A DNA stretch of 64,000 nt from IMG/VR virus record IMGVR_UViG_3300045988_067909, one strand, 5' to 3'. Both the position numbers and the translations under genes were made by a program. Below, piece after piece: positions 1 through 64,000 of this stretch. Positions within the stretch are counted from its first letter, which is position 1; each line of letters opens with the position of its first letter. The notes below the pieces were generated by a model. That model was not told the origin of the DNA and made no database searches. It saw nothing but the letters and a program-made list of their open reading frames with translations. Source of the DNA: a virus.

Positions 1-2
1 CA

Positions 3-467
3 ATGTTCGTCAAAGTCGAGGACGAACCAAAAGAGAAAGAGTATATCGATCCACAAGATCGAAAATACACTTTATTTATTTACTTTATTGAGGGTTATGA
101 CCAAGAGAAGACATTTGAATTCATTACAGGTCAAGATGTAGTACGTGAGTATGTAATTGCAAACGTAGATATCATTGACTTTGAAGAATCTCTTATCTCT
201 AACTGGTCTATTAAACCTGAAGACCCAGTTAATGGGTTTAGATCATTGAAAGATTTCATCTTATACTTAGAAGATTTAGGTGATGAAGATGGAAACTATA
301 TTTACAATGATGGATTTAGATTAGGTGACTACTTGGATAGTCTACATGAGATCCAAAATATGAGTGAAACTGAACGACAAAACTATGAAAATGCTGTTCA
401 TTTATCACAACCTGGGTCTAGACTACTTCAAGCAGTTACATCTTTGAACGAAGGGGAAGAAATCTAA
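3..467 (+). CDS. hypothetical protein (acidic); may be 5'-truncated by the window edge
   Basis: Six-frame ORF of 154 aa starting at position 3. No motif recognised. The stop overlaps the start of the next ORF (ATG at 469). Confidence 0.4.
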   Translation: MFVKVEDEPKEKEYIDPQDRKYTLFIYFIEGYDQEKTFEFITGQDVVREYVIANVDIIDFEESLISNWSIKPEDPVNGFRSLKDFILYLEDLGDEDGNYIYNDGFRLGDYLDSLHEIQNMSETERQNYENAVHLSQPGSRLLQAVTSLNEGEEI

Positions 468-468
468 T

Positions 469-1251
469 ATGTATAATCCTAATATCGAGGTGGACCCAAA
501 ATATAATATCACTGCTAATAGTGAAGCTTATAAGATGGGTCAAGCAAGAGCTGAAGAGCATATAGCATTCTTCAGACAAAACAATCAACCTATAATGGTT
601 CCAAGTTTCCCAACTGAACCAACTAGTGAAGCGGAAATATATTTCCGTAGAGGCTATGAGGATAAGTTTAAGGAAGAAACTGGCTTAACTAAACAAATCA
701 TCACTGGTACTAAACCATTTGATGCTAGGTTAGCTAAGGGTAAGAAAGGTAAGAAGCGTAAGAACTGTATTGACCGTGAAATCAATAATAATAAACAGAA
801 TAAGAACTTCTTACTATACTATGGTGATAAAGCCATTAAAGAATACACAAGATTAGCTAAGCAAATCATTACTGATTTTACTCATGCTAATATTGATTGT
901 AATATGTACGTAGAAGTATTTACTAATGAACGCTTTATAGATTCTCTATTACAAGCAGCTCAGTTACAAGCATACTTCTATGGTAGAAACGTACAATATG
1001 CTGAAACATTTAAGCATGTATGTATGGAAAAGGGTGAAGAGTTCAATTACTATGATGATGGGTTCCTGAACTACTATAGAGCTTTAGCACGTATTAACCA
1101 ATTAGTATATACGGCTCTAGTACAATTCAGAGACTATCTCAAGCAAGGAGTGTTCCAACCAGAAATCTTGAATCAAGTCCAAGAAAAGATTTATCAAGAG
1201 CGGTTGGGGTTGCATGCAAGAGACCCTTACGAAAAAATGCGAACTCGATAA
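469..1251 (+). CDS. hypothetical protein
   Basis: 260-aa ORF translationally coupled to its neighbours. Lys-rich internal patch KGKKGKKRKN. No family recognised. Confidence 0.45.
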   Translation: MYNPNIEVDPKYNITANSEAYKMGQARAEEHIAFFRQNNQPIMVPSFPTEPTSEAEIYFRRGYEDKFKEETGLTKQIITGTKPFDARLAKGKKGKKRKNCIDREINNNKQNKNFLLYYGDKAIKEYTRLAKQIITDFTHANIDCNMYVEVFTNERFIDSLLQAAQLQAYFYGRNVQYAETFKHVCMEKGEEFNYYDDGFLNYYRALARINQLVYTALVQFRDYLKQGVFQPEILNQVQEKIYQERLGLHARDPYEKMRTR

Positions 1252-1597
1252 TGATTATACTCTATCTACTCATTTCTCTAAGAGAATGAAAGAAAGAGTC
1301 AATATCAAATCGAAGAAGAAACAGAAGACGTTTCTTAAAAGAGCATTTGAACGTGGTGTTACAATGGAGGAGACGAAAGGACATTCTCTATTGTATCACC
1401 ACCTAAAACGGGTTGTTAGGTACAACCCAGGCTGTAAAAGTGCCATCTATAACAGGTATATAATTGTCTCAACTAATGACAATATGGGCGTAACTGTCTT
1501 GACTCTGCCGGATTGGATTCAAGACATTGTCGATCAATTTGTAAAAACTCTTAAGAGAAAAGGAGAATATACTAGTTATGGAAAAAACTGCAGTTAA
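1214..1597 (+). CDS. hypothetical small basic protein
   Basis: 127-aa ORF overlapping the end of the previous gene in another frame. True start uncertain. Confidence 0.3.
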   Translation: MQETLTKKCELDNDYTLSTHFSKRMKERVNIKSKKKQKTFLKRAFERGVTMEETKGHSLLYHHLKRVVRYNPGCKSAIYNRYIIVSTNDNMGVTVLTLPDWIQDIVDQFVKTLKRKGEYTSYGKNCS

Positions 1598-3110
1598 ACT
1601 AGTAAGAGATAAGCGAAAAGCTGTCAATAGTAATCATGATACTCCTGTCAGTGGTATGCTTGTCTATGGTGATAATAATCACAAATATAACTTAGGCTTT
1701 GTCCCAACTATTTGGGATGACAATAATGAAGTGCTTATTGTAGCACATCAAAATTCAGATCCATCTACAGATACTTACCGTGAACCATTCCAGCTTACAG
1801 TAGTGCCTTATGAAATGATTCAATATCTTCATATCAATATGGATTTACAAAATGCTCGAGCTATTATGAAAGAGTTTGGTTTTGAAGATAAGATTATTAA
1901 TCTCTTCTTAAATGAACAAGCTCCTACAACTGATATGTATGCATTTGGTGCAGTACGTAAAGGTGAGCTCGATGAAATCTACAAACTCAGAGAGGAACAA
2001 GAACGCCAAGCAGAAGCTGCTCTTATGCGTTTACGTAACGAACAACGTTCTCGTGGTATTGGTGTTCCTACTTATGATTTGAAAAACAATCCAAAAGACG
2101 TTCCAATGGCTGGTCCTCAAACAGCACCTAGTGCTCCAGTAGAGGATACAACTAGTGATAACGTTCCTGTAGTTCAATACAGATTGGATGATCCTCTATA
2201 TGACCCTACAGCAGTACATAGTGTAACTCGTGATATTAACGATTCTTATCCATATCCTACACCACATGTACCTGACTTGAAATACTTAGGGGTTCATGTA
2301 GACGAAACTAATACTGGTACAATCTTACCTGTAGCACCAGCTCCTACTCCAGGACATGTTACTCCACCTGTGAGCCCAACACCTGGTCATGGAACTAGTG
2401 GTACAGCAACTCCTGTATCTCCTACTCCAAGTAGCGGTACAGGTTCTACAGCTACACCAGTAACACCTGGTAGCTCTTCTGGCACAGGTAGCACAGGTAC
2501 AACTCCTGTATCTCCAAGTCCAGCTACCCCTACACATGGTTCAGCAGTAACTCCTGCTACACCAAGCCCTACTACGGGTACAGGTTCTAGTACTACTAGC
2601 CCAGTAACTCCAAGTAGCGGTACTACCCATACACCTTCTCAAGGTGGTCAAAGTGGTAGTACAACACCTGTAGCCCCTGCTATTGGTACAACAGTTCCTG
2701 TTACACCTGGCACAGCTACACCATCTCCAACACCTGGAGCACCTACGACTACACCAATTATAGCTCCTCCAAGTGTTCCAGTAACACCACCAGCTACACC
2801 AGTTAATGGTTTAAGTGCTAATGGTGCTATTGACTTATTTACTAAGCTTAATAAAATTATCAGTGACAAGTTAGCAGGTCACCCTATTGCAGCTACTGCA
2901 TTTGATGCTATTACACCTGAATATACAACTACAGCAAGTGATCAAGTCTCCAAGCACGACTTTAATAGTGCACTGGCAGCTTTGAGCACTACACTTGCTA
3001 ATATTCATGGTGGTGTAGCACCATCTATCACAGTAACTGAAGATGCTAACCCTGTAGACCACACTATTGTGGATAACTTAATTGCTACCGTTAAAACAAT
3101 GGTATCTTAA
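1578..3110 (+). CDS. hypothetical protein with a long Pro/Thr/Ser/Gly-rich low-complexity linker
   Basis: 510-aa ORF with RBS-like aaaggagaatatactagttATG. Residues ~250-420 are TPVSPTPG/SGTGSTATPVTP-type low complexity. Opposite-strand ORFs 2325-2537 and 2648-2869 are artefacts of this repeat. Confidence 0.5.
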   Translation: MEKTAVKLVRDKRKAVNSNHDTPVSGMLVYGDNNHKYNLGFVPTIWDDNNEVLIVAHQNSDPSTDTYREPFQLTVVPYEMIQYLHINMDLQNARAIMKEFGFEDKIINLFLNEQAPTTDMYAFGAVRKGELDEIYKLREEQERQAEAALMRLRNEQRSRGIGVPTYDLKNNPKDVPMAGPQTAPSAPVEDTTSDNVPVVQYRLDDPLYDPTAVHSVTRDINDSYPYPTPHVPDLKYLGVHVDETNTGTILPVAPAPTPGHVTPPVSPTPGHGTSGTATPVSPTPSSGTGSTATPVTPGSSSGTGSTGTTPVSPSPATPTHGSAVTPATPSPTTGTGSSTTSPVTPSSGTTHTPSQGGQSGSTTPVAPAIGTTVPVTPGTATPSPTPGAPTTTPIIAPPSVPVTPPATPVNGLSANGAIDLFTKLNKIISDKLAGHPIAATAFDAITPEYTTTASDQVSKHDFNSALAALSTTLANIHGGVAPSITVTEDANPVDHTIVDNLIATVKTMVS

Positions 3111-3185
3111 TAACTATTATGAAATAATTTAGATTTGTAAATTTTAAAATCTATGAAACAAATCTATAATTATATACTATATCTG

Positions 3186-3210
3186 TGTATAGGGAAATTC
3201 CCTATACACG
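3186..3210. promoter_or_regulatory. perfect 10-bp inverted repeat GTGTATAGGG-aaatt-CCCTATACAC, operator-like
   Basis: Palindrome seen directly in sequence. It lies just downstream of an AT-rich tatatactatatct -10-like stretch and about 50 nt upstream of the 3262 start codon. Confidence 0.3.
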
Positions 3211-3261
3211 GTATGGTACTCATACTTTTATTCTATCTATTTGATTATAGGAGGAAACAAT

Positions 3262-4257
3262 ATGTATAATCAAAACACTGGATTTGCAAATCCAACATTC
3301 AACACTGCTCAAATGCCTGTAGGAAATTACGCACCTGTAACACCTACAGATCCAATGACTCAGGCAGACCGTGAGTTGTTGAAACCTCAACAAAAAGCTT
3401 CTTTCTCTTTGGAAATTCCACCAGAAAAAGAAGCATGGGCAAAATGTCCACACAAAGACCACACTGGCTTCTTAACTGTAGCTGATGGTAAAGGTTGGGT
3501 ACGTTGTACACAATGTGGTGAACGTATTCCTACAACACCTTACAGTGATGAAGAAGTTCAAAATGCAGTGCGCACAATGCGACACATTTGGCAACAAATC
3601 AAATTATTCAGCATTACATTGCCAGCTGAAATCAACACTGAATTTATGATGAGCTTACCAATTGCTGAAAAATCTCTTGATTTGTACCATTTAGCATTCA
3701 AGAACTTTGATGATGTATCTCGTGGTATGAGCCGTGCTCAAAATGTACAACCTCAACAAGCTGTACGTCCAGATGCATTCACATCTTTCGACAATATCTT
3801 GAATGGTAATGTACAACCAGCATATGCTAACCCATGGGGTGCACAAGCTAACCCTAACTTCTACAACATGGCCAATGGTGGATACTACAATGCACAAACT
3901 ATGAATGGTCAAATGCCTGTACAAACAATGCCTCAACAACAATGGCAACAACAAGCACAAGCACCATTCGGTTATAATGCACAACCACCAGTTCAAGGTA
4001 TGCCTAACCAAGGTCAAGGCCAAATGATGAACCAACAACAGCAACAACAAATGATGGGCGGTCAAGCATTTAACCCACAAGCACAAATGCAACAACCACC
4101 TGTATCTCCAGTGCAACAATTACAAAACCAACAAGCAATGGTAGCGAATGCTAACCCATTCAATGCTAATGCTTCCGTAGGTGCAACTGTTCCTGGTCCA
4201 GCTGTAGCAGCTCCACAAAAGGAAACTATTACAACTGACACAATCAGCTTAGGCTAA
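3262..4257 (+). CDS. zinc-ribbon protein with Q/N/M-rich prion-like C-terminal domain
   Basis: RBS ataggaggaaacaatATG at 3262 (the ORF track starts at an upstream TTG). CxxC-type ribbon CPHKDH...CTQCGERIP. C-terminal ~150 aa dominated by Q, N, M, P (QQQWQQQAQ, MMNQQQQQQMMGGQ). Confidence 0.5.
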   Translation: MYNQNTGFANPTFNTAQMPVGNYAPVTPTDPMTQADRELLKPQQKASFSLEIPPEKEAWAKCPHKDHTGFLTVADGKGWVRCTQCGERIPTTPYSDEEVQNAVRTMRHIWQQIKLFSITLPAEINTEFMMSLPIAEKSLDLYHLAFKNFDDVSRGMSRAQNVQPQQAVRPDAFTSFDNILNGNVQPAYANPWGAQANPNFYNMANGGYYNAQTMNGQMPVQTMPQQQWQQQAQAPFGYNAQPPVQGMPNQGQGQMMNQQQQQQMMGGQAFNPQAQMQQPPVSPVQQLQNQQAMVANANPFNANASVGATVPGPAVAAPQKETITTDTISLG

Positions 4258-4273
4258 TTATAAATAAAGACAA

Positions 4274-4315
4274 CCCCATAGGAGTACATCTCCTATGGGG
4301 AATCTTTTATTTTTA
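4274..4315 (+). terminator. rho-independent terminator
   Basis: Hairpin ccccataggagtacatctcctatgggg followed by a T-run. Confidence 0.5.
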
Positions 4316-4329
4316 CTGAGGTGATAAAA

Positions 4330-5061
4330 ATGGCTAATGATTGTTATCAAAACGTAGCATTCTATTCTCCTGTAAGAGAGGAGATAGAGATACTTAGAGA
4401 TAAATTGATATCTCTATATAATGATAAGAAAATCTGGCTACCATATGTTCTTAAAGACTTAGGACTATGGGAAACAGAAGAAGACTTTGCTAAATTATCT
4501 GATGACTGTGAAGATGGGACTACATTACGTGGTGAAATGGTATGGCCACCAGATGATAATGAAATTTGGTCTACTACTTTACCTGATGGTACTCTTGTAT
4601 GGTATTTCCAAACAGAGTATTGCAATAAGTGGACATATATTACTACAGGGTTTAATATTCTGATAGATAAGATAGTCCCTAATAGTAGTATTAAGTTTGT
4701 CTACTATGCAGAAGAACCTGGCTTTGCTATATATGATACTAATGACAAAGATCATATTATCTTTGATGATACAGTGAATGTAGATTTAGGCTGGAGTAAA
4801 AAAGAAGAAGGTAAAGATAAACCAGAATACTTTAGCATGTGCGATAATATGTATTATCCACAGACTTATAAGGACGTACCTAAGTATTTGAATGACGTCC
4901 TTAGAGACGAATTCAAGATTACAAACGTTAAACCATTTGTGCCATCAATGTTTTGTAAACCTGGTGAATCCATAGAAACAAGCTTTATGGAATATATTGA
5001 AGAAGAGCTTGGGGGTACCATTGAATGGTGCAATATACAGCCTTTCAATTATGTAGACTGA
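4330..5061 (+). CDS. hypothetical protein
   Basis: RBS gaggtgataaaaATG at 4330. About 244 aa. Followed by hairpin aaagccccagcaatggggcttt at 5067-5090. Confidence 0.5.
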   Translation: MANDCYQNVAFYSPVREEIEILRDKLISLYNDKKIWLPYVLKDLGLWETEEDFAKLSDDCEDGTTLRGEMVWPPDDNEIWSTTLPDGTLVWYFQTEYCNKWTYITTGFNILIDKIVPNSSIKFVYYAEEPGFAIYDTNDKDHIIFDDTVNVDLGWSKKEEGKDKPEYFSMCDNMYYPQTYKDVPKYLNDVLRDEFKITNVKPFVPSMFCKPGESIETSFMEYIEEELGGTIEWCNIQPFNYVD

Positions 5062-5140
5062 CTCAGAAAGCCCCAGCAATGGGGCTTTTACAATATGTAT
5101 TTTTTAAACAAAGATTAACAGTTAAGTGAGAGGTGATAAA

Positions 5141-7525
5141 ATGGCCAAAATAACAAAAGAGATGCAAGATAATATTGCCAATTATGGTGATGACTTTTTA
5201 ACTCTTACTCCAACTGAAGGCGTACGACAGAATATTGGTACTTACCTAGGTTACTCTGGTAATCGAGGATTTATTAATATGATTAGGGAAATCTTTCAGA
5301 ACTCAGCCGATGAGTTGATGAAGAAAGATTCTCCATGTGATGAAATTTGGGTATACTATGATGAGAGAAATCACGAAGTTACCATACAAGATAACGGTCG
5401 TGGTATTCCATTTGACATTATGGTTACTGCATTTACTAGTCAGAATACGTCAACCAACTATGAAAAGAAACCAGGTGCTTTCTCATCTGGCCGACATGGT
5501 TTAGGTTCTAAAGCTACGAGTGCATGTAGTGAGCATTTTGTAGTTAAATCTTATCGTCTAGGTAAAGGACAAGAGATGTCTTTATACTTAGGTGACCCTG
5601 AAACTGCCAAGGTTAAGTCTATCCCTAATAAGGATAACTACCAAGGTACAATCATTACATTTAACCCTATTCATACTATGCCAACTAAGAAACAAGGTTA
5701 CACTGGTTATCAAGCTGGTAAAGTTATTATGGGTGAAATCACTACAACTTGGCAAGATGTATTAGACTTATTAGAAAGTCTAATACCTTTATTAGATATT
5801 GGTGCTAAAGTAAACTACTTTGGTACTGATGTTAATGGTAAATGCCATAAAGTACGTATTGTGAACGATAAAGGTATTGCTGGTATACTAGACTCCTTAG
5901 CAACTAAACCTATGATTGCTCCAATACATATCTCCAAGCTTAAAGAAGATGGACAGATGAAAGCTGATATCTTATTTACTTTTGATAGTACAAAAGCAGA
6001 TGATATCTTTGCTGGTTATGCAAACTTCTGTCCTACACCTAGCGGAACTCATATTAAGGGTTTCGTTGAAGGGCTTACCAAATTCTTTAGAGACTATATG
6101 AATAAATACTTCCTAGGGAAGAATTCAAAACTAAAGATTACAAATGCTGATATTCTCAGTGGACTATGCTGTGTAAATTCTGTATATCACTTGTATCCAG
6201 AATTTACAGGACAAGCAAAGGAAATCATTTCTAATGAAGACCTAGTCCCTTTTGTTAAAGATATCACGATAGAAGGTTTAGACCAATGGGCTAAGACCTC
6301 TTCGTCGGATCTACAAAAACTTTGTAAATACTTTAAAGAAGTAGCAGAACTTCGTACGAAAAATGAAGCAGGACGTGTCCGCATTCAAGTTAAGAATGCT
6401 TCAGCTATTACTGGTCTTCCAGCTAAGTTTGTAAGACCTAAAGGTAAGAAGCATAACGAACTATTCATCGTGGAAGGCGACTCTGCTGCTGGTAATGCTC
6501 GTAATAGACGTGACAATGATTCCCAAGGCATCTTCCCTATTCGTGGTAAAATCATTAGTGCTTTGGCTAAGAAAAAAGAAGATGTACTTAAGAATGAAGA
6601 AGTTGCATCTATCATTTCTATTATTGGTGCAGGTTATGGTAAAAACTTTGATATTAGTAAGTGTAATTGGGAACGTATAGTAATCTGTACAGATGCTGAC
6701 CCTGATGGTGCACATATCCGTACATTGTTATTATCGTTCTTCTTATTATACATGGAACCATTAGTATTAGATGGTCGTGTATATGCATCTGTACCACCTT
6801 TATATGGCGGTAAGATTGATGGTAGGAACTTTAAGTACTTCACTGACCGTACAGAGTACAATGCATACTTACAGAAACAATTTTCAAAGAACCATAAAGT
6901 AACCTTACCTGGTAAGGTGAACTTTACCAATAATCAATTAATCAAGCTATTGAATTCTACAGAGTTCTATATTGAACGTTTAGAGTCTGCAGCGAATTCG
7001 TTCGCCATCAATCCGTATTTATTGGAAGAAATTTTGTTATATGTGGGTAAAGGACTATCATTCAGTCAATTCAAATCTAAGATTACAAAGAATCATAAGT
7101 ATTTGGAATGTAAGAATGATAAAGGCAACTGGACTATTACTGGTCTTTATGAAGATAACAAGTACCAAACTATATACATCAATGACCGCTTATTAAGCTT
7201 CTTTGAAACAATGCATTATAAATTGGTAACTGATATCATTAGTTCTCAACCTAGCCATTATGTAGTCGATGGAGAGACTATGTCCTTATATGGCTTATTG
7301 AATAAGTTTAAAGAACTAGCACCAAAGAACATCACTCGATTCAAAGGTCTAGGGGAAATGAACGAAGACCAATTATATGATACAGTAATCGGTAAAGATA
7401 AAGAAAGGGTTCTCGAACAATATACAGTGGAAGATATCAAATATGAAATTGCTAAGATTCGTGAAATCGATTCTAGTAAGATGGACCTAATTGCAGGGTT
7501 AGATATCTCCAATTACATTTTCTAG
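5141..7525 (+). CDS. type II DNA topoisomerase, ATPase/Toprim subunit (GyrB/ParE/T4 gp39-like)
   Basis: RBS gagaggtgataaaATG at 5141. GHKL ATPase motif EIFQNSADE...VTIQDNGRGIPF. Toprim motif ELFIVEGDSAAG. ICTDADPDGAHIRTLLLSFF matches the GyrB [20 protein letters not shown] block. Confidence 0.85.
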   Translation: MAKITKEMQDNIANYGDDFLTLTPTEGVRQNIGTYLGYSGNRGFINMIREIFQNSADELMKKDSPCDEIWVYYDERNHEVTIQDNGRGIPFDIMVTAFTSQNTSTNYEKKPGAFSSGRHGLGSKATSACSEHFVVKSYRLGKGQEMSLYLGDPETAKVKSIPNKDNYQGTIITFNPIHTMPTKKQGYTGYQAGKVIMGEITTTWQDVLDLLESLIPLLDIGAKVNYFGTDVNGKCHKVRIVNDKGIAGILDSLATKPMIAPIHISKLKEDGQMKADILFTFDSTKADDIFAGYANFCPTPSGTHIKGFVEGLTKFFRDYMNKYFLGKNSKLKITNADILSGLCCVNSVYHLYPEFTGQAKEIISNEDLVPFVKDITIEGLDQWAKTSSSDLQKLCKYFKEVAELRTKNEAGRVRIQVKNASAITGLPAKFVRPKGKKHNELFIVEGDSAAGNARNRRDNDSQGIFPIRGKIISALAKKKEDVLKNEEVASIISIIGAGYGKNFDISKCNWERIVICTDADPDGAHIRTLLLSFFLLYMEPLVLDGRVYASVPPLYGGKIDGRNFKYFTDRTEYNAYLQKQFSKNHKVTLPGKVNFTNNQLIKLLNSTEFYIERLESAANSFAINPYLLEEILLYVGKGLSFSQFKSKITKNHKYLECKNDKGNWTITGLYEDNKYQTIYINDRLLSFFETMHYKLVTDIISSQPSHYVVDGETMSLYGLLNKFKELAPKNITRFKGLGEMNEDQLYDTVIGKDKERVLEQYTVEDIKYEIAKIREIDSSKMDLIAGLDISNYIF

Positions 7526-7537
7526 GAGAGAACTGCC

Positions 7538-8473
7538 ATGATCATATATTATGCAGATACACAGGATGGGCGGTTAGCTGCCCATCTAATACTTCAGAAC
7601 CCGGAGAAAGTTCTGATTGATGAAGAAAAAAGATTAGACCCTGAATATTGTCTATTAAATGACATTAATGATTCTAAGGATATTAAGCTTCTACCATATA
7701 TATTTAAACCTAATGCTACTGTATTAGATAGAGTCAATGAAGACGAAGCTATTATATGTGTCGGTATTGGGTTTAATATAAATAATGCGGTATCTTTACA
7801 CAGATTCAATGCAGTGGTGAATAAAGCTAGACGAGTGGTATTTATAGATTACTTACCAAAGTCTAAGCTTTTAATAGAGAAGTATAAAGATAACGATAAG
7901 ATAGACTTTCATTACTACGAGTACGAGTGTCTATCTAGTATTGTCTGGTATATCATTATGGGTAAGAATGAAAGCATTCCGCTTATCAATGGTATTAACC
8001 AATACACCCATAAGCCTATTCCTGATATTAAGGCTATCTATCAAAAGATGTATATAGCGACTTTATTTAGTGATCCTCAAGACGTTGTATGGGATAATCT
8101 CATGAACGAAACAGAAGAGGAAGCTAAGTATCGATATAAGACTATTGCATATGCATATGATTATATGAAACAACGATTACAGATTGATATTGACCGTGGA
8201 GTATACTATTCTTATATTGGAGATCTTAAAGTAAGATGTATGAGCGTTCAAGATGCTGAATATATTCCATCGGTCTTATATCATAAATCTTTAGTAACCA
8301 TAAACTGGATATATGATGGTGATAGCTATCTATATAAAGTTTATGCTGATTTTGATGATTTTAATTGTGCGGAATTTGCAGCTAAGTTTAACGGTACTGG
8401 AACGAAACACTATGGTGTGTTCAGATCGGATGACTTATTGCTATATCCACATAATAGATCTCGGAGGAACTGA
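7538..8473 (+). CDS. hypothetical protein
   Basis: 311-aa ORF with RBS ggagagaactgccATG. No family recognised. Confidence 0.45.
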   Translation: MIIYYADTQDGRLAAHLILQNPEKVLIDEEKRLDPEYCLLNDINDSKDIKLLPYIFKPNATVLDRVNEDEAIICVGIGFNINNAVSLHRFNAVVNKARRVVFIDYLPKSKLLIEKYKDNDKIDFHYYEYECLSSIVWYIIMGKNESIPLINGINQYTHKPIPDIKAIYQKMYIATLFSDPQDVVWDNLMNETEEEAKYRYKTIAYAYDYMKQRLQIDIDRGVYYSYIGDLKVRCMSVQDAEYIPSVLYHKSLVTINWIYDGDSYLYKVYADFDDFNCAEFAAKFNGTGTKHYGVFRSDDLLLYPHNRSRRN

Positions 8474-8916
8474 TGGCGAGAAAATTCCACTTAGTGTCCA
8501 CAGCACCTGAGGGCACATTACTACCAAAACGTTCAACTAAGCATTCTGCTGGTTATGACTTCTTCTCTCCTATAGATGCAGAAATCATGCCAGGTGCAAC
8601 TCTTAATATCCGTACAGATATTAAAGTTGAAATGAATGAAGATGAAGTACTATTCATTGCTCCACGTAGCAGTTATGGATACAAATATCAAATGGCGTTA
8701 ACAAATACTTTAGGTATCATCGATGCAGATTTCTATAACAATGAGACCAATGAAGGTAATATCAGTATCAAAATTAAAAACAATGGTACTGAACCTATGT
8801 ATTTGGTCAAAGATGAAGCATTCGCTCAAGGTATCTTTGTTAAGTATTTGACTACAGATGATGATGATGTAACTGAAGTACGTACTGGTGGTATTGGTAG
8901 CACTACTAAGAATTAA
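8473..8916 (+). CDS. dut: dUTP diphosphatase (dUTPase)
   Basis: dUTPase motifs are present: SAGYDFFSP (motif I/II), IAPRSSYGYKY (motif III), C-terminal RTGGIGSTTKN (motif V). Start overlaps the previous stop (ATGA). Confidence 0.85.
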   Translation: MARKFHLVSTAPEGTLLPKRSTKHSAGYDFFSPIDAEIMPGATLNIRTDIKVEMNEDEVLFIAPRSSYGYKYQMALTNTLGIIDADFYNNETNEGNISIKIKNNGTEPMYLVKDEAFAQGIFVKYLTTDDDDVTEVRTGGIGSTTKN

Positions 8917-8932
8917 TTGAAAGGTAAAGACA

Positions 8933-9322
8933 ATGAGAAACAATATTAAACCTAACAAACCTGCAACTAAATTATTTGAACTTACTCTTCCTGTAACTTA
9001 CAGTGGTAAACTATCTAATGAAGTAACTGATTGGTTAGTTAATACTTTAGAAACAGGTGAAATCTTCGATATGGTCGAAGTAAATGTATTTGGTAAACGT
9101 AACGTATTTACTCAAAACAAGGAAGCTCTTGGTTCTGTAATCGTTGGTTCTGTAAAAGAATCTGGTTTCAAAGATAATATGCTAAGTATTACTATTCTAA
9201 CTGGTGAACGTAACTATGAAATCATTAAGAATATGAAACAAGCCGATGCGTTTGTATTCGTACGTCCTAATAACAAAGGTTGTTACAAAATCACTAAGAT
9301 TAATATTAACGAAATCCAATAG
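8933..9322 (+). CDS. hypothetical protein
   Basis: 129-aa ORF with RBS aaaggtaaagacaATG. Followed by terminator hairpin agccactatggtaaattacaaccatagtggct (9330-9362). Confidence 0.4.
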   Translation: MRNNIKPNKPATKLFELTLPVTYSGKLSNEVTDWLVNTLETGEIFDMVEVNVFGKRNVFTQNKEALGSVIVGSVKESGFKDNMLSITILTGERNYEIIKNMKQADAFVFVRPNNKGCYKITKININEIQ

Positions 9323-9445
9323 TCTATATAAGCCACTATGGTAAATTACAACCATAGTGGCTTCCTATTCATATCCCAATATGTCAAACTGGGAAACTAA
9401 AAATTTACCAAACGAAAAACATACATATAGACTGGAGGGATATAC

Positions 9446-11797
9446 TTGGCACAAGAAATTAAAGTAAATACGCTAGATAAATTTAGAGAAGACCTGAAGC
9501 TATATGCTATTTATATAGCCAAGCACAGGTCTGTACCTGATTTTCGGGATGGTCTTAAAGATGTACAACGTAAGATTCTATATTCGATGTATGCAGACTT
9601 TCCACAAAATACAAATAGAACTTTTAAATCTGCAGGTATCGTTGGTGAGGTAATGAAATCTTATCATCCACACGGCGATAGTGCAATTTATCAATCTATT
9701 AAACCAATGGTTAACTGGTTCGAATGTAATGTACCGTTAATCAGAAAACAAGGTAACTTTGGTAACTTCCAAGGTGATGGTCCAGCTGCTGCTCGTTATA
9801 CAGAAGTAGCATTAGCTGACTTTGCTAAAGAAGCTTTACTAGATGAATTAGATGGTGTAAATGGTTCTCCAAACATCGTTGACTGGAGTCCGACATTTGA
9901 TAATAGTAAAGTAGAACCTGACTTCTTACCTGCAAAGATTCCATTATTATTAATCAATGGTATCTTTGGTATTGCTGTAGGGTTTAGACCAGAAGTTCCA
10001 CCACATAACTTAGGTGAGGTTATTGATGCAACTATTAAGTTATTAGACAACCCTAATGCTCACGTTGTATTGATTCCTGATCATAATATGCCATGTGATA
10101 TTATCGAAACAGATTTCAAGAAGATTAGTAATAATGGTTTTGGTTCTTATCGTGTACGTGGTCATATTGATATTGGTACTTATGATAAGAAACCTGCATT
10201 ATTCATTCATAGTGTACCTAACTCAGTATACTTAGGTACTATTACTGATAATATCGATACATTAGTATCTGAGGGTAAGCTACCACAAATTATCAATAGT
10301 TTTGAAAACCATACACCAACTAAACTAGAGCATATCTTGGTATTGAAACCAGGGTCTGATCCTAACTTTGTTAGAGATACATTGTTTGCTAATACTAGTT
10401 TAGAATGCTCTTATAGGGTAAACTTACAAGTACAGTTTAATGGTAATATCCATAAGCTTACTTATAAGCAATACTTACTAGAGTTCTTACAATTTAGAAA
10501 GATTACTAAGCTACGTTTGTACTATAATCTTCTTCAAAGAGCTAAGACTAAGTTCCATGAACGTGAAGCATACATTACTCTATTGAAATCTGGTGAGATT
10601 GACAAGATTATCAATATGATCAAGAAACGTAAAGACCGTGAAGATCAACCTATTATTGATTATCTTGTAACTAAGTTTAAGATTACTCCATTACAAGCTA
10701 AGACAATCATCAATACTCAAATCAAGAACCTATCTATGGGTAACTTGAATAGATATATTGAAGAGGCTAAAGAGCTTAAAGCTAAGATGGAAGAATGCTT
10801 AGTTAGGATTCATAGTGAAGAAGCTCTCAACGAAGAGATTCGTAATGAATTATTATATTTCAAGAAGAAGTATGGTGTTCCTAGACGTTGTAGAGTAATC
10901 TCTAAAGACGATATTAATAATATCCCTGAGGGCAAATTTAATATCGTAGTTACTGAATCCAATAAGATTAAGAAGTATGGTGTAAATGAACCATTGAATC
11001 TTAACCGTGGTGAACCATGCTCAGCATTTATCTTGAATGCAGACAATAGAGACAATCTATTGATGTTTGATGGGTTCGGTAGAGTATTCAGTATGCCTGT
11101 ACATAAGATTCCACTAACTGGTAAAGGACAAAATGGTACAGATGCGTTATCTTTGAATAAGAAGATGACATCTATCGTTACTAATATCATTAGTGAATCT
11201 AAGGTAAAAGAATTAGCTAAGTCTAAAGCTTATACTATGGTAGTATTGACACAAGCTGGTTATATTAAACGTCTAGAATTGGATGACTTCTGTTCAGTAG
11301 CATCTGGTGGTCTTATCTATAGTAAGTTAGAGAATGGTGACAAAGTACAATCTATTGTCATTACTCAAAATGGTGATAACCAAATCATTACTTACTCTCA
11401 TAAGAAAGCATTACGATTCAAATCTGATGATATTCCAGTATTGAAACGTGCTACTCGAGGCGTTAAGGCTATGAATACTACTGATAATGTCGATGGTATG
11501 TCAGTAGTCTTTGGTGGTTGTACTAATGCTATTGTAGTAACTCATAATGGTTACATCAATAAGATTGATATTAGTGCATTGCCTATGTCTTCTAGAGCAA
11601 GAGCTGGTAATAATGTAATCAAACTAGGTCGTGGTGATGCAATCAGAGATATCTTAATCGTAAGAGATACAGATGTAGTTATGATTGAATCGGCTACAGG
11701 TAAAGAAGATGTAGCAGTACGTGATATTCCATTAGGCTCTTCTATCTCCAAAGGAAATAGAGTTCCTAATCTTATCCGTGTAGTAAAAAGAATCTAA
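9446..11797 (+). CDS. type II DNA topoisomerase, DNA breakage-reunion subunit (GyrA/ParC-like)
   Basis: RBS ggagggatatactTGGCA (start within 9446-9449). N-terminal block PDFRDGLKDVQRKILYSM matches the GyrA/ParC DGLKPVHRR motif. Catalytic-Tyr context AARYTEV matches GyrA RYTE. Confidence 0.85.
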   Translation: MAQEIKVNTLDKFREDLKLYAIYIAKHRSVPDFRDGLKDVQRKILYSMYADFPQNTNRTFKSAGIVGEVMKSYHPHGDSAIYQSIKPMVNWFECNVPLIRKQGNFGNFQGDGPAAARYTEVALADFAKEALLDELDGVNGSPNIVDWSPTFDNSKVEPDFLPAKIPLLLINGIFGIAVGFRPEVPPHNLGEVIDATIKLLDNPNAHVVLIPDHNMPCDIIETDFKKISNNGFGSYRVRGHIDIGTYDKKPALFIHSVPNSVYLGTITDNIDTLVSEGKLPQIINSFENHTPTKLEHILVLKPGSDPNFVRDTLFANTSLECSYRVNLQVQFNGNIHKLTYKQYLLEFLQFRKITKLRLYYNLLQRAKTKFHEREAYITLLKSGEIDKIINMIKKRKDREDQPIIDYLVTKFKITPLQAKTIINTQIKNLSMGNLNRYIEEAKELKAKMEECLVRIHSEEALNEEIRNELLYFKKKYGVPRRCRVISKDDINNIPEGKFNIVVTESNKIKKYGVNEPLNLNRGEPCSAFILNADNRDNLLMFDGFGRVFSMPVHKIPLTGKGQNGTDALSLNKKMTSIVTNIISESKVKELAKSKAYTMVVLTQAGYIKRLELDDFCSVASGGLIYSKLENGDKVQSIVITQNGDNQIITYSHKKALRFKSDDIPVLKRATRGVKAMNTTDNVDGMSVVFGGCTNAIVVTHNGYINKIDISALPMSSRARAGNNVIKLGRGDAIRDILIVRDTDVVMIESATGKEDVAVRDIPLGSSISKGNRVPNLIRVVKRI

Positions 11798-11805
11798 TTG
11801 TTTTA

Positions 11806-11840
11806 TAGGATGGGAGTGATATCCCATCCTATAATTTTAT
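11806..11840 (+). terminator. rho-independent terminator
   Basis: Hairpin ataggatgggagtgatatcccatcctat followed by aatttta. Confidence 0.45.
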
Positions 11841-11852
11841 CGAGGTGATAAA

Positions 11853-12455
11853 ATGAAACAGCAGAAAGTCATCAAAATATTAGATGATCTTGGTATCATT
11901 ACAGTTACTGAAGATAGTACATATAACGATAAACGTGAATGTGTATATGCTGATATCGATATAATAAATATAAAGTATCTTCTAAGCTTAGAGTTTGATG
12001 ATCTAACTAATCTAACTAGTGTAAAATTAGCACCTAAAGCTAATGATCTAGTAGCACCAGCATTTATAGCTTCTACAGCCAATTCTACTAGAGTTATAAG
12101 TACTAAGGTATTTAAAATCTTTCTATCTAAAGTTTACAGTATTCTTATAAAGCATAAGATTAAGTTGCTTAGAAATAAAGAAAATAGGTTCTATAAACTA
12201 TTCAACAGAAGAACTTATACTTTACATATTGATGATGGCACTGAACTAAACTGGGAAGCCAGATCTAAGGATGGTTGTTATATTATATATGCTAACCAAG
12301 CTGGTTATGGTCAGTATTTATATAATCTATATGAAATACCAAAACCTAATTCTGGTGATTGTTTTGGTCAATCATTAGGAACTTATGTACATTTAGATAG
12401 TCTTCTAGACGTTATAGTGGATGGTGATAAAAATGAAACAGCAGAATGTGATTGA
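11853..12455 (+). CDS. hypothetical protein, member A of a tandem paralogue pair
   Basis: RBS cgaggtgataaaATG. Begins MKQQKVIKILDD. Shares N-terminus and the block YTLHIDDGTELNWEARSKDGCYIIYANQAGYGQYLYNLY with the next gene. Confidence 0.5.
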   Translation: MKQQKVIKILDDLGIITVTEDSTYNDKRECVYADIDIINIKYLLSLEFDDLTNLTSVKLAPKANDLVAPAFIASTANSTRVISTKVFKIFLSKVYSILIKHKIKLLRNKENRFYKLFNRRTYTLHIDDGTELNWEARSKDGCYIIYANQAGYGQYLYNLYEIPKPNSGDCFGQSLGTYVHLDSLLDVIVDGDKNETAECD

Positions 12456-13365
12456 AAAACTCACTCGTTATGGTTTATTACACCCAGATGATAGAAATAA
12501 ACTCATGAATAATGTAAAAAGAGAAATCGGTATAGGTGTCTACATTAGTGGTGTAGAATACGCTCTTATATTAAACTTTGATAGTGAGAAAAACCTAACA
12601 AAAGTAAAACTAACACCTGAGTTAGATAGAGATGATCCATCGTTTGCTATTAATGCTCATATTATGAATGGGGACTCTATAAGAACTGAAGCATTCAGCT
12701 ATCTTATAACAGCAGCTCATGACATAGTATTGAAACATAAGCTATCTATAAGTAGTGATGAGAATAGACTATATAAGTATTACTTCAAGAATAAGGAATA
12801 TACACTATACCTAGATGGTAGTGTTGGTTATGAATTTGGGTGGGAAGCTACAAGTAGAGATGGTAAGTATTATGTATCTGCAAAACAAGCAGGACATGGT
12901 GAATATACATACCAGTTATACCTGAACAAAGGATTAGTGCCTAGTCCTGATACTAGAGTCTATGAAGCAACTTTTATTGAATTAATTAATGTATTAACTC
13001 ATGTACGTTATCTATATGAAGAAGCTAAAACTGACGTTAATAATGGTGATACTAATTTCTTAGAAGAGACTTTAGACTGTTTAAGCCGTCTCAAGATATC
13101 TACTAAAGATGTGATATGTATTGCATATGGTGATGTATATATGTCTTGGGAAACATTTGTTAAGAATGCAGACTTTAGATATGATAGTGGTTTAGGTAAT
13201 ATGGAAATATCAGATAATATTCGTATATACACTAGAGACTATATCATATATAGACACGAATATGATGGTGCAGAAGAATGGAGAGCTATAAGCACTCTAG
13301 AATCTGTAATCTCTAAGAAAACACAAATATCAAACGATACAGAAGTTGACTTTAGAGCTGAGTAA
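12433..13365 (+). CDS. hypothetical protein, member B of a tandem paralogue pair
   Basis: RBS ggtgataaaaATG at 12433 (identical context to 11853). MKQQNVIEKL... block YTLYLDGSVGYEFGWEATSRDGKYYVSAKQAGHGEYTYQLY parallels member A. Confidence 0.5.
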   Translation: MKQQNVIEKLTRYGLLHPDDRNKLMNNVKREIGIGVYISGVEYALILNFDSEKNLTKVKLTPELDRDDPSFAINAHIMNGDSIRTEAFSYLITAAHDIVLKHKLSISSDENRLYKYYFKNKEYTLYLDGSVGYEFGWEATSRDGKYYVSAKQAGHGEYTYQLYLNKGLVPSPDTRVYEATFIELINVLTHVRYLYEEAKTDVNNGDTNFLEETLDCLSRLKISTKDVICIAYGDVYMSWETFVKNADFRYDSGLGNMEISDNIRIYTRDYIIYRHEYDGAEEWRAISTLESVISKKTQISNDTEVDFRAE

Positions 13366-13374
13366 GATTCAAAT

Positions 13375-13410
13375 ACAGGTACTGGAAGTTCCAGTACCTG
13401 TTTATTTTTT
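13375..13410 (+). terminator. rho-independent terminator, family ACAGGTACTGGAAnTTCCAGTACCTGT
   Basis: Perfect hairpin followed by tttatttttt. A near-identical copy sits at 38533-38569. Confidence 0.55.
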
Positions 13411-13774
13411 CTCATCATACTCTCATTTAACCTAACACTACTGTAATAGCAGTGACAGCTGTCTATTACACCCTTATCTGGATTTAACGGTAGCCAGATT
13501 TGGTTGTTACTTCTTATATACCGTATATTATACAGGTGCCAGTATCTTAACAAACGGCCATGTTAGATACTCGTTGCAGTGTTTGCAGGTTTATTATTGT
13601 TTTCCTTGTTGCAATAATAGACAAAGTTTCCTCTTAATGGATTAGGGTAGTCCATAACCTACCCTAATACCATTACTCCTATTTACGTGATACCGTGCGG
13701 TATAATAAACTCCTTACTTAAACTAAAATAGCTTACCCAGTATAGACAGTGTCTATACTGGGTATTTGCCGTTT

Positions 13775-13846
13775 CGTAAAACTTAGTTTTTTCAGTTATA
13801 TACTATAATGGTAATATCATGGTTATATTATTTAGTTTACATATAG
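13775..13846 (+). promoter_or_regulatory. copy of conserved promoter-like repeat (CGTAAAAC...TTCAGTTATATACTATAATGGTAATATCATGGTTATAT)
   Basis: Member of a repeat family of at least 8 copies containing TATAAT. Positioned 15-25 nt upstream of a strong RBS and ATG. Confidence 0.45.
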
Positions 13847-13858
13847 GAGGAATATATC

Positions 13859-14242
13859 ATGAGCATTTCTGTAGGTATCAAACGTGTTGGTGTAGATCAT
13901 AACCACAATCAATATAAATATACAGTTTTGAGCATTGATGAAATCAAAGCTCAAACTGATAGCTTGATTGATTTATTAGATAGATGCAAACCTATCTTGA
14001 CAACACAAAAAGTTCTTACTGCATTAAGAAGTGATAAAGTGGTAAATTATCCACTAGGTCACGAATATGCTATTCTTGAAATGAAGAAGCAAGTAAGCGC
14101 TATCTTCGCAAATATCAGAGCAAAATATGCTCACAACGGTCTTGGCTTCAAGATCGAAACCATTAACAAAATTGAATCTTCTGTAAAATACAGAATTATG
14201 TGCATTATGAAAGATGCATATAAGATTCAAAATCAAAAATAA
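13859..14242 (+). CDS. hypothetical protein (promoter-cassette gene)
   Basis: 127-aa ORF with RBS ataggaggaatatatcATG, directly behind the promoter repeat and followed by a terminator. Confidence 0.5.
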   Translation: MSISVGIKRVGVDHNHNQYKYTVLSIDEIKAQTDSLIDLLDRCKPILTTQKVLTALRSDKVVNYPLGHEYAILEMKKQVSAIFANIRAKYAHNGLGFKIETINKIESSVKYRIMCIMKDAYKIQNQK

Positions 14243-14248
14243 GATAAT

Positions 14249-14300
14249 AAGGCTAGAGGAATTTCCTCTAGCCTTAATCTATTTTATTTTTTTTTATTCA
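14249..14300. terminator. bidirectional terminator between convergent genes
   Basis: Hairpin aaggctagaggaatttcctctagcctt flanked by an A-run on one side and a T-run on the other. Convergent CDS ends at 14242 and 14294. Confidence 0.5.
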
Positions 14301-15013
14301 CGACGGGATATCTTCTTACCACTTAAAGTCAATGGTGTTACATTGCCAATATTGATTAAGTTAGTAGATAGATGTGCACCTAGCATATATACGTTAAGTA
14401 AGTTCTTACTCATAGGATCACTAGGGTCATCAGGGATATCATCTTGAGAGATATAACCCATAGTAGAGATAGTATTATACATAGCTTGTTTAGCTTCCAT
14501 GGAATCTGCACGTGCTCTGGATAACTCTTTAATAGTTGCATCCATGCCACTAACTACAAGAGATTCCATTTCTCTATCAGATGTAATACCATTCTTATCA
14601 TGAGAGATAAGCATACCTGTCTTATTATCACGCATAGCTATATTAGTAGAGATAGCGTTCTTTTTTGTCAAGAATTGTTTCATACGTTTTAGATGTAAGT
14701 ACCCAACTAATGCTTCATGAGATGTAGCACCATGACCATTCTCATCTGTATAGATATATGGCATTTCGACTTTCTCTAAGATAGGTACACCCATTACATC
14801 AGCAGCTTTCTCTACTTGGTCCATAGTTGGTTCAATCTCGAATACACGAGTGATAAATCTAAATGGATATTTACCAGATACAAACTTAGTAAACTCTTTA
14901 TCACTCATATCAGAGAATATCTTTTTATAATAGTCAGTAACTTTACCAGATGGATCCATAGCTAGCATTACATCAAATACTAGCTTTTCGGCTTTCTTTC
15001 TTTGTGGTGTCAT
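14294..15013 (-). CDS. hypothetical protein
   Basis: 239-aa ORF. RBS aggagg in ctaatctataggaggaactaaATG (reverse strand). Confidence 0.5.
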   Translation of the reverse strand: MTPQRKKAEKLVFDVMLAMDPSGKVTDYYKKIFSDMSDKEFTKFVSGKYPFRFITRVFEIEPTMDQVEKAADVMGVPILEKVEMPYIYTDENGHGATSHEALVGYLHLKRMKQFLTKKNAISTNIAMRDNKTGMLISHDKNGITSDREMESLVVSGMDATIKELSRARADSMEAKQAMYNTISTMGYISQDDIPDDPSDPMSKNLLNVYMLGAHLSTNLINIGNVTPLTLSGKKISRRE

Positions 15014-15023
15014 TTAGTTCCTC

Positions 15024-16214
15024 CTATAGATTAGAGAAGTGAATCATTAAAGCGAAATACATTAGAACGGAACGTTGGTAACTGGCTTTTGTAGCAGCAC
15101 GGTTCTTACGTACATGATAACGTCTAGAGCCATTCATTAACCATCGTTCTAAGATTTCCTTAGATCTGATTACTTCTTTGACTTTACTATTAGGTCTAGG
15201 TGCTGTAGTAAATCTTACAAACTCAACACGTTTAACGTCTTTCTTATCTGTGCTTTGGAAGAATAGATATACTAGAAGACTAATGAACTCTTTAACTTCA
15301 GTAAGAGACTTAGTATCATTCTTTAACACCCATTCTATGATAGCTTTGATTTCATCAGTAGATACATTAACGTCAGCTGCCATCTTACAGTAAGAATAGT
15401 TTACACCCATAGTACTAATAGCTTGAACTGTCTTATCAATTACACGTTCAGCCATAAGACTATCAGTATCAGCCAATCTATAGTTATCTTCACTATAGTC
15501 ATCACTAGCATAGTTAAGATATTCATTACGATTTTCAAATGCTTCATAATACAACGTAGCGATATTCTTCATGAATGATTTGATACGTGTATGCAATTGC
15601 TGTACGATATCTTTGATATCTTCATCATCAAAGTCTTCAAACTTATCTTGATATGTCTCAGCCCATGTTGTAGCAATAGAACGTATTGCACCAAATACAT
15701 TACCTTTGACTTTAAGATCGTATTTAGCAGACATCTTATTATTGACTACATAATCCATTACGTGTTTATACTCAATAGGCTGTACAACTTGGAATGAGCC
15801 ATAATGAATAGATGGATAGAAAGACCCAGAGAATGCTATATTAACTAATGATAGGTCTAATTCTTTATAGTATTTCTTTCTATTCATTAAGAAGTATCTA
15901 ACTATACATAGCATAGCTATAGTAGTCTCATCTTTAGCAGCAGCCGGGTTAAAAGACGGAATACTAAAATAGAAAGTATTCCGTAATTCTCTTTGGATGA
16001 CAGAACGTTGAATGCCTAGCATTCTGAAGAATTCATCTCTATCGTTATCAGTAAAGTAAATACGTCTATATGGTGCAATAGCATATAAGTCTTCAGCTCT
16101 AGCTGCAATGAATTTACTGATATATTGTTTATATTGGGAAACCCTTCTAGAGATAGCTTGCTCTATTAGAGGGTATATCTTCTTAAGTATAACTTCGTTA
16201 TCTTGCTTCATCAT
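15024..16214 (-). CDS. hypothetical protein
   Basis: Start taken at MMKQDNEV (16214), which has an aggagg RBS 5 nt upstream on the minus strand. The ORF track extends to 16280 without an RBS. Confidence 0.5.
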   Translation of the reverse strand: MMKQDNEVILKKIYPLIEQAISRRVSQYKQYISKFIAARAEDLYAIAPYRRIYFTDNDRDEFFRMLGIQRSVIQRELRNTFYFSIPSFNPAAAKDETTIAMLCIVRYFLMNRKKYYKELDLSLVNIAFSGSFYPSIHYGSFQVVQPIEYKHVMDYVVNNKMSAKYDLKVKGNVFGAIRSIATTWAETYQDKFEDFDDEDIKDIVQQLHTRIKSFMKNIATLYYEAFENRNEYLNYASDDYSEDNYRLADTDSLMAERVIDKTVQAISTMGVNYSYCKMAADVNVSTDEIKAIIEWVLKNDTKSLTEVKEFISLLVYLFFQSTDKKDVKRVEFVRFTTAPRPNSKVKEVIRSKEILERWLMNGSRRYHVRKNRAATKASYQRSVLMYFALMIHFSNL

Positions 16215-16279
16215 TATCCTCCTTGATTTTATTAAGATGTTTCCGTGAAACACTTTAATAAGCCAAGGAGGAATAAGCA

Positions 16280-17521
16280 ATGTTTATTTATAACGAACAG
16301 TATTTTGGTAAGACACCAAGTCTTATCAAACTAGAATCTATTATCGGAGATATCCGTAAACAAAAGTACAAGAATGATACAGTAGTCGAATCTAAAGAAC
16401 TAGCTAAAGTCATGAAGAATCAATTTGGTTTTGCTAATACTAATTTCTTAGTAGACTTCACTACAGCGAAGAATGCTTATACATTAGTATTCAGAGATAA
16501 ACTAAATGGTATGGGTAAACCTATCTTTAAGAATGGTACATACCAATTTAACCCAAAAGACGGTTATGATCTAAATGTATATTTCTCTTATGGTTTATTA
16601 TGTGATACTAGCTTTACTAATGAAGAGCTAGTAGCCATCTTATTGCATGAGATTGGTCATCATTTCAGTGCTAAAGCTGCTATGTATGAATACAATCTCC
16701 CTAGTATCAAGAACCTAGTTCGTGGTATGACTGATATGAATAAAGCTATCTATAATTTAACTAATGGTGCTAAAGAAGATATCCGTAATATTAGTGATGC
16801 TAATATAATGGCTGGTATCCAGCAAGCATTTAATGGTTTAGATTGTAGATCCGCTTTGGCTTATATTAATAACGGTGTAGTCTTAGTTAAAGATGCTATC
16901 TTAAATGGTAATATCTCAGATGCATTCAAATTCCTAACTGGTGATAAAACTGTAGTCAATAAAGTAATGAATACTAAGTTTGACCAATCAGTAAAGAATC
17001 TTGTTTCTGAATATGATTCCGAAGAAGAGAAGTCTGATGCATTTGCCACTATCTATGGTTATGGTCCTGCATTGACTACAGCATTGACTAAGTTAGAGTC
17101 TAATAAATTAGATACTAGACAAAGCACTACAGAATCTAATGTATTAGAATGGATTCTTAAGTTCTACGTTACATTTGGTATTATAGGTGTATTTGAATTC
17201 TTTATTGATTCAATGGCACATATTGATTCAAGTAAACGTACATTAGCAGCATTAGCTGTATTAAACCAAGAACTTAAGACAGCTAATCTTACACCTAAAC
17301 AACGTAAACGTATCCAGCAAGATATCATTGATATTACTAAAGATTATGAATCATATCTTGAAGCAAAACAGGCTTTATTTAAAAAGACTGGTTACGTTAA
17401 ACTAGCGTTCGTATATAATAAGATCTTATTCTTATACCATACTAAGTTTAATAGTGATAGAAACTTAGAATCCTATCAGCAACTATTGAACTTGTATAGA
17501 ATGGCTTCATCTAGATCCTAA
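16280..17521 (+). CDS. putative zinc metallopeptidase (HExxH motif)
   Basis: RBS aaggaggaataagcaATG. Motif AILLHEIGHHFSAKAAM contains HEIGH. Family not determined. Confidence 0.4.
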   Translation: MFIYNEQYFGKTPSLIKLESIIGDIRKQKYKNDTVVESKELAKVMKNQFGFANTNFLVDFTTAKNAYTLVFRDKLNGMGKPIFKNGTYQFNPKDGYDLNVYFSYGLLCDTSFTNEELVAILLHEIGHHFSAKAAMYEYNLPSIKNLVRGMTDMNKAIYNLTNGAKEDIRNISDANIMAGIQQAFNGLDCRSALAYINNGVVLVKDAILNGNISDAFKFLTGDKTVVNKVMNTKFDQSVKNLVSEYDSEEEKSDAFATIYGYGPALTTALTKLESNKLDTRQSTTESNVLEWILKFYVTFGIIGVFEFFIDSMAHIDSSKRTLAALAVLNQELKTANLTPKQRKRIQQDIIDITKDYESYLEAKQALFKKTGYVKLAFVYNKILFLYHTKFNSDRNLESYQQLLNLYRMASSRS

Positions 17522-17929
17522 CATATAAGTAGCTAAGATTTTTTCATTTGACTCCTAAATAACTAAATGTACTTACCTAGTAGAGCCCTAGTACGGATAT
17601 AATTTGTACTAGGGTTTTATTTGCCTTTTGTAAAAAATAAAATCATATAAACAATATAGTGATAGGTAGCACCTCGTATAATCTATAACTTATAAATCTA
17701 CCTATCAAGAGGCTTATATAGTTGATACTTTCAGTATAGTAGGCTATCTCATAACCATTCAATCCCTACTATACTTCCCTTCTAATCAACTATAAGGGTC
17801 AAGCGCTTCTTCAAGAGTTATCGAATTAACTCACTTTAAACACAACAAGAATACTCCATATAGGCATTGCCTGTATGGGGTTTTCTTGTGTTACCTATAC
17901 CACACTTATATAAAAAAGGAGGATAATTT

Positions 17930-18439
17930 ATGGAAATTGATGGAATGCCAGAAATTAAATTGAGCAGTGTGTCTGCTAAAAAAGCTGTATCTCCATTACG
18001 TGAAGAACAAGAACCACAGTTAACTGTATTCTTAGGTGGTACCTGTAATGGCTCTGTATGGAGAAATGATTTACTTAGAATGCTAACTGACAAGGTAAAA
18101 GCATTTAACCCTGTAGTGTCAGTATGGGATGAACGTGCTAAGTTCGAAGAGAAGTATCATCGTGACCATGATGATGTAAGACTATATTGTATTACACCAG
18201 CCATGTCAGGAGTATACTCTATTGCTGAAGTAGTAGATGATAGTAATAAGAGACCTGAAAATACCATACTATGCGTATTGTATAGTGACTTTGGTGGTGA
18301 TTTTACTTATACTAATCATCAATTAGCTTCTATGAAAGCCTTAATGGATTTAGTAGAGTCTAATGGTGTAAAAGTATTCGATAGCCTATATGATGTAGCA
18401 GTCTACTTAAATAACAGAGCTGAACATATAGCTAAATAA
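17930..18439 (+). CDS. hypothetical protein, possibly nucleoside 2-deoxyribosyltransferase-like fold
   Basis: RBS aaaggaggataatttATG. N-terminal VFLGGTCNGSVWRNDLL resembles the glycine-rich N-terminal motif of Rossmann-like deoxyribosyltransferase/DUF proteins. Weak evidence. Confidence 0.3.
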   Translation: MEIDGMPEIKLSSVSAKKAVSPLREEQEPQLTVFLGGTCNGSVWRNDLLRMLTDKVKAFNPVVSVWDERAKFEEKYHRDHDDVRLYCITPAMSGVYSIAEVVDDSNKRPENTILCVLYSDFGGDFTYTNHQLASMKALMDLVESNGVKVFDSLYDVAVYLNNRAEHIAK

Positions 18440-18461
18440 TTCATTTATGGAGGAAAAAATT

Positions 18462-18593
18462 ATGGCAGATAATAAATATGGCGTAATCAATGAAGTTGGT
18501 GACTTAGGATTAGGTTTCCAAGAGCTTAATGATAATGATCAAAAAGTGCTTCAAGAACAATTGAAGCAAGAACAAGACAAAGATAAAAAATAG
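18462..18593 (+). CDS. small acidic ORF (43 aa) missed by the >=60 aa ORF track
   Basis: Strong RBS tggaggaaaaaattATG. Translation: MADNKYGVINEVGDLGLGFQELNDNDQKVLQEQLKQEQDKDKK. Terminator immediately downstream. Confidence 0.3.
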   Translation: MADNKYGVINEVGDLGLGFQELNDNDQKVLQEQLKQEQDKDKK

Positions 18594-18602
18594 TTGTCTA
18601 AG

Positions 18603-18647
18603 ATATGTAGTAGAGCCTCTTATCGGTTCTACTACATATTTATTTTT
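18603..18647 (+). terminator. rho-independent terminator
   Basis: Hairpin atatgtagtagagcctcttatcggttctactacatat followed by ttattttttt. Confidence 0.5.
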
Positions 18648-18725
18648 TACACTCACTGTAACTGTATATTAATCAGACCCAATTGGGTTAATATAGGTTA
18701 CTTATTTTAATACGAGGTAATTATT

Positions 18726-19991
18726 ATGAAAGCAAAACTTATCGGTATTGGAGCTGCTGGTAATAAAGCAGCTATGCATGCTATTAACCAAGGTGTATTT
18801 GATCGTAAAGATGTTTTACTTTTGAATACAACTCAAAAAGATATGAAAGACGAATTCAACGATATTAATATCGTATTCGGTGATAACCGTGGTGGTTGCG
18901 GTAAAGAACGTGATATGGCTAAAGGATTAGCTATGGAAGCTTTACGTGCAGACCTATTCAAATTAGACTCTTTTCCAGATCCTCAAGATGAAGCTATTAT
19001 CATTGTATCTTCTTCCGAAGGTGGTACTGGTTGCGGTGCTTCTACTATTGTAGCTAAGTACTGTAAACAAGTATTGAAAATGAATGTACACATGTTCGTA
19101 TTCACTGGTTTCGAACAAGATGCTCGTGGTATCCAAAACACTGTAGAATACTTCCAAGAATTATCTGATGAATATACTGTACAAGCTATTAGTAATAAGA
19201 AATTCTTAGATGGTATCCGTAGCAAACAAGATGCTGAACGTGCGGCTAACCAAGAATTCACTCAACGTATGGCAGTTCTTCTTGGTCAAGACTTAGTAGA
19301 ATCTGATCAAAATATTGATGACACAGACTTATATAAATTGTCTACTACACCTGGTTTCATGACTATCGAAAAAGCTAAAGTTACTAGCATTAAGAATACA
19401 GAAGACTTGTATAAAGAACTTCGTAAAATGTTAGACTATAGCAAATCTTTGGAATTCAAGCCTACAGCTAAACGTATTGGTGTAATCTTTGGTCTAGTTC
19501 CTGCGGCTCAAAACATGGACTTGAATACTGATGTATTACGTGAACGTCTTGGTGAACCATATGAATTCTTCACTCATATTCAAGATGCTGAACCTGGTAA
19601 AGAGTTCATTGAATTCATTGCTTCTGGTATTAAAATGCCAATTGATGAAGTTAATAAAGCTTACCAAACTTACTTAGAACGCACTTCTAAAGTTGATAAA
19701 TCTAAAGACTCTTTCTTTGATGAAGCTTCTTCTATGACTATCAATAAAGAAGATGGTATGTTTAACTTTGATAAGACTGGTCCACAAAATATCTCCAAAG
19801 CAGATAAAGATGCATTCTTTGCTAGTTCCAAGCCTGTAGTTAAACCACGTGTAACTGTATCTGCTAAAGATGATTTCTTCAATCAAACTACAGAAAAGGT
19901 TACAGTATCTCCTACAGTTGAAGTTCCAGAAGAACCAGTTAAACCTAAACGTGTAATTATCACTAGCAATGGTATTACAAAAGACTATTAA
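18726..19991 (+). CDS. phuZ: tubulin/FtsZ-family GTPase, phage PhuZ/TubZ-like
   Basis: N-terminal GIGAAGNKAA (G1 GxGxxG box). Tubulin signature-like SSEGGTGCGAS (GGGTGSG). Overall size 421 aa with an extended C-terminus, as in phage tubulins. Confidence 0.8.
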   Translation: MKAKLIGIGAAGNKAAMHAINQGVFDRKDVLLLNTTQKDMKDEFNDINIVFGDNRGGCGKERDMAKGLAMEALRADLFKLDSFPDPQDEAIIIVSSSEGGTGCGASTIVAKYCKQVLKMNVHMFVFTGFEQDARGIQNTVEYFQELSDEYTVQAISNKKFLDGIRSKQDAERAANQEFTQRMAVLLGQDLVESDQNIDDTDLYKLSTTPGFMTIEKAKVTSIKNTEDLYKELRKMLDYSKSLEFKPTAKRIGVIFGLVPAAQNMDLNTDVLRERLGEPYEFFTHIQDAEPGKEFIEFIASGIKMPIDEVNKAYQTYLERTSKVDKSKDSFFDEASSMTINKEDGMFNFDKTGPQNISKADKDAFFASSKPVVKPRVTVSAKDDFFNQTTEKVTVSPTVEVPEEPVKPKRVIITSNGITKDY

Positions 19992-20015
19992 TCCTACCAA
20001 TATACGAGGTGACTT

Positions 20016-20942
20016 ATGAAGGGCATTTATTTTAATAACCTGAAGAATCCTGCATTAGATCCTATTGTAGATACGATGGAATTGAATATGCTATTAGATG
20101 ATCCTTCGGAAGCAGAAAAAGCAGAGATTAGAGATAACTTTGTTAACGAGGTTATGTCTAAAGGATATAATGAAGATGAACTTAAACTATTCATCTTTAA
20201 TAACTTCCATGAGTTCGTTAAATACTCTTATGAAGTTCCTGAAGTAGCTAAGCTTTGGGAAGAACGACCTATGGTTCCTAAGCTAATTAAACAACTGCTT
20301 ACTAAATATACTCCAGGGTTTAGTTTTAATAAGCTAGACCGCATCTATATAAATGGAGTAATCTATAACCATAACGTAGTACATCAGAATGATGAAGTAC
20401 CTGGTATGGTTACAGAAATACTTAATGATTTAGGTATGACAATCAATAAAGACGTATGTGAAATCTTAGACAGCATCTATTATCTTCCTAGACAGTTCTA
20501 TACTATGGCTGTAATAGCAAGATTCTCAGATGTACGTGAAGAAATCAATATTAGACGTATCTTGTTCTTATTGATGATTACCTATGAATATAACACTACC
20601 ACTGTAGATGATATCCGCATCATTCTTGAAGCGTTATTCTATGGTGAAATGACTCCATTGTTTATCATTAATATGCTAGATACTCATAGAAGTGAACAAT
20701 GGTACAACTATAGATATAGAGCGGCTGAAGAAGATACTACATTTGCTCTATATAGAATAGTAAATGCTATGCCTAAACACATTATCAAAGATACTTTGCT
20801 AAAATATAGTGAAGTCTGTGTAGCTAGACAACTCAAACTAGATGATGTGAAATGGACATTGGTAAACTTACCATTAGATGACTATAGAGAATTAGCTATT
20901 ATAGCTGATACTCTAAAGAACGATGGTTATTATTTACCATAA
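20016..20942 (+). CDS. hypothetical protein
   Basis: 308-aa ORF with RBS tacgaggtgacttATG. Confidence 0.45.
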   Translation: MKGIYFNNLKNPALDPIVDTMELNMLLDDPSEAEKAEIRDNFVNEVMSKGYNEDELKLFIFNNFHEFVKYSYEVPEVAKLWEERPMVPKLIKQLLTKYTPGFSFNKLDRIYINGVIYNHNVVHQNDEVPGMVTEILNDLGMTINKDVCEILDSIYYLPRQFYTMAVIARFSDVREEINIRRILFLLMITYEYNTTTVDDIRIILEALFYGEMTPLFIINMLDTHRSEQWYNYRYRAAEEDTTFALYRIVNAMPKHIIKDTLLKYSEVCVARQLKLDDVKWTLVNLPLDDYRELAIIADTLKNDGYYLP

Positions 20943-20944
20943 CA

Positions 20945-21300
20945 ACACAAAAAATAATACATGGGTAGAGAGGATGCCCTACCCATGTATATCTTTATCT
21001 ATACACCATATCTATGATATAGTCGCATGCGCCATAGTGGCACCATATGCTCTATTGGTGTATCTTTATCTGGTAAATGTTCACCAGACTCAGTACCAAC
21101 AGGTATAGATTCAGATGCTAGTCTTCTAGCTTCGAGCTCAGGAATCTGAGCGCAAAGCGAGAGGAGAAACTCTCTGCTCATAGGGGATTCACCTCCTTAT
21201 GACAAGTAGACATAAGTCTACAAGTGTATGGGTAAATTTAGATACGGCTATTGGTACTAGCTGTATCTACCATACACATTTATAGTATACAATCGTAAAA
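20945..21300 (-). repeat. copy 1 of a ~350-bp repeated cassette (promoter, structured leader, 60-aa ORF, terminator)
   Basis: High nucleotide identity to 21305-21715, and in inverted orientation to 47900-48290. Contains terminator catgggtag...ctacccatg and leader hairpins. Confidence 0.6.
20999..21181 (-). CDS. conserved small protein, cassette copy 1 (60 aa)
   Basis: MSREFLLSLCAQIPELEARRLASESIPVGTESGEHLPDKDTPIEHMVPLWRMRLYHRYGV. RBS aaggaggtgaatcccctATG. Paralogues at 21365-21547 and 48031-48228. Confidence 0.55.
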   Translation of the reverse strand: MSREFLLSLCAQIPELEARRLASESIPVGTESGEHLPDKDTPIEHMVPLWRMRLYHRYGV

Positions 21301-21304
21301 CAGT

Positions 21305-21715
21305 TTACATATAAAAAATAATACATGGGTAAGTGGGGATACACCTACCCATGATTATCTTTATCTATACCCCATATTTATGGTATAGTCGCATGCGCCA
21401 TAGTGGCACCATGTGAACTATTGGGGTATCTTTGTCTGGCATCCGTTCACCAGATACAGTACCTACTGGTATGGTTTCGGATGCCAGTCTTCTCGCTTCG
21501 AGCTCAGGGTTCTGAGCACAAAGAGAAAGAAGGACATCTCTTGTCATAGGGATTCACCTCCTTATGACTTATGGGTTATAGTCCCATAAGTGTATGGTTA
21601 TATTTAGATACAGCTACTACTAATAGCTGTATCTACCATACACGTTTATAGTATACAATCGTAAAACAGTTTACATACAGAAACTCCCATATAGGCAATG
21701 CCTATATGGGACTTC
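21305..21715 (-). repeat. copy 2 of the repeated cassette
   Basis: Tandem to copy 1. Same promoter-like TTGTATACTATAAA box, leader hairpins and terminator. One leader hairpin has a different sequence but preserved pairing. Confidence 0.6.
21365..21547 (-). CDS. conserved small protein, cassette copy 2 (60 aa)
   Basis: MTRDVLLSLCAQNPELEARRLASETIPVGTVSGERMPDKDTPIVHMVPLWRMRLYHKYGV. About 80% identical to copy 1. Confidence 0.55.
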   Translation of the reverse strand: MTRDVLLSLCAQNPELEARRLASETIPVGTVSGERMPDKDTPIVHMVPLWRMRLYHKYGV

Positions 21716-21785
21716 TTTTTAATTCTTACATACTAGGAAACAAGAAAGTATATAATACTTTGAAATTATGTAAGGAGGAAGCACT

Positions 21786-23012
21786 ATGAGTGAAGATTTA
21801 ATTTCGATAGTATCTGATAAGATGGGTACATCTAGTAGTACAAGCATTTATGATGTATTATACCCAACAGGGTTCTTTAATGTAGACTATTTGAATGGTT
21901 ATAAGATTAATGGTTATCATAAAGACGGTACTAAATTCTCTTATGATGCATTTGGTATTGTAGATGGTTCTTTTAACTTAGTTGTCGGACGTACTGGTTC
22001 TGGTAAAACAACAGCAGCTATCCAATGGGGTGCTAATATCATTCGTCGTTTTGAAAAGGCAAGAATGTTTATCGCATCTATCGAGGGTGGTATTACTATT
22101 AACCGTCTTGAAGCATTAACTGGTTGGTTTGGGGATGATTTATTTAAACGTGTAAGTATTCGTAATAGTGGTCTTAATGTAGAGAGCATCTATAAAGAAA
22201 TCTTATCTATCTATGATGCTAAGATGGCTAATAAAGAAGAATACTTATATGACACAGGTCATGTAGATTCTCGTGGATTGCCTATCATTAAGATGGTACC
22301 AACTGTATATGTGATTGACTCTGTAGCTAATATGGTTCCAGAACGTGTAGCTAACCGTGGTGAAATGGGTGGTCAAATGGATGCAACTGCTATTGCTAAA
22401 GCTAATACACAGTTCATCAAATTGACTATGCAATTACTTAAGACTGCTAATATTATTGTATTGGCAATCAACCACATCAATAAACGTGTAGAGACTGGTT
22501 TCATGCCAACTAAGAATGATATCCCATATCTTAAACAAGATGAAACATTACCTGGTGGTAAAGCTATTAACTATGATGCTAATAATATCTTCAAATTGGA
22601 TGATAAGAAGATTAAAGAAGAATCTTTTGGTTTCAATGGTAAAGAAATCGTAGTTCAAATGATTAAGTCTCGTACTAATAAAGCCAATATGACTACACCA
22701 TTATTGCTTAACTTTGATATTGGGTTTGACCCATACTTCTCTTTATTATTACTTCTTAAAGATACTGGTCGTGTTAAAGCCAAAGGGGCTTATATGCAAC
22801 TAGATGAGCATGCTGATATGAAGTTTACCAATAAGAAGTTTACTGAAATCCTATTTGATAATAAAGACTTCCAAAAAGTATTCTTTGAAGCGGCTAAAGA
22901 AGAATGTCGTAAGTTGTTAACTCCAACTAAGACTTTAACTGAGTCTGTAGATAATACATTGTCTAATGATGTAATGGCATTATTTAGAGCAATGGACCAA
23001 GTAGAAGAGTAA
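21786..23012 (+). CDS. RecA-superfamily recombinase, UvsX-like
   Basis: Walker A VVGRTGSGKTT. Walker B-like VYVIDSVANMV. Blocks AINH and MIKSRTNKANMTTPLLLNFDIGFDPYFSLLLLL parallel the T4 UvsX segments AVNH and VEKSRTVKEKSKFFIDVKFDGGIDPYSGLL. Confidence 0.7.
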   Translation: MSEDLISIVSDKMGTSSSTSIYDVLYPTGFFNVDYLNGYKINGYHKDGTKFSYDAFGIVDGSFNLVVGRTGSGKTTAAIQWGANIIRRFEKARMFIASIEGGITINRLEALTGWFGDDLFKRVSIRNSGLNVESIYKEILSIYDAKMANKEEYLYDTGHVDSRGLPIIKMVPTVYVIDSVANMVPERVANRGEMGGQMDATAIAKANTQFIKLTMQLLKTANIIVLAINHINKRVETGFMPTKNDIPYLKQDETLPGGKAINYDANNIFKLDDKKIKEESFGFNGKEIVVQMIKSRTNKANMTTPLLLNFDIGFDPYFSLLLLLKDTGRVKAKGAYMQLDEHADMKFTNKKFTEILFDNKDFQKVFFEAAKEECRKLLTPTKTLTESVDNTLSNDVMALFRAMDQVEE

Positions 23013-23032
23013 TTGTATATTATAGTTTTGAG

Positions 23033-23060
23033 CCAGAAGATTCCAGTAATCTTCTGGTGC
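23033..23060 (+). terminator. hairpin terminator
   Basis: ccagaagattccagtaatcttctgg stem-loop after the recombinase gene. Confidence 0.4.
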
Positions 23061-23099
23061 AATTCTATGCTTGTTACATAATGGAAAGGGGTAAGTACA

Positions 23100-25328
23100 T
23101 TGGCAACTAGCGTAAATATTGTAGACGAAATTAAGAAATATGAAAGGAGATTGAAATTCCCAGAAGAGGCATTAGGTAAAGAATTGGCCGAACCTATTCC
23201 AACAGCAGTATCTGGGTCACGTAAATTATTGTATTCAACACAGGCCGATCAAGTTATGTCTTTGAACACACCTGAAGTGCCGTTCTTACAGACAGGCTAT
23301 GAGAATGAGTTTGGACATAAGTCCACATCATTCAAACAATATCATGGTGATGATTTAGTTATACTAGATAAAGTCGATAAGTTTAACTGGATCCCTAATC
23401 ACCATTATTTTCTACTCACATACAATGCTAATAAGAATATCATTGATGCTGTAGAACGATGCTCATACTTACATATTACAGAAAGCTATGGGTATGACCA
23501 AAATACTAAGTACTTAGACTCCCTAGGTATTGGTAGTAAAATCCGTACAGGTGACATCTATCTCAAATCCAAAGGGTTTGATGAGTATAATAACCGTATG
23601 GATGGTGTAAATCTATTAGTTACTTATGCCGCTATCTCAGATACTACAGAAGATGCTATTGTATTATCTGAAAGCTGTGCTAAGAGATTAAGTTCTCCAT
23701 TGTATCATAAAGTCCAAATCATGGTCAATGAGAATGATATCATGCTCAATCTATATGGTAATGAAACCATTTATAAAGTTATGCCTGATATCGGAGAAGA
23801 AGTATCCAATAGTCTTCTATTGGCTACAAGACGTGAGAATAAACAAGAATCCTTGTTCTCTCAAGTATATTCCAGACTTATGGATATTAATATGAATGAC
23901 AATAAGATTACTGCTACAGGTACTGTAGTTGATGTCAATGTCATTACTAATAATCCAGATATGATGGAATCATCCAACTATACTACACAGCTTAGAACGT
24001 ATTGGAAAGAATCTATTCGATTCTCCCAAGAGCTTGTAGATAAAGTGGATATGTACAAAGATCGTTATCCTAATGCTAAGATTGGATACGAACTACAAGT
24101 ACTTTATTCTAGAGCAAAGAGCTTATTAGATGGAGAGAAGTTCTCTCTTGATGGTAAGAAAGCTTTCTCTAATATCTTCCTTGAAGTTGTGGTACGTGAA
24201 AACAATGAACTACATATCGGGGATAAGATTACTAACCGTTATGGTGGTAAAGGTGTTATTAGCCGTATACTTCCAGACGAAGAAATGTTTGAGACTATTG
24301 ATGGACGTAGAGTAGAAATGATCTATAACCAAGGTACTTCTACTAACCGTCTTAATCCAGCTCAGATATTTGAAACAGAAATAAATGCAGCATCTGCCAA
24401 ACTTCTAAGATACTTACCTATGGAAACACCATATGAGGTAAATCAATCATTAGAACGTATTGCTACATTTATGAGTATCTTCACTCTAATGCAAGCTAAT
24501 GCATTCAGGGAATATGTCTATGCCTTGAATGATGATAGCAAGTTAGATTTACTTAAGTCTATGAAGAACGATGGATGTATAATTCTATCAGTATCTCCAA
24601 TACAAGAAAACATTGACCTAGATAAACTAGTAGCTATGTATGAGTTATTCCCTGAATGTGAGATTGATTATGCTTATTGTCAATTACTTGATAGTAATGG
24701 TAATCCTCGTAAGGTAAGAACTCAACGTCCTTTACTAGTGGGTCATCAATACATTGTAAGACTTAAACAGTATGCAGAAGATAAGTTCTCTGTAACTTCA
24801 TTGTCTGCTACAAACTCTAGAAATGAAAATAGTCGTAATAAGAACCCAGGTGAGGGTGGACATAGATTTCCTAATACTCCAGTACGTTGGGGTGTAATGG
24901 AAACATCTGCTATGCAACACATTGGTTCTTGGTTCAATGCTATTATGCTTCTAGTATATAGTACGTCTCCACATGCAAGACGTAAAGCTAAGAATCTATT
25001 AACAGATTCACCATTCAATATCGACGTTAAAGTTGATAGTGAATCTAAATCTAGATCTGTAGAAGTACTTAATGTATATCTACGGACTATAGGCTTAAGG
25101 ATTAGATTTGATAAATATAAGAAAGTGATTAAGAGTATATTTGCTCTTCCATCTTCTATCCCACATATGTTTATCGAAGTTCCTGATGCTGATCGTAAAC
25201 CTACAATTGAAATGGTGGATGATAAGAAAGGGTTTAAGATTCCACAAATCATCTTCAAAGGTGATGACCCTAAACCAAATATGTTTATCAACCCACCTAA
25301 AGAGGAAGAAGAACCTCAGAAGGAGTAA
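23100..25328 (+). CDS. multisubunit RNA polymerase beta subunit, C-terminal part (split rpoB homologue)
   Basis: [24 protein letters not shown] matches RpoB [41 protein letters not shown]...[11 protein letters not shown] matches RpoB [20 protein letters not shown]...VLNPLG...[24 protein letters not shown] matches [13 protein letters not shown]. Confidence 0.8.
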   Translation: [742 protein letters not shown]

Positions 25329-25331
25329 GCT

Positions 25332-27614
25332 ATGTCTGATTTGAGACAAGTTTATATGGATATACTAGGGGGCAACTTTGAGTCTGCCCTTGATCCTCAA
25401 AATGTATATCTTATGAATCATATAGCAACTTGTGCACTTCAAGACGAGAATAATGTACGTCTTGATGATGTAGAGTTGGTATTACGTATAAGCAATGCAC
25501 TATACAATGGTACCGATATTGAAGTGCTACCACTTGAAGATGGGGTATATGATCTCTTGCTAGAAATGTATAAGAGATATAACCCTAACTTCCAAGTTGG
25601 TGGAGCCAATATTGGTATGAATAGTGTACGTAAAGACAAAGATGGTATTGCTGAATATCCAAATATGTTTATACCTGTCCCTATAGGGATTGAGAATACA
25701 TATGGTATGGATATCCTAGCATACGGTAACACATCTAAGTTTGCTACACCATTATCATGGAATAATGGCCAAGTATCTGATAGACAAAGAGACACAGCTC
25801 ATAAGTATCCAGAATTAGTTGGTACTCTGGACAAGTGTAAGTTTGTATTAGACCATCAAGCATATACTGCTGGTGTAGCAGAAGATCCTAATGTAAAGAT
25901 CTTCGAAAGAGATTTCATTGGATTGCATTTCCATAATGGAGTAAATAATCCTAATGATATTCTCAATATAGTTATGGAACTCAAGTATGATGGTATCTCT
26001 ATTGAAGCCGAAGTATCTAACCATGTAGTATCTGCTAGAACTCGTGGTGATTTGGATAATGATAGAGCTACTGATCTTACTAGTGTATTGTATGGGTATA
26101 GATTCCCTAATACTATTCCAGACAACGAAGTCTTTGGTATGAAGTTTGAAGCTATCATCACTAAGTATGATATGGAAAGACTTAAAGCAAAGACTGGTAA
26201 ATCTTATACCAATATGAGAACTGCGGTATCTGGTATTCTAGGTTTAGCTAATGCTAGAGAATACTTAGAATATATTACTTTGGTTCCATTAGGTACATCA
26301 TTACACTTCGATACTAGAGAAGAAGAGCTTATGTTTATGAATAGATACTTTGCAACTAAAGTATCAAATGCATATAAAGCTTTCTCTGGTAGATATGACC
26401 ATGTATTATACATGGTAGACAAGTTCGTTCAAGATGCTGATATGATGCGTCCATATATGACGTTTGCTTATGATGGTATTGTAGTATCTTACAATGATAA
26501 TTATCATAAGCAACTCTTAGGTCGTGTAAATCATGTCAATAAGTATAGCATGGCTATTAAGTTTAATGCTATGAAACGAGTAACTAGATTCCGTGGATAT
26601 TCATATACAGTTGGTTCTAATGGTGTAATCACTCCGATGATTATATTTGACCCAGTAGAATTCAATGGTACAGTCCACTATAAAGCTAGTGGTCACTCTT
26701 ATGAACGATATAAGAAACTCAGTCTTAGATATAATGATGAGATTGAAGTGGCTTATGTAAACGATGTAATGCCATATGTAAGTAAGCTATACAATACAAA
26801 CAATGATAAGAATGAGAAACTCTATCCTATAGAACCATTTATTGATCATTGTCCTGCATGTGGTAGTCAATTAGTAGAATCTTTCTCTGGTAAGACTATA
26901 TCTTGTGAGAATCCAACTTGTCCAGGTATCCATCAAGCTAAGATGGTTAATATGATGGTAAGATTGGATTTCAAGAACTTTGGTCAAGCTGCTATAGAGA
27001 AACTAGAAATCAAGTCTCTTAGAGATCTATTTGAAAATGTAGATGAGACTAGATTATTCAATGCTGGATTTAGAGAGCGTGGTATAGCTAAGTTCCTAGA
27101 CCAGCTTAATGAAATCAAATCCAGAGATAACCTAGACTTCGTTATTGTTGGGTCTTTAGGTTTCACTGATATTGGATTTAGTACATGGTCAAACATCTTC
27201 AATGTAATTCCATTAGATTGTCTTATCAAGCTATCTGATGATGAATTATCTGATAGATTATTGGCTATTCCAGGTATAGGGCAACGTACAGTAGATACTA
27301 TTCTCAAAGAACGTGTAATATTTGCTGATGACTTAGTCTATATCTATACAAAGATACCTAATTTGAAACATAGCATCAATGCTAAGCCAGCTAAACGTAT
27401 ATGCTTTACTGGTATTAGAGATGCTAATGTTGAAGCAGCTTTAATGGCTAATGGGGATATGCCTAGTGAATCCATAACTAAGTCTACAGATTATCTTGTA
27501 GTACCTTACAAGGATTACTCATCTTCAAAGACAGCTAAAGCTGATAAGTATGGTATTCCAATCGTAACTATAGATGAGCTTGTAGCTCAACTAGGGTTAA
27601 ATATAAAAGTTTAA
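25332..27614 (+). CDS. ligA: NAD-dependent DNA ligase (LigA-like)
   Basis: Adenylation KxDG motif VMELKYDGISIEAEV followed by RTRGD. SMAIKFNA matches LigA AIAYKFPA. Cys4 zinc finger CPACGSQLV...CENPTCPG. HhH motif AIPGIGQRTVDTILK. BRCT-sized C-terminus. Confidence 0.75.
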   Translation: MSDLRQVYMDILGGNFESALDPQNVYLMNHIATCALQDENNVRLDDVELVLRISNALYNGTDIEVLPLEDGVYDLLLEMYKRYNPNFQVGGANIGMNSVRKDKDGIAEYPNMFIPVPIGIENTYGMDILAYGNTSKFATPLSWNNGQVSDRQRDTAHKYPELVGTLDKCKFVLDHQAYTAGVAEDPNVKIFERDFIGLHFHNGVNNPNDILNIVMELKYDGISIEAEVSNHVVSARTRGDLDNDRATDLTSVLYGYRFPNTIPDNEVFGMKFEAIITKYDMERLKAKTGKSYTNMRTAVSGILGLANAREYLEYITLVPLGTSLHFDTREEELMFMNRYFATKVSNAYKAFSGRYDHVLYMVDKFVQDADMMRPYMTFAYDGIVVSYNDNYHKQLLGRVNHVNKYSMAIKFNAMKRVTRFRGYSYTVGSNGVITPMIIFDPVEFNGTVHYKASGHSYERYKKLSLRYNDEIEVAYVNDVMPYVSKLYNTNNDKNEKLYPIEPFIDHCPACGSQLVESFSGKTISCENPTCPGIHQAKMVNMMVRLDFKNFGQAAIEKLEIKSLRDLFENVDETRLFNAGFRERGIAKFLDQLNEIKSRDNLDFVIVGSLGFTDIGFSTWSNIFNVIPLDCLIKLSDDELSDRLLAIPGIGQRTVDTILKERVIFADDLVYIYTKIPNLKHSINAKPAKRICFTGIRDANVEAALMANGDMPSESITKSTDYLVVPYKDYSSSKTAKADKYGIPIVTIDELVAQLGLNIKV

Positions 27615-27701
27615 CCCTAGTGAAACAAATCTATAAGTATATATTATAAATGAGATAGTGGTTTGCTATCTCGTTTCTTTTGGTTATAGGAGGATATTAT
27701 T

Positions 27702-28322
27702 ATGATTAAGAACCTAACAGAAACAACTATTTTTCAAACATGGAACTCTCGTCTAGTTGATGAAGTAGGCTTTGATGTTCCATTAGCAAGTTTTAAAGAA
27801 CTATTCCGTCCAATCATCTTCTCTTTGGCTAACTTCTTATCCAAAGTAGGTGGTGCGGACATCACTACATCTGCAGTTACTATTAGTAATACAGATGGCG
27901 TGTTCTTGTGCGCATTGTTGGTTAACCGTACAGTGGACCAAGAAAACAAAACATCCTTTGATGTATCCTTCACTACTGATAAGGAATTAGTTGACAATAG
28001 TGAATTATGTCAATATACTATTGCAGCTTCTGAACGTGAGCTTCAAGAATTCGTAAACAAATTCATCTTGGAAGAAGTTAAAAACCGTTTCCAAACACCT
28101 GAGCTATTATATGATTTCTTACGTGTATTATTCAGTACTATCTTGAATTACACTAATAGCTTGACTCGTGATGAAATCACTGAAGAAGGTCTTGAAATCG
28201 ATATCGAAGATACTATTACTATTGCAGTATCTTTAGATGAAGAGGGTAATCGTGTAGTAGCTATTGAACCAGGTACTGCATTGAAAACCTACGTAAAAGA
28301 TGATAAATGTAACCAGCAATAA
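27702..28322 (+). CDS. hypothetical acidic protein
   Basis: RBS ttataggaggatattattATG. 206 aa. Followed by hairpin ctaggggtatttcccctag. Confidence 0.45.
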   Translation: MIKNLTETTIFQTWNSRLVDEVGFDVPLASFKELFRPIIFSLANFLSKVGGADITTSAVTISNTDGVFLCALLVNRTVDQENKTSFDVSFTTDKELVDNSELCQYTIAASERELQEFVNKFILEEVKNRFQTPELLYDFLRVLFSTILNYTNSLTRDEITEEGLEIDIEDTITIAVSLDEEGNRVVAIEPGTALKTYVKDDKCNQQ

Positions 28323-28401
28323 CAAATAAGATTATACAAATCCAGGGTCTAGGGGTATTTCCCCTAGGTCCTTGTATAATTTTTATTAGCGGGGTTAAAT
28401 C

Positions 28402-29067
28402 ATGAAGCGTGCAATATGTGAAGGGAAACTACTTAGTCTGTATGATATAAATACGGACTATAATGATTACTTTATGAATGATACATCATTCATGGGGTAT
28501 ATTGATGAGGGAACTGGTATTATTTATCCTAGCACAACTCAAACTTACATAAGTAAGAATCCAGGTAAAGCTGGATTCTATAAGCATGGTCCATTCTTAA
28601 AGTTTATCGAACCATCTGATGAAGAGAGAGATAACTTTACTTTTGATAAATTGGAACATGTGGATTGGGATAATACATCTAGTATTAGTGACGTAGTAGC
28701 TAAGTCTAAAGAGGCATTCTCTTTGGACAATAGATTACTTAGTAACGTCACACCAGACAATATCTTTGCACCACCAATTCATTCTGATGACTCTCCAGAA
28801 ATGGTTGGTATGAAAACAGCTATTGCAAAGAAGAAGATTGACTTAGACTTATATGGATATCGTTTTGGTGAGAACTTCAATAATGATAAACGTATATTTG
28901 ATAAGCCATCTATGACTTTAAATAAGTTAGTGACTATCTGTGATAAGACAGATATAGACGCTTATCTCATTCTCAAAGACAAGGATGGGGATATCCCTAA
29001 CCCTATGGGAGAAGAGATAGTAGTAAAACTAACTAATGGAACGGAAGAGGAGGGTAACGATGAATAA
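28402..29067 (+). CDS. hypothetical protein
   Basis: 221-aa ORF whose stop overlaps the next gene's start. Confidence 0.45.
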   Translation: MKRAICEGKLLSLYDINTDYNDYFMNDTSFMGYIDEGTGIIYPSTTQTYISKNPGKAGFYKHGPFLKFIEPSDEERDNFTFDKLEHVDWDNTSSISDVVAKSKEAFSLDNRLLSNVTPDNIFAPPIHSDDSPEMVGMKTAIAKKKIDLDLYGYRFGENFNNDKRIFDKPSMTLNKLVTICDKTDIDAYLILKDKDGDIPNPMGEEIVVKLTNGTEEEGNDE

Positions 29068-30814
29068 TAGTTGGCAAAGCAAGTTCATTGCCGATTATAA
29101 TGATAAGAATCGTCCTAAGTTTAATGACGTATTCTTCTCTAAATCCGATGATGCTATTATCGAAGACCTAAAAGCTATGCTTATATCTTGTCAACGTGAT
29201 AAGTATTTCACAGTCAAGATTCTAGGATTCGATACTATAGAAGACTATGATGAAGTAAACAGACTTCTCATAGAAAACAATGATAATATCACTGTACCAA
29301 TCAAAGATAGCTATCTTAAGATACTTAAGGTAACCTATTATATTGAGGTCAATGGATATAGTGATACATTTGATGTGTATATAGCAGTGCCTAGAGTATT
29401 CGAAGGTGCTTATATCATCTTAAATGGTAATACGTACTTCCCATCTTTCCAATTAGTAGATGGGAGTACTTACAATAATACATTAGCAAAATCATCTAAA
29501 GTACAAAAGATTACATTGAAGACTGTCTTTGGTGCTTTACGTATGATTCGTAATTTCTATGACTATCAGACCACTGATGGCACTGTACTTAACGGTACAG
29601 TATATTCTATCATGTCTAATGGTGCTTCTTATAAGGGTAAGAAGAATGCAGTAGATAGAAAAGTTCCAGCATTCAAATACTTATTTGCTAAGTATGGTTT
29701 ATACGAAGCATTAAGTCTATTTGGATTCGATAATACTATCTTCATTTCTAAAGAACCTTTTGAAGAAGAAGAGAATTACTATACGTTCAAATGTCAAGCC
29801 ACTACTAGCCGTATAGGTTATGTAAAAGTAGCTAAGATATTATTCGATAATGACCGTGTATATCAATCAGCAGTTATAACTATCTTAGATAATCTTCGTA
29901 GTTTGAAGACTGGATATACAGCAGAGTCATTATTCAATAAAGACTACTGGGTTATTTCTCTTGGTGCACATTTCGTTAAGAATAATATGGAATATGAGAA
30001 AGGCTTATCCGCTCTATATTCTCTAGAAGATCAATACGACATAGTCACCAAGAAGAATATCAGATTACCATATGAATATAAATCTAATATTTATATGATA
30101 CTAAGATGGATGATGGCAGAGTTCTCTAATATTCGACTTAAAGATAACACTGATGTTACCAATAAGCGTATTAGATGGTCTGAATGGATTGCGTCTCTAT
30201 ATGTAATGAAACTAAATACAGGTATGTATCGTTTAAATGATATAGCTAGACGTCTTAAATCCGATACTATAATCAAACGTTTTAGACAATGTATCGATAT
30301 CAAACCTATGTACTTAATATCTGAGTTACAAAAGAGTGGTATCAAAGGTTTCCGTAATATGGTTAATGAACGTGATGCTATATTACAATTAAAGTGGACT
30401 TTCAAAGGACCTACAGGTCCTGGTGAAACATCCAATAAGAATCTCGAGGGTAGACTTAAACGTATTTCTCCATCGCATTTAGGCATCTTGGACTTTAATA
30501 CCTCTTCACCAACTGAACCTGGTACTAGTGGTATTATGTGTCCTTTGAATCAAAGTGTATATGATGGATATACGTTTACTAGTGATGGTGAACCTAATAG
30601 CTGGGATGCATCTTTCAATGAACTTAAACAAAGTTATAGGGATGCTATTGGTGTTAAGTCCGCATTTGAATTAGCAGATGATATCGGAGCTGTTCTTGAG
30701 GGAGCAGATGACGGTAAGAATCGTGCTATCTATGAAATGTATCAAATGGGTAAATCCATAAGCCTAGCTAAACAGTCAAACTATCAACCTGGAGATCTTA
30801 TAGTCGAAGATTAA
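29060..30814 (+). CDS. multisubunit RNA polymerase beta subunit, N-terminal part (split rpoB homologue)
   Basis: Start ATG at 29060, translationally coupled to the previous gene. KWTFKGPTGPGETSNKNLEGRLKRISPSHLGILDFNTSSPTEPGTSGIMCPL parallels RpoB LSALGPGGL...[25 protein letters not shown]. Confidence 0.6.
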   Translation: MNNSWQSKFIADYNDKNRPKFNDVFFSKSDDAIIEDLKAMLISCQRDKYFTVKILGFDTIEDYDEVNRLLIENNDNITVPIKDSYLKILKVTYYIEVNGYSDTFDVYIAVPRVFEGAYIILNGNTYFPSFQLVDGSTYNNTLAKSSKVQKITLKTVFGALRMIRNFYDYQTTDGTVLNGTVYSIMSNGASYKGKKNAVDRKVPAFKYLFAKYGLYEALSLFGFDNTIFISKEPFEEEENYYTFKCQATTSRIGYVKVAKILFDNDRVYQSAVITILDNLRSLKTGYTAESLFNKDYWVISLGAHFVKNNMEYEKGLSALYSLEDQYDIVTKKNIRLPYEYKSNIYMILRWMMAEFSNIRLKDNTDVTNKRIRWSEWIASLYVMKLNTGMYRLNDIARRLKSDTIIKRFRQCIDIKPMYLISELQKSGIKGFRNMVNERDAILQLKWTFKGPTGPGETSNKNLEGRLKRISPSHLGILDFNTSSPTEPGTSGIMCPLNQSVYDGYTFTSDGEPNSWDASFNELKQSYRDAIGVKSAFELADDIGAVLEGADDGKNRAIYEMYQMGKSISLAKQSNYQPGDLIVED

Positions 30815-30829
30815 AAGGGAGTGTTTATT

Positions 30830-31066
30830 ATGGCGGTAAAAGATATTTACCATCGTGTGTTCATTATGTCTCGTCAACAAATGGAAGAGCTTAAAGAACG
30901 CAATAATCAACTAGGTTTAAAAACAGAATTCGGTAAAGTAATCGTTAATGGAGTTGAACGTGTATATTCTGATATCATTCTTGATATGGCAGATTGCCGT
31001 TACTCTGATGCGGTTAAAGTTATCGAAGGTGACATTCGTGCTATTAAGCACACTGAAGTAGTTTAA
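30830..31066 (+). CDS. hypothetical small protein
   Basis: RBS aaagggagtgtttattATG. About 78 aa. Confidence 0.35.
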   Translation: MAVKDIYHRVFIMSRQQMEELKERNNQLGLKTEFGKVIVNGVERVYSDIILDMADCRYSDAVKVIEGDIRAIKHTEVV

Positions 31067-31135
31067 ACTAAGTAAGTATATAGTATGGGTCTAATGACTC
31101 ATACTATATACATTATTTTTAAGGAGGAAACAAAA

Positions 31136-32224
31136 ATGAATATTCCAGCTACACTAAGCTTCTCTAAATTAGCAGAAGATCTTAAAAATGCTATCTTCAA
31201 AGATGAAGAAAGATATAGTCTTATGCCTAATTGTGATTACTATGGTGAAAACGCTAGAAATCTGGCTTCATGGATTGGCCGTATCTTTATGGTGCAAGAC
31301 AAAGACATTGATTATAATAAAATACATATTATAATCCATAGATACCCAACAGACAAGTTGATTGGTTTTGTATACTTAGATACTGAAGATGATAATATTA
31401 ATAAAGATGAATTCATCTCAACTATCCGTGTAGATATTGATGGTGAAAATGATTATATGTATAACGAAATTATGCTAATCAACACCAAATCTATATTGAA
31501 TGCATTACAAAATAAGAACTATGATGTATTTATTAGCCTATGCTATGAGCTTACTAAATACATCTATAGAAGTGCTACACCTGAGGCTAATCAGGATGCG
31601 GTAACTGCTATCACATTATACATTGATTTCATGTATAATCAATTATTCTCTGATATGGAAATGCCACATACATATGCTAATAAAGTATACCGTACATTAT
31701 TAGATACAAACTATTGCGACTATAAACCAGTAATTGACGCTATGAAGACATTACGTGGAACTGTTGCTTGTACATACTTCTTACCATTAGTGGGTGAGCT
31801 TCTTATGGAAGCAACTAAGCAACCATACTATACTGAAGAAATCGGTAAAGGTATGGTAGCACGTGTATTTGAAGATGAACGTTTTGAGTTGGTTGTACCA
31901 ATGATTGTCAAGAATTGTTTACAAAAGTTATCTGATGAAAACATATTGACTGCAGCATTAGCACATGCTCCATCTATACTAAAATATCTTGGTGATGAAT
32001 CTCATAAAGAAGAACGTGACACTCTAGTAGCATATATCAAAGAAAAAGTTGATAGCTATGTGAAAGACCATCCAGAATTAGCTGACTTCAAAGGATTCGA
32101 AAACAATGATAAAGCATCTTATAAACCAAATGGTAATTTCATTGTACCTGGTCAAAAGCTAAATGAACAAGCTATCTTAGATGCTAAAAAAGAATTCATG
32201 AAGAATCGTAATAAGAAGAACTAA
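31136..32224 (+). CDS. hypothetical protein
   Basis: RBS ttaaggaggaaacaaaaATG at 31136 (the ORF track starts earlier at a non-RBS codon). No metallophosphatase motifs, so not SbcD. Confidence 0.45.
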   Translation: MNIPATLSFSKLAEDLKNAIFKDEERYSLMPNCDYYGENARNLASWIGRIFMVQDKDIDYNKIHIIIHRYPTDKLIGFVYLDTEDDNINKDEFISTIRVDIDGENDYMYNEIMLINTKSILNALQNKNYDVFISLCYELTKYIYRSATPEANQDAVTAITLYIDFMYNQLFSDMEMPHTYANKVYRTLLDTNYCDYKPVIDAMKTLRGTVACTYFLPLVGELLMEATKQPYYTEEIGKGMVARVFEDERFELVVPMIVKNCLQKLSDENILTAALAHAPSILKYLGDESHKEERDTLVAYIKEKVDSYVKDHPELADFKGFENNDKASYKPNGNFIVPGQKLNEQAILDAKKEFMKNRNKKN

Positions 32225-32225
32225 T

Positions 32226-32507
32226 ATGGCTAAGTCAATGTTTATTCAGGTCCATGAGTGTCCTGAATGTAGAAGTGAATCATTGTATCTTATATCACTT
32301 AAAGGTGAACGTACTCCATATTTGAGCATCCTCAATAAGCATGATGATCCTCATAAATGGATTATGGATTATAAGCATGATTTCAAATTCAAATGTACCA
32401 AGTGTGGTAAAGAATATGAAATCGATTGGAGATATGATGTACCAGTTCCAATAGACTGGTCTACACAGGCTATGCCTAAAGCTCTTGATGAGTTAACTCG
32501 TGGATAA
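32226..32507 (+). CDS. small zinc-ribbon protein
   Basis: Two CxxC pairs: CPECRSE and CTKCGKEY. 93 aa. Confidence 0.4.
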   Translation: MAKSMFIQVHECPECRSESLYLISLKGERTPYLSILNKHDDPHKWIMDYKHDFKFKCTKCGKEYEIDWRYDVPVPIDWSTQAMPKALDELTRG

Positions 32508-32516
32508 AACAAAGTA

Positions 32517-32552
32517 TACAGTATGGGACACTGTTCCCATACTGTATATTAA
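32517..32552 (+). terminator. rho-independent terminator
   Basis: Hairpin acagtatgggacactgttcccatactgt followed by atattaattttt. Confidence 0.45.
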
Positions 32553-32597
32553 TTTTTAGTGATATTTAAACAGACCTCTAATAAGGAGGGATATACT

Positions 32598-35291
32598 ATG
32601 CGTATTACATACATAAGATTAGAGAATTATATAGGCATTTATAATGGACGTGGTGATGATGTATTAGAGATAGATTTATCTCAAAATGTGAATCCTATCG
32701 TGATTATACGTGGCTCCAATGGTAGTGGTAAGAGTACATTGCTTAAATCGCTTACACCGATTAATGATGACTCTAATGCTATTGTTCCAGGGGTAACTGG
32801 GAGAAAGGTTATACGATATTTACACAATGGTATAACTTATGAGATAGAATATGTGCACCCTATAGACAAAGAGGGTAAACGTAAACAGACTAGAGGTCAA
32901 GTCTATAAATATGGGCCTAATGGTAAAGAAGAATTGAATCCGACTTGGAATGTAAGTTCTGCTAAAGATATCATTTATTCTTTATTTAACTTAGACTCTA
33001 ACTTCTTGGCATTAAGTCAACTATCTTCAGAAGATAGAGGGCTAGCTGATAAGAGACCAGCTGAACGTAAGTCATTTGTGTCTTCGATTATTAGTGGTAT
33101 CGAAGCATATAATGCTATGTATAAGATTATATCCAAGAAGCATTCTATGTATAAGAGTCTAATACAATCTTTGACAGCAAAGATTAACCGTATTGGTAAC
33201 AAGGAGGATTTAGATCTTAGATATAATACAATAACTAAGCAAGTTAGCCAAGCTATATCTGATAGAGATGCATCTATACAACGTATAGCTATTCTTAAAG
33301 CTAAACTAGATGAGAACAATGCAGAGAAGTTATTAGAAGAGTATAAGACCATTAATATCAGATACGAATCTATTAAGCAAGATCGTATAGCTCTTACTAA
33401 TACATTAAAACAGTCTCCGATATTTAGACATCAGATTGAGTATATCCATACTGTAGAAGAACGTGCTAAGCGTATTAAAGAATTAGAACGTCAACTAGAG
33501 CAAGATAAAGATAATCTTCCACGTTGGAGAGAAGCATTAGAGCGTACAAATAATGCTCATGACGAATGTGAAAGAAAGATAGCTAATATCAATACAGAAA
33601 TCAATAAGAAGAAATCTAGATTGGAGACTTTTATTGATGCTGATTTCTCAGATGAAGAATTTGGTAGATATAATGAAGCTGTAGCTAATCTTAAAGCTAT
33701 TGAAGATGATATAGCTAAATTACAATATCGTATAGATAGTAAATCTGAGTATGATAGACTTAAAGAGCTATTCGATATGATGGATAACTTCTCTTATGCT
33801 ATCATGGATAGATATGAACGCATTACTAGAGAAGATGTAGACACATTAGTAACCAGAAGCTCATCTTTCTATGAACGTACATTGGCTACTATAACTAAAG
33901 AGATTGAAGAGTGTACTAAAGAACGTATATCCACAGAAGCAGATATTGGATTCTATGAGTCTTTAGTAGAGAAAACTAAGAATCTTGAGCTTAAACCTAA
34001 AGATTGTAAGTTTACTGACTGTGTATTCATAGTAGAAGCTATTGAAGCTGATAAGAAGAAGCCTAAAGATGCTTTAGTTAGATTAACTACTAAGCTTAAA
34101 GACTTAGAAGATAAACTAAAAGAGCTTAATAATGATTTACATCTTACCAATGAAGCTAAATCATTCATGGATAAACTAGAAGCATTAGAGTTTGTATATG
34201 GAAGTAATAAACAATACCTATCTAAGATAGGTGCTGATGATATTTGGAAAGGATTCATAGAATCTATTACCAATAATACTACAGCTAAGTTCTTAGAAGA
34301 GTATGTCTATAGAGCGACTAACTCATATAACTTGCTTGAAGCTAAAGAGTCTGTATCTAAGATAGTAGACTCTCTTAAAGAATCAGCTATTAAGTATAAT
34401 GCTAATAAGTCCATCATTGATGAAATCAATAGTGATATTGATAGAATGACAAAAGAATGTAATGGCTATGAGATAGAACTAAGTGATCTTAGAGGAGAAA
34501 GAGCTGATTATGATCTTTTAGTTATGGAAACAGACTATGCTATTAGAGAATCTGAAACTAATCTTCCTCATTTAGATAGAATTCAAGAGATTGATCTAGA
34601 AATGAGAGAATTGGAGAAGAAAGCTAATGAGTCTAAAGCTAAACGTGATCTAATCAAGGAACTTAATGCTAAGATTCTTGAAGAATCAGCTGTAGCTGAA
34701 AGATGTAAGGATAATTACAATGAGCTTATAGCTCAACGTGATGATATCGCTCATAATAAGATTCTTATTGATGAATATCATAAGGAAATGCAAGAGTATA
34801 CTGATAACTACGAACGTATCGAAGCTATCAAGTATTATGTATCTCCGAATACTGGTATCCAGACTATATTCATTGGTGCTTATATGAATGATATCATGGT
34901 AAAGGCTAATGAATTGGCTTCATGTATCTTTGGTGGTGAATTCGTTATTCAACCATTCGTTATTAATGAAACAGAGTTTAGAATTCCATGCTTAGGTAGT
35001 GGATTGATGAATGATGATATCTCTTCTATGAGTACATCACAAATCTGTATGCTATCTATGATTATTAGCTTTGCTATCTTAGCTAATGCTAGTACTGATT
35101 ATAATATCCTTAAACTAGATGAGATTGATGGTGGTTTAGACACTGAAAATCGTATTCAGTTTATTACCCTACTGGGGAATCTTATTTCGATGGTTGGGTG
35201 TGAACAATGCTTCCTAATCAGCCACAATATGGAGTATTCAGACAGGGTAAGTGTAATAGATATGACAGCTAGACCAGTTGAGGTGAGATAA
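32598..35291 (+). CDS. SbcC/Rad50-like SMC-family ATPase
   Basis: RBS aataaggagggatatactATG at 32598. N-terminal Walker A IIRGSNGSGKSTLL. About 600 aa of heptad-rich coiled coil. C-terminal signature and Walker B region ILKLDEIDGGLD. Confidence 0.75.
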   Translation: MRITYIRLENYIGIYNGRGDDVLEIDLSQNVNPIVIIRGSNGSGKSTLLKSLTPINDDSNAIVPGVTGRKVIRYLHNGITYEIEYVHPIDKEGKRKQTRGQVYKYGPNGKEELNPTWNVSSAKDIIYSLFNLDSNFLALSQLSSEDRGLADKRPAERKSFVSSIISGIEAYNAMYKIISKKHSMYKSLIQSLTAKINRIGNKEDLDLRYNTITKQVSQAISDRDASIQRIAILKAKLDENNAEKLLEEYKTINIRYESIKQDRIALTNTLKQSPIFRHQIEYIHTVEERAKRIKELERQLEQDKDNLPRWREALERTNNAHDECERKIANINTEINKKKSRLETFIDADFSDEEFGRYNEAVANLKAIEDDIAKLQYRIDSKSEYDRLKELFDMMDNFSYAIMDRYERITREDVDTLVTRSSSFYERTLATITKEIEECTKERISTEADIGFYESLVEKTKNLELKPKDCKFTDCVFIVEAIEADKKKPKDALVRLTTKLKDLEDKLKELNNDLHLTNEAKSFMDKLEALEFVYGSNKQYLSKIGADDIWKGFIESITNNTTAKFLEEYVYRATNSYNLLEAKESVSKIVDSLKESAIKYNANKSIIDEINSDIDRMTKECNGYEIELSDLRGERADYDLLVMETDYAIRESETNLPHLDRIQEIDLEMRELEKKANESKAKRDLIKELNAKILEESAVAERCKDNYNELIAQRDDIAHNKILIDEYHKEMQEYTDNYERIEAIKYYVSPNTGIQTIFIGAYMNDIMVKANELASCIFGGEFVIQPFVINETEFRIPCLGSGLMNDDISSMSTSQICMLSMIISFAILANASTDYNILKLDEIDGGLDTENRIQFITLLGNLISMVGCEQCFLISHNMEYSDRVSVIDMTARPVEVR

Positions 35292-35573
35292 ATGAAATCA
35301 TTTATCCAAATAAAAGAGAAAATAGAACGATTCCTTGCTACTGTACTAGTTATCCTAGCACCGATTGGTTGTATATTTGCAGGTCTTGCATGGGTATACT
35401 CATATATAGGGTGTACCCGTGCACATAATAGTATAAGCTATATAGCCTACGATATAATAGGTCCTGCAATTTTAGTTACTGGTTTGGTGGCTATGGTAAT
35501 TTGGACACCTCAGGTTATATGGTACATATTGTCGTATTTATTCAAAAGGATTAAGAAAGCATGGAAAAACTAA
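35292..35573 (+). CDS. small membrane protein (2 predicted TM helices)
   Basis: Hydrophobic stretches LATVLVILAPIGCIFAGLAWVY and IIGPAILVTGLVAMVIW. Start coupled to the sbcC stop. Confidence 0.4.
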   Translation: MKSFIQIKEKIERFLATVLVILAPIGCIFAGLAWVYSYIGCTRAHNSISYIAYDIIGPAILVTGLVAMVIWTPQVIWYILSYLFKRIKKAWKN

Positions 35574-35827
35574 AGAATTTCATTAAACGAGAGATAGTTA
35601 TTCTTCTCTGTGGGCCATTAATAACTTGTCTTGTACTTGTATTGTGTAAGATCCTTAACCATATATCCTTAGAGTTATATGGTGAAGGGTCTTTACCGTA
35701 TATTATGGGGGTACAGGCAGAAACGTTTCTATATACCCTATGTATAATGCTTATACTAGGATTGACGTTTGTAAATATATTTTTATTAATTGCTTCAGCT
35801 ATAATAGTTGAGAAAGAAATCAGATAA
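35561..35827 (+). CDS. small membrane protein
   Basis: Hydrophobic stretches VILLCGPLITCLVLVLCKIL and LCIMLILGLTFVNIFLLIASAIIV. Overlaps the previous gene by 13 nt. Confidence 0.35.
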   Translation: MEKLKNFIKREIVILLCGPLITCLVLVLCKILNHISLELYGEGSLPYIMGVQAETFLYTLCIMLILGLTFVNIFLLIASAIIVEKEIR

Positions 35828-35839
35828 TGGGGTGAAGAG

Positions 35840-36358
35840 ATGTTAGTATCAATGATAGTTGCACATGACTTAAATAACGGTATAGGTAAAGATGGTAAGC
35901 TATTATGGTATATACCTAAAGACCTAAAACATTTTAAGAAAACAACTCTAGGTTGTACTGTAGTCATGGGTAGAAAAACCTATGAATCTCTTCCTAACGC
36001 ATTACCACATAGAGAAAATTGGATTCTCACTAATGATAAATCATATGTACCTAAACAACGATTCAATGACAAGGTTAAAGTATTTCATTCTAAAGAAGAA
36101 GTACTAGCTGAAGCTGAACGTCTTAGAAAGGCTAATATATTTATCATTGGTGGTGGAGAAATCTATAAATTATTCTTAGATGATGCTACTGATATTATAG
36201 CTACAGTGGTTAATGAGAAGCTACCAGCTGACACTTTCTTTCCTAAACTAAAACGAGGTGAATGGGAGAAAGTAAAAGTTGTAAATGAATCTGAAGTTGT
36301 AGACCGTAGACATTATAGTTTTAAGTTTGTAACTATGAAACGAAAGGAGAGAAAATAA
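35840..36358 (+). CDS. folA: dihydrofolate reductase
   Basis: N-terminus MLVSMIVAHDLNNGIGKDGKLLWYIPKDLKHFKKTTLGCTVVMGRKTYESLP is the canonical DHFR signature. 172 aa. Confidence 0.85.
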   Translation: MLVSMIVAHDLNNGIGKDGKLLWYIPKDLKHFKKTTLGCTVVMGRKTYESLPNALPHRENWILTNDKSYVPKQRFNDKVKVFHSKEEVLAEAERLRKANIFIIGGGEIYKLFLDDATDIIATVVNEKLPADTFFPKLKRGEWEKVKVVNESEVVDRRHYSFKFVTMKRKERK

Positions 36359-36705
36359 TGGCATGTATTGATGATGAATTAGCCCAAGTGACCTATGAGG
36401 TTTTAGAAACTGTACCAAAGTCTATATCTAGAACCATGCATGGTATAAACCCATGGTATATTGAAGTAAGTGATTATATATTAACCTATGAGGATAAGGA
36501 TAAATATAAACTTAGTCTTCATCAGCATGGTAAATGTATCTATGGTAAAGCTATTTACAGTTCTCATTACTTTAAAGCATTCGTACAAAAATTGTATGAT
36601 AGCTTATTCATGAGTGGTAAAGTAGTACCAGATACTAGTAATAACCCTTGGCTAATTAAGGTAAGAACTCTACATAATTTATTAAGATCAAGATACGGAG
36701 AGTAA
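36358..36705 (+). CDS. hypothetical protein
   Basis: 115-aa ORF translationally coupled (ATGA) to DHFR. Confidence 0.4.
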   Translation: MACIDDELAQVTYEVLETVPKSISRTMHGINPWYIEVSDYILTYEDKDKYKLSLHQHGKCIYGKAIYSSHYFKAFVQKLYDSLFMSGKVVPDTSNNPWLIKVRTLHNLLRSRYGE

Positions 36706-36710
36706 TTAAA

Positions 36711-37904
36711 ATGAAAAATGAAGAAATCGTAGCTAAACTTAGAGAATCACTTATTAATATTAGTAGTAGAATGGTGGAGCCATTAGTTGCTAGCAAATAC
36801 GAACACGTCTTTATATTAGATAAGGATATATCTGATTGTAATGAGTCAATCAAAATCGAAGTGACTATTCAATCTAATAAAAATATCCCACAAGCTGTAA
36901 TAAAAACTGAAACAAAAACAACTACACCACCTAAAGGGTATAATAAGGAAATAACTATTGATACTACACCAATGATCATTAGTCTTATAGATGACGCTAG
37001 TTTCTCTGAAGTGGCTAAATACATTTCAGACTTAGCATACAATCTAAGTGATGTCATTAATGAATATGCGAATATAGAAGCTCTAGCAGAATTGGAATCT
37101 AGTATTCTAATGGTAAGTCGAGGACTATTTGATTATACTGTCATCTTACCAGAATCTAATACATCTATCGACTATAGAGTAGTACAAGAGCTTTCTGAAG
37201 ATGATAATCTATATGAAGTATATACTAGATTCAATGGTATGATTATGTATGCAAAATCTGCACATTCTATACCTGGAGCAGTATCTGTAATAAAAGATAT
37301 TTACCCTAAAAATATATCTGAATGCTGGTGGAGATTAGATCTCATTTCTTTGATGACTAAGCTATTCAATGTTAAAGAACCAAAGATAATTGATAATAAG
37401 ACTTATGTTGAATATATTGGCGAATTCAGTTTACCAACTAATAGAAAGATTGATTGTAATTGCTGGCTTAAAGTCACAAAAAGCAATATAAATGAACAGT
37501 CTAAACTATATATCGAATCTAACACATTGACTCCGTATATTAGTATCAAAGTAGCTCTTGATGGGTTTGATAATATTGTCGGTTATGCTTATAATGCTAT
37601 GAATAAGATAGCTGGCATTATTAGAATTCTAGATACTATGAAAATTGATGATGGTATGACATTGTATCAGCTATTAGCACGTGCATGTAAGCCTAGTGCT
37701 CATATTGAAATTACATGTCACAATAGTAATATGGTTCTTATCTCTTATTATGAAAATGGTAAGCATAATAATATTTGGGTATCATTCCCTAGTCATAATA
37801 GACCTAATATTACTATTGGGGATAACTATGAGATTAGTGAAGCATGTGATAGCTTAGAAGAAGCTGTACTTAAGGTTATCACTGAAGCACGTAAAGATAA
37901 ATAA
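36711..37904 (+). CDS. hypothetical protein
   Basis: 397-aa ORF with RBS-like taattaaaATG. Confidence 0.45.
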   Translation: MKNEEIVAKLRESLINISSRMVEPLVASKYEHVFILDKDISDCNESIKIEVTIQSNKNIPQAVIKTETKTTTPPKGYNKEITIDTTPMIISLIDDASFSEVAKYISDLAYNLSDVINEYANIEALAELESSILMVSRGLFDYTVILPESNTSIDYRVVQELSEDDNLYEVYTRFNGMIMYAKSAHSIPGAVSVIKDIYPKNISECWWRLDLISLMTKLFNVKEPKIIDNKTYVEYIGEFSLPTNRKIDCNCWLKVTKSNINEQSKLYIESNTLTPYISIKVALDGFDNIVGYAYNAMNKIAGIIRILDTMKIDDGMTLYQLLARACKPSAHIEITCHNSNMVLISYYENGKHNNIWVSFPSHNRPNITIGDNYEISEACDSLEEAVLKVITEARKDK

Positions 37905-37927
37905 CAGTTTCATACGAGGTGAGTGAT

Positions 37928-38524
37928 ATGAAAGAAACAAGTATAGTTGAAAATACGTTAGCTGCTATCGAAGAGATAATCAATATCGAATTTGATATGT
38001 CTCCGGATGAAAGCTATGAACGAAAGTCTTACTATGGTGAGGGTACATTATTCGGTGCAGATATTGGTATATCTGTAATATTCGAAGATGATAATATTAA
38101 ACAGCTTATTATCGAATCTATACCAGGTGGTAATAGTTATGGTATTGGATATGTATCTGTAATTAAGGATGAGCATGAGACATCTGATTTATCTCATTCT
38201 ATCCCATTAGCTATTGATGGTATTATTAAGATGCGTAAGCTCTTAAGATATATTAGCGAAGAAGATAAGCAATTCATTCGTGATAACGAAGGCATTCTTA
38301 CTATTATTGGTAAGACATACACTAATGAGTATAAACAGATTGTATCACAACTAAATACAATGGAATTATGCTTTGAATATATTCCATTGTGTATTTCTAG
38401 TTATGATGGTATCTTGTTAGAATATGCTTTTGATGTACGTACAACTAAAGACTATTCTATTGTAAAAGCTGGTCTTACTATAGACGAGGCTATCAAATAC
38501 GTTAGAGAAAATAGCGGTAAGTAA
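37928..38524 (+). CDS. hypothetical acidic protein
   Basis: RBS acgaggtgagtgatATG at 37928 (the ORF track begins at an upstream GTG). Confidence 0.45.
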   Translation: MKETSIVENTLAAIEEIINIEFDMSPDESYERKSYYGEGTLFGADIGISVIFEDDNIKQLIIESIPGGNSYGIGYVSVIKDEHETSDLSHSIPLAIDGIIKMRKLLRYISEEDKQFIRDNEGILTIIGKTYTNEYKQIVSQLNTMELCFEYIPLCISSYDGILLEYAFDVRTTKDYSIVKAGLTIDEAIKYVRENSGK

Positions 38525-38532
38525 AACAAAAT

Positions 38533-38569
38533 TACAGGTACTGGAATTTCCAGTACCTGTATATTTTTT
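38533..38569 (+). terminator. rho-independent terminator (second copy of the ACAGGTACTGGAAnTTCCAGTACCTGT family)
   Basis: Hairpin followed by atatttttta. Confidence 0.55.
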
Positions 38570-38574
38570 ATAAT

Positions 38575-38650
38575 CGTAAAACTCTTTTTTTTTAGTTGTA
38601 TACTATAATGGTAATATCATGGTTATATATTTATTAGTTAATTAGAAAGG
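38575..38650 (+). promoter_or_regulatory. conserved promoter-like repeat copy
   Basis: cgtaaaactctttttttttagttgtatactataatggtaatatcatggttatatat, followed by RBS aaaggag and ATG. Confidence 0.45.
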
Positions 38651-38661
38651 AGATATATATC

Positions 38662-39183
38662 ATGTATTTACAACAATTAACAGAAACTTCCGGGGTCGAA
38701 ATCACACATTGGTTTGAAAATACTTTCTTTATTTCTAACAATGTTACAAAACGTGGCATCATTGATGTTGGTGATGGTGGTAAAGTCGAACGTGCTTCTT
38801 TAGAATACTTTTCCAATTATATTGGAGCGGTCGAAATTGTTAAATGGGTACCGAATTCCAATAGTGAAATTGAGGAGTATTTTACCAAGTATCTCGCAAT
38901 GGTGATTGCTATGGATCACGATATCGAAAGTGATCCAAACAAAATTGAAGCGATGAAAACATTGCTCAATTTGCACGGTACTTTATTCATTGAAAACGAT
39001 ACTACAGTATTTAAGTTTAAAGACTTAGGCACTATTGCACCGTTTGAAGATGATAGCTGGTACGTCTGTCCTGATGGTGCAGACAATGTACTTTGTAAGA
39101 CTTTAGCCGAAGCGGCTAAAGTGATGGCAGAGTATAAAGCAAAATTAGAAGAGAAACCTGTTCTCTTCAAAAACATTATCTAA
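38662..39183 (+). CDS. hypothetical protein (promoter-cassette gene)
   Basis: 173-aa ORF between the promoter repeat and a terminator. Codon usage visibly GC-richer than the flanking genes. Confidence 0.5.
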   Translation: MYLQQLTETSGVEITHWFENTFFISNNVTKRGIIDVGDGGKVERASLEYFSNYIGAVEIVKWVPNSNSEIEEYFTKYLAMVIAMDHDIESDPNKIEAMKTLLNLHGTLFIENDTTVFKFKDLGTIAPFEDDSWYVCPDGADNVLCKTLAEAAKVMAEYKAKLEEKPVLFKNII

Positions 39184-39192
39184 AAAGAATAT

Positions 39193-39237
39193 CACAGGAT
39201 AGGACATTGTCCTATCCTGTATACTTTTCTTTTTTCT
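39193..39237 (+). terminator. rho-independent terminator, family ACAGGATAG-ACA-TGT-CTATCCTGT
   Basis: Hairpin cacaggataggacattgtcctatcctgt followed by a T-run. A covarying copy sits at 42712-42760. Confidence 0.5.
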
Positions 39238-39264
39238 ATGATACTGAGGGTATAATGATAATAT

Positions 39265-39335
39265 CGTAAAACTGTTTTTTTAGTTGTATAATATAATGGT
39301 AATATCATGGTTATATATTTAGTTAATTAGAAAGG
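39265..39335 (+). promoter_or_regulatory. conserved promoter-like repeat copy
   Basis: cgtaaaactgtttttttagttgtataatataatggtaatatcatggttatatat. Confidence 0.45.
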
Positions 39336-39346
39336 AGATATATATC

Positions 39347-39805
39347 ATGAAATTCGTAATAGTACCTTGGTGGCAAAATGAAGACTATCTTGTAGTAAGA
39401 GCTATCCCTACTACGAAAGTAGAAAGGAACTCTTTAGAGATTCTAAAGTATGACATACAAGACGACTATGGTTATTGGGAACCACAAAAATTAGGGTTTG
39501 AGTTAGGCACTAAATACCTAAACGCCCTAGGATACCCAAACCTAACATTTTGGGGTGAGGATAGTCCGATAGAATGTCGGTTTGACCCAAGAGAACCAGA
39601 GGGTTATCAGTCTTACGATGTCACTGCTGCACCTCGAGATGTCGAGGTAATGGTTGCAGGCTATCGTTTACTAGGTCGTCATCGCAAGGTTGCCCGTATA
39701 CTTAAGGAAGTAAAAAGAAAAAATAAAGTATTCAATGAAGAAATTCTTCGTCATATGGATACTTGGGGATACCAAATTCCATACAGCACAGAGGAAGAAG
39801 AGTAG
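39347..39805 (+). CDS. hypothetical protein, paralogue of 43434-43844
   Basis: Shares AIPTTKVER, ILKYD and VAGYRLLGRHRKVARILK blocks with the 43434 gene. Confidence 0.5.
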   Translation: MKFVIVPWWQNEDYLVVRAIPTTKVERNSLEILKYDIQDDYGYWEPQKLGFELGTKYLNALGYPNLTFWGEDSPIECRFDPREPEGYQSYDVTAAPRDVEVMVAGYRLLGRHRKVARILKEVKRKNKVFNEEILRHMDTWGYQIPYSTEEEE

Positions 39806-39840
39806 GGTTTCCCTACTCTTCTCTCTTTTCTTTTTTTCTT
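39799..39840 (+). terminator. rho-independent terminator
   Basis: Hairpin agagtagggtttccctactct followed by a long T-rich run. Confidence 0.45.
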
Positions 39841-39914
39841 AGAGTAATAAAAATTATGGTTATATAATATAGCTATGACTCATTGGTTATATTTAATTTA
39901 AAGGAGGATTTAAA

Positions 39915-40382
39915 ATGAGTGGATTTATTGTTAGTGAAATTAAGAGTACAGAGCGTACTAAAAGGGACTTGTTTATAGATTTTCATAATTTTATAGGCTG
40001 TCTACCGTTAGGCACACATCAAAAGAAGTCAGTAGATAATGCTAGAAATAAACGTGTTGAAATTATCATAAGTGATACTGAAGATGAGGCTACTTTGATC
40101 ATAAAAGATCTTAATGTGGCTATAGAATATCGTCTATATGATAGACCGTTTGGTTTTAAAACCATTAAAGTAGATGATATTATTTATAATAATTTTGATA
40201 ACCTACATGAGATTGATACAATGGTAATAAAAAAGATAGTAGATAGTTTATTATATTGGGCTGCTAGTGCTTCTGATGGTAAACCGTATATTTTACCTAT
40301 GCATATATTTGATATGGCTACACGTATATATCAAGCATGTATCTTTATTGATTTTGCTAGACCGTTGGATGAGATTAATTAG
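39915..40382 (+). CDS. hypothetical protein
   Basis: Weaker promoter-like element (ttatggttatataatatag) and RBS aaaggaggatttaaaATG. Confidence 0.45.
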   Translation: MSGFIVSEIKSTERTKRDLFIDFHNFIGCLPLGTHQKKSVDNARNKRVEIIISDTEDEATLIIKDLNVAIEYRLYDRPFGFKTIKVDDIIYNNFDNLHEIDTMVIKKIVDSLLYWAASASDGKPYILPMHIFDMATRIYQACIFIDFARPLDEIN

Positions 40383-40394
40383 GAGGATAAAACT

Positions 40395-40895
40395 ATGAGT
40401 GAAATTAAAGATCTTTATGATGGCAAGTATCATCTTGTAAACAATGAGATTCTAAAGTACTTAAATAAGTTCTTTGGAAGTTTTAGTCCACTAGCTATTG
40501 GTGGAGAAACACCTGAGGGTGTAGATATTGAACCACCGATGGAAATAGTGAAAACTATGGAAACTAATTATGGCAATTGTAAGTGTACAATGAATCTATT
40601 AGACTTGAATATGAAATTCCATCTACTAGAAGTAATGGATGCTGAAACTAAAAGATTCACTTACATCTTTTATGCTTTGGAATTACCTACTGGTATCCAA
40701 GCAGGACAATTCTCTATTGGTGCTATAAAAGCAGAAATATTACGTGAAGCATTAGAGTATGTATGGAAGACTCTAATGTCTAGTTCTAAGTATAATGATA
40801 TTGGTATTGATAGTACAGATGCATATGAATTGCATTCTATTATTGATTATATCTATTATACTAAAACAGTAACTAGTTATGGATTCGATTTTTAA
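40395..40895 (+). CDS. hypothetical protein
   Basis: RBS ttaggaggataaaactATG. 166 aa. Confidence 0.45.
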   Translation: MSEIKDLYDGKYHLVNNEILKYLNKFFGSFSPLAIGGETPEGVDIEPPMEIVKTMETNYGNCKCTMNLLDLNMKFHLLEVMDAETKRFTYIFYALELPTGIQAGQFSIGAIKAEILREALEYVWKTLMSSSKYNDIGIDSTDAYELHSIIDYIYYTKTVTSYGFDF

Positions 40896-40908
40896 TAAGG
40901 GGTGTATT

Positions 40909-41409
40909 ATGAGTGAGTTTTTAAGAATAGCTAAAGAAGAAGATTTTGTATATGAAAAATATATACCAAGATTATTTAACGACTTCTTTAGTCGTGTACC
41001 ATTTGACAATGAAGATTTCAATTACTTCATCAAGAAGAATAGAATTGTAAATATACTAGAATCGAGTAATAACTATATCGGTTATGGCATTCATTTACAA
41101 GATATCAATGTATATATTGTATTACAGTTCAAATGTGTTGATGGATACATTACTGATACTAGAGTGGATTATTTTGTATTAGATCCATTTGGTAAAAATC
41201 CAGTAACTGTATTGAATAGGTATGCCTATAAATTAGATAGGGATATCGTTCGTGCTATATTTGATGATATGGCTAAGCTAATGGCAGAATTCAAATTTGA
41301 TTATCCTGAACACAATAGAATAAACGATAAGGAATTCTTTGACTTAGCGCAAGACTATTTTTATTTAGCAACTAAGGATGCTATTTATAATCCACAGGAG
41401 GAATATTAA
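40909..41409 (+). CDS. hypothetical protein
   Basis: RBS taaggggtgtattATG at 40909 (the ORF track start 40879 lacks an RBS). Confidence 0.4.
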   Translation: MSEFLRIAKEEDFVYEKYIPRLFNDFFSRVPFDNEDFNYFIKKNRIVNILESSNNYIGYGIHLQDINVYIVLQFKCVDGYITDTRVDYFVLDPFGKNPVTVLNRYAYKLDRDIVRAIFDDMAKLMAEFKFDYPEHNRINDKEFFDLAQDYFYLATKDAIYNPQEEY

Positions 41410-41410
41410 G

Positions 41411-42106
41411 ATGAACTGGAACTATACTATTGATGAAACTAAAAATAATAGCCCATTAGACTTGGCTAAAGAGATTATAGAACTCGTTAGCCCTGATGGT
41501 TATGGGCATTATAATCAGTATGGTGGATATGAAAATATTCATTATGGAGAAGTAAATATCACACGCAATACCAAATTGCATGAATTAGTATATGCTTCTA
41601 AAAATTATGGTGATATCATTGTCAAAGTAATTGAGCGTAATAATGTTGATGTATGCTATAATACAGTATGTGATATTATGATAGGTGATAAGCAATTCTT
41701 AGTTGATAGTGATCCTAAAGATGAAAGTGAGCGTTATTTCTCTTTCAACTATATGACTTGTGATCCAGAAACTGAAGAATATGTAGAAATCTCTGATACA
41801 GAATGCTTAGTAAAAGATTTAAAATATCTTTGTGAAGCATTGTTAGATATGGTAGAAACTAGTGGTGTAAAACATGGGTATCGGATTAATACTTACATGC
41901 TAAAGTACACACTAGACTATATCCAAATGGTTGAAGATGGTGAATTCGTTATAGATGATTTCTTCAACCATAATGATAGCTATTATTATAGTGCACATAC
42001 AAGAGCACATTATTTTGACGACCCAGAACCAAGACCAAACCCATATAAAGATCCTGAGTTTGATGAAGAATTCTGGGAAGCAGTAGAAAATAGAATGGAA
42101 AAATAA
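41411..42106 (+). CDS. hypothetical acidic protein
   Basis: RBS caggaggaatattaagATG at 41411. Confidence 0.45.
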   Translation: MNWNYTIDETKNNSPLDLAKEIIELVSPDGYGHYNQYGGYENIHYGEVNITRNTKLHELVYASKNYGDIIVKVIERNNVDVCYNTVCDIMIGDKQFLVDSDPKDESERYFSFNYMTCDPETEEYVEISDTECLVKDLKYLCEALLDMVETSGVKHGYRINTYMLKYTLDYIQMVEDGEFVIDDFFNHNDSYYYSAHTRAHYFDDPEPRPNPYKDPEFDEEFWEAVENRMEK

Positions 42107-42130
42107 TTATTATTTAGGAGGACTTTAACA

Positions 42131-42703
42131 ATGAAATTAGAAAACTTAGCATTTAACAAAACTTTAGGATTTGAACCAAAAGTAGAAGATATCAATGTAC
42201 CTAAACAAGGTGGTGGTACACTTAGAATGAAATCCACATCTAGAGAGTTTAGTTTCAATGGATGTCTATATACATGCAAGGTGATAATGGATTCTGATGA
42301 AAATGTTAAATTGATCAGATTGGCATATTCTAAGATTCCTACGGCACCAGTAAGAACACACATTGAGCTTACTGATATAGTAAGTAATGATGATGTCAAG
42401 AAATACTTTGAAACTATCTTACTAAGACTTAAAGTTTCTATAGATCAAATCTATAGAGAAACTAAAGCTGAAGGTGTTTTTGAATACATCAGGGATTTAG
42501 GTGGTATCTTAAAAATAGTAGACGGTAAAGTATATTTTGAATTGGATGGATTCAATATTAAGATTAAGCTAAATAGCAATGAAGAATGGGAAACTTACTT
42601 AAATGATAAGCAAATTTCCACTCATAAGACATTGCGTGATGCTGCTTATGATATAAACGATATTCGCAAAAAGAACTTTGCATTAATCCCTAATATTGTT
42701 TAG
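42131..42703 (+). CDS. hypothetical protein
   Basis: RBS ttaggaggactttaacaATG. 190 aa. Confidence 0.45.
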   Translation: MKLENLAFNKTLGFEPKVEDINVPKQGGGTLRMKSTSREFSFNGCLYTCKVIMDSDENVKLIRLAYSKIPTAPVRTHIELTDIVSNDDVKKYFETILLRLKVSIDQIYRETKAEGVFEYIRDLGGILKIVDGKVYFELDGFNIKIKLNSNEEWETYLNDKQISTHKTLRDAAYDINDIRKKNFALIPNIV

Positions 42704-42711
42704 ATAAACTA

Positions 42712-42760
42712 ATACAGGATAGTACAATGTACTATCCTGTATACTTTTCTTTTTTCTATG
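42712..42760 (+). terminator. rho-independent terminator (family copy)
   Basis: Hairpin atacaggatagtacaatgtactatcctgtat followed by acttttcttttttct. Confidence 0.5.
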
Positions 42761-42784
42761 TTACTAAGGGTATATTTGTAGTTT

Positions 42785-42855
42785 CGTAAAACTCAATTAT
42801 TTCAGTTATATACTATAATGGTAATATCATGGTTATATTATTTATTATACACAGG
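42785..42855 (+). promoter_or_regulatory. conserved promoter-like repeat copy
   Basis: cgtaaaactcaattatttcagttatatactataatggtaatatcatggttatattatt. Confidence 0.45.
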
Positions 42856-42866
42856 AGGAATATATC

Positions 42867-43271
42867 ATGACTACAAACACAAACACAGCAACTTTATCTT
42901 TAGTTTCTTGCCCAGAAGAAATGATGGCTAATTACTTTAGCCGTATTTCTGCTGAAAAGGCTGAAGGTATGAAGAAAGAGATTTTTGCTAAGTCTCAATC
43001 TGAACTAGAATCTCTTGTTAAAGCACTTAACGAGAATTTTAGTGCAGATACTTTTAATAGTGCTTTAGGTGATAGTGTGTCTGAAGAGTTATTTAATGAC
43101 TCGGACAACCTAAGACGCCATCTAAAGGACGAAGCTATTTCCACTATTAGTAAAATCCGTTCTTTCGTTAAGAACGGAAATAAGCAAGCACTATCTATCC
43201 TAGATTGGATGGAAGGGCTAGCTGTAGAACAAGCTAGTGATATCGTTAGAATCATTGAAGATAGACGATAA
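42867..43271 (+). CDS. hypothetical acidic helical protein (promoter-cassette gene)
   Basis: 134-aa ORF with RBS acaggaggaatatatcATG. Confidence 0.5.
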   Translation: MTTNTNTATLSLVSCPEEMMANYFSRISAEKAEGMKKEIFAKSQSELESLVKALNENFSADTFNSALGDSVSEELFNDSDNLRRHLKDEAISTISKIRSFVKNGNKQALSILDWMEGLAVEQASDIVRIIEDRR

Positions 43272-43277
43272 AAGATA

Positions 43278-43320
43278 AGGGTGGAGACAATGTCTCCACC
43301 CTACTCTTATTTACTTTTTC
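43278..43320 (+). terminator. rho-independent terminator, family GGGT-R-GAGACAATGTCTC-Y-ACCC
   Basis: Hairpin agggtggagacaatgtctccaccct. A covarying copy (A:T instead of G:C) sits at 43850-43878. Confidence 0.5.
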
Positions 43321-43348
43321 TATGATACTGGTGGTATAGTACGTATAT

Positions 43349-43420
43349 CGTAAAACTCTTTTTTTTAATTGTATACTATAATGGTAATATTCATGGTTAT
43401 ATATTTATTATTTATACAGA
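43349..43420 (+). promoter_or_regulatory. conserved promoter-like repeat copy
   Basis: cgtaaaactcttttttttaattgtatactataatggtaatattcatggttatatat. Confidence 0.45.
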
Positions 43421-43433
43421 AAGGAATATCATC

Positions 43434-43844
43434 ATGAAACTTATAAAACGTCAATTCGAAGAAAATGCTTATGTATCCACAGTAGCCATCCCAACTACAG
43501 AGGTGGAGCGCAAAATGATCCAAGCATTAAAGTACGATTTGATTTCTGAGGAGCCAGAAATTTGTAACTGGCACCCAGAATGGTTAGGCGAAAGCCTAGC
43601 CATTGAATATGCTAATGCGCTTGGACATAGTTGGGTTGACTTCTATGGTACTGATGAGTACATGGTAGTAGTTGATCCAGAGGGCACGTATGTTATTACT
43701 GCAACCCCTAGTAATTTAGAAACATTGATTGCAGGTTATCGCCTACTTGGTCGCCATCGTAAGGTGGCAATGATCTTGAAAAAGATCAAGAAGCTTGGTA
43801 TTGAAGACATGGTATCAAACATGACACCAGGCCGTCAAGCATAA
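43434..43844 (+). CDS. hypothetical protein, paralogue of 39347-39805
   Basis: Shares VAIPTTEVER, ALKYD and IAGYRLLGRHRKVAMILKK blocks with the 39347 gene. Confidence 0.5.
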   Translation: MKLIKRQFEENAYVSTVAIPTTEVERKMIQALKYDLISEEPEICNWHPEWLGESLAIEYANALGHSWVDFYGTDEYMVVVDPEGTYVITATPSNLETLIAGYRLLGRHRKVAMILKKIKKLGIEDMVSNMTPGRQA

Positions 43845-43849
43845 AAATA

Positions 43850-43896
43850 TAGGGTAGAGACAATGTCTCTACCCTAATCTTATTTTATTTTTTTAA
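43850..43896. terminator. bidirectional terminator
   Basis: Hairpin tagggtagagacaatgtctctaccctaatc followed by a T-run. Convergent with the minus-strand thyA gene ending at 43893. Confidence 0.5.
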
Positions 43897-44204
43897 ACAG
43901 CAACTACCATAGGGAGTTTACCCATATGGAAGTAGTTATCCACAATTACGCTATCTGGAGTAAAGTCATAGAAGTCTTGTACACTACCATTAATAACCAA
44001 TCTAGGCTCTTGTGTTGGTAGATTACCAGACTCATAACGTTTAATTTGTTCTTGTAAAGCTTCTATATGATTCTCATATATATGCATATTATTTACGATA
44101 TGAGTAAACTTACCAGGTTTAAGTTTACATACATGAGCTATCATATGAACTAGCATAGCGTATTGTGTTGTATTGAACGGGATTCCTAATCCCGTATCCC
44201 CCGA
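43893..44204 (-). CDS. thyA: thymidylate synthase, exon 2 (C-terminal part)
   Basis: SGDTGLGIPFNTTQYAMLVHMIAHVC...VAV parallels E. coli ThyA [26 protein letters not shown]...VAI. Reading frame continuous with exon 1 after intron removal. Confidence 0.8.
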   Translation of the reverse strand, partial: SGDTGLGIPFNTTQYAMLVHMIAHVCKLKPGKFTHIVNNMHIYENHIEALQEQIKRYESGNLPTQEPRLVINGSVQDFYDFTPDSVIVDNYFHMGKLPMVVAV

Positions 44205-44491
44205 CAAAGTGTTCTAGTATGGTCGTTAATCATACTACGTTCTCTTATGAACTGCTATATATTTCTATATAGATCAGACTATATCACGATCCGTCCCTGG
44301 TAGGACCCCAAACGTTTCCACCCACTTAGGTGTACTCTACTCACTTACAGATATACTGTATGCTTTCGATAGTCGTTGAACACAAATCTATTATAGATTC
44401 TTCGTAAATGATTATCGTATAAGTAAATTATACGACGTTCCATTTTTAGTAAGGTTATTCGATGTATATTACTATACAAAGGCGCCCGTTA
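44205..44491 (-). other. group I self-splicing intron (no ORF) interrupting thymidylate synthase
   Basis: The 5' exon ends in U (…CAGCGU) and the intron ends in G (…ACUUUG), as required for group I splicing. Intron RNA contains R-like GUUCAACGACUAUCG (plus coords 44363-44382, reverse complement). S-like GAUAUAGUCUGAUC (44271-44284, reverse complement) pairs with R as GACUA/UAGUC to form P7. The 287 nt are too short for a homing endonuclease. Confidence 0.8.
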
Positions 44492-44980
44492 ACGCTGGAG
44501 GAGTATGCAGTTTAATTTATCTTCTTGAACATCCCATAGTGTCTCATAAGCACATGGTTGTAGTGCCATATCTGGGAGATCTTCTATGTTCCAGAGGGTA
44601 ACTATCATACGTCTGCTATCTGGATCAGTTTTAATAGTATTGATAAGATTGTCTAGTTGATTGTATTTAGCAATCTGATATCCATAGGCTTTGCCTATAG
44701 TACCATCTTCTCTCATCCATTCATCCCATACATGACAACCCATCTTTTGTAGCTCACGTACATCATTGGATTGCATTTGCCAGATCCATAATAGTTCTTT
44801 AAGAGCAGTCTTAGCTGCTACAAACTTAGATGATAAGATAGGGAATTCTTCTTGTAAATCAAACTGCATGATTTGGTGTGGTAACTTATATGTCGGAATA
44901 CCTGTACGGTTATTACTATATGTACCGTGGTCTAAGATATTCTTTACAATATCAATATACTGCTTATCTGCGGTTCTCAT
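44492..44980 (-). CDS. thyA: thymidylate synthase, exon 1 (N-terminal part)
   Basis: [42 protein letters not shown] parallels ThyA [38 protein letters not shown]. Catalytic-Cys context [24 protein letters not shown] matches [24 protein letters not shown]. Confidence 0.85.
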
Positions 44981-45060
44981 TTATATACCTCCTGTGGAAT
45001 TAAAAAAAATATATTTATATTAGGGTGTGAACTCTATATTAAATTACAATGTGGTGATAT

Positions 45061-45140
45061 CGTAAAACTTGATTATTTCAGTTATATACTATAATGGTAA
45101 TACAATGGTTATATATTTATTTAGTTAATTAATCAAGGAG
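45061..45140 (+). promoter_or_regulatory. conserved promoter-like repeat copy
   Basis: cgtaaaacttgattatttcagttatatactataatggtaatacaatggttatatat. Confidence 0.45.
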
Positions 45141-45150
45141 GATATTAACC

Positions 45151-45546
45151 ATGGCACTTTTACACGATTTAGAAAATTTAAGTGTGTTATCTTATAATGA
45201 AATTGTTGAAGGTATTAACAATTTCAAGCATACAATGAAAACATACTTAGATGAAACACAAGACATTGTAGACTTATTACTTTTCTTAAGTGATAGTATT
45301 GGGATGAGTATCCCGGTATTTTCAGATGAAGAAAAAGTAAAAATGTTTACCTTGGGTTTTGCATATTCCACGGCTAATATCGCATTATCTATTTTGGCAA
45401 AAAACAGTGCTATCACATTTGAAGAGCATTGTAATCTTGCTGATTTAGTCTTCGATTATCGCAGTGAGTTTGCAGAACTTGTTGCAACAAAAATTATTGA
45501 AGCATTTGAACGCAAATGTGAAGAGAATAAGAATAATGTAGCATAA
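45151..45546 (+). CDS. hypothetical protein (promoter-cassette gene)
   Basis: 131-aa ORF with RBS atcaaggaggatattaaccATG. Followed by hairpin aggggtggtttatccacccct at 45553-45573 and a T-run. Confidence 0.5.
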   Translation: MALLHDLENLSVLSYNEIVEGINNFKHTMKTYLDETQDIVDLLLFLSDSIGMSIPVFSDEEKVKMFTLGFAYSTANIALSILAKNSAITFEEHCNLADLVFDYRSEFAELVATKIIEAFERKCEENKNNVA

Positions 45547-45666
45547 GTTTATAGGGGTGGTTTATCCACCCCTAATACTTAATTATTTTTTTTTGTAATC
45601 AGGATTTGAATTATATAATATAATTACGATACAGTGGCTATATTATATTTTAGAAAGGAGATTTAG

Positions 45667-45837
45667 AATGAGACGAAAGTATAGTTTTGATAATTTTATG
45701 GATATACTTCCATTAATTATCACAATACTAATAGTAACTGTAGTATGGGTTTACATGGACCTAGATTATGACAGACTATTTCATATGATAGCTTGTGTAA
45801 CTGCTGGGTTTATAGTAAGTATAGTATTAGATAGGTA
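45667..45837 (+). CDS. small membrane protein 1 of a 7-gene cluster (56 aa, below the ORF-track cutoff)
   Basis: RBS gaaaggagatttagaATG. Hydrophobic core ILPLIITILIVTVVWVY and IACVTAGFIVSIVL. Confidence 0.35.
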
Positions 45838-45867
45838 ATTTATTTAAAAGAAGGGATGATTAAAAGA

Positions 45868-45992
45868 ATGGAAACTTTATTTAATGGTATTAGATGGTTT
45901 GTAGATGCAAACTATATGATTATTGGTATGCTAGTTATAGCTACTATGATTGCTTTTGTAGAGACTACGAAAGTTGGTGATGATAATGAGTA
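45868..45992 (+). CDS. small membrane protein 2 (41 aa)
   Basis: RBS aaagaagggatgattaaaagaATG. Hydrophobic segment MIIGMLVIATMIAFV. Confidence 0.3.
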
Positions 45993-46552
45993 AGATTCAA
46001 TACATTCTTCTTACATTACTATCTGGTGGGTCTGGTACATATATTATGCTACATAGCGATCAAGACCCTTATTGGCTAAGCAGAACCATTATGTGTTTCA
46101 CATTGGTCGTACTATTCTGCTTTGCTTGGTATCACAATAGATACGTTGATAATATTCGTCTTATACGTGTGACTGCTGATATGCTGGTGAACCATAGCAA
46201 CGAAACACCAGAAACGGTTAAAGACAGAATTGAACAAGCGAAAACAGATGAAACATTATCAGACGTTAAACGTGCAGAAGTTATTAATGGTCTTGAACAA
46301 GTTTTGGAGTTGTTCAAACTATTCAATACTATGCCAACTATGGAAGAGATTACTAAAAGAAGTAATAATAATTGGTATATGGTTATAATCTTAACATTAA
46401 TTCTACTTATTAATGTATCATGGTTAAATGATACGTTCGCTATGATTAGTACATTAATATTAATGGTAGCATACATTGTGCTCCAGGTTCGAAGTATTAA
46501 ATTAGTAAGAGGTAAACCTGATGGAAAAGGAAAAACGTCTCTTTGGAAGTAA
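45986..46552 (+). CDS. membrane protein 3
   Basis: Start ATG at 45986 overlapping the previous stop (ATGAGTAAG). TM segments at the N-terminus (ILLTLLSGGSGTYIML, FTLVVLFCFAWY) and C-terminus (MVIILTLILLINVSW, MISTLILMVAYIVL). Confidence 0.45.
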   Translation: MSKIQYILLTLLSGGSGTYIMLHSDQDPYWLSRTIMCFTLVVLFCFAWYHNRYVDNIRLIRVTADMLVNHSNETPETVKDRIEQAKTDETLSDVKRAEVINGLEQVLELFKLFNTMPTMEEITKRSNNNWYMVIILTLILLINVSWLNDTFAMISTLILMVAYIVLQVRSIKLVRGKPDGKGKTSLWK

Positions 46553-46934
46553 AATCTTCCTAGAAATTTTCTCTTCAGAGCTTATTACATTGATATGCTC
46601 TAATATATTAGTATCTATATTAGTGTATAAAGAAATATATGCATTGGCTTTTATTAATATAGTAATAGGCGGGTATATCATTTCTGTACAAAGTGGAGAT
46701 ATTTCTTCCAACAAGTTCATTATTAACCATTTAGAAGATGGGCTTGTTAAATTTAATGAGCTTACTGGTGGTAAGATTAAAACCAATCTTCTTAATAATA
46801 CTAGTAAGCGTATTGCTATCGAAGAAGCATTAAAGAATGCTGTCAATGGTAGTGGAGAGGTATTTGTAGTTGCTTTATTGGTTACTATAGTGGATATTAT
46901 AGTTTTAGTGTTTAAAGGGTTAGGGGCGTTCTAA
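46521..46934 (+). CDS. membrane protein 4
   Basis: Hydrophobic segments LITLICSNILVSILVY, LAFINIVIGGYIISV, VFVVALLVTIVDIIVLVF. Confidence 0.4.
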   Translation: MEKEKRLFGSKIFLEIFSSELITLICSNILVSILVYKEIYALAFINIVIGGYIISVQSGDISSNKFIINHLEDGLVKFNELTGGKIKTNLLNNTSKRIAIEEALKNAVNGSGEVFVVALLVTIVDIIVLVFKGLGAF

Positions 46935-46935
46935 A

Positions 46936-47097
46936 ATGCTAACCATTTTGATGTATATAATCTTACCAGTGTTAATGGCTTTTACTTTTATGCTAGCGTT
47001 GTATAAAATACTTCATAAGAAATATGAGTATATATTTATTATGGTAATGCTAGCTGGGTTGTTCCACTGGTGGATTACATACCACGGAGGTATTTAA
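46936..47097 (+). CDS. small membrane protein 5 (53 aa, below the ORF-track cutoff)
   Basis: MLTILMYIILPVLMAFTFMLALY...IFIMVMLAGLFHWW. Start is 1 nt after the previous stop. Confidence 0.3.
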   Translation: MLTILMYIILPVLMAFTFMLALYKILHKKYEYIFIMVMLAGLFHWWITYHGGI

Positions 47098-47164
47098 TGC
47101 TAAGCTGAGTATAGTCATTGACTATACTCAGTTTCTTTATGTTTATTATAGTGAGAGGTGTATA

Positions 47165-47497
47165 ATGAAACTTATAATGTGTCTTATAGCTTTCCATGCT
47201 ATAATGACAGTTGGTGCTGATTGGGCTATAAACTATCAGCAAGACTTATATAGAATTCTATTAGTATATGTCCCAGGCATATTAGGTTCTATAGGGATAA
47301 TACTATATATGAATATTAGGCTTAGATTAGATGAAATAGCTGATCATATAGATAAGAGCAAGAAAGCTAGAATAGACTATGCTATGGTTACTAAGACTTG
47401 TCATAACTATGGAAGAAAGCTTATGGTATTTCTAGTAGCAATATATATTCTATGGGTGATTGAGATGATTGTAGTTAATATTATAGGGATGGTATAA
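47165..47497 (+). CDS. membrane protein 6
   Basis: RBS gtgagaggtgtataATG. TM segments LIMCLIAFHAIMTVGA, GILGSIGIILYM, LMVFLVAIYILWVIEMIVV. Confidence 0.45.
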   Translation: MKLIMCLIAFHAIMTVGADWAINYQQDLYRILLVYVPGILGSIGIILYMNIRLRLDEIADHIDKSKKARIDYAMVTKTCHNYGRKLMVFLVAIYILWVIEMIVVNIIGMV

Positions 47498-47498
47498 G

Positions 47499-47858
47499 AT
47501 GGAAAGAATAGCACAAGAGATAATTAAGAGAACTGGATATGTTATTGGTATAGTAGTTATACTACTGCTGATAGTGTTAAATGTAAAAACATTCCCATCA
47601 TTTAGGGAATGGTATGCATTTATATTTATGCCAGGTGCTATATTCTTAATACTGATGACTTATAACTTTATAACTTATAGTATGTCTAAATACTCAATGA
47701 ATGGTAATACTGAACAAGAGATATTACGTAATAGAGCTAAGTCTAAGCAGACTTGTATACGTTTCTCTCGTGGTATTACTGTATATGGTGTTGGTATAGT
47801 CTTATGGTATATGCTAGCCTTCATAGGGTCTATTATAAACAATCTACCACAATTCTAA
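47499..47858 (+). CDS. membrane protein 7
   Basis: Coupled start (TAAGATG). TM segments YVIGIVVILLLIVL, FIFMPGAIFLILMTY, GVGIVLWYMLAFIGSII. Confidence 0.45.
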   Translation: MERIAQEIIKRTGYVIGIVVILLLIVLNVKTFPSFREWYAFIFMPGAIFLILMTYNFITYSMSKYSMNGNTEQEILRNRAKSKQTCIRFSRGITVYGVGIVLWYMLAFIGSIINNLPQF

Positions 47859-47870
47859 GACAAAAGATAT

Positions 47871-47910
47871 CCCCATATAGGCATTGCCTATATGGGGTAT
47901 ATTATTTTTT
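47871..47910 (+). terminator. rho-independent terminator, TATAGGCATTGCCTATA hairpin family
   Basis: Hairpin ccccatataggcattgcctatatgggg followed by tatattatttttt. Confidence 0.55.
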
Positions 47911-48290
47911 ATAAGTAAACTGTTTTATGATTGCATACTATAATTGTGTATGGTAGATACAGCTAGTAACGTTAGCTGTATCTAAATATAACCATACACT
48001 TGTAGACATAAGTCTACGGGTCGAAAGGAGGTGACTCCTATGACTAGAGAACGAGAATCTATTCTCGCTATCTGTGCTCAGATTCCTGAGCTCGAAGCTA
48101 GAAGGCTAGCTTCTGAAAGCATCCCGGTTGGGACTGAATCTGGTGAAAGATTACCAGACAAAGATACTCCAATCGTCCACATGGTACCGCCATGGAGGAT
48201 GCGTCTATACCACAAATATGGGGTATAGATAAGGAGTATACATGGGTAAGGATATAGAACATTCTTACCCATGTATTATTTTTTATACTT
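47900..48290 (+). repeat. copy 3 (inverted orientation) of the repeated small-gene cassette
   Basis: Promoter-like gattgcatactataattgtgtatgg, leader hairpins agatacagctagtaacgttagctgtatct and gtagacataagtctac, ORF, and terminator catgggtaagg...cttacccatg. Matches the 20945-21715 cassettes in reverse complement. Confidence 0.6.
48031..48228 (+). CDS. conserved small protein, cassette copy 3 (65 aa)
   Basis: MTPMTRERESILAICAQIPELEARRLASESIPVGTESGERLPDKDTPIVHMVPPWRMRLYHKYGV. RBS aaaggaggtgactcctATG. Confidence 0.55.
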   Translation: MTPMTRERESILAICAQIPELEARRLASESIPVGTESGERLPDKDTPIVHMVPPWRMRLYHKYGV

Positions 48291-48312
48291 ATTTGTTAGT
48301 GATTTAGTAAAT

Positions 48313-48390
48313 CGTAAAACTTAGTATTTTCAGTTGTATAATATAGTGGTAATAGAATGGTTGTATTATTTAGTATTAATTGAAAAGGAG
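48313..48390 (+). promoter_or_regulatory. conserved promoter-like repeat copy (diverged)
   Basis: cgtaaaacttagtattttcagttgtataatatagtggtaatagaatggttgtattatt. Confidence 0.4.
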
Positions 48391-48399
48391 ATATTAACC

Positions 48400-48687
48400 A
48401 TGATTACTCTATTAAAAAAGTATTATTTAGACCTTACTTTTGTATGCCTAGTTGTATTTGGCTTTGTAGTTGCTACAAAGCTAGTATATTTAACAGGTAT
48501 AGACTGGTGGAATTGGGAGATTCTCCCAGTTTCCGCTAGTCCAGCTCTAAGAGAGACTGCTGAAAACTACATGACAATTGCCCAATTAGAGGTGATTGGT
48601 ATGTATGTTTTCATGGGGTTACTTGCCCCATTCGTTGCGACTATGTATGTAGCATATCGCAACGATCCTGAACTTCATCAAAAGTAA
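48400..48687 (+). CDS. small membrane protein (promoter-cassette gene)
   Basis: RBS aaaggagatattaaccATG at 48400 (the ORF track begins upstream at 48334). TM segments LTFVCLVVFGFVVA and VIGMYVFMGLLAPFVATMYV. Confidence 0.45.
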   Translation: MITLLKKYYLDLTFVCLVVFGFVVATKLVYLTGIDWWNWEILPVSASPALRETAENYMTIAQLEVIGMYVFMGLLAPFVATMYVAYRNDPELHQK

Positions 48688-48693
48688 TAAGTT

Positions 48694-48735
48694 GGGATAC
48701 AGGTATTAAGCCTGTATCCCTTATCTTATTTTATT
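48694..48735. terminator. bidirectional terminator
   Basis: Hairpin gggatacaggtattaagcctgtatccc followed by a T-run. The convergent minus-strand gene ends at 48740. Confidence 0.5.
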
Positions 48736-48739
48736 TTTT

Positions 48740-49768
48740 TTAGAATCCATCATCGAATGATGCGGAACTACCGTTTCTAGCCTGAGAGATTAATGGTGCT
48801 TCTTCTATACGACCATCATTACCAATAACCACTAATGGGAAGTCCATATTAGTATTGGAGTTTCTAGCTGTACCAGTAGCGAAGTTAATACGCATAGCTT
48901 CAAGCAAGAAGTCGTCTGGTAGACTTACATTTTCCACATATTGTTTTGTAGCTAAGTTCATCATCCTAAAGTACTTAGCATCTGTACGTCTATCATATAC
49001 TACAACGACTTTAGTATTAGGGTTAGATTCCATAATCATACGATTTTGCTCTGGAGTGAACTCTTGAGATGGGGATAATTGAGTTCTATCAGATGGAGGA
49101 ATCAAATCAAAGCTTTGTGCACGCTGAGCGATAAAGGATGGGAAGTCCATACCCTGGATAGCTTGTGGTGGAACAAAACCAGTGGATTCCAATTGTTGTC
49201 TTGGAGCATCCAATAAGTTTTTGTATAGACCCATGATAGCTGCATTATCATCACCAGCATCAATCTTAAGATCTTTAACACGAGACAATTCCAATTTAGC
49301 TGCTGTAGTGATATTATCATTGATTGCTTTAATAGCACTTAGCTTAGTACTAGTGATAGTAGAGATTACACTAGCCATATCAGTCATATATTGATATTTA
49401 CCTTTAAGACGAGATGACATACGTAGTTGATTAAACTCAGTTTTAAGTTCATCTTGTAATACACCTAGCTGAGATACAGTCTCTCTAAGCATATCATTAG
49501 TTTCATCATACATCTCAGCAATAGGTACATTAGTAGTTAAGATAGCTGCTTTTTCTTGTCTAACTTCACCATCTTCACCATTCAAAGGTTTAACCTTACG
49601 TGGACGACCACGTCGTTTAGTTGGAACAACTAACTCTTTAGGTGGCTCTTCTAATTTGATACTATTATTATCTCTCATACCACCAAATAACTTTTTCTTA
49701 GGCGGAGTAACTTCAACTTTGAGTTCTTTATTGTCCACATCTGTGGCTGTAGTAAACATACTTTCCAT
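48740..49768 (-). CDS. hypothetical protein with AT-hook-like RRGRPRK motif
   Basis: 342-aa ORF on the minus strand with RBS aaagaaaggaaataaaaatATG on the reverse strand. Motif PTKRRGRPRKVKP. Confidence 0.45.
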   Translation of the reverse strand: MESMFTTATDVDNKELKVEVTPPKKKLFGGMRDNNSIKLEEPPKELVVPTKRRGRPRKVKPLNGEDGEVRQEKAAILTTNVPIAEMYDETNDMLRETVSQLGVLQDELKTEFNQLRMSSRLKGKYQYMTDMASVISTITSTKLSAIKAINDNITTAAKLELSRVKDLKIDAGDDNAAIMGLYKNLLDAPRQQLESTGFVPPQAIQGMDFPSFIAQRAQSFDLIPPSDRTQLSPSQEFTPEQNRMIMESNPNTKVVVVYDRRTDAKYFRMMNLATKQYVENVSLPDDFLLEAMRINFATGTARNSNTNMDFPLVVIGNDGRIEEAPLISQARNGSSASFDDGF

Positions 49769-49852
49769 ATTTTTATTTCCTTTCTTTATAAGGCTTCATA
49801 TTGGTTTTTATATAGACGTTAACTTCGTAATAACTAACAGGAGGAATTATCT

Positions 49853-50275
49853 ATGAAAAGTCAACTAATCTATGATATAAACAAGAAGTTTATTGTAACC
49901 ATTCTAAAGAATATAAAAAACAACCCTAATGATATTGTCTTTGAATTTAAAAACTTCTATCTTTCTATTGATGTAAATAAAGAAAGAGAACAAGCTTCTT
50001 TTGTAATAACTGATAAAGATGGTAAAGAGATTATATCATTCTTTAAGCACTACATGAAGTATACAGCATATAGCAACTGTATGCCAATAGAAGACTTCTT
50101 AAGTGACCATACTACTAATGAAGCATTAAAGGATTTTATATTTGATGGTGGTAAAGCTATCAAATATCTATACGGTGGTGGTCCTGGCTATAGGATTATA
50201 ACCAGAGAGTTATACTTGCTATTAAATGAGCATGCTAAAGCGATAACCAAAGATAATTTCAGTTATATACTATAA
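49853..50275 (+). CDS. hypothetical protein
   Basis: RBS aacaggaggaattatctATG. The 3' end of the ORF contains a copy of the promoter-like core ttcagttatatactataatggtgatac. Confidence 0.45.
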   Translation: MKSQLIYDINKKFIVTILKNIKNNPNDIVFEFKNFYLSIDVNKEREQASFVITDKDGKEIISFFKHYMKYTAYSNCMPIEDFLSDHTTNEALKDFIFDGGKAIKYLYGGGPGYRIITRELYLLLNEHAKAITKDNFSYIL

Positions 50276-50545
50276 TGGTGATACTGTGGTAGTTATTATC
50301 TTATCTAACACACCCCACAGGTGCATAAACTCTAATACCCAACTATACTCCCTTTGGGTACTCTCCTTTAAAATAAATAATATAACCATTGAAAATGAAC
50401 GGAAAAATTATTTATGCACCTATCTATAATATTCCCTATACAATAATGAATATAATCACCCCTCTACCACAGTATCACATTGAACTTCGGCAAGACACTC
50501 CCTTTCGGTGTCTTGCCACCCCTTATTTATTTTTTGCCTATTTAG
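50255..50545 (+). ncRNA. candidate structured non-coding RNA (promoter-like box to terminator, no RBS-bearing ORF)
   Basis: Promoter-like core at 50255-50285. 16-nt long-range inverted repeat ggtgatactgtggtag (50278-50293) / ctaccacagtatcac (50461-50477). Strong terminal hairpin ggcaagacactccctttcggtgtcttgcc with a T-run (50491-50540). The only internal ORF (about 54 aa) lacks an RBS. Confidence 0.25.
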
Positions 50546-50613
50546 CTTGATTTCAACGGGAATAGTAAGTTTTTACAACTCTGACCACATACCATTAATA
50601 GGAGGAAACAATC

Positions 50614-52491
50614 ATGCTTCATATATACGACCAATATTTTGATGGGTCAGACTTAACGTTACTGAACTCATTCTATATAAAATCTAAGAAAGACAAAGCT
50701 GGATGGACATCTCCATATATAGTTATGGTAGCCAGAGACAACTCTACTGGTGAGAAAGTTAGATGTGAGATAGAGAATCCAGAATATATATACTTTGTGG
50801 CTAAAGACCCACAATCAATAACTCATCATTATGATTACATTGAACGAGATAAGGTTATACCAGTTAAGTGTAATAATGGTGAGCTTCTTAAATCTATTGC
50901 AGACAATACAGGTAATATAGAATACTTCTATAATAATATCAAGTCTAGAGACTTTGGTGCTAATACTAAGTTGCATACTTGTAATACAGTATTCTTATCT
51001 GATATGGAATTATCCGATCATTATAGATTTTGGTTTAGTCGGAGATTCCCTAATGAAATTAAAGTTCCACCAACTAAAGCATATTTCGATATTGAAGTTG
51101 ATATCTCAGAGATTGCTGGGGATTTCCCAGAACCAGGTGAAGCACCTGTATCTGCAGTAACTTATATCTTTGGTAATAATATCTATACGTATATTCTTAG
51201 AGATCATCGTAATGTACTTGTAGAAGAATTTGAATTAAAGTATAGAAAAGGTGGATTAGATGGTGAATTGTTTAGTCTTATTCGTTCTACAGTTGGTGGT
51301 AATGATAGGGTTAAACACTTTGGTTTAGAGAATATGAAATGGCATGCTTTATTTTTTGATGATGAAAAGGAGCTATTACATTCTTTATTCGATAAAGTTA
51401 ATGAAGATAAACCTGATTTCATGTTAGCATGGAACATGGCGTTCGACTTGCCATATATCATTGCTCGTATAGAAGACCAATTTGGTGAGAAAGCATCTGA
51501 CTATATTTGTCATCCAGACTTCTATACTAAGGAATGCTATTACTATGTAGATGAACGTGCAGGTCAAGCATTAGCTGAACGTGGTGACTATGCACAGATA
51601 TCTTCATATACAGTATACTTAGACCAAATGATTCAGTTTGCTTCTAGACGTAAAGGACAAGCTGCTTATCAATCTAATAAGTTGAATGATATCGGTCAAC
51701 AAGTTGCTGGTGTAGCTAAGTTAGACTATCATCATATTACTAGAGATATTGGTGAGTTACCATTTAAAGACTTTAAGACATATATATTCTATAACGTAGT
51801 CGACGTTATAGTACAGGTATGTATTGAAAAAGAAACTGGTGATATTGATTACGTATACAATACTACAGTTGATACAAATACTAGATATGCTAAGGCTCAT
51901 AGACAAACTGTATATCTTAATAATCAACGTGTTAAGATATATTACAATGATGGGTTCGTTCATGGTAATAATATCAATAAGTTTAAAGAGAAACCTAAAG
52001 AGAAGTTCCCTGGTGCATTCGTAGCAGATCCTAATCTTATTAGTGATTTTGCTAAGATTAAGATTAATGACCAACCAGTCTTGCTATTCGATAACTCAGT
52101 AGACTTTGACTTTAGTTCTCTATATCCTAGTATTATTCGTGAGTTCAATCTATCAGCACCAACTCAGATTGGTATGATTAAGTTTAATAATGAAGCACTA
52201 AGTGGTGCTAAGTTCATAGAAGATATAGCTACAGATGATAGTATCACATTCTGTCATAAGTGGTTTAATATGCCTAATATAGAAGAGATGGTACATATCA
52301 TCAAGATAAACGCACCAAGAATTCAAACTAAGAAACCATTCATGGCTTATACTGATGGTATACTTGGTGAAGTTGAACCTGATACATATACAACTTTAAA
52401 CATGTTTAGACATTCTGATACAGAAACACAATCTATGTTTAAACCTAAAGAATTATCCAAAGGAGAGATTGAAGATGGCGAAAGAGTATAA
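50614..52491 (+). CDS. family B DNA polymerase, N-terminal portion (3'-5' exonuclease domain plus polymerase motif A)
   Basis: RBS taataggaggaaacaatcATG. Exo I AYFDIEVD. Exo II LAWNMAFDLPYIIAR. Exo III-like IFYNVVDVIVQ. Pol motif A DFSSLYPSII. The ORF ends before motifs B (KxxxNSxYG) and C (YGDTDS) appear. Confidence 0.75.
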   Translation: MLHIYDQYFDGSDLTLLNSFYIKSKKDKAGWTSPYIVMVARDNSTGEKVRCEIENPEYIYFVAKDPQSITHHYDYIERDKVIPVKCNNGELLKSIADNTGNIEYFYNNIKSRDFGANTKLHTCNTVFLSDMELSDHYRFWFSRRFPNEIKVPPTKAYFDIEVDISEIAGDFPEPGEAPVSAVTYIFGNNIYTYILRDHRNVLVEEFELKYRKGGLDGELFSLIRSTVGGNDRVKHFGLENMKWHALFFDDEKELLHSLFDKVNEDKPDFMLAWNMAFDLPYIIARIEDQFGEKASDYICHPDFYTKECYYYVDERAGQALAERGDYAQISSYTVYLDQMIQFASRRKGQAAYQSNKLNDIGQQVAGVAKLDYHHITRDIGELPFKDFKTYIFYNVVDVIVQVCIEKETGDIDYVYNTTVDTNTRYAKAHRQTVYLNNQRVKIYYNDGFVHGNNINKFKEKPKEKFPGAFVADPNLISDFAKIKINDQPVLLFDNSVDFDFSSLYPSIIREFNLSAPTQIGMIKFNNEALSGAKFIEDIATDDSITFCHKWFNMPNIEEMVHIIKINAPRIQTKKPFMAYTDGILGEVEPDTYTTLNMFRHSDTETQSMFKPKELSKGEIEDGERV

Positions 52492-53053
52492 CGTAGACTA
52501 TTACAATAACCTTATAAAGATGCTAAAATGTGATAGCATCTTTAATAGTGAGAATGATAATGTGCTACTTGGGTTTGGTCCTGGTATGTCTTATATGCAA
52601 ATTGTAGCACCACCATCAAATAAACCTATTGAGGGTAATGCTAATATTAATTGTCTTGATTTCAAGAACTGTATGAAACAAGAGAACTTTACATTCTTAC
52701 ATGATAACTATGAGTTTGGTCGTCAAGATATCTTAGATAAGTACTATACTATCTTGAGTTATATGGATACAAAGAACTTAGAAGTCCAATATAATAATGA
52801 AAGATTTGTAGACAAGTTCCAATATTTCTTAGATGCTAAAGCTAGTGATGGTGCTATTAAACTAGTAGTGGAAACTAAGAAAAGAGATTATGTATGTATG
52901 ATTTCTCGTGGTATCTTCCCTATCGTTAAAGGAGATAAGATGGAATTATACTTATATGATATTCCAACTACGTCTAAGTTTAAGCTATTAGTGTTTAGAC
53001 TATTCAAACGTAATGGATATATTATCGACCAAGTATTCAAATTATTATGCTAG
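52469..53053 (+). CDS. hypothetical protein overlapping the end of the polymerase gene
   Basis: 194-aa ORF in a different frame starting 23 nt before the polymerase stop. No nuclease or polymerase motif recognised. Followed by hairpin aggctatggctctctgggtcatagcct. Confidence 0.3.
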   Translation: MKMAKEYNVDYYNNLIKMLKCDSIFNSENDNVLLGFGPGMSYMQIVAPPSNKPIEGNANINCLDFKNCMKQENFTFLHDNYEFGRQDILDKYYTILSYMDTKNLEVQYNNERFVDKFQYFLDAKASDGAIKLVVETKKRDYVCMISRGIFPIVKGDKMELYLYDIPTTSKFKLLVFRLFKRNGYIIDQVFKLLC

Positions 53054-53140
53054 TAATGTATTTTAGGCTATGGCTCTCTGGGTCATAGCCTTTAAATGCT
53101 GAAACATCCTACTAATATGCTACTTTTTTCAAGGAGGTAA

Positions 53141-55429
53141 ATGATGGCTGATGATATTAAAAAAGATACAGCCGAGCAACGTGACTTATCTAAGTCTATT
53201 CTAAATATGCTCAATGGTTTGTATCGAAGAGCTTATATGACTCAACCAGATGCTAAAGATGAATTAGATGCATCGGATGCAAATATATCTGATACAGTAG
53301 AACGTATCATCTCTGACTCCAGTTATAAGACTGGGTTAAATAATATATCTACATTATATGCTAAACTATTACGTTCTCGTGGTGGTACTGCTAGTAGTGA
53401 TGATATGAACCAAATCTTTGGTAATGATATGGAGCTTAGTGGGTCTTTATATAATGCTTTCTTTAACAATAAGAATCTTAAAGACTATGATGCTGAAATC
53501 GATATGATTTGTAAGTATATGCCTAAGCTAGATGCAGCATTAAGTACGTTATTAGACAACGTATTATCTGCTGACCATTTTGCTAAAGACTATATTACAT
53601 TAGCAGAAACTAACTTCTCTATGGTTAGTAACCAAAAGACTATAGTTAATAACGTAGAGCTTATTAAGCATAAGTATAACTTAGCAGAGAAGTTCCAAGA
53701 TATTGCTTATAATGCGATGAAGTATGGTGAAGAGTTCGTATATATTATTCCATATGCTACAGCTATTACTAGACTATACAATAGTAATCAGGCTGCAGAT
53801 GTAGTTAAAGAATCTGTGGAATTTGACCAAAACTTTATTAATACTTATCAAAACCAAGATTCTCGTGATAAGATTAATTTTAATGACTTTAAAATAAACT
53901 TATCTTATTATAATGGATTACTTAACGAGTCTATTGTGGCCAATATCAAGGCAACTGAGAGACTCAAAAGTATCCAGGAGCAAAGTTTTAACGAAGCCTA
54001 TATACCTGTACTGGAGGTTATGAGTGACACGCAGAAAGCCTCTTTACAGAAAGATACAAGTATCTCTAATGCTCTTACACCTAAAGATGAATTAGACGTA
54101 AAAGACTTCTTTGAACCAACTCCAGATGGTATTACTGACCCTAATAAAGCTAAGAAGTATGGTAAAGAGATTAAAGCTGCTGGTGCTTTAATGAAAGTGC
54201 TTAAACGTGAAAATGTTGTACCTATCTATATTGATGATATCTGCTTAGGATATTACTATATCGAAGGAACTGCTAATAATTTCTTAGATAAGGATACTGC
54301 ATATCCTATGGCTGGTATTACTGATCCATTGAATAGTATGGCTATGTCTAAATCTCCAACAGCAGCGTTAAAGAACTCTGGTAATATTAATGATAATATG
54401 CTACGTGGTATTGCTGCTAAAATCTCTGGTATGATTGATGCTCAGTTCATTAAACTAAATAAAGATCTATCTAGAGAAATTTATGCTATTCTTAAATATA
54501 ATAGCATGACTCTCAAAGGAGAGAATGCATTAAACATTACATTCATCTCTCCTGATGATTTAGTTCATTGCTATTATAAATTTGATCCTGAATCTCATCG
54601 TGGTATCTCTCTATTAAATGATTCTATGATTCCAGCTAAGCTATATACTGGTATGTATATCTCTAATACGTTAGCTACTATGTCTCGTGGTTATGATAGA
54701 CGTGTATACTATGTAAAGAACTCTGGTGTAGATACTAATATTTCTCAATTACTTCTTCAAACTATGAAGCAAATCAAAATGACTAACTTTAATATTAGAC
54801 GTTTTGAGAATATGAATAACGTATTGAATATCATTGGTCAATTCAATGACTTCATTATTCCTACAAACGCTTCTGGTGAATCTCCTGTACAGTTCGAAAT
54901 CATGCAAGGACAAAACATTGACCCTCAAACTGAACTTATGCAGAAGCTTGAAGATATGGCTGTAGATGCTACTACAGTACCTGTAGAAATTGTAAATGCT
55001 AGAAACTCTCTAGACTATGCAGTACAAGCATCTATGACATCTAGTAAATTCTTAAAGACTGTAATCAGTGACCAAATCATTACTAATGCATTCTTTAGTC
55101 GTATTATGACACAGTTGTATAGAGCTGAGTACGATGATTCTAAGGCTATTATCAATGTATCCTTGCCACAACCATCTTACTTGAATACATCTAATACATC
55201 TACTATGATTAATAATATGAATGATATGGTTCAAGCTATAACTGATTCTTATTCTGACGATTTCACCGAAGAACAAAAACCATTGTTTATGGCTAATATT
55301 AAGAAAGAAATGCTACGTACGTATATCGACCAAGATATGGTAGATAGAGTGGCTAAACAAACTAAATTACAACTAGCAGCTAAAGCTACTAATGATGATG
55401 GTAGTGATGATAGCTCTGGTGGATACTAA
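53141..55429 (+). CDS. hypothetical large protein (possibly virion-associated)
   Basis: 762-aa ORF with RBS caaggaggtaaATG. No catalytic motif recognised. Acidic Ser/Gly/Asp-rich C-terminal tail. Confidence 0.45.
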   Translation: MMADDIKKDTAEQRDLSKSILNMLNGLYRRAYMTQPDAKDELDASDANISDTVERIISDSSYKTGLNNISTLYAKLLRSRGGTASSDDMNQIFGNDMELSGSLYNAFFNNKNLKDYDAEIDMICKYMPKLDAALSTLLDNVLSADHFAKDYITLAETNFSMVSNQKTIVNNVELIKHKYNLAEKFQDIAYNAMKYGEEFVYIIPYATAITRLYNSNQAADVVKESVEFDQNFINTYQNQDSRDKINFNDFKINLSYYNGLLNESIVANIKATERLKSIQEQSFNEAYIPVLEVMSDTQKASLQKDTSISNALTPKDELDVKDFFEPTPDGITDPNKAKKYGKEIKAAGALMKVLKRENVVPIYIDDICLGYYYIEGTANNFLDKDTAYPMAGITDPLNSMAMSKSPTAALKNSGNINDNMLRGIAAKISGMIDAQFIKLNKDLSREIYAILKYNSMTLKGENALNITFISPDDLVHCYYKFDPESHRGISLLNDSMIPAKLYTGMYISNTLATMSRGYDRRVYYVKNSGVDTNISQLLLQTMKQIKMTNFNIRRFENMNNVLNIIGQFNDFIIPTNASGESPVQFEIMQGQNIDPQTELMQKLEDMAVDATTVPVEIVNARNSLDYAVQASMTSSKFLKTVISDQIITNAFFSRIMTQLYRAEYDDSKAIINVSLPQPSYLNTSNTSTMINNMNDMVQAITDSYSDDFTEEQKPLFMANIKKEMLRTYIDQDMVDRVAKQTKLQLAAKATNDDGSDDSSGGY

Positions 55430-55441
55430 GAGACACAAAAA

Positions 55442-55480
55442 CCCCTATATAGGCATTGCCTATATAGGGATTCTTTTTAG
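55442..55480. terminator. bidirectional terminator, TATAGGCATTGCCTATA hairpin family
   Basis: Hairpin cccctatataggcattgcctatataggg followed by a T-run. Convergent genes end at 55429 (+) and 55487 (-). Confidence 0.55.
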
Positions 55481-55486
55481 TACATA

Positions 55487-56335
55487 TTAACCTTGGAATT
55501 CAGTAGTACCACCAGTATTACCAGTGCCATTGCTAACAAGAGTTTTATGATATGCATTGAAAGTACCACTGTAACGGAATTCGGATTCATTCCAGATAGT
55601 ACCTTTACGTACCCAGTCAAGTAATTGTTGAGCACGTTCATTAATGTACCAGTTAGAGATAGGTACACAGTTGTATTCAATGGACAATTCTTTGAATTCG
55701 TATTGACCTTTTTCAGAGTTATACAATTCAGAGAAGTCAGCATTAGTTGGTTGAGCTGCAACCAAGTAGTATGCTTTTTCGATATGACGCATTGTGTTAT
55801 TAGTTACGATATACATGAATGTGAAACATTCGTTTTCGAAACCAGCATCCAATACGCCTTTTTCGATAAGACCATTGTAGTGTTTAACACCAGTAGTTGG
55901 GTCTTTAATACCACGTAAGTACAATTCATGTACTTTAGTAAGTACAGAACCAGCTTTTTCAAAGAAACGCATGGAGATCTGAGAAGCAGATGGAGTTGTA
56001 ACTTTGTTGATTACGTTAATGGATTGGATACCATTAGTCAATTCTGCAGTTTCAGATTGCATGTTATCGAGACCACTTAAACCACGGAATTCATATTCCA
56101 AGATATGAACGTAAGTATCGATAAGTTTTTTGTAACGAGTATTACGGTCAGCCAATTCAGTTAAGAATCGAGGAATATCCAATACAATAAGTAAGGAGTA
56201 ACCAGATTCGAATTGGTTGAATTGTTGTAAGTTAGCCCAGTCTGTAGTACCACGGAAAAGGGCATAGCCTGTTAGGTCTTTGGTATCAGTTGTACCATCA
56301 AAGATGAAAGGAATTTCACCGTTTGTAAAAGCCAT
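55487..56335 (-). CDS. hypothetical structural protein (possibly tail tube, immediately downstream of the sheath gene)
   Basis: 282-aa ORF 19 nt downstream of the putative sheath gene on the minus strand with RBS aaggaaaggagaactaaacaATG. Function inferred only from position. Confidence 0.3.
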   Translation of the reverse strand: MAFTNGEIPFIFDGTTDTKDLTGYALFRGTTDWANLQQFNQFESGYSLLIVLDIPRFLTELADRNTRYKKLIDTYVHILEYEFRGLSGLDNMQSETAELTNGIQSINVINKVTTPSASQISMRFFEKAGSVLTKVHELYLRGIKDPTTGVKHYNGLIEKGVLDAGFENECFTFMYIVTNNTMRHIEKAYYLVAAQPTNADFSELYNSEKGQYEFKELSIEYNCVPISNWYINERAQQLLDWVRKGTIWNESEFRYSGTFNAYHKTLVSNGTGNTGGTTEFQG

Positions 56336-56353
56336 TGTTTAGTTCTCCTTTCC

Positions 56354-58513
56354 TTATACGTTATCAGCAACTGGGATAGCAATGATACGGAAGATTTCGT
56401 ATTGTACGAAGTCTTTGAATTTAACTTTGATAGAAGCGTATACAATTTTATTAGCTGCATAGATTGTATTTTGTTCCATAACCAATTCGATAGAAGCGAA
56501 TTTGGATTTGAATTTTTCAATAATACGGTTAACGTCAGCTTTGTATTTTTCAAAGTCTTGACCAGTAATGAATTTGTAACGAGATTTAGGACATTCTTTA
56601 CGAATTTCTTTAATTAATTCTTGTACAGTAAGTACGTTGTTGATGAAAGATAATTGAGTGTAACGGTCTTGAGATGTGTATTCGGAAACCATAGTGAATA
56701 CGTTGTTAATATTCATACCATAGTTTACACGCATATCTTCCATTTTTGTTTGTTGATCCAATGTAGGAGTAACTTTAGGAATGAAAGATACAGTTTTGTC
56801 AATAACGTTAGGAATGATCCAGCTATTAGCTTCACCAGCGCATACCAAGTTACGACCATTACCGAAGTGCATACAAATCAAACGAGCAATATCGTAACCG
56901 ATAGTTACAGTGATTTGTTTGTTTGTGTAAGGGTCATAGATATCATAGGATTGGCAATAGTCAGCTACGAAACGAGAACGATTAGCATCAATACCACCGA
57001 TCATATCTTTCTTAGATTTGATTGCCAATAATGTATTCATACCAATACCGTAATCACGGAAGAAGAATACGTCTTGACGGAATTTACACAATTCTACGAT
57101 AGCAGTTTTAACTGGTAATGCATAGTTAGCATCAACTACAACGTCAATTGGAGTGTTATCAGTATTGAAGATATCATCAGAGAATGTACCATCGAAAGCT
57201 TTCTTCATTTCTTCATCGTAAGGAATACGATAAGTTTTGTTTAACTTACGAGCATCTTCTGCATTCAATTTTTCTCTATAAGTTAGAGGGTAACGACCCC
57301 ATTTACCGTTGTCGCCACCTTTAAGGAAGTGACCTTCGGAAACGTTTAAGAATGTAGTTGTTTGGCCATCTTCGTTTTTGTCATTAATGTGAATCTTAGC
57401 GAATTCTTGACCACGATAGTCTTTACCATTCAAGATATCTGCAGTTTTCAAAATATTTTCATCAATATTTGTCATCTTAGCAACAGCTTGGAAGAACAAG
57501 TTAGTTTGGTCTTCGTATGCATGTACTTTGATTTGAGCAGCAGAACGTTTGGATACAGAATCAATGTACAAGTTGTAACCACGTTCTAATTCATCAGGGT
57601 TCAAGGAGAAGATCATGCTTTCTAAAGCAACATCGTTCTCATAAACGTCTAATTTGTAACGAGCGGATTCAGCTGTACGGGATAATGTAGCATCCAAGGA
57701 TACACGGATACGTTTGTTAGAAACACCACGACCATTGTCAGTTACTACGAATAACAAGTAATCGTTCATACGTGTACCAGCAGCAATAGCTTCACCAGTG
57801 AACTTTTCAGCTACTGTAAGAGCATTACCTTTTTTCTTCAATACATAGTCAGCTAATTTCTTAATGTCATTACCGATCTTTTCTTTCAATAAAGTATCAG
57901 AATCGATAGACTCTACAGAGTAGCTGATAGAGCAAGTATTGATGATAGCTTTTTGTACTCGAGGATCAGAATCAATAGTAGTAGGATCAGTGATAGGTGT
58001 ATCAAAACCATCAGCAGCACCTAATTCCATGATTTCTTCTTTGATGTATCGAGGACGATCAGCTTCTTCACGATACAATGCTACGTCAGAAGTTAACCAG
58101 TATTCTTCGTCTTTGATAGGTTTCAAAACACGAACACCGTTTTCTTCAACTTCTTCACGAAGAATATTGAAGTTTTCATCATGACGGTAGCGGAACAATT
58201 GTTGCTTATCTTCTTTAAGATGAGCAATTACTGCAAAGTTAGCTAATGTGGAATCAGGATGCACTACACGTTTTGCATACAAGATACCGCCATTGTTGAT
58301 AACGTTAGCAGCTTGAAGTAAAGGTTGGCCATGGCGTTGGAAAGAGATCTCGCCATATTGCTCGAAGAACTTATTACCTTGGATATGAATATAGTCTTCT
58401 GTACCCTTATCAGAAGTGAAAGCCGAAAAGACCACTGGTCTTGTCGTATTGTCAGATATCTGTAGGGAAGGAATATCGGACTGATCTTCTAGAATGATTG
58501 TAGTACCAATCAT
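56354..58513 (-). CDS. putative contractile tail sheath protein
   Basis: 719 aa. N-terminal region PVVFSAFTSDKGTEDYIHIQGNKFFEQYGEISFQRHGQPLLQAANVINNGGILYAKRVV fits the conserved N-terminal pattern of myovirus sheath proteins (…fG…l…a…ffaNGg…yv.Rv). Size is typical. Confidence 0.5.
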   Translation of the reverse strand: MIGTTIILEDQSDIPSLQISDNTTRPVVFSAFTSDKGTEDYIHIQGNKFFEQYGEISFQRHGQPLLQAANVINNGGILYAKRVVHPDSTLANFAVIAHLKEDKQQLFRYRHDENFNILREEVEENGVRVLKPIKDEEYWLTSDVALYREEADRPRYIKEEIMELGAADGFDTPITDPTTIDSDPRVQKAIINTCSISYSVESIDSDTLLKEKIGNDIKKLADYVLKKKGNALTVAEKFTGEAIAAGTRMNDYLLFVVTDNGRGVSNKRIRVSLDATLSRTAESARYKLDVYENDVALESMIFSLNPDELERGYNLYIDSVSKRSAAQIKVHAYEDQTNLFFQAVAKMTNIDENILKTADILNGKDYRGQEFAKIHINDKNEDGQTTTFLNVSEGHFLKGGDNGKWGRYPLTYREKLNAEDARKLNKTYRIPYDEEMKKAFDGTFSDDIFNTDNTPIDVVVDANYALPVKTAIVELCKFRQDVFFFRDYGIGMNTLLAIKSKKDMIGGIDANRSRFVADYCQSYDIYDPYTNKQITVTIGYDIARLICMHFGNGRNLVCAGEANSWIIPNVIDKTVSFIPKVTPTLDQQTKMEDMRVNYGMNINNVFTMVSEYTSQDRYTQLSFINNVLTVQELIKEIRKECPKSRYKFITGQDFEKYKADVNRIIEKFKSKFASIELVMEQNTIYAANKIVYASIKVKFKDFVQYEIFRIIAIPVADNV

Positions 58514-58613
58514 ATGTTTTCCTCCTTTAAAATCAAAAAATTTTACAGGTTAGTCATATTATAATATTACTAAACTTTTACATCTATGTTGGATATAAGC
58601 CTTATAGGGTGTA

Positions 58614-59354
58614 TTACCCCATAAGGATTTTTTCCATAGGAGAATCAACTGTCTTATCATTAATGATAGCATTGACTACAGCATCATCCCAGTTTTCAGA
58701 TGTAATAGATGAGAATGGTGAAATATATTTAGGTACCATCTTAACTGAAATAGATTTGTAATGATTCATATTTGGGTCTTTAGCTAAACGGAATGGGATG
58801 GATTCATCTTTAGCAGATCTACATACTTGAGAGATAATCATACCAAACATTTGAGCAGATAGACCGAATGAACTACCATTATATTTAATACTATCCATTA
58901 AGAATGTATGTAATTGATCATAAGGGATTGTATTAGGGATATTACCAGTAATCAAGAAGATCTTAAACATGTTTTCCACATTAGTGATATCTTCTGGAGA
59001 CTTAGTATTTAAGATAGCTATATCTCCCTTATGGAAACGTAATAAACGATAGTCCTTAGGGATAGGCGTCTTCTTATCTATTACATAGTCTTTGACTTTA
59101 TCTACTTGGTTAGGCATACAAGATATTACCATAGGGAAGTAAAACATCTTTAAACCTATTTCAGATTTACCATTCTTATCAAATACTTCATAGTTGAATA
59201 GGCCTAATGTATTTACATATTCACCAGCAAACTCAGCATATTTCATATTACCATCAGATCTAAAGTAATCTTCTGGGATATAGAATACTAGCTCTCCATC
59301 ACCATTAAAGATAAGAGAGTCTCCTTCTTTAGTTAAAAATTTAGGTATTGCCAT
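58614..59354 (-). CDS. hypothetical protein
   Basis: 246-aa ORF on the minus strand with RBS aagaaggaggtatatataATG on the reverse strand. Confidence 0.45.
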   Translation of the reverse strand: MAIPKFLTKEGDSLIFNGDGELVFYIPEDYFRSDGNMKYAEFAGEYVNTLGLFNYEVFDKNGKSEIGLKMFYFPMVISCMPNQVDKVKDYVIDKKTPIPKDYRLLRFHKGDIAILNTKSPEDITNVENMFKIFLITGNIPNTIPYDQLHTFLMDSIKYNGSSFGLSAQMFGMIISQVCRSAKDESIPFRLAKDPNMNHYKSISVKMVPKYISPFSSITSENWDDAVVNAIINDKTVDSPMEKILMG

Positions 59355-59488
59355 TATATATACCTCCTTCTTAATGAGTTGTTCAAGTATAGCAGTTTTA
59401 CAGGGTTTTTGTAAACCTGTTTTTTTTTTGATTGTATATTATAACTGTATACATAATTGGTTATATTTAATTTAAGGAGGAAACAATT

Positions 59489-59989
59489 ATGAATATCACA
59501 AGTCCAACTTTAAGACAATTAGCTTACAGTGCAATTGACGACAGAGAGAATCTAAGAACATTGAACGCATTAGACCGTGGTAATATGCCATTTAGAGTGA
59601 CATATAATCAAAACGGCTTAATTGAAATCAGTGTCGGAAACGATGTACGGAAGTTAGACTGTAGCACAGACTTCCGATGCGTCTGTCGTACTATCACTAT
59701 TGATAGCGAGCATTATTACGCAATTAAATGTGTAACTATGTTTGTAAACAAAGAAAGCCATAACCAAGATACGGTTATAGCTATTACAGTAACAGAGTAC
59801 GTAAAAGATTTATTTCAAGAGGATATAGAAAAGATTATAAATAATCTAAAATCTATTGAATCTGAGACAGAAACGATTGGTCGTTTCGATATTACTTATA
59901 ATAAAGGTAATATCATTCTAGAAGACCAAGTTAAATCTTTGACTTATAGATTGGACCATATAGTCCAAACTATATTGGATCTTAAATAA
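59489..59989 (+). CDS. hypothetical protein
   Basis: RBS ttaaggaggaaacaattATG preceded by a diverged promoter-like box (ttgtatattataactgtatacataattggttatat). 166 aa. Confidence 0.45.
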   Translation: MNITSPTLRQLAYSAIDDRENLRTLNALDRGNMPFRVTYNQNGLIEISVGNDVRKLDCSTDFRCVCRTITIDSEHYYAIKCVTMFVNKESHNQDTVIAITVTEYVKDLFQEDIEKIINNLKSIESETETIGRFDITYNKGNIILEDQVKSLTYRLDHIVQTILDLK

Positions 59990-59996
59990 AAAGAAC

Positions 59997-60035
59997 TCCC
60001 AGTATAGGCATTGCCTATACTGGGGTCCTTTGTTT
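59997..60035 (+). terminator. rho-independent terminator, TATAGGCATTGCCTATA hairpin family
   Basis: Hairpin cccagtataggcattgcctatactgggg followed by tcctttgtttttt. Confidence 0.55.
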
Positions 60036-60268
60036 TTTATTAGCACACTGGTTAATAAGATAAGTAACAAAAAGTCATGCTAATAGTGTCTTTTAAAACG
60101 AATGATTGCCTTATTCACCTATCAGGGTAGGATAGGATTTTTGTGTGGTTTGTTTAAGTTATAATGTATTTATGCTTTTTCTGATTAGACGTTTCTATAT
60201 AACTAATATGGATGTGTTTGACTTAAAAAATAAATCTACATAGAAACAAAATTCAAAAAAAAAATTAA

Positions 60269-61027
60269 TTATAGAATATCTGAAAGAATGATGCATTTTC
60301 GGACTAGAATCATTATTGCTTTTTGTGCTTCATTTAATGTAATAGCACCTTGTTCATCTTCGGCTACTAATGTACCAATCGTTCTAGAATTAAGAGTATC
60401 ATTAGATATATGCATACCATAGTCCAATCTCTTAAGTTCAACTTTTTCTATTACTTTATTGACTAGATCATATATATTCATGAAATACTCTTTATCTATA
60501 ATTACTTTATCGTTATACATCAAATTACTTTTTACATCACTTACAAATTCAGGATTACTATCATATACCCCTAGAGTTATACACATAGCACCAACTAAGG
60601 TAAAGCACTTTAATAAGTCATACACATGTAAACGTTCATTGTTCTTATACTTGATCACTCTTCTTCTGTAGAACTTATCAAAGATTTTATCATTAGCACT
60701 AGTGTAGACTTCTAGGAGCTCATTAATAGTTATAGGCATATTATCTTCAATACCAGTATCTAATATATTAATGATACTATCACTAATAATACTATCTAAA
60801 GCATTTCGGACTAGGTTTAAATGTGCTCTAGTAGCGATACTATCCCTATATTGATTTAATTTTCCAAACCCAGATACCTTAGGACGCATATCACTATATA
60901 TAGATACCATATTAATTATACTACAAATGACAAAGCTAATTGTCTTGACCCGGACGACGCCAGGTTCTTCATTATTTTTTACTTGGCTTAAATCGGTATC
61001 ATCAATAGTCAAAATATGTGTTTCCAT
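60269..61027 (-). CDS. hypothetical protein
   Basis: 252-aa ORF on the minus strand. No motif recognised. Confidence 0.45.
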   Translation of the reverse strand: METHILTIDDTDLSQVKNNEEPGVVRVKTISFVICSIINMVSIYSDMRPKVSGFGKLNQYRDSIATRAHLNLVRNALDSIISDSIINILDTGIEDNMPITINELLEVYTSANDKIFDKFYRRRVIKYKNNERLHVYDLLKCFTLVGAMCITLGVYDSNPEFVSDVKSNLMYNDKVIIDKEYFMNIYDLVNKVIEKVELKRLDYGMHISNDTLNSRTIGTLVAEDEQGAITLNEAQKAIMILVRKCIILSDIL

Positions 61028-61064
61028 TATATCACTCGTTCCCTTACATTTTTAAAATATTATA

Positions 61065-63842
61065 TTAGACACCTGTGCCTACTGGAGTTTCAGTGTGTTC
61101 TTCAGTTGTACCAGGAACTACTGGTGTAGCTTCATGGTTTTCTTCAGTATGTCCTTCTTCGGAAGTATGTGTTTCTTCGGATGTACCAGGAACTACCGGA
61201 GTAGCTTCATGAGTTTCTTCTGTATGACCAGCTGTTTCAGTATGAGTTTCACCTGCAACAGGAGCTGCTGGAGATTCTGTGTGTTCTTCAGTATGACCAG
61301 CTTCAGTATGAGTTTCTTCGGAAGTGTGAGCTTCTTCACCTGTAGCTACTGCAGGAGATTCAGTATGTGTTTCTTCTGTAGTACCAGGAACTACTGGAGT
61401 TTCAGTGTGTTCTTCAGTATGACCTTCTTCAGAAGTATGAGTTTCTTCACTAGTACCAGGAACTACTGGAGTTTCAGTGTGCTCTTCCGTGGAAGGAACT
61501 GCTGGAGTAGCTTCATGATGTTCTTCTGTAGTGCCAGGAACTTCAGTATGAGTTTCTTCGGTATGTCCTTCTTCAGAAGTATGAGTTTCTTCACTAGTAC
61601 CAGGAACAGCAGGAGTTACTTCATGGTGTTCTTCATTACCTACTGGTGTTTCTGTGTGTTCTTCAGTTGTACCAGGAACTACTGGAGTTTCTGTATGAGT
61701 TTCTTCAGTATGTCCTTCTTCAGAAGTGTGAGCTTCTTCACCTGTTGTAGGTACAGCTGGAGATTCTGTGTGTTCTTCTGTATTGCCAGGAACTTCAGTG
61801 TGAGTTTCTTCTGTATGTCCTTCTTCAGAAGTATGTGTTTCTTCTGTTGTGCCAGGTACTACTGGTGTAGCTTCATGGTTTTCTTCTGTATGTCCTTCGG
61901 AAGTGTGAGATTCTTCACCTGTTGTAGGTACAGCTGGTGTTTCAGTGTGTTCTTCTGTTGTGCCAGGAACTTCTGTATGTGTTTCTTCACTTGTACCAGG
62001 TACCGCAGGTGTAGTTTCATGATGTTCTTCATCACCTACTGGAGCCACAGGAGTTTCAGTGTGTTCTTCTGTAGTACCAGGTGTATGAGTTTCACCTGTA
62101 GAAGGAGTTGCTGGTGTAGGTGGTAATACAGGGTTAGTATCATCAACTGCAGCGTGAGATTCTTCACCTGGTGTAGGTACAACAGGAGTAGCTTCATGAT
62201 GTTCTTCAGTTGTACCAGGAACTACTGGAGTAGCTTCATGAGTTTCTTCTGTGTGTCCTTCTTCAGAAGTATGTGTTTCCTCTGTAGTACCAGGAACTAC
62301 TGGTGCAACAGGTGTTTCAGTATGAGTTTCACCTGTGGAAGGAACTACTGGAGTTTCAGTGTGAGTTTCTTCAGTTGTACCAGGAACTTCTGTATGAGTT
62401 TCTTCTGTTTTAGGTGGAACTACTGGTTCTACTGGTGTAATAGGTGCTACAGGAGTTTCTGTATTACCGCCAGTAGTGGTACCCTCAGTAGGAGTAGTTT
62501 CTTCTTTTCCTGGAGTTACAGTATGTGTAGTGTCATCTGTACCAGGGTGATTAGGGGTTGTATTTTCTTTTTTATCTTCAGGTTTATTAGTTACAATATC
62601 GTCTTTTGTTTCGACTTGGTCTAATACGCCATCTTTTTTAACAATCACGTTATCTTCCTCTTCTTTCTCAATAGTCTCTTTAACCCAAACTTCTTTAGGT
62701 GGTAATACAAGTCCTTCAAGAACCCAATTACCTTTAGTGATTAAATCATTAGCTAGTCTAGCTACGTCTTTAGGACATTCTGTATTTTTAGGGAAAGCAA
62801 TATGTTTATCTTTTACATCAGGAGATAAAGCATTAATGATATTAGTTACAGTTTTATCTGTAATCTTACTAGAATCAGCTAACCAAAGATCTGTTTTAAG
62901 ACCTTTAGCTGGAGTTAATTCAATATCTTTAAGCTCTTTACATCCTGCAAATAACACATCAGCAGTCTCTAACTTAGTTACATCCAATTTTACAGACTCA
63001 AGTTTCTCACATTGATAGAAAATACCATCAGCAAAACGAAGGTCTGTAGATCCACTTAGATCTACAGAAGTGAGTTCTTTGTTATTATAAAACATATCAT
63101 TTGCTGAAGTGAGTTTACCGATGTTTTCTAATTTAACATTAGCAAGTTTACGGCACTCTCTAAACATTGAGTTTGCAGATACTAGATTAGTAGCATCTAA
63201 TGTACCAGCATCAGCTAATTCATAGCATAATGCAAACATATTGTCAGCTACAATAGTATTCTTAGTATCCAAAGGACGAGGTAACAAGTCTAGCTCTTTA
63301 CTAATGATAGGGAACTTACGATCCATGAAGTTGTAAGCATCATTAGGTACTTTGATAGCTACACCATCATTTAAGAAATCGTAATTTGCTTTAGAGAATT
63401 GTAATCTACGAAGTTTGGTAATATCAATAGATACAACTCTAGAATCATAGTCCATAGAGCAATCAAACTGGATAACTACAGTCGGATCTTCCATGTCCAT
63501 TTTGTTTAGGTTATAAGTAAATGGTGCACGTGTATTGTGCTTTAAGAATTCAAAACATTTAACACGGCCACTTAATTTAACCAATCTGCCATCTTTCACA
63601 TAGTCTATATCCCATAAAGTCGGAGACCCTGCCTCAAGATAGCAAGCATAGCAATGCTCAGGTGTCGCATATTGAAATCGAACAAGCAGTGCTTGTTTGA
63701 TCTCATGTGTTACATCAATGAGTTCAACCCGAGGACATTGGTATCCTCGGGTGTACTCAGCATCATATACTTTTACAAAAGGCATATCTCTTGTAGGATC
63801 GACTTCTAGGAACTTAGGACCATTTTTAAAATAGTCTGCCAT
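61065..63842 (-). CDS. large protein with N-terminal BspA-type leucine-rich-repeat region and C-terminal ~450-aa Thr/Glu/His/Pro-rich tandem-repeat domain
   Basis: RBS taaggaggctttaATG at 63842 (minus strand). LRR-like periodic FxxCxxL motifs (NMFALCYEL, SMFRECRKL, DMFYNNKEL, GIFYQCEKL, VLFAGCKEL). C-terminus made of dozens of imperfect repeats such as GTTEETHTE(T/V)P(A/V)VP and SEEGHTEETHTE. Confidence 0.6.
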   Translation of the reverse strand: MADYFKNGPKFLEVDPTRDMPFVKVYDAEYTRGYQCPRVELIDVTHEIKQALLVRFQYATPEHCYACYLEAGSPTLWDIDYVKDGRLVKLSGRVKCFEFLKHNTRAPFTYNLNKMDMEDPTVVIQFDCSMDYDSRVVSIDITKLRRLQFSKANYDFLNDGVAIKVPNDAYNFMDRKFPIISKELDLLPRPLDTKNTIVADNMFALCYELADAGTLDATNLVSANSMFRECRKLANVKLENIGKLTSANDMFYNNKELTSVDLSGSTDLRFADGIFYQCEKLESVKLDVTKLETADVLFAGCKELKDIELTPAKGLKTDLWLADSSKITDKTVTNIINALSPDVKDKHIAFPKNTECPKDVARLANDLITKGNWVLEGLVLPPKEVWVKETIEKEEEDNVIVKKDGVLDQVETKDDIVTNKPEDKKENTTPNHPGTDDTTHTVTPGKEETTPTEGTTTGGNTETPVAPITPVEPVVPPKTEETHTEVPGTTEETHTETPVVPSTGETHTETPVAPVVPGTTEETHTSEEGHTEETHEATPVVPGTTEEHHEATPVVPTPGEESHAAVDDTNPVLPPTPATPSTGETHTPGTTEEHTETPVAPVGDEEHHETTPAVPGTSEETHTEVPGTTEEHTETPAVPTTGEESHTSEGHTEENHEATPVVPGTTEETHTSEEGHTEETHTEVPGNTEEHTESPAVPTTGEEAHTSEEGHTEETHTETPVVPGTTEEHTETPVGNEEHHEVTPAVPGTSEETHTSEEGHTEETHTEVPGTTEEHHEATPAVPSTEEHTETPVVPGTSEETHTSEEGHTEEHTETPVVPGTTEETHTESPAVATGEEAHTSEETHTEAGHTEEHTESPAAPVAGETHTETAGHTEETHEATPVVPGTSEETHTSEEGHTEENHEATPVVPGTTEEHTETPVGTGV
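61100..62560. repeat. coding tandem repeat array (period about 45-60 nt) inside the 61065-63842 gene
   Basis: DNA-level imperfect repeats of gtttcttc(a/g)g(a/t)agtatg(a/t)gtttcttc...accaggaactactgg. Plus-strand ORFs 61095-62126 and 62154-62624 are Cys/Phe/Ser-rich artefacts of this repeat. Confidence 0.6.
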
Positions 63843-63865
63843 TAAAGCCTCCTTATAATAAATAA

Positions 63866-64000
63866 TTATTTGCGTTTCTTAGGCTTACCTTTACTTTGCA
63901 ATCGATTAAGACGATTAGCTTCTTTTTCTTTAATGTACTCATTCATCGCTTTGTCAAGATAAGTGATAAGAGACACGAAATTATTAATTATTTGTTTCGT
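63866..64000 (-). CDS. 3' end of a minus-strand gene truncated by the window edge
   Basis: Open frame on the minus strand ending ...KKRK-stop at 63866, immediately upstream of the RBS of the 61065-63842 gene. The 5' part lies beyond 64000. Confidence 0.3.
   Translation of the reverse strand, partial: TKQIINNFVSLITYLDKAMNEYIKEKEANRLNRLQSKGKPKKRK

Follow-up and report, generated by a model that had tools for sequence, protein, structure and literature searches.

On the minus strand of the window (the whole stretch of DNA that was analysed, 64,000 nucleotides), the thymidylate synthase gene, thyA, of a large uncultivated phage is found in two parts, 44980..44492 and 44204..43893. Such an arrangement raises the question of whether the gene is dead, truly split in two, or interrupted by an element that is removed from its RNA. 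The 287-nt insert is very probably a compact group I intron of IA layout, without a homing endonuclease gene, lying between an Arg and a Ser codon. The gene and its surroundings consist of the following features:

44988..44993, minus strand: Shine-Dalgarno-like AGGAGG, read from the sequence, 7 nt upstream of the thyA ATG
44492..44980, minus strand: thyA exon 1, ATG at 44980..44978, 163 codons, the final CAG CGU encoding Gln-Arg
44205..44491, minus strand: probable group I intron, 287 nt, without an ORF; intron nt n is window position 44492-n
44205..44205, minus strand: ωG, the terminal G of the intron, assigned from sequence; a G is kept in all thyA-intron relatives
43893..44204, minus strand: thyA exon 2, first codons UCG GGG GAU (Ser-Gly-Asp), stop codon at 43895..43893
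43850..43876, no strand assigned: 12-bp hairpin with T runs on both strands, 16 nt past the thyA stop codon

The list of open reading frames reports the two parts separately. The first (44489..44980, minus strand) encodes 163 aa with the C-terminus NCILLQR followed by TAA; the second (43893..44207, minus strand) has a nominal TTG start, which sits inside the intron, and continues SGDTGLGIPFN. Inspection of the intron sequence upstream of exon 2 found no Shine-Dalgarno sequence for it. Exon 1 covers positions 1-168 of the Pfam thymidylate synthase family PF00303 (184.7 bits) and carries the catalytic Cys, residue 143, in the motif ALQPCAY (PCA at 142), while exon 2 covers positions 169-266 (103.4 bits). 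The two abut exactly at 168|169 (QR|SGD), and the split cuts through the dUMP-binding motif. The joined protein has 266 aa and matches PF00303 from position 1 to 266 with 305.7 bits (E 3e-91). Compared with solved structures, it can be aligned over its whole length to Bacillus subtilis ThyA, and no gap falls at the junction. The hairpin past the stop codon is a putative terminator serving thyA as well as the plus-strand ORF that converges on it; four terminator-like sites were found against 0.6 expected.

Variation among ten intron-containing alleles is mainly synonymous in both parts of the gene, with 49 synonymous versus 12 nonsynonymous-type polymorphic codons in exon 1 and 36 versus 11 in exon 2. 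The spliced reading frame is intact in all ten. Judged by these counts, both exons are under purifying selection in all intron-containing members of the clade.

The final base of exon 1 is U (44492) and that of the insert is G (44205). Since the intron and exon 2 both open with T, the boundary could slide by one base by DNA comparison alone; it was set at 44491..44205 by the rule that group I introns end in G. The longest stop-free stretch of the insert in six frames is 47 codons, and in this sense no homing endonuclease gene is present. A 44-aa TTG-initiated ORF within it (44345..44479) overlaps P2 to P7.1 and was rejected as a gene. A preliminary description of this DNA had placed a clean break of the minus-strand ThyA frame at QR|SGD, around a non-coding insert of 287 nt that follows a U, ends in a G and contains R-like and S-like elements pairing as GACUA/UAGUC to form P7. 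The Pfam junction, the terminal bases and the reading-frame survey all agree with it, and the P7 strands lie in GUUCAACGACUAUCG (44381..44367) and GAUAUAGUCUGAUC (44285..44272). Comparison with the Rfam group I model and a complete fold, both proposed there, likewise came out in favor of an intron: the first scored above threshold in a local search, and the second could be drawn from P1 to P10 with backing from compensatory changes in relatives.

The local search, of 501 nt, matched RF00028 (Intron_gpI) with 52.4 bits, a margin of 2.4 bits over the gathering score of 50 (E 1.5e-12), across model positions 1-253, the model's full length (44501..44255, minus strand). Intron_gpI was the only Rfam family matched by the insert in this search. 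A plus-strand SNORD47 match (16 bits, E 3.4) was set aside as chance. Two cmscan runs over the whole window, one with the gathering threshold and one with E <= 0.01, gave no Rfam match. These empty scans are attributed to the speed filters and are not read as evidence against the intron. The preliminary description had named the lack of an Intron_gpI match as grounds for rejecting it; because the whole-window runs were empty, that test gives a false negative in an ordinary scan. In a genome-scale Rfam scan, compact AT-rich introns of phages can go unnoticed even though a local search scores them above the threshold. A profile search of the whole window found no further copies of the intron family.

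The structure drawn for the insert consists of the following elements, all on the minus strand, with nt referring to intron numbering:

44482..44495: P1, in which exon GCGU (44495..44492) is paired to the internal guide, GCGC at intron nt 7-10 (44485..44482)
44488..44486: P10 guide, intron nt 4-6, CGG
44202..44204: P10 exon-2 strand, UCG, partner of intron nt 4-6
44463..44478: P2 hairpin, nt 14-19/24-29, GUAA loop; 100% of cells paired, also recovered by RNAalifold
44449..44454: P3 5' strand, nt 38-43, CCUUAC, in a register taken from homology
44308..44313: P3 3' strand, nt 179-184, GUUUGG
44406..44445: P4 (nt 47-52/81-86) enclosing P5 (nt 56-64/70-78)
44380..44405: P6 (nt 87-89/110-112) and P6a (nt 92-98/102-108)
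44367..44381: J6/7 and P7 5' strand (nt 117-122) in GUUCAACGACUAUCG, matching the Rfam consensus
44343..44363: P7.1 hairpin, nt 129-136/142-149; 97-100% paired, five pairs changing on both sides
44319..44332: P7.2 hairpin, nt 160-164/169-173
44288..44307: P8 hairpin, nt 185-189/200-204; recovered by RNAalifold, 98.6% paired
44272..44287: J8/7 and P7 3' strand (nt 211-217), GUGAUAUAGUCUGAUC, matching the Rfam consensus
44255..44272: P9 hairpin, nt 220-226/231-237, GAAA loop; 100% paired, three pairs changing on both sides
44215..44252: P9.1 (nt 240-243/250-253) and P9.2 (nt 255-261/271-277); 98-100% paired

A fold from P1 to P10 with the hairpins P7.1/P7.2 inserted between P7 and the P3 3' strand and with the extensions P9.1/P9.2 is the subgroup IA layout. 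On this basis the intron fits subgroup IA, a layout-based placement that does not tell IA2 from the other IA subgroups. P1 has only four pairs, among them a U·G pair at the 5' splice site (U44492), and P10 only three. In the diverged copy L054, P1 is identical to that of the window and the P10 guide is UGA, matching UCA in exon 2, a compensatory change. In the Bacillus phage β22 intron, P1 is CCGU/GCGG and the pair at -4, G-C here, is C-G.

Changes on both sides of a pair are found at four of the six pairs of P2, eight of ten in P6/P6a, three of five in P8 and all seven of P9.2; P9.1 and P9.2 lie past the 3' end of the Rfam model. In P7, which forms a pseudoknot with P3, five of the six pairs are invariant across the 14 sequences compared, and UGAUAUAGUCU in J8/7-P7 is the same in all 14. 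Within the population itself, the G59-C75 pair of P5 becomes A-U in L022, and P7.2 reads CACCU/GGGUG in the window versus CACUC/GAGUG in L016. P3 is canonical in the relatives, with both partners altered at four of its pairs. For the window clade, the homology register leaves two adjacent U•U mismatches at its center, and because of these the catalytic core may be weakened and may need a helper. A slipped P3 register is possible for this clade; it would cut P8 to three pairs. An earlier register (P3 38-42/182-186, with a P8 of three pairs) was replaced, as RNAalifold and the per-pair counts favored the current one.

Covariation was assessed by counting the hand-drawn structure, 85 pairs, over 14 related introns. 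Paired cells amount to 90.3%, against 26-43% when the partners are slid, a control that favors the structure since it was drawn partly from the sequences counted. Pairs changing on both sides number 53 of the 85, the covariation score is 0.465 versus at most 0.096 for slid partners, and none of 500 shuffles reached the observed values. Most of the covariation is supplied by compact-intron loci from other phage genes. RNAalifold independently recovers P2, P6, P7, P7.1, P7.2, P8, P9, P9.1 and P9.2.

By analogy with the established chemistry of group I introns, from which the mechanism is drawn, we infer that this intron is spliced. The pre-mRNA would fold and the exon-1 GCGU would pair with the guide GCGC, forming P1 with the U·G at the splice site. 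A free guanosine bound in P7 would then attack after U44492. P10 would align the exon-2 UCG, the terminal G at 44205 would enter the G site, and the exons would be ligated to give CAG CGU UCG GGG, encoding a single 266-aa ThyA. Translation of the unspliced RNA would stop at UAA, the first three bases of the intron.

Closely related phage contigs provide a natural comparison. An uninterrupted thyA is found at six loci, the small intron at eight, and the same intron with an endonuclease gene at one. The six uninterrupted alleles, with 96-98% protein identity, lack exactly the 287 nt, and in the nine related alleles that have an intron its boundaries are identical to those in the window; the insertion is exact to the base and has no target duplication. 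Loop L6 of the endonuclease-carrying intron (L016) is 826 nt longer and encodes GIY-YIG, NUMOD3 and I-TevI-type DNA-binding domains. The product matches the structures of the catalytic and DNA-binding domains of I-TevI. L054 also encodes a GIY-YIG enzyme, and L6 is the location of the gene in both.

The spelling of the junction differs between the two classes of allele. Every intron-containing allele reads CAG CGT|TCG and every intron-less allele CAA AGA TCG, with A at -1, and six of the seven fixed differences between the classes fall at -19..-1 (Fisher p 9e-7). The distribution of the intron is incongruent with the relatedness of the flanks: upstream, the window is 97% identical to L003 and L014, which have no intron, and 81-84% identical to L017, L021 and L023, which have one. 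Presence/absence polymorphism together with exon differences next to the site is the pattern looked for in homing. As read from the alleles, it would fit past homing as well as selection for P1. We infer that the window intron represents a mobile intron in its endonuclease-less form; the endonuclease-carrying form probably spread it by homing, dragging a short upstream stretch of exon along.

A bolder proposal, on balance doubtful, is that this one natural population of very large phages shows every stage of homing at the codon for the catalytic Arg and that the empty-site alleles are endonuclease-resistant by selection, not merely naive. Resistance would then have come from synonymous recoding of CAG CGT to CAA AGA in the empty-site alleles, with further changes at -9, -10 and -19. 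The recoded bases would be those that pair in P1 and, by analogy with I-BmoI, those needed for cleavage. If true, an arms race would be fought through the choice of synonymous codons in an active-site motif that does not vary.

Two database searches looked further afield. A megablast search of 50,697 phage records with the gene returned no exon relative and only short intron-core matches, so the phage has no sequenced close relative among those records. A search of the genome collection for a host, with a 34-nt intron segment, gave one 3.9-kb contig, binned as Nitrospiraceae, that shares only 35 nt and is uninformative.

Other explanations of the locus differ in what they make of the same data. 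The insert might be a group I intron by descent that no longer splices alone, because it needs a host or phage protein or a translating ribosome, or that splices poorly and thereby throttles thyA. Splicing of T4 introns in vivo is aided by translation and RNA chaperones (PMC3984707), and the U•U mismatches in P3, the shortness of P1 and P10 and the marginal Rfam score all lean the same way. The same P3, however, is found in all ten clade members including the one that carries the endonuclease, and the remaining helices are intact and covarying. Since both exons are under purifying selection throughout the clade, enough ThyA is evidently made, and dependence on a helper or poor splicing is considered unlikely.

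Much less probable still is a dead or truly split thyA, in which the insert would be a decayed intron remnant or junk and the gene a pseudogene or a source of two polypeptides. Gene callers do report two ORFs, and UAA directly follows exon 1. But variation among the ten alleles is mostly synonymous and their spliced frames are intact, exon 2 has neither a ribosome-binding site nor a start outside the intron, the divide passes through the dUMP-binding motif, and compensatory changes keep the ribozyme helices even between near-identical population variants. As for an element of another kind, be it an insertion sequence, a miniature transposon, a group II intron or a segment bypassed by the ribosome, nothing specific favors it, and it is raised only because the insert is small and non-coding. 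Its sole Rfam match is Intron_gpI, its core sequences and helices are group I and homologous to those of the T4 td and nrdB introns and β22, and the insertion has the base-exact, duplication-free form already described. The only well-studied ribosomal bypass, in T4 gene 60, spans a 50-nt gap, and 287 nt is far longer. Such an element is therefore regarded as extremely improbable.

With a group I intron as the preferred reading, thyA is to be annotated as one spliced 266-aa gene, not as two fragments or a pseudogene. The related loci, in which the site is empty, occupied by the intron alone or occupied by the intron together with an endonuclease gene, form a natural series for studying how introns are gained, how endonucleases are lost and how exons are co-converted. 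The intron itself is a well-supported but ordinary further example of a classic phage feature, and the understanding of intron function is unchanged.

Among known introns, that of the thymidylate synthase gene of β22, reportedly described by Bechhofer, Hue and Shub in 1994, is the nearest in position. The preliminary description had taken the insertion site as distinct from but near that of T4 td and of the kind reported for a Bacillus phage thy intron; a three-way ThyA alignment shows the site to be identical to that of β22, since both introns map to one column, directly behind the Arg of QR|S. In the β22 record (GenBank L31962) the intron follows the CGU Arg codon and precedes the Ser codon. 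The two introns fold alike overall, P7.2 hairpin included, and have the J8/7-P7 sequence in common; both open with UAA, and P1 is built alike with one compensatory pair (CCGU/GCGG versus GCGU/GCGC). On the other hand, the phages are unrelated (ThyA 40% identical) and the similarity of the ribozyme sequences is low (nhmmer 13 + 9 bits). The β22 intron has 392 nt, lacks P7.1 and carries in its P8 loop what is left of an ORF, 41 aa that share 55% identity with the C-terminus of the L016 endonuclease. The window intron, with 287 nt, has P7.1 and no remnant, and its relatives carry their ORF in L6.

The thyA intron of Bacillus mojavensis encodes the GIY-YIG enzyme I-BmoI, whereas the window intron has no endonuclease gene. 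The B. mojavensis site, after the Arg codon, is deduced from PMC3161791, in which the substitution names give the intron-less target at -6..-1 as G C C C G T. I-BmoI and the L016 endonuclease agree in domain composition (GIY-YIG, NUMOD3 and I-TevI-type DNA binding), and G-2, the critical base for I-BmoI, is kept in both intron-containing and intron-less alleles here. Insertion between the Arg and Ser of R|S(N/C/G)D, the hallmark of the β22/B. mojavensis lineage, is found in the window.

The T4 td intron (subgroup IA2, encoding I-TevI) interrupts the same host gene at FLG|LPFN. The preliminary description had put this site a few codons downstream, before LPFNIA, and the three-way alignment bears this out at 7 codons (21 nt). 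The td intron has 1017 nt and carries the I-TevI gene, in contrast to the 287 nt without an ORF here. The core elements in common are AACGACUAUC, GAUAUAGUCU and a P9.2 hairpin with the loop GAUUAACGACC, and the similarity is confined to the 3' half (21 bits). The 3' half of the T4 nrdB intron is also similar (28 bits), and the T4 record annotates both introns as group IA. The ThyA of phage Kioshi, which matched in two pieces, is a single ORF with an in-frame insert elsewhere and no group I match, and is unrelated.

The closest full-length relatives, at 58-72 bits, are compact introns that uncultivated phages (IMG/VR L061, L062, L100, L158, L160, L172) carry in genes for lysin, capsid and terminase/portal; these introns resemble those reported from lysin genes of Staphylococcus phages. 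They have all helices in common with the window intron. They differ in host gene and site and in a longer P7.1, and any endonuclease gene they carry is HNH and lies between the 5' splice site and the guide sequence. By score the ribozyme is thus no closer to β22 (13 + 9 bits) than to introns of other genes (58-72 bits for the lysin-gene introns, 28 for T4 nrdB), and since β22 scores below these, the shared site does not prove shared ribozyme descent. After β22 and B. mojavensis, the window intron brings to three the independent instances of group I insertion at the Arg|Ser site of thymidylate synthase, which strengthens the view of this active-site stretch as a recurrent landing pad for GIY-YIG-driven introns.

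The thymidylate synthase gene (thyA) of the window lies on the minus strand, alone among a long series of ORFs on the plus strand. The features of the locus are:

44492..44980 (-), thyA exon 1
44205..44491 (-), intron
43893..44204 (-), thyA exon 2
43850..43876, perfect 12-bp hairpin with T runs on both strands, just beyond the thyA stop codon
43434..43844 (+), ORF converging on thyA and separated from it by the hairpin

An AGGAGG is present 7 nt upstream of the thyA ATG. The first ORF (163 residues, minus strand) runs from the ATG at 44980 to a TAA at 44491..44489, and this in-frame UAA forms bases 1-3 of the insert. The second ORF (44207..43893, minus strand) has a nominal TTG start followed by SGDTGLGIPFNTTQY... 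The break between Gln-Arg and Ser-Gly-Asp with a 287-nt gap, claimed in the preliminary description, is present at 44491..44205. The two pieces meet at 168|169 of PF00303, the Pfam thymidylate synthase profile, the first covering positions 1-168 and the second 169-266. When joined they give a 266-residue ThyA that matches PF00303 positions 1-266 with 305.7 bits and aligns with solved ThyA structures gap-free across the junction (best, Bacillus subtilis ThyA, E 1e-61). The joined protein keeps the catalytic Cys (ALQPCAY), the DSRR arginines and the QRSGD, PFN and HIYENH motifs.

The other features noted from sequence alone were also found. The last base of exon 1 is U and that of the insert is G; open stretches in the insert, which had been noted as non-coding, reach at most 47 codons in any frame; and the R-like and S-like core elements were located at 44381..44367 and 44285..44272. 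The proposed Rfam check was positive: cmscan of 44100..44600 (501 nt searched) matched Intron_gpI at 52.4 bits (gathering score 50; E 1.5e-12), spanning model positions 1-253 (window 44501..44255). However, cmscan of the whole 64-kb window gave no Rfam match at gathering thresholds or at E <= 0.01. This miss is attributed to the Infernal speed filters, which tighten with search size, and is regarded as a false negative that filtering caused for a compact, AT-rich intron. The discrepancy matters because lack of an Intron_gpI match, which the preliminary description took to speak against an intron, would misfire in a routine scan; it is a sensitivity warning for genome-scale Rfam scans for such introns. 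A window-wide search for further copies of this intron family found none besides 44205..44491. From the sequence we infer that the 287-nt insert is very probably a group I intron whose removal would give a functional ThyA.

A full fold, also called for in the preliminary description, was obtained as a P1-P10 model, and its pairing was tested on 14 introns.

Modelled secondary structure of the window intron (minus strand; nt n is window position 44492 - n)
P1, exon GCGU with nt 7-10, U·G at the splice site
P10, nt 4-6 (CGG) with exon-2 UCG
P2, nt 14-19 with 24-29, GUAA loop
P3, nt 38-43 with 179-184 (window 44449..44454 with 44308..44313)
P4, nt 47-52 with 81-86
P5, nt 56-64 with 70-78
P6 and P6a, nt 87-89 with 110-112 and 92-98 with 102-108
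P7, nt 117-122 with 211-217
P7.1, nt 129-136 with 142-149
P7.2, nt 160-164 with 169-173
P8, nt 185-189 with 200-204
P9, nt 220-226 with 231-237, GAAA loop
P9.1, nt 240-243 with 250-253
P9.2, nt 255-261 with 271-277
ωG, nt 287

The 14-intron alignment (A1) was drawn from thyA introns of related contigs, the more distant thyA locus L054, the Bacillus phage β22 and compact introns of lysin and capsid genes, the last located through the core motif AACGACTATCGAAARCA, which occurs in at least 120 viral contigs. Standard pairs make up 90.3% of cells in A1, falling to 26-43% with the 3' partners slid 1-3 columns, and both-side changes occur in 53 of the 85 pairs of the model, counts to be read with caution since the model was partly drawn from the same sequences. 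The covariation score is 0.465, compared to at most 0.096 for slid partners, and none of 500 shuffles reached any observed pairing or covariation measure. RNAalifold, run blind on A1, found P2, P6, P7, P7.1, P7.2, P8, P9, P9.1 and P9.2. Five of the six P7 pairs are invariant in A1.

By layout and similarity the window intron is placed in subgroup IA: it has the P7.1/P7.2 and P9.1/P9.2 extensions, and it scores 28 bits against the T4 nrdB intron and 21 bits against td, both labeled group IA in the T4 record. The P3 register that pairs fully in all relatives leaves the window clade with two adjacent U•U mismatches at the centre of the helix. These would disappear with a slip to 38-42/182-186, a possible alternative, but P8 would then be shorter. 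Because P3 is irregular, unaided splicing is less certain. The L9.2 loop UUAACGACC (44222..44230) repeats the J6/7-P7 strand UCAACGACU (44371..44379). Relatives share the loop motif, as does T4 td (GAUUAACGACC), and it may form a tertiary contact. In the window only, the loop is also complementary to GUCGU in P5.

Searching IMG/VR with the spliced ThyA identified 58 loci. Among the closest, whose proteins are 94-99% identical and whose contigs reach 267 kb, thyA is uninterrupted (798 nt) in six (L003-L007, L014), and eight (L017-L024) carry a 286-288-nt intron with identical boundaries. In a sister copy, L016 (IMGVR_UViG_3300045988_061487, 3490..4612), the same intron is 1123 nt long. Its additional 826 nt lie in loop L6 and encode a protein of 272 residues in which GIY-YIG, NUMOD3 and I-TevI-type DNA-binding domains were identified; among solved structures it matches those of the catalytic and DNA-binding domains of I-TevI. 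The L016 intron is likely the mobile form from which the ORF-less window intron descends. The population thus provides a new series consisting of the empty site, the intron with an endonuclease gene and the intron without one. In L054 (IMGVR_UViG_3300008611_000006, 3589..4737; ThyA 61% identical), QR|SGD is again the insertion site; the intron there is 1149 nt long, and an ORF in its L6 encodes a 268-residue GIY-YIG protein 55% identical to that of L016. Both keep the P6a stem with different sequences, and the P10 guide of L054, UGA, has changed in step with its exon 2 UCA.

Codon variation among the 10 intron-containing alleles is mostly synonymous (49 vs 12 in exon 1, 36 vs 11 in exon 2), the spliced reading frame is intact in all 10, and no ribosome-binding site was found for exon 2; these argue that ThyA is produced from the interrupted gene. 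The junction reads CTC CAG CGT|TCG GGG in all intron-containing alleles and ATx CAA AGA TCG GGA in all intron-less ones, Gln-Arg-Ser-Gly being encoded alike. Only seven positions in the 801-nt gene are fixed differences between the groups, and six of these are at -19, -10, -9, -4, -3 and -1 (Fisher p 9e-7), a clustering of synonymous differences just upstream of the insertion site that is new here. Three of these (-4, -3 and -1) belong to the four exon bases of P1; G-2 is common to both groups because the Arg codon requires it. Over ~2.1 kb of aligned upstream sequence, identity to the window is 97% for L003 and L014, which lack the intron, and 81-84% for L017, L021 and L023, which have it. 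Flank relatedness therefore does not predict intron state. We argue that the intron has repeatedly moved, or been lost, within the population.

The window, which comes from a large tailed phage, has 34% G+C and codes for a DNA polymerase, a nuclease resembling SbcC, a tail sheath and virion proteins; no close relative was found among deposited phage genomes. The nearest non-phage-like relatives of its ThyA, Veillonella and Megasphaera enzymes included, share 67-74% identity with it, and deposited phage enzymes at most 50%. This kinship hints at a Veillonellaceae host or at a gene acquired from one.

Two other loci were set aside. L182 (CAZFOG010000501.1, a 3.9-kb contig of a Nitrospiraceae-labelled MAG) has an exact 35-nt match to the P7'-P9 segment at 739..773, with no similarity to the window beyond it, and is probably a further family member on a mis-binned phage contig. 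The thymidylate synthase of Bacillus phage Kioshi (L002, MH638312.1, 492..2138) is annotated as one 548-aa ORF, interrupted in frame near Pfam position 90 by ~270 aa; no Pfam match was found for this insert and no group I match at the locus. The insert may be intein-like.

Phage thymidylate synthase group I introns have been known since 1984 and the Arg|Ser insertion site since the β22 work. A three-way ThyA alignment showed that the preliminary description had correctly placed the site near those of T4 td and a Bacillus phage; the latter, described as of a like kind, is in fact identical, β22 falling in the same column. The td site is 7 codons (21 nt) downstream. In β22 (L31962.1; intron 84.5 bits with Rfam) exon 1 ends GUC CGU and exon 2 starts AGU AAU GAU; in T4 (NC_000866) td exon 1 ends UUC UUG GGU, exon 2 starts CUA CCG UUU AAU and the intron is 1017 nt. 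Substitutions described for the target of I-BmoI, the GIY-YIG endonuclease of the B. mojavensis intron (G-6T, C-5A, C-4A, C-3G, G-2T and T-1G; PMC3161791), show that the intron-less B. mojavensis thyA has GCC CGT, with the same Arg codon, before the insertion site. A small number of thymidylate synthase introns, including one that carries a GIY-YIG/NUMOD3 endonuclease, was also reported in a 2025 Bastillevirinae survey (PMC11878797).

The β22 ribozyme is not especially close to that of the window by sequence (13 + 9 bits), and the window ribozyme's nearest full-length relatives sit in lysin genes (58-72 bits). Related introns of CHAP-type lysin genes (L158, L160, L172, L062) contain an HNH-type ORF (…NCRWVTHSHNMLNRKGF…) whose end lies directly upstream of the guide, which puts it between the 5' splice site and the P1 3' strand; of this ORF, L061 and L075 retain the last few codons only. 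The 41-aa ORF remnant of β22 (L001, 1004..1129) shares 55% identity with the C-terminal end of the endonuclease of L016. By Rfam alignment it is in the P8 loop rather than in L6, where the L016 ORF is found; the ORF was therefore placed independently in the two ribozymes. With a shared site, distant ribozymes and related ORFs in different loops, the gene, ribozyme and ORF have partly separate histories, as the original β22 paper reportedly also concluded. The results bear out the preliminary interpretation, and the window intron is a further example of a well-known phage feature.

Follow-up and report, generated by a model that had tools for sequence, protein, structure and literature searches.

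A real, conserved and fast-evolving operon of seven consecutive + strand genes lies at 45668–47858 of the window (the whole stretch of viral DNA analysed, 64,000 nt of IMG/VR record IMGVR_UViG_3300045988_067909). Its products (56, 41, 188, 137, 53, 110 and 119 aa) belong to seven distinct families, each of them a small integral membrane protein. The cassette is interpreted, tentatively and with a probability of about 0.4, as an early accessory module that would act on the membrane, either in superinfection exclusion or in takeover of the host envelope. A change to the host membrane early in infection, rather than lysis, is probably what its products bring about.

Phage and host

The window is part of the genome of an uncultivated jumbo phage of about 260 kb, a distant relative of AR9, PBS1 and S6. 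Products of this phage include a tubulin/PhuZ-like protein and beta-like proteins of a multisubunit RNA polymerase, the latter about 30% identical to their AR9 and S6 counterparts; no chimallin was seen. The nearest relatives of its RNA polymerase are found in phages infecting Staphylococcus, Bacillus and Listeria, and a pattern scan of 185,579 species genomes with the g4 profile (gene names are given below) retrieved a single contig of 2.9 kb, assigned to a Solobacterium MAG, a weak hint at the host. Because the closest polymerase relatives infect Bacillota, and in view of this hint, the host is probably monoderm. The lineage is prevalent and, by the look of its contig identifiers, human-associated.

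Organization of the cassette

The features of the region, in coordinates of the window, are the following:

45554–45594, + strand: terminator of the gene before the cassette (GGGGTGG-TTTAT-CCACCCC, then T9), upstream boundary of the unit
45600–45652, + strand: promoter-like box, one of the diverged copies of a phage repeat (families D7 and D17)
45668–45838, + strand: g1, 56 aa, two transmembrane (TM) helices, basic N-terminus (MRRK), acidic loop (DLDYD)
45868–45993, + strand: g2, 41 aa, one TM helix, acidic C-terminal tail
45986–46552, + strand: g3, 188 aa, four TM helices
46521–46934, + strand: g4, 137 aa, three TM helices
46936–47097, + strand: g5, 53 aa, two TM helices, invariant C-terminus FHWWITYHGGI
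47102–47134, + strand: internal terminator-like hairpin with a T-rich tail, between g5 and g6
47165–47497, + strand: g6, 110 aa, three TM helices, invariant first loop MTVGADWAINYQQD
47499–47858, + strand: g7, 119 aa, three TM helices, basic central loop (+7/−2), invariant C-terminus NLPQF
47871–47910, + strand: unit-ending intrinsic terminator (hairpin 47871–47897, then a T-run)
48400–48687, + strand: g8, 95 aa, two TM helices, membrane gene of the next transcription unit

The tight packing of genes of 41 to 192 aa given in a preliminary description of this DNA is borne out: g2 and g3 overlap by 8 nt and g3 and g4 by 32 nt, g4/g5 and g6/g7 are separated by 1 nt each, and the remaining spacers measure 29 nt (g1/g2) and 67 nt (g5/g6). 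The upper size refers to g3 read from another start, TTG at 45974 (192 aa). A further possible start also exists for g2 (ATG at 45856, 45 aa), and in the relatives L005, L007 and L018 this gene has the 41-aa start only. SD sites are present before most of the genes, among them AAAGGAG 7 nt upstream of g1 and AAGAGGT upstream of g4. Given the two overlaps and the 1-nt spacers, most cassette genes are probably translationally coupled. Six of the seven genes were also called independently on public contigs, g5 being the exception.

The cassette adjoins other fast-evolving small genes served by the same box. One of them, g8, has its own standard promoter-like box at 48323–48361 (unit 48323–48687, + strand), is 28–40% identical to its counterpart in the sister clade and lies in the same hypervariable region as g1–g7. 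This gene, the hairpin at 47102–47134 and an eighth, 47-aa gene found in relatives were absent from the preliminary description.

Membrane character and predicted structure

Hydrophobic helices occur in all seven products (g1, 2; g2, 1; g3, 4; g4, 3; g5, 2; g6, 3; g7, 3), so that the region does consist, as had been proposed, of seven consecutive small membrane proteins with one to four helices each. Their GRAVY values are positive (+0.15 to +1.29) versus −0.8 to −0.02 for nearly all of the 57 other ORFs, and a run of at least seven ORFs flagged as hydrophobic has a permutation P of 2.4e-4. The helices obey the positive-inside rule. Both ends of g1 are predicted to be inside, and the C-terminus lies within or just past a TM helix in g1, g4, g5, g6 and g7. 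The largest protein, g3, comprises two TM helices, a helical soluble domain of about 80 aa, two further TM helices and a basic tail (RGKPDGKGKTSLWK; +5/−1), the only clearly basic C-terminal tail among the seven; in g4, two TM helices are followed by a conserved loop of about 50 aa (KFNELTGGK.KTNLLNNTSKR.AIE) and a C-terminal TM helix. AlphaFold models of g3 (pLDDT 73.7; helices 3–23, 29–70, 75–87, 93–115, 119–144 and 149–174) and g7 (pLDDT 81.1; helices 2–26, 35–65 and 72–114) are all-helical, and their helices match those predicted from hydropathy. No catalytic motif is present in the cassette proteins, in agreement with the preliminary description.

Conservation and divergence

None of the seven genes contains an in-frame stop in any relative, the frames being open down to 36% identity. 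In-frame dN/dS is 0.06–0.32 for g1, g3, g4, g5 and g6, whereas the shifted frames are full of stops and yield values above 0.6 in 15 of 17 computable cases and above 1 in 12 of 17. The most constrained member is g4 (0.06–0.07) and the most divergent g3 (0.12–0.13; 36–51% identity to the sister clade); the corresponding values are 0–0.13 for g5, 0.27 for g6 and 0.19–0.32 for g1, which is 71–96% identical in relatives. Higher ratios were obtained for g2 (0.75) and g7 (0.49), both in close comparisons with few substitutions; both genes are open and alignable in the sister clade (g7 with 58–61% identity), and g2 is open in every relative in which it was detected (51–95% identity), tblastn at E ≤ 1e-3 giving no match to it in L020 and L021.

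These data bear on whether the genes might be chance hydrophobic ORFs. The window has 32% G+C and its + strand is T-rich at the cassette (AT skew −0.03 to −0.07), a composition that favours Phe, Leu and Ile codons. Such an artefact is refuted by the open frames and identities in relatives and by in-frame dN/dS far under the off-frame values, and the SD sites, the conserved protein motifs and the independent calling of six genes also speak against it; its probability is negligible.

Between the sister clades the cassette proteins are 36–82% identical, versus 90–98% for core genes. In this comparison dS is 0.65–1.5 for the cassette versus 0.15–0.5 for core genes, and dN/dS 0.08–0.39 versus 0.06–0.15. 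The raised dS suggests that old alleles have been swapped by recombination, not positive selection. Certain loops of g4, g6 and g7 are invariant across clades. Wherever a relative's contig spans the region, the complete gene order is preserved, and the g3 and g7 families are present on contigs of about 254–268 kb from the same phage group. Conservation in related phages is thus present, but it ends at a genus-level group: in the next clade the cassette is missing at the equivalent position and the flanking genes are kept. Relatives have between g1 and g2 an additional 47-aa membrane protein gene that is missing in the window lineage; it has been lost there, and the cassette ancestrally comprised eight genes.

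Transcription signals

Upstream of the cassette, the terminator at 45554–45594 (−17.1 kcal/mol, z −3.6) is kept in both clades. It is followed by the diverged promoter-like box reported previously, which has the core TTATATAATATAATTACGATA at 45611–45631 and lacks the upstream CGTAAAACT element of standard copies. Although it is the most diverged copy of the repeated box, it is almost unchanged across clades, whereas the coding DNA diverges. Repeat families, alignment and a motif scan give eight close and four diverged copies in the window. All eight close copies are on the + strand, seven of them about 45 nt upstream of the SD-ATG of a small uncharacterised gene and the eighth (50252–50290) ahead of about 320 nt without an ORF, and none precedes a structural, polymerase or topoisomerase gene. 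We infer from this distribution that the box is a putative promoter. The label "early" is uncertain, since the window's putative genes for early-type RNA polymerase and for replication lack the box.

A sigma-70-type reading of the box was rejected, as there is no conserved −35 at 16–18 nt; in a scan with the sigma-70 consensus, sites were no commoner than in shuffled sequence. A "GTGAGA-16-TATAAT" site at 47151–47178 was also discarded as a g6 promoter because it overlaps the g6 start codon. In AR9 and phiKZ-type phages the virion RNA polymerase reads from early promoters that are long, AT-rich and highly conserved (PMC5312081); the box resembles these in all three properties and in being repeated, here before small genes. 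The AR9 consensus (AAATATATATTAT-N6-G; PMC5312081) differs from the box motif (CGTAAAACT...TTATATACTATAATGGTAATA..ATGGTTATAT).

The strong terminator placed at the operon end by the preliminary description has a 12-bp stem with 7 G-C pairs (−24.1 kcal/mol, z −5.4). It combines the features of intrinsic (rho-independent) terminators, namely a G+C-rich hairpin, a T-run and a structure kept in evolution, the last through compensatory stem changes in L005, L012, L013 and L016 (CCCCAT/ATGGGG to CCCAGT/ACTGGG; GGC/GCC to GAC/GTC or GTC/GAC), and it is a member of a 7-copy hairpin family, D10. Within the unit, the conserved hairpin at 47102–47134 (−19.9 kcal/mol, z −4.9), whose core CTGAGTATAGTCAwTGACTATACTCAG is the same in both clades, splits g1–g5 from g6–g7 and may act in partial termination, in attenuation or in stabilising the mRNA. 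Rfam gave no match in the cassette, either for the whole window or in a more sensitive run over 43800–50700.

Searches for relatives

Megablast of the DNA against GenBank phages gave no match, and neither did tblastn of g3, g4 and g7 against 50,697 phage records (E ≤ 1). Scans of the seven proteins, g8, o62 and the upstream gene with Pfam, PHROGs, PADLOC and NCBIfam returned noise only; Pfam and PHROG hits of the seven proteins had E ≥ 0.0027, far below the cut-offs, and included no holin family. A word-indexed search of 5.8 billion proteins with g3, the g3 profile and the g7 profile retrieved the same phage group only, exhaustive phmmer of g4 against 1.84 billion representatives its own cluster only, and a g4-profile pattern scan of IMG/VR the same two clades. 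Foldseek comparisons of the g3 model (PDB, BFVD) and the g7 model (PDB) gave generic helical bundles only, at a best E of 0.36. The cassette proteins are orphans, with relatives confined to this phage group. A tandem array of paralogues was also considered and rejected: hhalign of the g3, g4, g6 and g7 profiles gave at most 1.5% probability. The best all-against-all BLASTP match was between g6 and g7 (22% over 74 aa, E 0.005 in a nine-sequence database without composition correction).

Lysis genes

The preliminary description saw no adjoining endolysin and no support for a simple holin-endolysin cassette; both points stand, as the 64-kb window and 10 kb on each side (about 84 of about 260 kb) yielded no endolysin-type domain. 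A PHROG "hydrolase" match in the window (14294–15013) is a fragment of RNA polymerase beta and not a lysin. The holin/antiholin/spanin set that had been listed as an alternative loses its spanins and is weakened in its other part. No lipobox of the form L-[ASTVI]-[GAS]-C, type-II signal or periplasmic coiled-coil protein was found in the cassette, and the only N-terminal Cys residues (C6 of g6, C26 of g4) are not conserved in the sister clade; spanins are thereby excluded by sequence, and the probably monoderm host is a further reason to consider them unlikely.

What is left would be a lysis-timing set, with at least one holin, the rest being antiholins or regulators, encoded apart from the endolysin as in T4, whose lysis genes t, rI and rIII are scattered and may stand apart from the lysin. 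The cassette proteins share small size, one to three TM helices and charged termini with holin/antiholin sets (lambda S105/S107, T4 T/RI/RIII and Gram-positive families). In particular, g1 with its two TM helices resembles class II holins and the g3 tail is strongly basic; holins are too diverse for missing HMM matches to exclude one, and the lysis genes of this phage were not found in the roughly 84 kb covered. With regard to the TM helix and the charged cytoplasmic C-terminal tail of small holins, TM helices occur in all seven proteins and a clearly basic C-tail in g3 only. The cassette departs from such sets in that no Pfam, PHROG or NCBIfam holin family matches any of the seven proteins, a lysin is neither adjoining nor linked within about 84 kb, a dual-start motif is absent, and the box is common to small accessory, non-structural genes and not to virion genes. 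In addition, the host is probably monoderm, and seven to eight coupled genes are far more than in any lysis cassette known to us. Taken with the absence of spanins, these differences make a lysis-timing set rather unlikely.

Proposed function

The preliminary description chose none of its three alternatives; superinfection exclusion or envelope takeover is the best fit, and membrane remodelling by a multi-subunit complex is possible. According to the proposed mechanism, the cassette is one transcription unit running from the conserved box to the conserved terminator, the box representing a phage-specific promoter class for small accessory genes early in infection. Products of such a class would therefore enter the host cytoplasmic membrane soon after infection, with basic N-termini and loops on the cytoplasmic face and acidic or invariant short loops on the outer face. 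They may form one or two hetero-oligomeric assemblies and would alter the envelope to the benefit of the phage, most likely by blocking the entry of rival phage genomes or by taking over envelope or division functions, and would not be lysis machinery. The cassette is hypervariable in an arms-race-like way, differs in the genes it carries, occurs in a single lineage and has an early-class look, which is why exclusion or envelope takeover fits best.

Two kinds of known systems can be compared with it. In SPO1, the host takeover genes 37–60 are very small early genes that follow repeated strong promoters and are closed off by terminators; the module includes the membrane-bound division inhibitor gp56, and some of its products act on the envelope or on division. 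Early takeover operons of this kind in large Bacillota phages have a similar small-gene cluster layout without homology to the cassette, and the SPO1 module, transcribed by the host polymerase, encodes mostly soluble proteins, whereas the cassette encodes membrane proteins throughout. In the lytic phage T4, the small inner-membrane proteins Imm and Sp keep DNA from entering the cell (PMC11436027). Like the cassette they are accessory and found in one lineage, and they act at the envelope on incoming phage DNA, a role proposed for the cassette from its sequence; they are two unlinked single genes, in contrast to seven to eight coupled in one unit, and neither they nor other named superinfection-exclusion families matched in Pfam, PHROG, NCBIfam or PADLOC.

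Several observations run counter to exclusion or envelope takeover. The box is a sequence motif, present here in its most diverged copy and without the CGTAAAACT element, and the lysis genes were not located in the 84 of 260 kb covered. The exclusion systems known to us consist of one gene or two, against the seven or eight coupled genes here. The invariant loops of g4, g6 and g7 would suit a structural complex as well as an arms race, and the raised dS points to recombined old alleles.

The loops also suit a specialised membrane machine of several subunits that would serve the phage's own cycle constructively, for example by anchoring or organising, at the membrane, replication, the phage tubulin cytoskeleton or an early membrane-bound compartment, or by acting as a small channel or transporter. 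The gene order is fixed and complete in every relative covering the region, with g3 and g7 on the contigs of about 254–268 kb, translational coupling suggests a fixed stoichiometry, the seven families are unrelated and not duplicated variants, and the phage has its tubulin/PhuZ-like protein; moreover, Chimalliviridae have early proteins that associate with a lipid vesicle (PMC13282480; bioRxiv 10.1101/2024.03.24.586471). Since the next clade lacks the cassette and keeps the flanking genes, the cassette does not serve a core function; its divergence greatly exceeds that of core genes, one member is dispensable (the 47-aa gene), the proteins resemble no transporter or anchor in structure or sequence, and chimallin was not seen. 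Together these points leave a constructive machine unlikely. A more specific version, an early phage-built membrane complex of seven (ancestrally eight) proteins serving a monoderm-infecting, tubulin-encoding jumbo phage as a component of an early compartment or as an anchor for cytoskeleton or replication, is very improbable. Hypervariability, restriction to one lineage, probable early expression and fast-evolving neighbours behind the same box would also be expected of a counter-defence or host-toxic module, neutralising membrane-acting host defence effectors or depolarising or arresting the host, as they recall known anti-defence islands. Known anti-defence proteins are mostly soluble, and the cassette proteins show no similarity to them or to PADLOC models, so that such a module is distinctly doubtful.

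Significance

The role of the many small uncharacterised genes of jumbo phages is a recognised open question (PMC13282480). The cassette represents a whole transcription unit devoted to membrane proteins, with defined boundaries and a gene order kept across its lineage, which evolves several-fold faster than the core genome; it constitutes a well-delimited candidate for experiments rather than a functional discovery. If it serves exclusion or envelope takeover, it would be an unusually complex system, with seven to eight coupled subunits instead of one or two, and would define seven new protein families. Should it form a structural complex in the membrane, it would be informative on how jumbo phages outside Chimalliviridae organise early infection, and an early membrane complex would, if true, be a Gram-positive counterpart of the vesicle-associated early proteins of Chimalliviridae, built from wholly new families.

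A bounded operon of small membrane proteins

The seven genes g1-g7 (the cassette) are firmly established as a bounded operon encoding seven distinct small integral membrane proteins, an accessory and fast-evolving set restricted to one jumbo-phage lineage. The operon and its flanks are arranged as follows.

Features of the cassette region (lengths from gene-caller starts, except g5; identities are to the sister clade L015-L021)
45554-45594, terminator of the preceding gene, upstream of the box
45600-45652, diverged copy of the promoter-like box
45668-45838 (+), g1, 56 aa, 76-82% identity
45868-45993 (+), g2, 41 (or 45) aa, 51% identity
45986-46552 (+), g3, 188 aa, 36-51% identity
46521-46934 (+), g4, 137 aa, 72-74% identity
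46936-47097 (+), g5, 53 aa, 72-77% identity
47102-47134, internal hairpin
47165-47497 (+), g6, 110 aa, 68-75% identity
47499-47858 (+), g7, 119 aa, 58-60% identity
47871-47897, terminator
48400-48687, g8, membrane gene of the next transcription unit, 28-38% identity

The preliminary description had placed seven genes here with one to four predicted transmembrane helices each; the positions are correct, all seven ORFs being on the plus strand, hydropathy gives the same range of helices per protein, and a run of at least seven hydrophobic-flagged ORFs exceeds chance expectation (permutation, P = 2.4e-4). Gene callers on public contigs use the same frame for six of the seven, g5 being uncalled and its length taken from the ORF list; a length of 192 aa for g3 needs a TTG start four codons upstream of the called one. 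Packing is tight, with overlaps of 8 nt (g2/g3, ATGAGTAA) and 32 nt (g3/g4) and 1-nt spacers at g4/g5 and g6/g7. GRAVY values range from +0.15 to +1.29, nearly all remaining ORFs of the window being below 0; the only markedly hydrophobic products outside the cassette are g8 and a 93-aa ORF (35292-35573, +; two transmembrane helices, GRAVY 0.80) directly 3' of the SbcC-like gene. Basic N-termini or central loops and acidic short loops or tails on the opposite side follow the positive-inside rule, and AlphaFold predicts g3 and g7 to consist of helices only, at positions agreeing with hydropathy.

An artefactual origin of these ORFs is rejected, as every frame is open in the close relatives L005 and L007 (~90% nucleotide identity) and substitutions in the called frames are mostly synonymous (dN/dS 0.06-0.32 for g1, g3, g4, g5, and g6), while both shifted frames are stop-rich and yield mostly far higher ratios, the majority >1. 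In this comparison g2 (0.75) and g7 (0.49) are each measured on too few changes; both are open and alignable in the sister clade (51% and 58-61% identity), where g7 gives a ratio of ~0.3.

No relative of any member was found outside this phage group. Searches of Pfam, PHROGs, PADLOC, and NCBIfam returned noise only; tblastn (g3, g4, g7) against 50,697 phage records gave no match; searches of 5.8 billion proteins (g3, and g3 and g7 profiles) matched only 254-268 kb contigs of the same group; and exhaustive HMMER with g4 over 1.84 billion representatives recovered only its own cluster. Foldseek found no significant PDB match for the g3 and g7 models, nor any in BFVD for g3. Paralogy among the seven was rejected by mutual comparison.

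The phage and its host

The window (G+C ~33%) matches exactly ENA contig ERZ783382 NODE_1 (260,470 bp). It encodes replication and repair proteins (topoisomerase II subunits, NAD-dependent ligase, SbcC-like nuclease, B-family DNA polymerase), multisubunit RNA polymerase beta-like proteins, enzymes of recombination and nucleotide metabolism (UvsX/RecA-like recombinase, DHFR, dUTPase, split thymidylate synthase), virion components (tail tube, tail sheath, virion proteins) and a 421-aa tubulin/FtsZ-family protein (18726-19991, +; Pfam PF00091, E 6e-10; PHROG "tubulin PhuZ"). The RNA polymerase best matches are from jumbo phages of Staphylococcus (SA1, S6, PALS_2), Bacillus (AR9, PBS1), and Listeria, at only ~30% identity, and no GenBank phage matches the window at the nucleotide level; by these comparisons the window comes from an uncultivated jumbo phage, a distant relative of the AR9 group. 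This tubulin-encoding phage has AR9-like phages, not Chimalliviridae, as closest relatives, and the window showed no chimallin.

The phage is frequent in metagenomes (1,336 index blocks for one of its proteins), and many IMG/VR contigs of the group carry human-microbiome-type identifiers. One MAG labelled "uncultured Solobacterium sp." includes a 2.9-kb cassette fragment (L073, CALISH010000027.1), a weak host hint compatible with Bacillota.

Several other features were observed. The two parts of thymidylate synthase (43893-44980, -) are separated by a group I intron that contains no ORF (44255-44501; Rfam RF00028, 52.4 bits, E 2e-11) and that a whole-window Rfam gathering scan had missed; in L007 the same gap holds a GIY-YIG/NUMOD3 homing endonuclease gene. 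The dUTPase gene (8473-8916) is intact here and interrupted by an HNH endonuclease gene in another strain (L071, 17976-19318). A 925-aa protein (61065-63842, -), a possible surface-binding or fibre protein, combines a BspA-type leucine-rich repeat domain (LRR_5) with ~20 imperfect 39-nt (13-aa) repeats, the complement of which encodes a Thr/Pro/Val/Glu-rich peptide. A ~320-nt segment occurs as two tandem copies (20978-21698; 84-85% identical, 366 nt apart) in the gap between the gene that ends at 20942 and the one that starts at 21786.

Promoter-like box and terminators

The promoter-like box proposed before g1 is indeed a diverged member of a repeated motif of ~45 nt (CGTAAAACT, 8-10 nt, CAGTTATATACTATAATGGTAATA, 2 nt, ATGGTTATAT), and the strong terminator said to close the operon is a 12-bp hairpin with a T-run (-24.1 kcal/mol, z -5.4), the stem of which shows paired changes in relatives.

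Box copies and terminator hairpins in the window
13785, 38585, 39273, 42795, 43358, 45071, 48323, 50252 (all +), eight near-identical boxes
39861, 45600, 47930, 59435, four looser, diverged boxes
4265, 13727, 17845, 21676, 47102, 47862, 55434, 59989, terminator hairpins with one common palindromic core

Seven of the eight close boxes stand ~45 nt upstream of the Shine-Dalgarno sequence and ATG of a small gene without known function. Downstream of the eighth (50252-50290), ~320 nt up to the DNA polymerase start (50614) hold no ORF, and this stretch (50252-50613) could be a long leader or non-coding RNA. Within the window no box was found before structural, polymerase, or topoisomerase genes, and the motif contains no conserved -35 element at correct spacing. 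The copy before g1 is nearly invariant in both clades, whereas the adjoining coding DNA has diverged. A more distant clade has a different variant of the box. In AR9 and phiKZ-like phages, virion RNA polymerases recognize early promoters that are long, AT-rich, and highly conserved (PMC5312081); on this analogy the box is probably a phage-specific promoter class, and probably an early one.

A second hairpin, absent from the preliminary description, lies between g5 and g6 (-19.9 kcal/mol, z -4.9). This hairpin does not differ between the two clades, and it has the palindromic core common to the terminator family of the phage. As no box follows it, g6 and g7 must depend on read-through, and the hairpin may fix the ratio between the two halves of the unit. 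The hairpins of the family have the core (A/G)TATAG-N-CAwTG-N-CTATA(T/C) in common and vary in a compensatory manner at the top and the base of the stem; since sequence is conserved on top of structure, a protein or the phage polymerase may recognize them.

Divergence of the cassette

Two lineages share the cassette in identical gene order. Flanking core genes (thyA, a 342-aa protein, DNA polymerase, a virion protein, tail tube) are 90-98% identical to the sister clade, and neighbouring small genes with a box are as variable as the cassette or wholly replaced. Both dS (0.65-1.5 vs. 0.15-0.5 in core genes) and dN/dS (0.08-0.39 vs. 0.06-0.15) are raised in the cassette. The pattern suggests that recombination has exchanged old alleles and that constraint is weaker, and gives no clear sign of positive selection. 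A 47-aa gene with two helices, present between g1 and g2 in L005, L007, and the sister clade, was most likely lost from the window lineage. In a more distant clade (235-239 kb contigs; 342-aa neighbour ~48% identical) the position is filled by unrelated, mostly soluble genes.

Also variable is the slot that separates g8 from the cassette terminator (47920-48300), with a G+C-richer 62-aa ORF (48040-48228) behind a diverged box here and ORFs of 68-70 aa in L005 and L018; the 62-aa product has no tblastn match in those ORFs, and the slot no Rfam match.

Some loops are invariant within each family while the membrane helices drift: MTVGADWAINYQQD (g6), KFNELTGGK.KTNLLNNTSKR (g4), NGNT..(E/D)ILRNR and NLPQF (g7), and FHWWITYHGGI (g5). 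This pattern argues for specific contacts.

Possible functions

Superinfection exclusion or takeover of the envelope is preferred, tentatively (probability about 0.4): it is the activity with the best precedents among small membrane proteins that lytic phages make, T4 Imm and Sp being the examples (PMC11436027). A role in lysis, also among the original proposals, is a weaker option: the cassette yields no holin family match, the remark that no endolysin is adjacent extends to the absence of any lysin domain from the window and 10 kb on either side, the box promoter class differs from that of virion genes, and seven or eight genes would be excessive; a spanin role is excluded on sequence grounds and because the host is likely monoderm.

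The coupling, fixed gene order, and invariant loops would also suit a complex of several subunits that serves the phage constructively, a reading considered less likely than exclusion or takeover. The tubulin encoded here, together with the association of early proteins with a lipid vesicle in Chimalliviridae (PMC13282480), makes it conceivable, at low probability, that a Gram-positive jumbo phage builds a membrane assembly of its own. The initial list of interpretations is thus narrowed, none being established. Clusters of small orphan membrane genes are familiar in large phages; the protein families of this cassette are new.

What the first reader, a model, noticed from the sequence alone, without database searches (positions are those of the whole stretch)
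50255..50545. Candidate ~250-nt structured non-coding RNA upstream of the DNA polymerase gene
A copy of the promoter-like core overlaps the last codons of gene 49853-50275. It is followed by about 230 nt with no RBS-bearing ORF. Within this stretch are:
- a 16-nt long-range inverted repeat (ggtgatactgtggtag ... ctaccacagtatcac) that would close a large domain;
- internal small hairpins (caccccacaggtg);
- a strong terminal hairpin ggcaagacactccctttcggtgtcttgcc with a T-run.

Local GC is higher than in the flanking DNA.
Basis: seen in the sequence. Interest (0 to 1): 0.55.

Follow-up and report, generated by a model that had tools for sequence, protein, structure and literature searches.

The report
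Structured small RNA before phage polymerase
Just upstream of the DNA polymerase gene of an uncultivated AR9-like giant phage lies a conserved, tightly folded non-coding RNA of about 260 nt, absent from Rfam, whose exposed loops look built to pair with the ribosome-binding regions of one class of the phage's own messenger RNAs.

Summary
At 50263-50277 there is an exact copy of a phage-specific promoter motif. It is followed at 50277-50535 (+) by a 259-nt stretch with no conserved ORF. This stretch folds far better than shuffles (z = -8.2) and ends in a strong hairpin plus U-run.

About 30 related ~245-270-kb phage contigs carry the same element at the same place, in three sequence groups of 255-337 nt. 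They share only ~60% sequence identity here, against 90-94% in the polymerase gene. All keep the two long-range helices and the 3' hairpin through compensatory changes: 18 of 37 pairs, 97% paired, 0 of 500 shuffles as good. Rfam and tRNA scans find nothing. So it is a real structured RNA with no Rfam family.

Seven unpaired C-rich, anti-Shine-Dalgarno-like motifs are conserved. So is an accessible, invariant AUAUAACCAUU. That motif is antisense to the 5' leader shared by mRNAs of the same promoter class.

My best reading is a leader-derived small RNA that base-pairs with those mRNAs. A purely cis-acting polymerase leader is the main rival. No transcript data exist.

The parts
50240..50277 (+). 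Promoter of the phage-specific class (cg.taa.c...tttcag-TTATATACTATAAT-G), embedded in the last codons of ORF 49853-50275. The putative transcription start is G 50277, with an uncertainty of about 6 nt.
   Evidence: Exact 15-mer copies at 13796, 42806 and 45082, and near-copies at 38596, 39284 and 43369, all on the + strand and with conserved upstream cgtaaaac...tttcag. The motif is conserved in relatives.
50277..50535 (+). Whole predicted RNA, 259 nt.
   Evidence: z = -8.16. Conserved in ~30 contigs. No Rfam or tRNA hit.
50278..50292 (+). P1 5' arm. It pairs with 50464-50478.
   Evidence: 15 bp perfect. 99.5% of cells paired across 13 sequences. Three pairs have two-sided changes (U-A to A-U, A-U to G-C, U-A to G-C/G-U).
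50293..50318 (+). J1/2: conserved single strand AUUAUCUUAUCUAAC followed by a C-run (CCCC, 50313-50316).
   Evidence: Invariant columns in alignments A1 and A2. Unpaired in all folds.
50319..50329 (+). P2 5' arm (AGGUGCAUAAA). It pairs with 50411-50421.
   Evidence: 11 bp perfect. The sequence is replaced in group B (GGCUCCGGAAA/UUUCCGGAGCC) and group C (GCUUCGGA/UCCGAAGC), and altered in L146, L166 and L168, with pairing kept throughout.
50336..50360 (+). P3 hairpin UACCCAA[CUAUACUCCCU]UUGGGUA, with a C-rich loop.
   Evidence: A hairpin at this position in all groups. It is longer and of different sequence in B and C, with apical loop CCCCCUA.
50361..50410 (+). Central single-stranded region inside P2. 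It contains CUCUCCUUU (50361-50369, anti-SD-like), the anti-leader AAUAAAUAAUAUAACCAUU (50372-50390; the invariant 11-mer AUAUAACCAUU is 50380-50390) and the invariant GAACG (50397-50401).
   Evidence: AUAUAACCAUU is the longest invariant block of the central region. Its unpaired probability is 0.55-0.76 in 17 variants. It gives 18-nt and 16-nt perfect antisense matches to the leaders at 42829-42846 and 13819-13834, which are the longest antisense matches in the window.
50411..50421 (+). P2 3' arm.
50429..50453 (+). P4 hairpin, weak and AU-rich in this phage, with UCCCUAU in the loop.
   Evidence: Stronger hairpins with a UCCC-containing loop at the same position in groups B and C.
50454..50463 (+). 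J4/1: unpaired AAUCACCCCU (conserved CACCCC).
50464..50478 (+). P1 3' arm.
50479..50488 (+). Linker with conserved UGAACUYC.
   Evidence: Invariant TGAAC in A1 and A2.
50489..50517 (+). 3' hairpin: 11 bp, with conserved loop CCCUUUC.
   Evidence: 10 of 11 pairs show two-sided changes among relatives. The loop (A/C)UCC(C)UUUC is conserved.
50518..50535 (+). Conserved C-rich spacer ACCCC, then the U-run UUAUUUAUUUUUU. This is the presumed 3' end or partial terminator.
   Evidence: The geometry is non-canonical: it was not called by the terminator scan, whereas other terminators in the window have the U-run directly after the stem.
50536..50613 (+). Unstructured, highly conserved spacer that ends in the polymerase SD (AGGAGGA, 50601-50607). 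It is not part of the folded RNA, but it decides between the cis and trans readings.
   Evidence: z = +1.7. 81-92% identical between groups, while the RNA is 59-63%. It contains no copy of either recognisable promoter motif.
42820..42869 (+). Example of a predicted target: the 5' leader and start of a class mRNA (ATG at 42867). The other class leaders are 13810-13861, 38610-38664, 39298-39349, 43383-43436, 45096-45153 and 48348-48402.
   Evidence: Net predicted interaction -14.3 kcal/mol. Class leaders hold five of the six best-scoring positions among 58 start regions.

Best explanation
**What it is.** The region 50277-50535 encodes a conserved, highly structured non-coding RNA of about 259 nt (255-337 nt in relatives). 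The phage is an uncultivated AR9/PBS1-like jumbo phage.

**How it is made (inferred).** Transcription starts at one of the phage's own 'TATACTATAAT' promoters. This class otherwise drives small orphan, early-type genes. In relatives, a promoter of this type drives the DNA polymerase gene. The RNA ends at a covarying hairpin plus U-run, 78 nt before the polymerase start codon. It therefore looks like a leader-derived small RNA made by premature termination. Read-through of the same hairpin may supply the polymerase mRNA.

**Architecture (shown by covariation).**
- A 15-bp closing helix, P1.
- An inner 11-bp helix, P2.
- Hairpins P3 and P4.
- The 3' hairpin.

**Mechanism (inferred).** I favour trans base-pairing.
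- The accessible strand inside P2, 5'-CUCUCCUUU...AAUAAAUAAUAUAACCAUU-3', is antisense to two features of every mRNA of the same promoter class.
- The first feature is the Shine-Dalgarno sequence. The second is the conserved 5' leader motif AUGGUUAUAU(UAUUUAUU).
- The order of the two elements fits a single antiparallel duplex.
- In those mRNAs, the leader motif is itself the 5' arm of a hairpin that sequesters the start codon.
- Six further unpaired C-rich motifs (CCCC, CUCCCUU, UCCC, CACCCC, CCCUUUC, ACCCC) could pair with G-rich ribosome-binding sites.

I expect the RNA to tune translation or stability of the early-class mRNAs. I lean towards repression by masking the SD. Activation by freeing the AUG is equally compatible with the sequence.
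For: **Reality of the RNA**
- Fold z = -8.16.
- One copy per contig in all related contigs, always between the 140-aa ORF and pol.
- P1, P2 and the 3' hairpin together make 37 pairs. 97.1% of cells are paired and 18 pairs changed on both sides. 0 of 500 shuffles reach this, and slid-partner controls give 28-51% paired.
- G-U pairs fit only the + strand.
- Frameshifting indels occur among near-identical copies. There is no AUG at the same place in groups B and C, and the frame is different and shorter in L168.
- The RNA is only 59-63% identical between groups while pol is 90-94%, yet the structure is kept.

**Promoter class**
-.
- The phage has an AR9-like RNAP beta gene. An AR9-type late motif, AACA-N6-TA, lies before the portal and sheath genes.
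- AR9 pol has an annotated early promoter.
- Distant relatives have a TATACTATA-type promoter before pol. In two lineages it is followed by a ~190-210-nt structured, C-rich leader ending in a terminator-like hairpin.

**Base-pairing**
- The longest exact antisense matches of the RNA anywhere in the 64-kb window are 18 and 16 nt. Both fall in class leaders.
- AUAUAACCAUU is invariant and mostly unpaired in 17 variants.
- In the accessibility-corrected calculation, opening the RNA strand costs mostly 3.5-5.3 kcal/mol (8.5 for three group-B leaders). The net interaction averages -9 to -10.5 kcal/mol in each of groups A, B and C, against ~0 for shuffled targets. The prediction is always bipartite: leader plus SD.
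- Among 58 start regions in the window, class leaders rank 1, 2, 4, 5 and 6. Rank 3 also carries ATGGTTATAT (Mann-Whitney p = 4e-6).
- 25 of 28 G are paired and 40 of 63 C are unpaired. Seven C-rich motifs sit at equivalent positions in all groups.
- In 64 of 65 distinct class leaders the AUG region pairs with the 5' motif, against 38% in controls.

**Precedent**
- 5'UTR-derived sRNAs made by premature termination are common in giant phages: 8 of 11 sRNAs in 201phi2-1 (PMC11512511).
Against: - There are no RNA data. The transcript, its ends and its abundance are all inferred.
- The hairpin is separated from the U-run by 5-6 nt, so termination may be weak. The RNA may then exist mainly as the pol 5' UTR.
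- No recognisable promoter lies between the hairpin and pol. Structured leaders before pol recur in distant relatives. Both points argue for a cis role.
- The anti-leader to leader pairing is AU-rich and energetically modest.
- Both partners are invariant, so there is no covariation between RNA and targets. Leader sub-variants do not sort by phage group.
- AUAUAACCAU-like sequences also occur as cis partners of the leader motif: in the start regions of class mRNAs, and in the 47931-type leader. The motif could therefore be an evolutionary remnant or a protein site.
- The interaction ranking largely restates the sequence complementarity.
- Only three deep sequence groups exist, so the number of independent compensatory events is small.
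Confidence: 0.4

Rival explanations
1. The folded domain is a purely cis-acting 5' leader of the DNA polymerase mRNA. It is part of the pol transcript from the promoter at 50263. It would set pol expression through partial termination at the 3' hairpin. It might also act through RNA stability, a processive antitermination-type RNA, or binding of a replication or translation protein (autoregulation). It would have no trans targets.
For: - The only recognisable promoter upstream of pol is the one at 50263. The 78-nt spacer holds no class motif and no AACA-N6-TA motif.
- AR9 pol is driven by an early promoter with a ~100-nt leader.
- L074 has a TATACTATA-type promoter directly before pol. L065 and L067/L071 have ~190-210-nt structured leaders ending in a terminator-like hairpin 35-45 nt before pol.
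- The hairpin to U-run geometry is non-canonical, which suggests leaky termination.
- Synteny with pol is strict in all contigs.
Against: - No alternative (antiterminator) pairing with either arm of the 3' hairpin is conserved.
- P1 closes the domain as an independent unit.
- A cis role does not explain the invariant, accessible antisense to other mRNAs' leaders, nor the seven C-rich loops.
- AR9's pol leader is unstructured (z = +0.7). The L015-L055 clade has no such leader, so pol expression does not require one.
- The spacer is far more conserved than the RNA. It could hold a promoter type that I cannot recognise.
Confidence: 0.3
2. The RNA is a protein-binding or decoy RNA. It would display many C-rich, G-poor single strands, plus a mimic of the class start region (AUAUAACCAUU resembles AUAUUAACCAUG). 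It would sequester a host or phage RNA-binding protein. Candidates are a translational repressor of early mRNAs, a KH-domain or poly(C)-binding protein, Rho, or a nuclease.
For: - Seven conserved unpaired C-rich motifs and two GAAC motifs.
- The central motif resembles the 3' arm or start region of class mRNAs. In group C the resemblance extends to AACCAUnAAAAAACAA..CG of a neighbouring gene's start.
- The stems evolve rapidly while the motifs stay fixed. This is typical of scaffolds that present binding sites.
Against: - No candidate protein partner is identified.
- The adjacent 140-aa ORF is an orphan with no family hit and only a low-confidence model.
- The collinear anti-SD plus anti-leader arrangement is explained more simply by RNA-RNA pairing.
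Confidence: 0.15
3. The element acts at the DNA level. It could be a replication origin next to the polymerase gene, a miniature inverted-repeat transposable element, or operator sites for a DNA-binding regulator. The inverted repeats would then act in DNA rather than RNA.
For: - Long inverted repeats lie next to a replication gene.
- ATGGTTATAT also lies just downstream of the class promoters, where an operator could sit. It occurs here in inverted orientation.
Against: - There is a single copy per genome, and neither P1 arm recurs elsewhere. That rules out a MITE.
- G-U (G-T) pairs make the helices strand-specific.
- The unit is framed by a promoter and a hairpin with a U-run.
- Helices are kept by compensatory change while their sequence is free. 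A protein-recognised DNA site would show the opposite pattern.
Confidence: 0.05
4. The region encodes a small protein, for example the 53-aa ORF 50389-50550 or the 47-aa ORF 50286-50429.
For: Mechanical ORFs exist.
Against: - There is no SD before any of them, in a genome where genes carry strong AGGAGG sites.
- 1- and 2-nt indels separate 98%-identical copies.
- The AUG at 50395 is absent in groups B and C. The frame ends after 17 codons in L168.
Confidence: 0.02

Closest known systems
5'UTR-derived small RNAs of giant phages made by premature termination (201phi2-1 sRNA005 and the phiKZ sRNA upstream of gp182; PMC11512511)
   Same: A transcription start is followed within <250-350 nt by a terminator, just upstream of a conserved gene. 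The locus and the 2D structure are conserved among related giant phages. The function is unknown.
   Different: - There is no apparent sequence relation (not directly compared). The phage lineage differs: AR9-like with low-GC hosts, against Pseudomonas phiKZ-like.
- It lies upstream of the DNA polymerase, not a tail gene.
- It is larger (255-337 nt), with a long closing helix.
- Here a concrete set of targets can be proposed from complementarity.
C-rich-motif base-pairing sRNAs of Firmicutes (S. aureus RNAIII and Rsa RNAs with UCCC loops; RsaE/RoxS with C-rich regions). From my own knowledge.
   Same: - Several unpaired C-rich motifs are displayed in loops and linkers of a G-poor RNA.
- They are complementary to G-rich Shine-Dalgarno sequences.
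- The 3' hairpin loop itself carries such a motif.
   Different: - There is no homology: no Rfam hit even at E <= 1-10.
- The RNA is phage-encoded.
- It has seven motifs within a multi-helix fold closed by a 15-bp helix.
- It has an additional AU-rich antisense segment against a specific leader motif.
Phage P1/P7 c4 and P4 CI antisense RNAs. From my own knowledge.
   Same: These are phage-encoded RNAs made from the leader of an operon. They act by pairing with short target sequences in phage mRNA leaders, to mask ribosome binding or to stop transcription.
   Different: - Those RNAs act on the transcript they are cut from, in temperate phages. They are 70-80 nt long.
- Here the proposed targets are many separate transcription units that share one leader, in a lytic-type jumbo phage.
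Anti-antisense activators (DsrA/RprA on rpoS, RNAIII on hla). From my own knowledge.
   Same: The target mRNAs have a 5' leader arm that pairs with the start region. An RNA that mimics the start-region arm could open that hairpin.
   Different: The direction of regulation is unknown here. The adjacent anti-SD motif argues for repression instead.
AR9 early-gene 5'UTR motif of unknown function (PMC5312081, mention of Fig. S3)
   Same: A conserved motif sits in the 5' UTRs of one temporal promoter class, in a related jumbo phage that has two multisubunit RNA polymerases.
   Different: - I did not compare the AR9 motif's sequence.
- AR9 has no homologue of this RNA upstream of pol. Its leader there is unstructured.

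Membership tests
Stand-alone or leader-derived bacterial/phage small RNA gene | Own promoter immediately upstream | tested here: met
   An exact copy of a 15-nt motif that recurs 7 times on the + strand before genes. This is sequence-level evidence only.
Stand-alone or leader-derived bacterial/phage small RNA gene | Hairpin plus U-run at the 3' end | tested here: inconclusive
   A strong covarying 11-bp hairpin and a 13-nt U-rich run are present. They are separated by a conserved 5-6-nt C-rich spacer, and the consensus scan did not call the site.
Stand-alone or leader-derived bacterial/phage small RNA gene | No conserved reading frame | tested here: met
   Frameshifting indels among near-identical copies. 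Start codons and frames are not shared between groups.
Stand-alone or leader-derived bacterial/phage small RNA gene | Secondary structure conserved by compensatory substitutions | tested here: met
   18 of 37 pairs changed on both sides, 97.1% paired, 0 of 500 shuffles as good, slid controls at most 51% paired.
Stand-alone or leader-derived bacterial/phage small RNA gene | Discrete, abundant transcript of the predicted size | not testable with these tools
   No expression data are available.
C-rich-motif SD-targeting sRNAs (RNAIII/Rsa, RsaE/RoxS type) | Unpaired C-rich motifs in loops or linkers | tested here: met
   Seven motifs at equivalent positions in groups A, B and C. 40 of 63 C are unpaired and 25 of 28 G are paired.
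C-rich-motif SD-targeting sRNAs (RNAIII/Rsa, RsaE/RoxS type) | Homology to a described family | tested here: not met
   No Rfam 15 match at gathering score in the window. No match at E <= 10 in 50100-50700 or at E <= 1 in L006/L009 overlaps the element.
C-rich-motif SD-targeting sRNAs (RNAIII/Rsa, RsaE/RoxS type) | Demonstrated pairing with the SD region of target mRNAs | tested here: inconclusive
   Predicted bipartite duplexes with class leaders give a net -5 to -17 kcal/mol. This is computation only.
Transcription attenuator or riboswitch-type cis leader | Mutually exclusive terminator and antiterminator structures | tested here: not met
   No conserved upstream partner for either terminator arm. 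The best partners are 4-9 nt, include G-U pairs, and differ between groups.
Transcription attenuator or riboswitch-type cis leader | Lies between the promoter and the regulated gene, with no other promoter in between | tested here: inconclusive
   No known motif is found in the 78-nt spacer. However, the phage's full promoter repertoire is unknown, and the spacer is strongly conserved.
6S RNA, phi29 pRNA, tmRNA, tRNA-like, ribozymes and other curated RNA families | Match to the family covariance model | tested here: not met
Miniature inverted-repeat transposable element | Multiple copies with terminal inverted repeats | tested here: not met
   A single copy per contig. The P1 arms occur nowhere else in the window.

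The most novel reading that the evidence does not exclude
A jumbo phage uses one small RNA as a regulon-wide switch. Every mRNA of one promoter class is built with the same 5' leader arm, and that arm hides its start codon. A single RNA, transcribed from the same promoter class (the polymerase promoter), carries the antisense to that arm plus an anti-SD. As it accumulates, it would retune translation of the whole early class together. This would be temporal control of a gene class by RNA rather than by a protein factor. The fast, compensatory turnover of its stems would reflect allele swapping or an arms race.
Probability: 0.3. Interest if true: 0.75.

Novelty: new member of a known kind. Interest (0 to 1): 0.57.

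Why it matters
- Regulatory RNAs of giant phages are barely explored. None is described for the AR9/PBS1-like lineage, nor for the abundant uncultivated jumbo phages of the human microbiome.
- This element comes with unusually good comparative support. It also gives a concrete, testable prediction: a defined 19-nt antisense strand plus an anti-SD, and a defined set of target leaders that themselves form start-codon-sequestering hairpins.
- If correct, it would show how a phage that brings its own RNA polymerases coordinates a whole temporal class after transcription.
- It would also give a compact RNA part for controlling translation in low-GC bacteria.
- If it proves to be only a polymerase leader, it is still a new structured cis element controlling a replication gene.

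Tried and rejected
- **Rfam.** Gathering threshold on the whole window, a permissive E-value scan on 50100-50700, and a scan on relatives. Only chance hits outside the element or far below threshold.
- **ARAGORN.** No tRNA or tmRNA in the window.
- **blastn of the locus against 50,697 phage records.** No match.
- **Whole-window RNAduplex scan.** Uninformative. It is dominated by long loop-rich duplexes, and AU-rich pairings score low.
- **RNAcofold of the RNA with leaders.** It gave about -2 kcal/mol, worse than shuffles. I rejected this as a test. Cofold cannot place an intermolecular helix inside the closed P1/P2 multiloop, and native leaders are self-folded. I replaced it with an opening-energy plus duplex calculation.
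- **Covariation between the anti-leader and the leaders across phage groups.** None is possible: the core is invariant, and the leader sub-variants occur in all groups.
- **Antiterminator search.** Nothing conserved.
- **Second promoter in the spacer.** No recurrence of the spacer motif and no AACA-N6-TA.
- **Coding potential.** Rejected.
- **MITE or extra copies.** Rejected.
- **Pattern scan for distant homologues.**
  - In IMG/VR it returned only the same clade plus one chance hit, L140.
  - In the metagenome scan, about half of the 25 hits were chance matches in unrelated DNA.
- **AR9.** No homologous RNA before its pol.
- **The neighbouring 140-aa ORF.** No Pfam or PHROG family, and homologues only in this clade. 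The AlphaFold model has mean pLDDT 49, so no fold search was run.
- **Host.** Not identified.
Full report
**1. The observation**

- TTATATACTATAATG (50263-50277) overlaps the stop codon of ORF 49853-50275. The same 15-mer occurs exactly at 13796, 42806 and 45082, and with 1-2 mismatches at 38596, 39284 and 43369, always on the + strand.
- All copies share further upstream sequence (cgtaaaac ... tttcag).
- The long-range inverted repeat is 15 bp perfect: 50278-50292 with 50464-50478.
- A second, unlisted 11-bp perfect repeat lies inside it: 50319-50329 with 50411-50421.
- The terminal hairpin is 50489-50499 / 50507-50517.
- As RNA, 50270-50535 folds to -65.2 kcal/mol, against -34.9 +/- 3.7 for shuffles (z = -8.16).

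Four corrections apply.
- The repeat is 15 bp, not 16.
- The small hairpin 'caccccacaggtg' is not real. Its 3' half belongs to the 11-bp helix.
- The U-run is separated from the hairpin by ACCCC, so the consensus terminator scan missed it.
- GC is not raised. The real signal is a strong excess of C over G.

**2. Genomic setting**

- The downstream gene (50614-52491) is the N-terminal part of a family-B DNA polymerase: the exonuclease domain plus motif A.
- Its closest cultured relatives, at ~30-34% identity, are the uracil-DNA jumbo phages AR9/PBS1, Staphylococcus S6 and Yersinia phiR1-37.
- The window also encodes a phage RNA polymerase beta-like subunit, gyrase-like topoisomerase subunits, an NAD ligase, SbcC, a portal-like protein and a tail sheath.
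- The AR9 late-promoter consensus AACA-N6-TA (PMC5312081) is present upstream of the portal, sheath and one further gene (53103-53114, 58579-58590 and 59372-59383).
- The TATACTATAAT promoters drive small orphan genes of 127-173 aa with no family hits. Their number, 7-8 in 64 kb, is in line with AR9's ~41 early promoters per genome. I therefore take them as an early-type, phage-specific class. This is an inference.
- About 30 related contigs of 243-270 kb come from HMP-type and other human metagenomes. One Japanese long-read assembly suggests an oral source. The host is unknown.

**3. Comparative evidence that it is a structured RNA**

The element is present exactly once per contig, always between the 140-aa ORF and pol. 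It falls into three sequence groups:

| Group | Members | Length |
|---|---|---|
| A | window and close relatives, plus sub-variants L145, L146, L166, L168 | 254-272 nt |
| B | L006, L008, L165 | 332-337 nt |
| C | L009-L013, L156 | 299-307 nt |

- Between groups, the element is only 59-63% identical. Pol is 90-94% identical, the 78-nt spacer 81-92%, and the upstream ORF 85-90%.
- Despite this divergence, the helices persist.
  - P1 changes GUGG/CCAC to GAGG/CCUC, and GUAG/CUAC to GUGG/CCAC.
  - P2 is AGGUGCAUAAA/UUUAUGCACCU in A, GGCUCCGGAAA/UUUCCGGAGCC in B and GCUUCGGA/UCCGAAGC in C. Further compensated variants occur in L146, L166 and L168.
  - The 3' hairpin stem differs at 10 of 11 pairs.
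- On 13 sequences, the 37 pairs of P1, P2 and the 3' hairpin are 97.1% paired, and 18 pairs have two-sided changes. None of 500 column shuffles reaches these values, and partners slid by 1-3 columns give 28-51% pairing.
- G-U pairs at several positions fit only the + strand.
- Hairpins P3 and P4 are present at the same positions in all groups. They have unrelated stem sequences and different lengths, but C-rich loops throughout.
- A caveat applies: there are only three deep lineages, so the number of independent substitution events is limited.
- The region is not coding.
  - No SD precedes any ORF.
  - Near-identical copies differ by 1- and 2-nt indels.
  - The AUG at 50395 is missing in groups B and C.
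  - L168 has a different, 17-codon frame.
- Rfam 15 has nothing at gathering score in the window. It also has nothing relevant at permissive E-values in the element or its relatives. ARAGORN finds nothing.

**4. Conserved unpaired features**

The following are kept in all groups:
- J1/2: AUUAUYUUAUCWAAC followed by CCCC.
- P3 loop: CUCCCUU or CCCCCUA.
- Central strand: ACUC(UC)CUUU. In groups B and C this reads CUCCUUUCU, the same as the 3' end of low-GC 16S rRNA (my own knowledge).
- The invariant 11-mer AUAUAACCAUU.
- The invariant GAACG.
- P4 loop: UCCC.
- J4/1: CACCCC.
- Linker: UGAACUYC.
- 3' hairpin loop: (A/C)UCC(C)UUUC.
- Tail: ACCCC or ACUCU before the U-run.

In the window RNA, 25 of 28 G are base-paired and 40 of 63 C are unpaired.

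**5. Link to the promoter-class mRNAs**

- The mRNAs from the other class promoters all begin GGUAAUAnnAUGGUUAUAU(U/A)AUUUA.... An SD and the AUG follow 45-55 nt downstream.
- In 64 of 65 distinct leaders from this phage clade, the minimum-energy fold pairs this 5' motif with the start-codon region and leaves the SD in the loop. Only 38% do so when the 5' 22 nt are shuffled.
- The two variable leader bases covary with the start context: UC with AUCAUGA, UG with AUCAUCAUG, and CA with UUAACCAUG.
- The central strand 50372-50389, AAUAAAUAAUAUAACCAU, is the perfect reverse complement of 42829-42846 (18 nt) and of 13819-13834 (16 nt). These are the longest exact antisense matches of the element anywhere in the 64-kb window.
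- Groups B and C keep 12-15 nt of perfect complementarity to leaders of their own genomes.
- CUCUCCUUU lies just 5' of the anti-leader. An antiparallel duplex would therefore cover both the leader motif and the SD of the same mRNA.
- The anti-leader has an unpaired probability of 0.55-0.76 in all 17 variants.
- In the opening-energy plus duplex calculation:
  - opening the RNA strand costs mostly 3.5-5.3 kcal/mol (8.5 for three group-B leaders);
  - the duplexes are -20 to -27 kcal/mol;
  - the net energy is -5 to -17, with means of -9 to -10.5 in each group, against ~0 for shuffled targets.
- Among 58 translation start regions of the window, the class leaders take ranks 1, 2, 4, 5 and 6. Rank 3 is a gene whose leader also contains ATGGTTATAT (p = 4e-6).
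- This ranking is largely a restatement of the complementarity. Because both partners are invariant, there is no RNA-target covariation.

**6. Relation to the polymerase gene**

- In AR9, pol has an annotated early promoter and an unstructured ~100-nt leader.
- In distant relatives of this phage (pol 41-46% identical), a TATACTATA-type promoter also precedes pol.
  - In L074 it lies directly upstream.
  - In L065 and L067/L071 it lies ~190-210 nt upstream. The intervening leader is structured and C-rich, and ends in a terminator-like hairpin 35-45 nt before pol.
- The 52-57% clade (L015-L055) has neither the 140-aa ORF nor the RNA at this locus.
- In the window, the 78-nt spacer after the U-run is unstructured (z = +1.7) and highly conserved. 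It contains neither promoter motif.
- The promoter at 50263 is therefore probably also the polymerase promoter. The RNA would then be a leader-derived species made by premature, probably partial, termination. This arrangement accounts for 8 of 11 sRNAs mapped in the giant phage 201phi2-1 (PMC11512511).
- No antiterminator alternative is conserved, so it is not a classical attenuator switch.

**7. Interpretation**

| Status | Claim |
|---|---|
| Shown | A conserved, single-copy, strand-specific, non-coding structured element framed by a class promoter and a hairpin with a U-run. |
| Inferred | It is transcribed from ~50277 and ends near 50535. |
| Favoured mechanism (confidence ~0.4) | Trans base-pairing of the central anti-SD plus anti-leader strand, and possibly of the other C-rich loops, with the early-class mRNAs. 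This would change their translation or stability. Read-through would feed pol. |
| Undecided | The direction of regulation. SD masking argues for repression. Displacement of the AUG-sequestering arm would activate. |

Rivals:
- a purely cis-acting pol leader (0.3);
- a protein-binding decoy (0.15);
- a DNA-level element (0.05);
- a small protein (0.02).

**8. Novelty and score**

- The RNA matches no curated family.
- It belongs to a known kind, phage leader-derived or base-pairing sRNAs, so I file it as a new member of a known kind.
- The regulon-wide leader-targeting idea would be a new variant if confirmed (probability ~0.3).
- Interest is 0.57. The comparative support is solid and the hypothesis is testable. 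However, there are no expression data, the phage is uncultivated and the host is unknown.

Noticed in passing
window 13810-13861, 38610-38664, 39298-39349, 42820-42869, 43383-43436, 45096-45153, 48348-48402 (+); 97 further leaders in L080-L136: All mRNAs of the TATACTATAAT promoter class share a 45-55-nt 5' UTR. Its 5' motif (nnAUGGUUAUAU) is predicted to pair with the start-codon region, leaving the SD in the loop. This holds in 64 of 65 distinct leaders, against 38% in controls. The two variable leader bases covary with the start context. This looks like a class-wide start-codon-sequestering or 5'-stabilising hairpin.
   Followed up: partly
window 47931-48230 (+); 20960-21300 and 21320-21680 (-): There are three paralogous units. 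Each has a class-like promoter, a strongly structured leader (GUGUAUGGUAGAUACAGCUA...UAGCUGUAUCUAAAUAUAACCAUACAC plus a second hairpin GUAGACAUAAGUCUAC) and a ~63-aa ORF. The leader stems covary in relatives (L006, L009-L013). The leader also contains AUAUAACCAU.
   Followed up: partly
window 53103-53114 (+), 58579-58590 (-), 59372-59383 (-): The AR9 late-promoter consensus AACA-N6-TA lies upstream of the portal-like gene, the tail-sheath gene and one more gene. This suggests that the phage shares AR9's non-virion RNA polymerase promoter type. The motif is absent upstream of pol.
   Followed up: partly
window 50277-50535 against relatives L006, L009, L168: The RNA gene diverges much faster (59-63% identity) than its flanks (pol 90-94%, spacer 81-92%). 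The boundaries are sharp, and the 3' hairpin stem is almost completely replaced. This points to either allele exchange by recombination or diversifying selection. Conversely, in L168 the upstream 140-aa ORF is the fast-evolving part (76% nt identity) and the RNA is 83.5% identical.
   Followed up: partly
L067 3790-3985, L071 3776-3988, L065 1600-1812: Distant relatives (pol 41-46% identical) have unrelated but analogous units before pol. Each has a TATACTATA-type promoter and a ~190-210-nt structured leader. The leader has a C-rich single strand (AUCCCCUCUCCC in L067/L071; CCCCUUUUAUCUAAC in L065, which recalls J1/2 of the window RNA). Each ends in a terminator-like hairpin, followed by 35-45 nt and then pol.
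   Followed up: partly
window 50614-52491 and 52469-53053: The family-B DNA polymerase ORF stops ~100 aa after motif A (DFDFSSLYPS). As in AR9 g132 ('partial catalytic domain'), the polymerase appears to be split. The rest of the catalytic domain must be encoded elsewhere. The overlapping 194-aa ORF has no family hit.
   Followed up: no
window 49853-50275: This 140-aa orphan ORF carries the RNA's promoter in its last codons. It occurs only in this phage clade (11 homologues at 69-96% identity) and has no Pfam or PHROG hit. The AlphaFold model has pLDDT 49. It is absent, together with the RNA, from the 52-57%-pol clade.
   Followed up: partly
window 39856-39892 and 59457-59466: Extra copies of (A/T)TGGTTATAT lie in the leaders of genes 39915 and 59489, which lack the canonical class promoter. 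These leaders also score as predicted targets of the RNA: rank 3 (39915) and rank 13 (59489) of 58.
   Followed up: no
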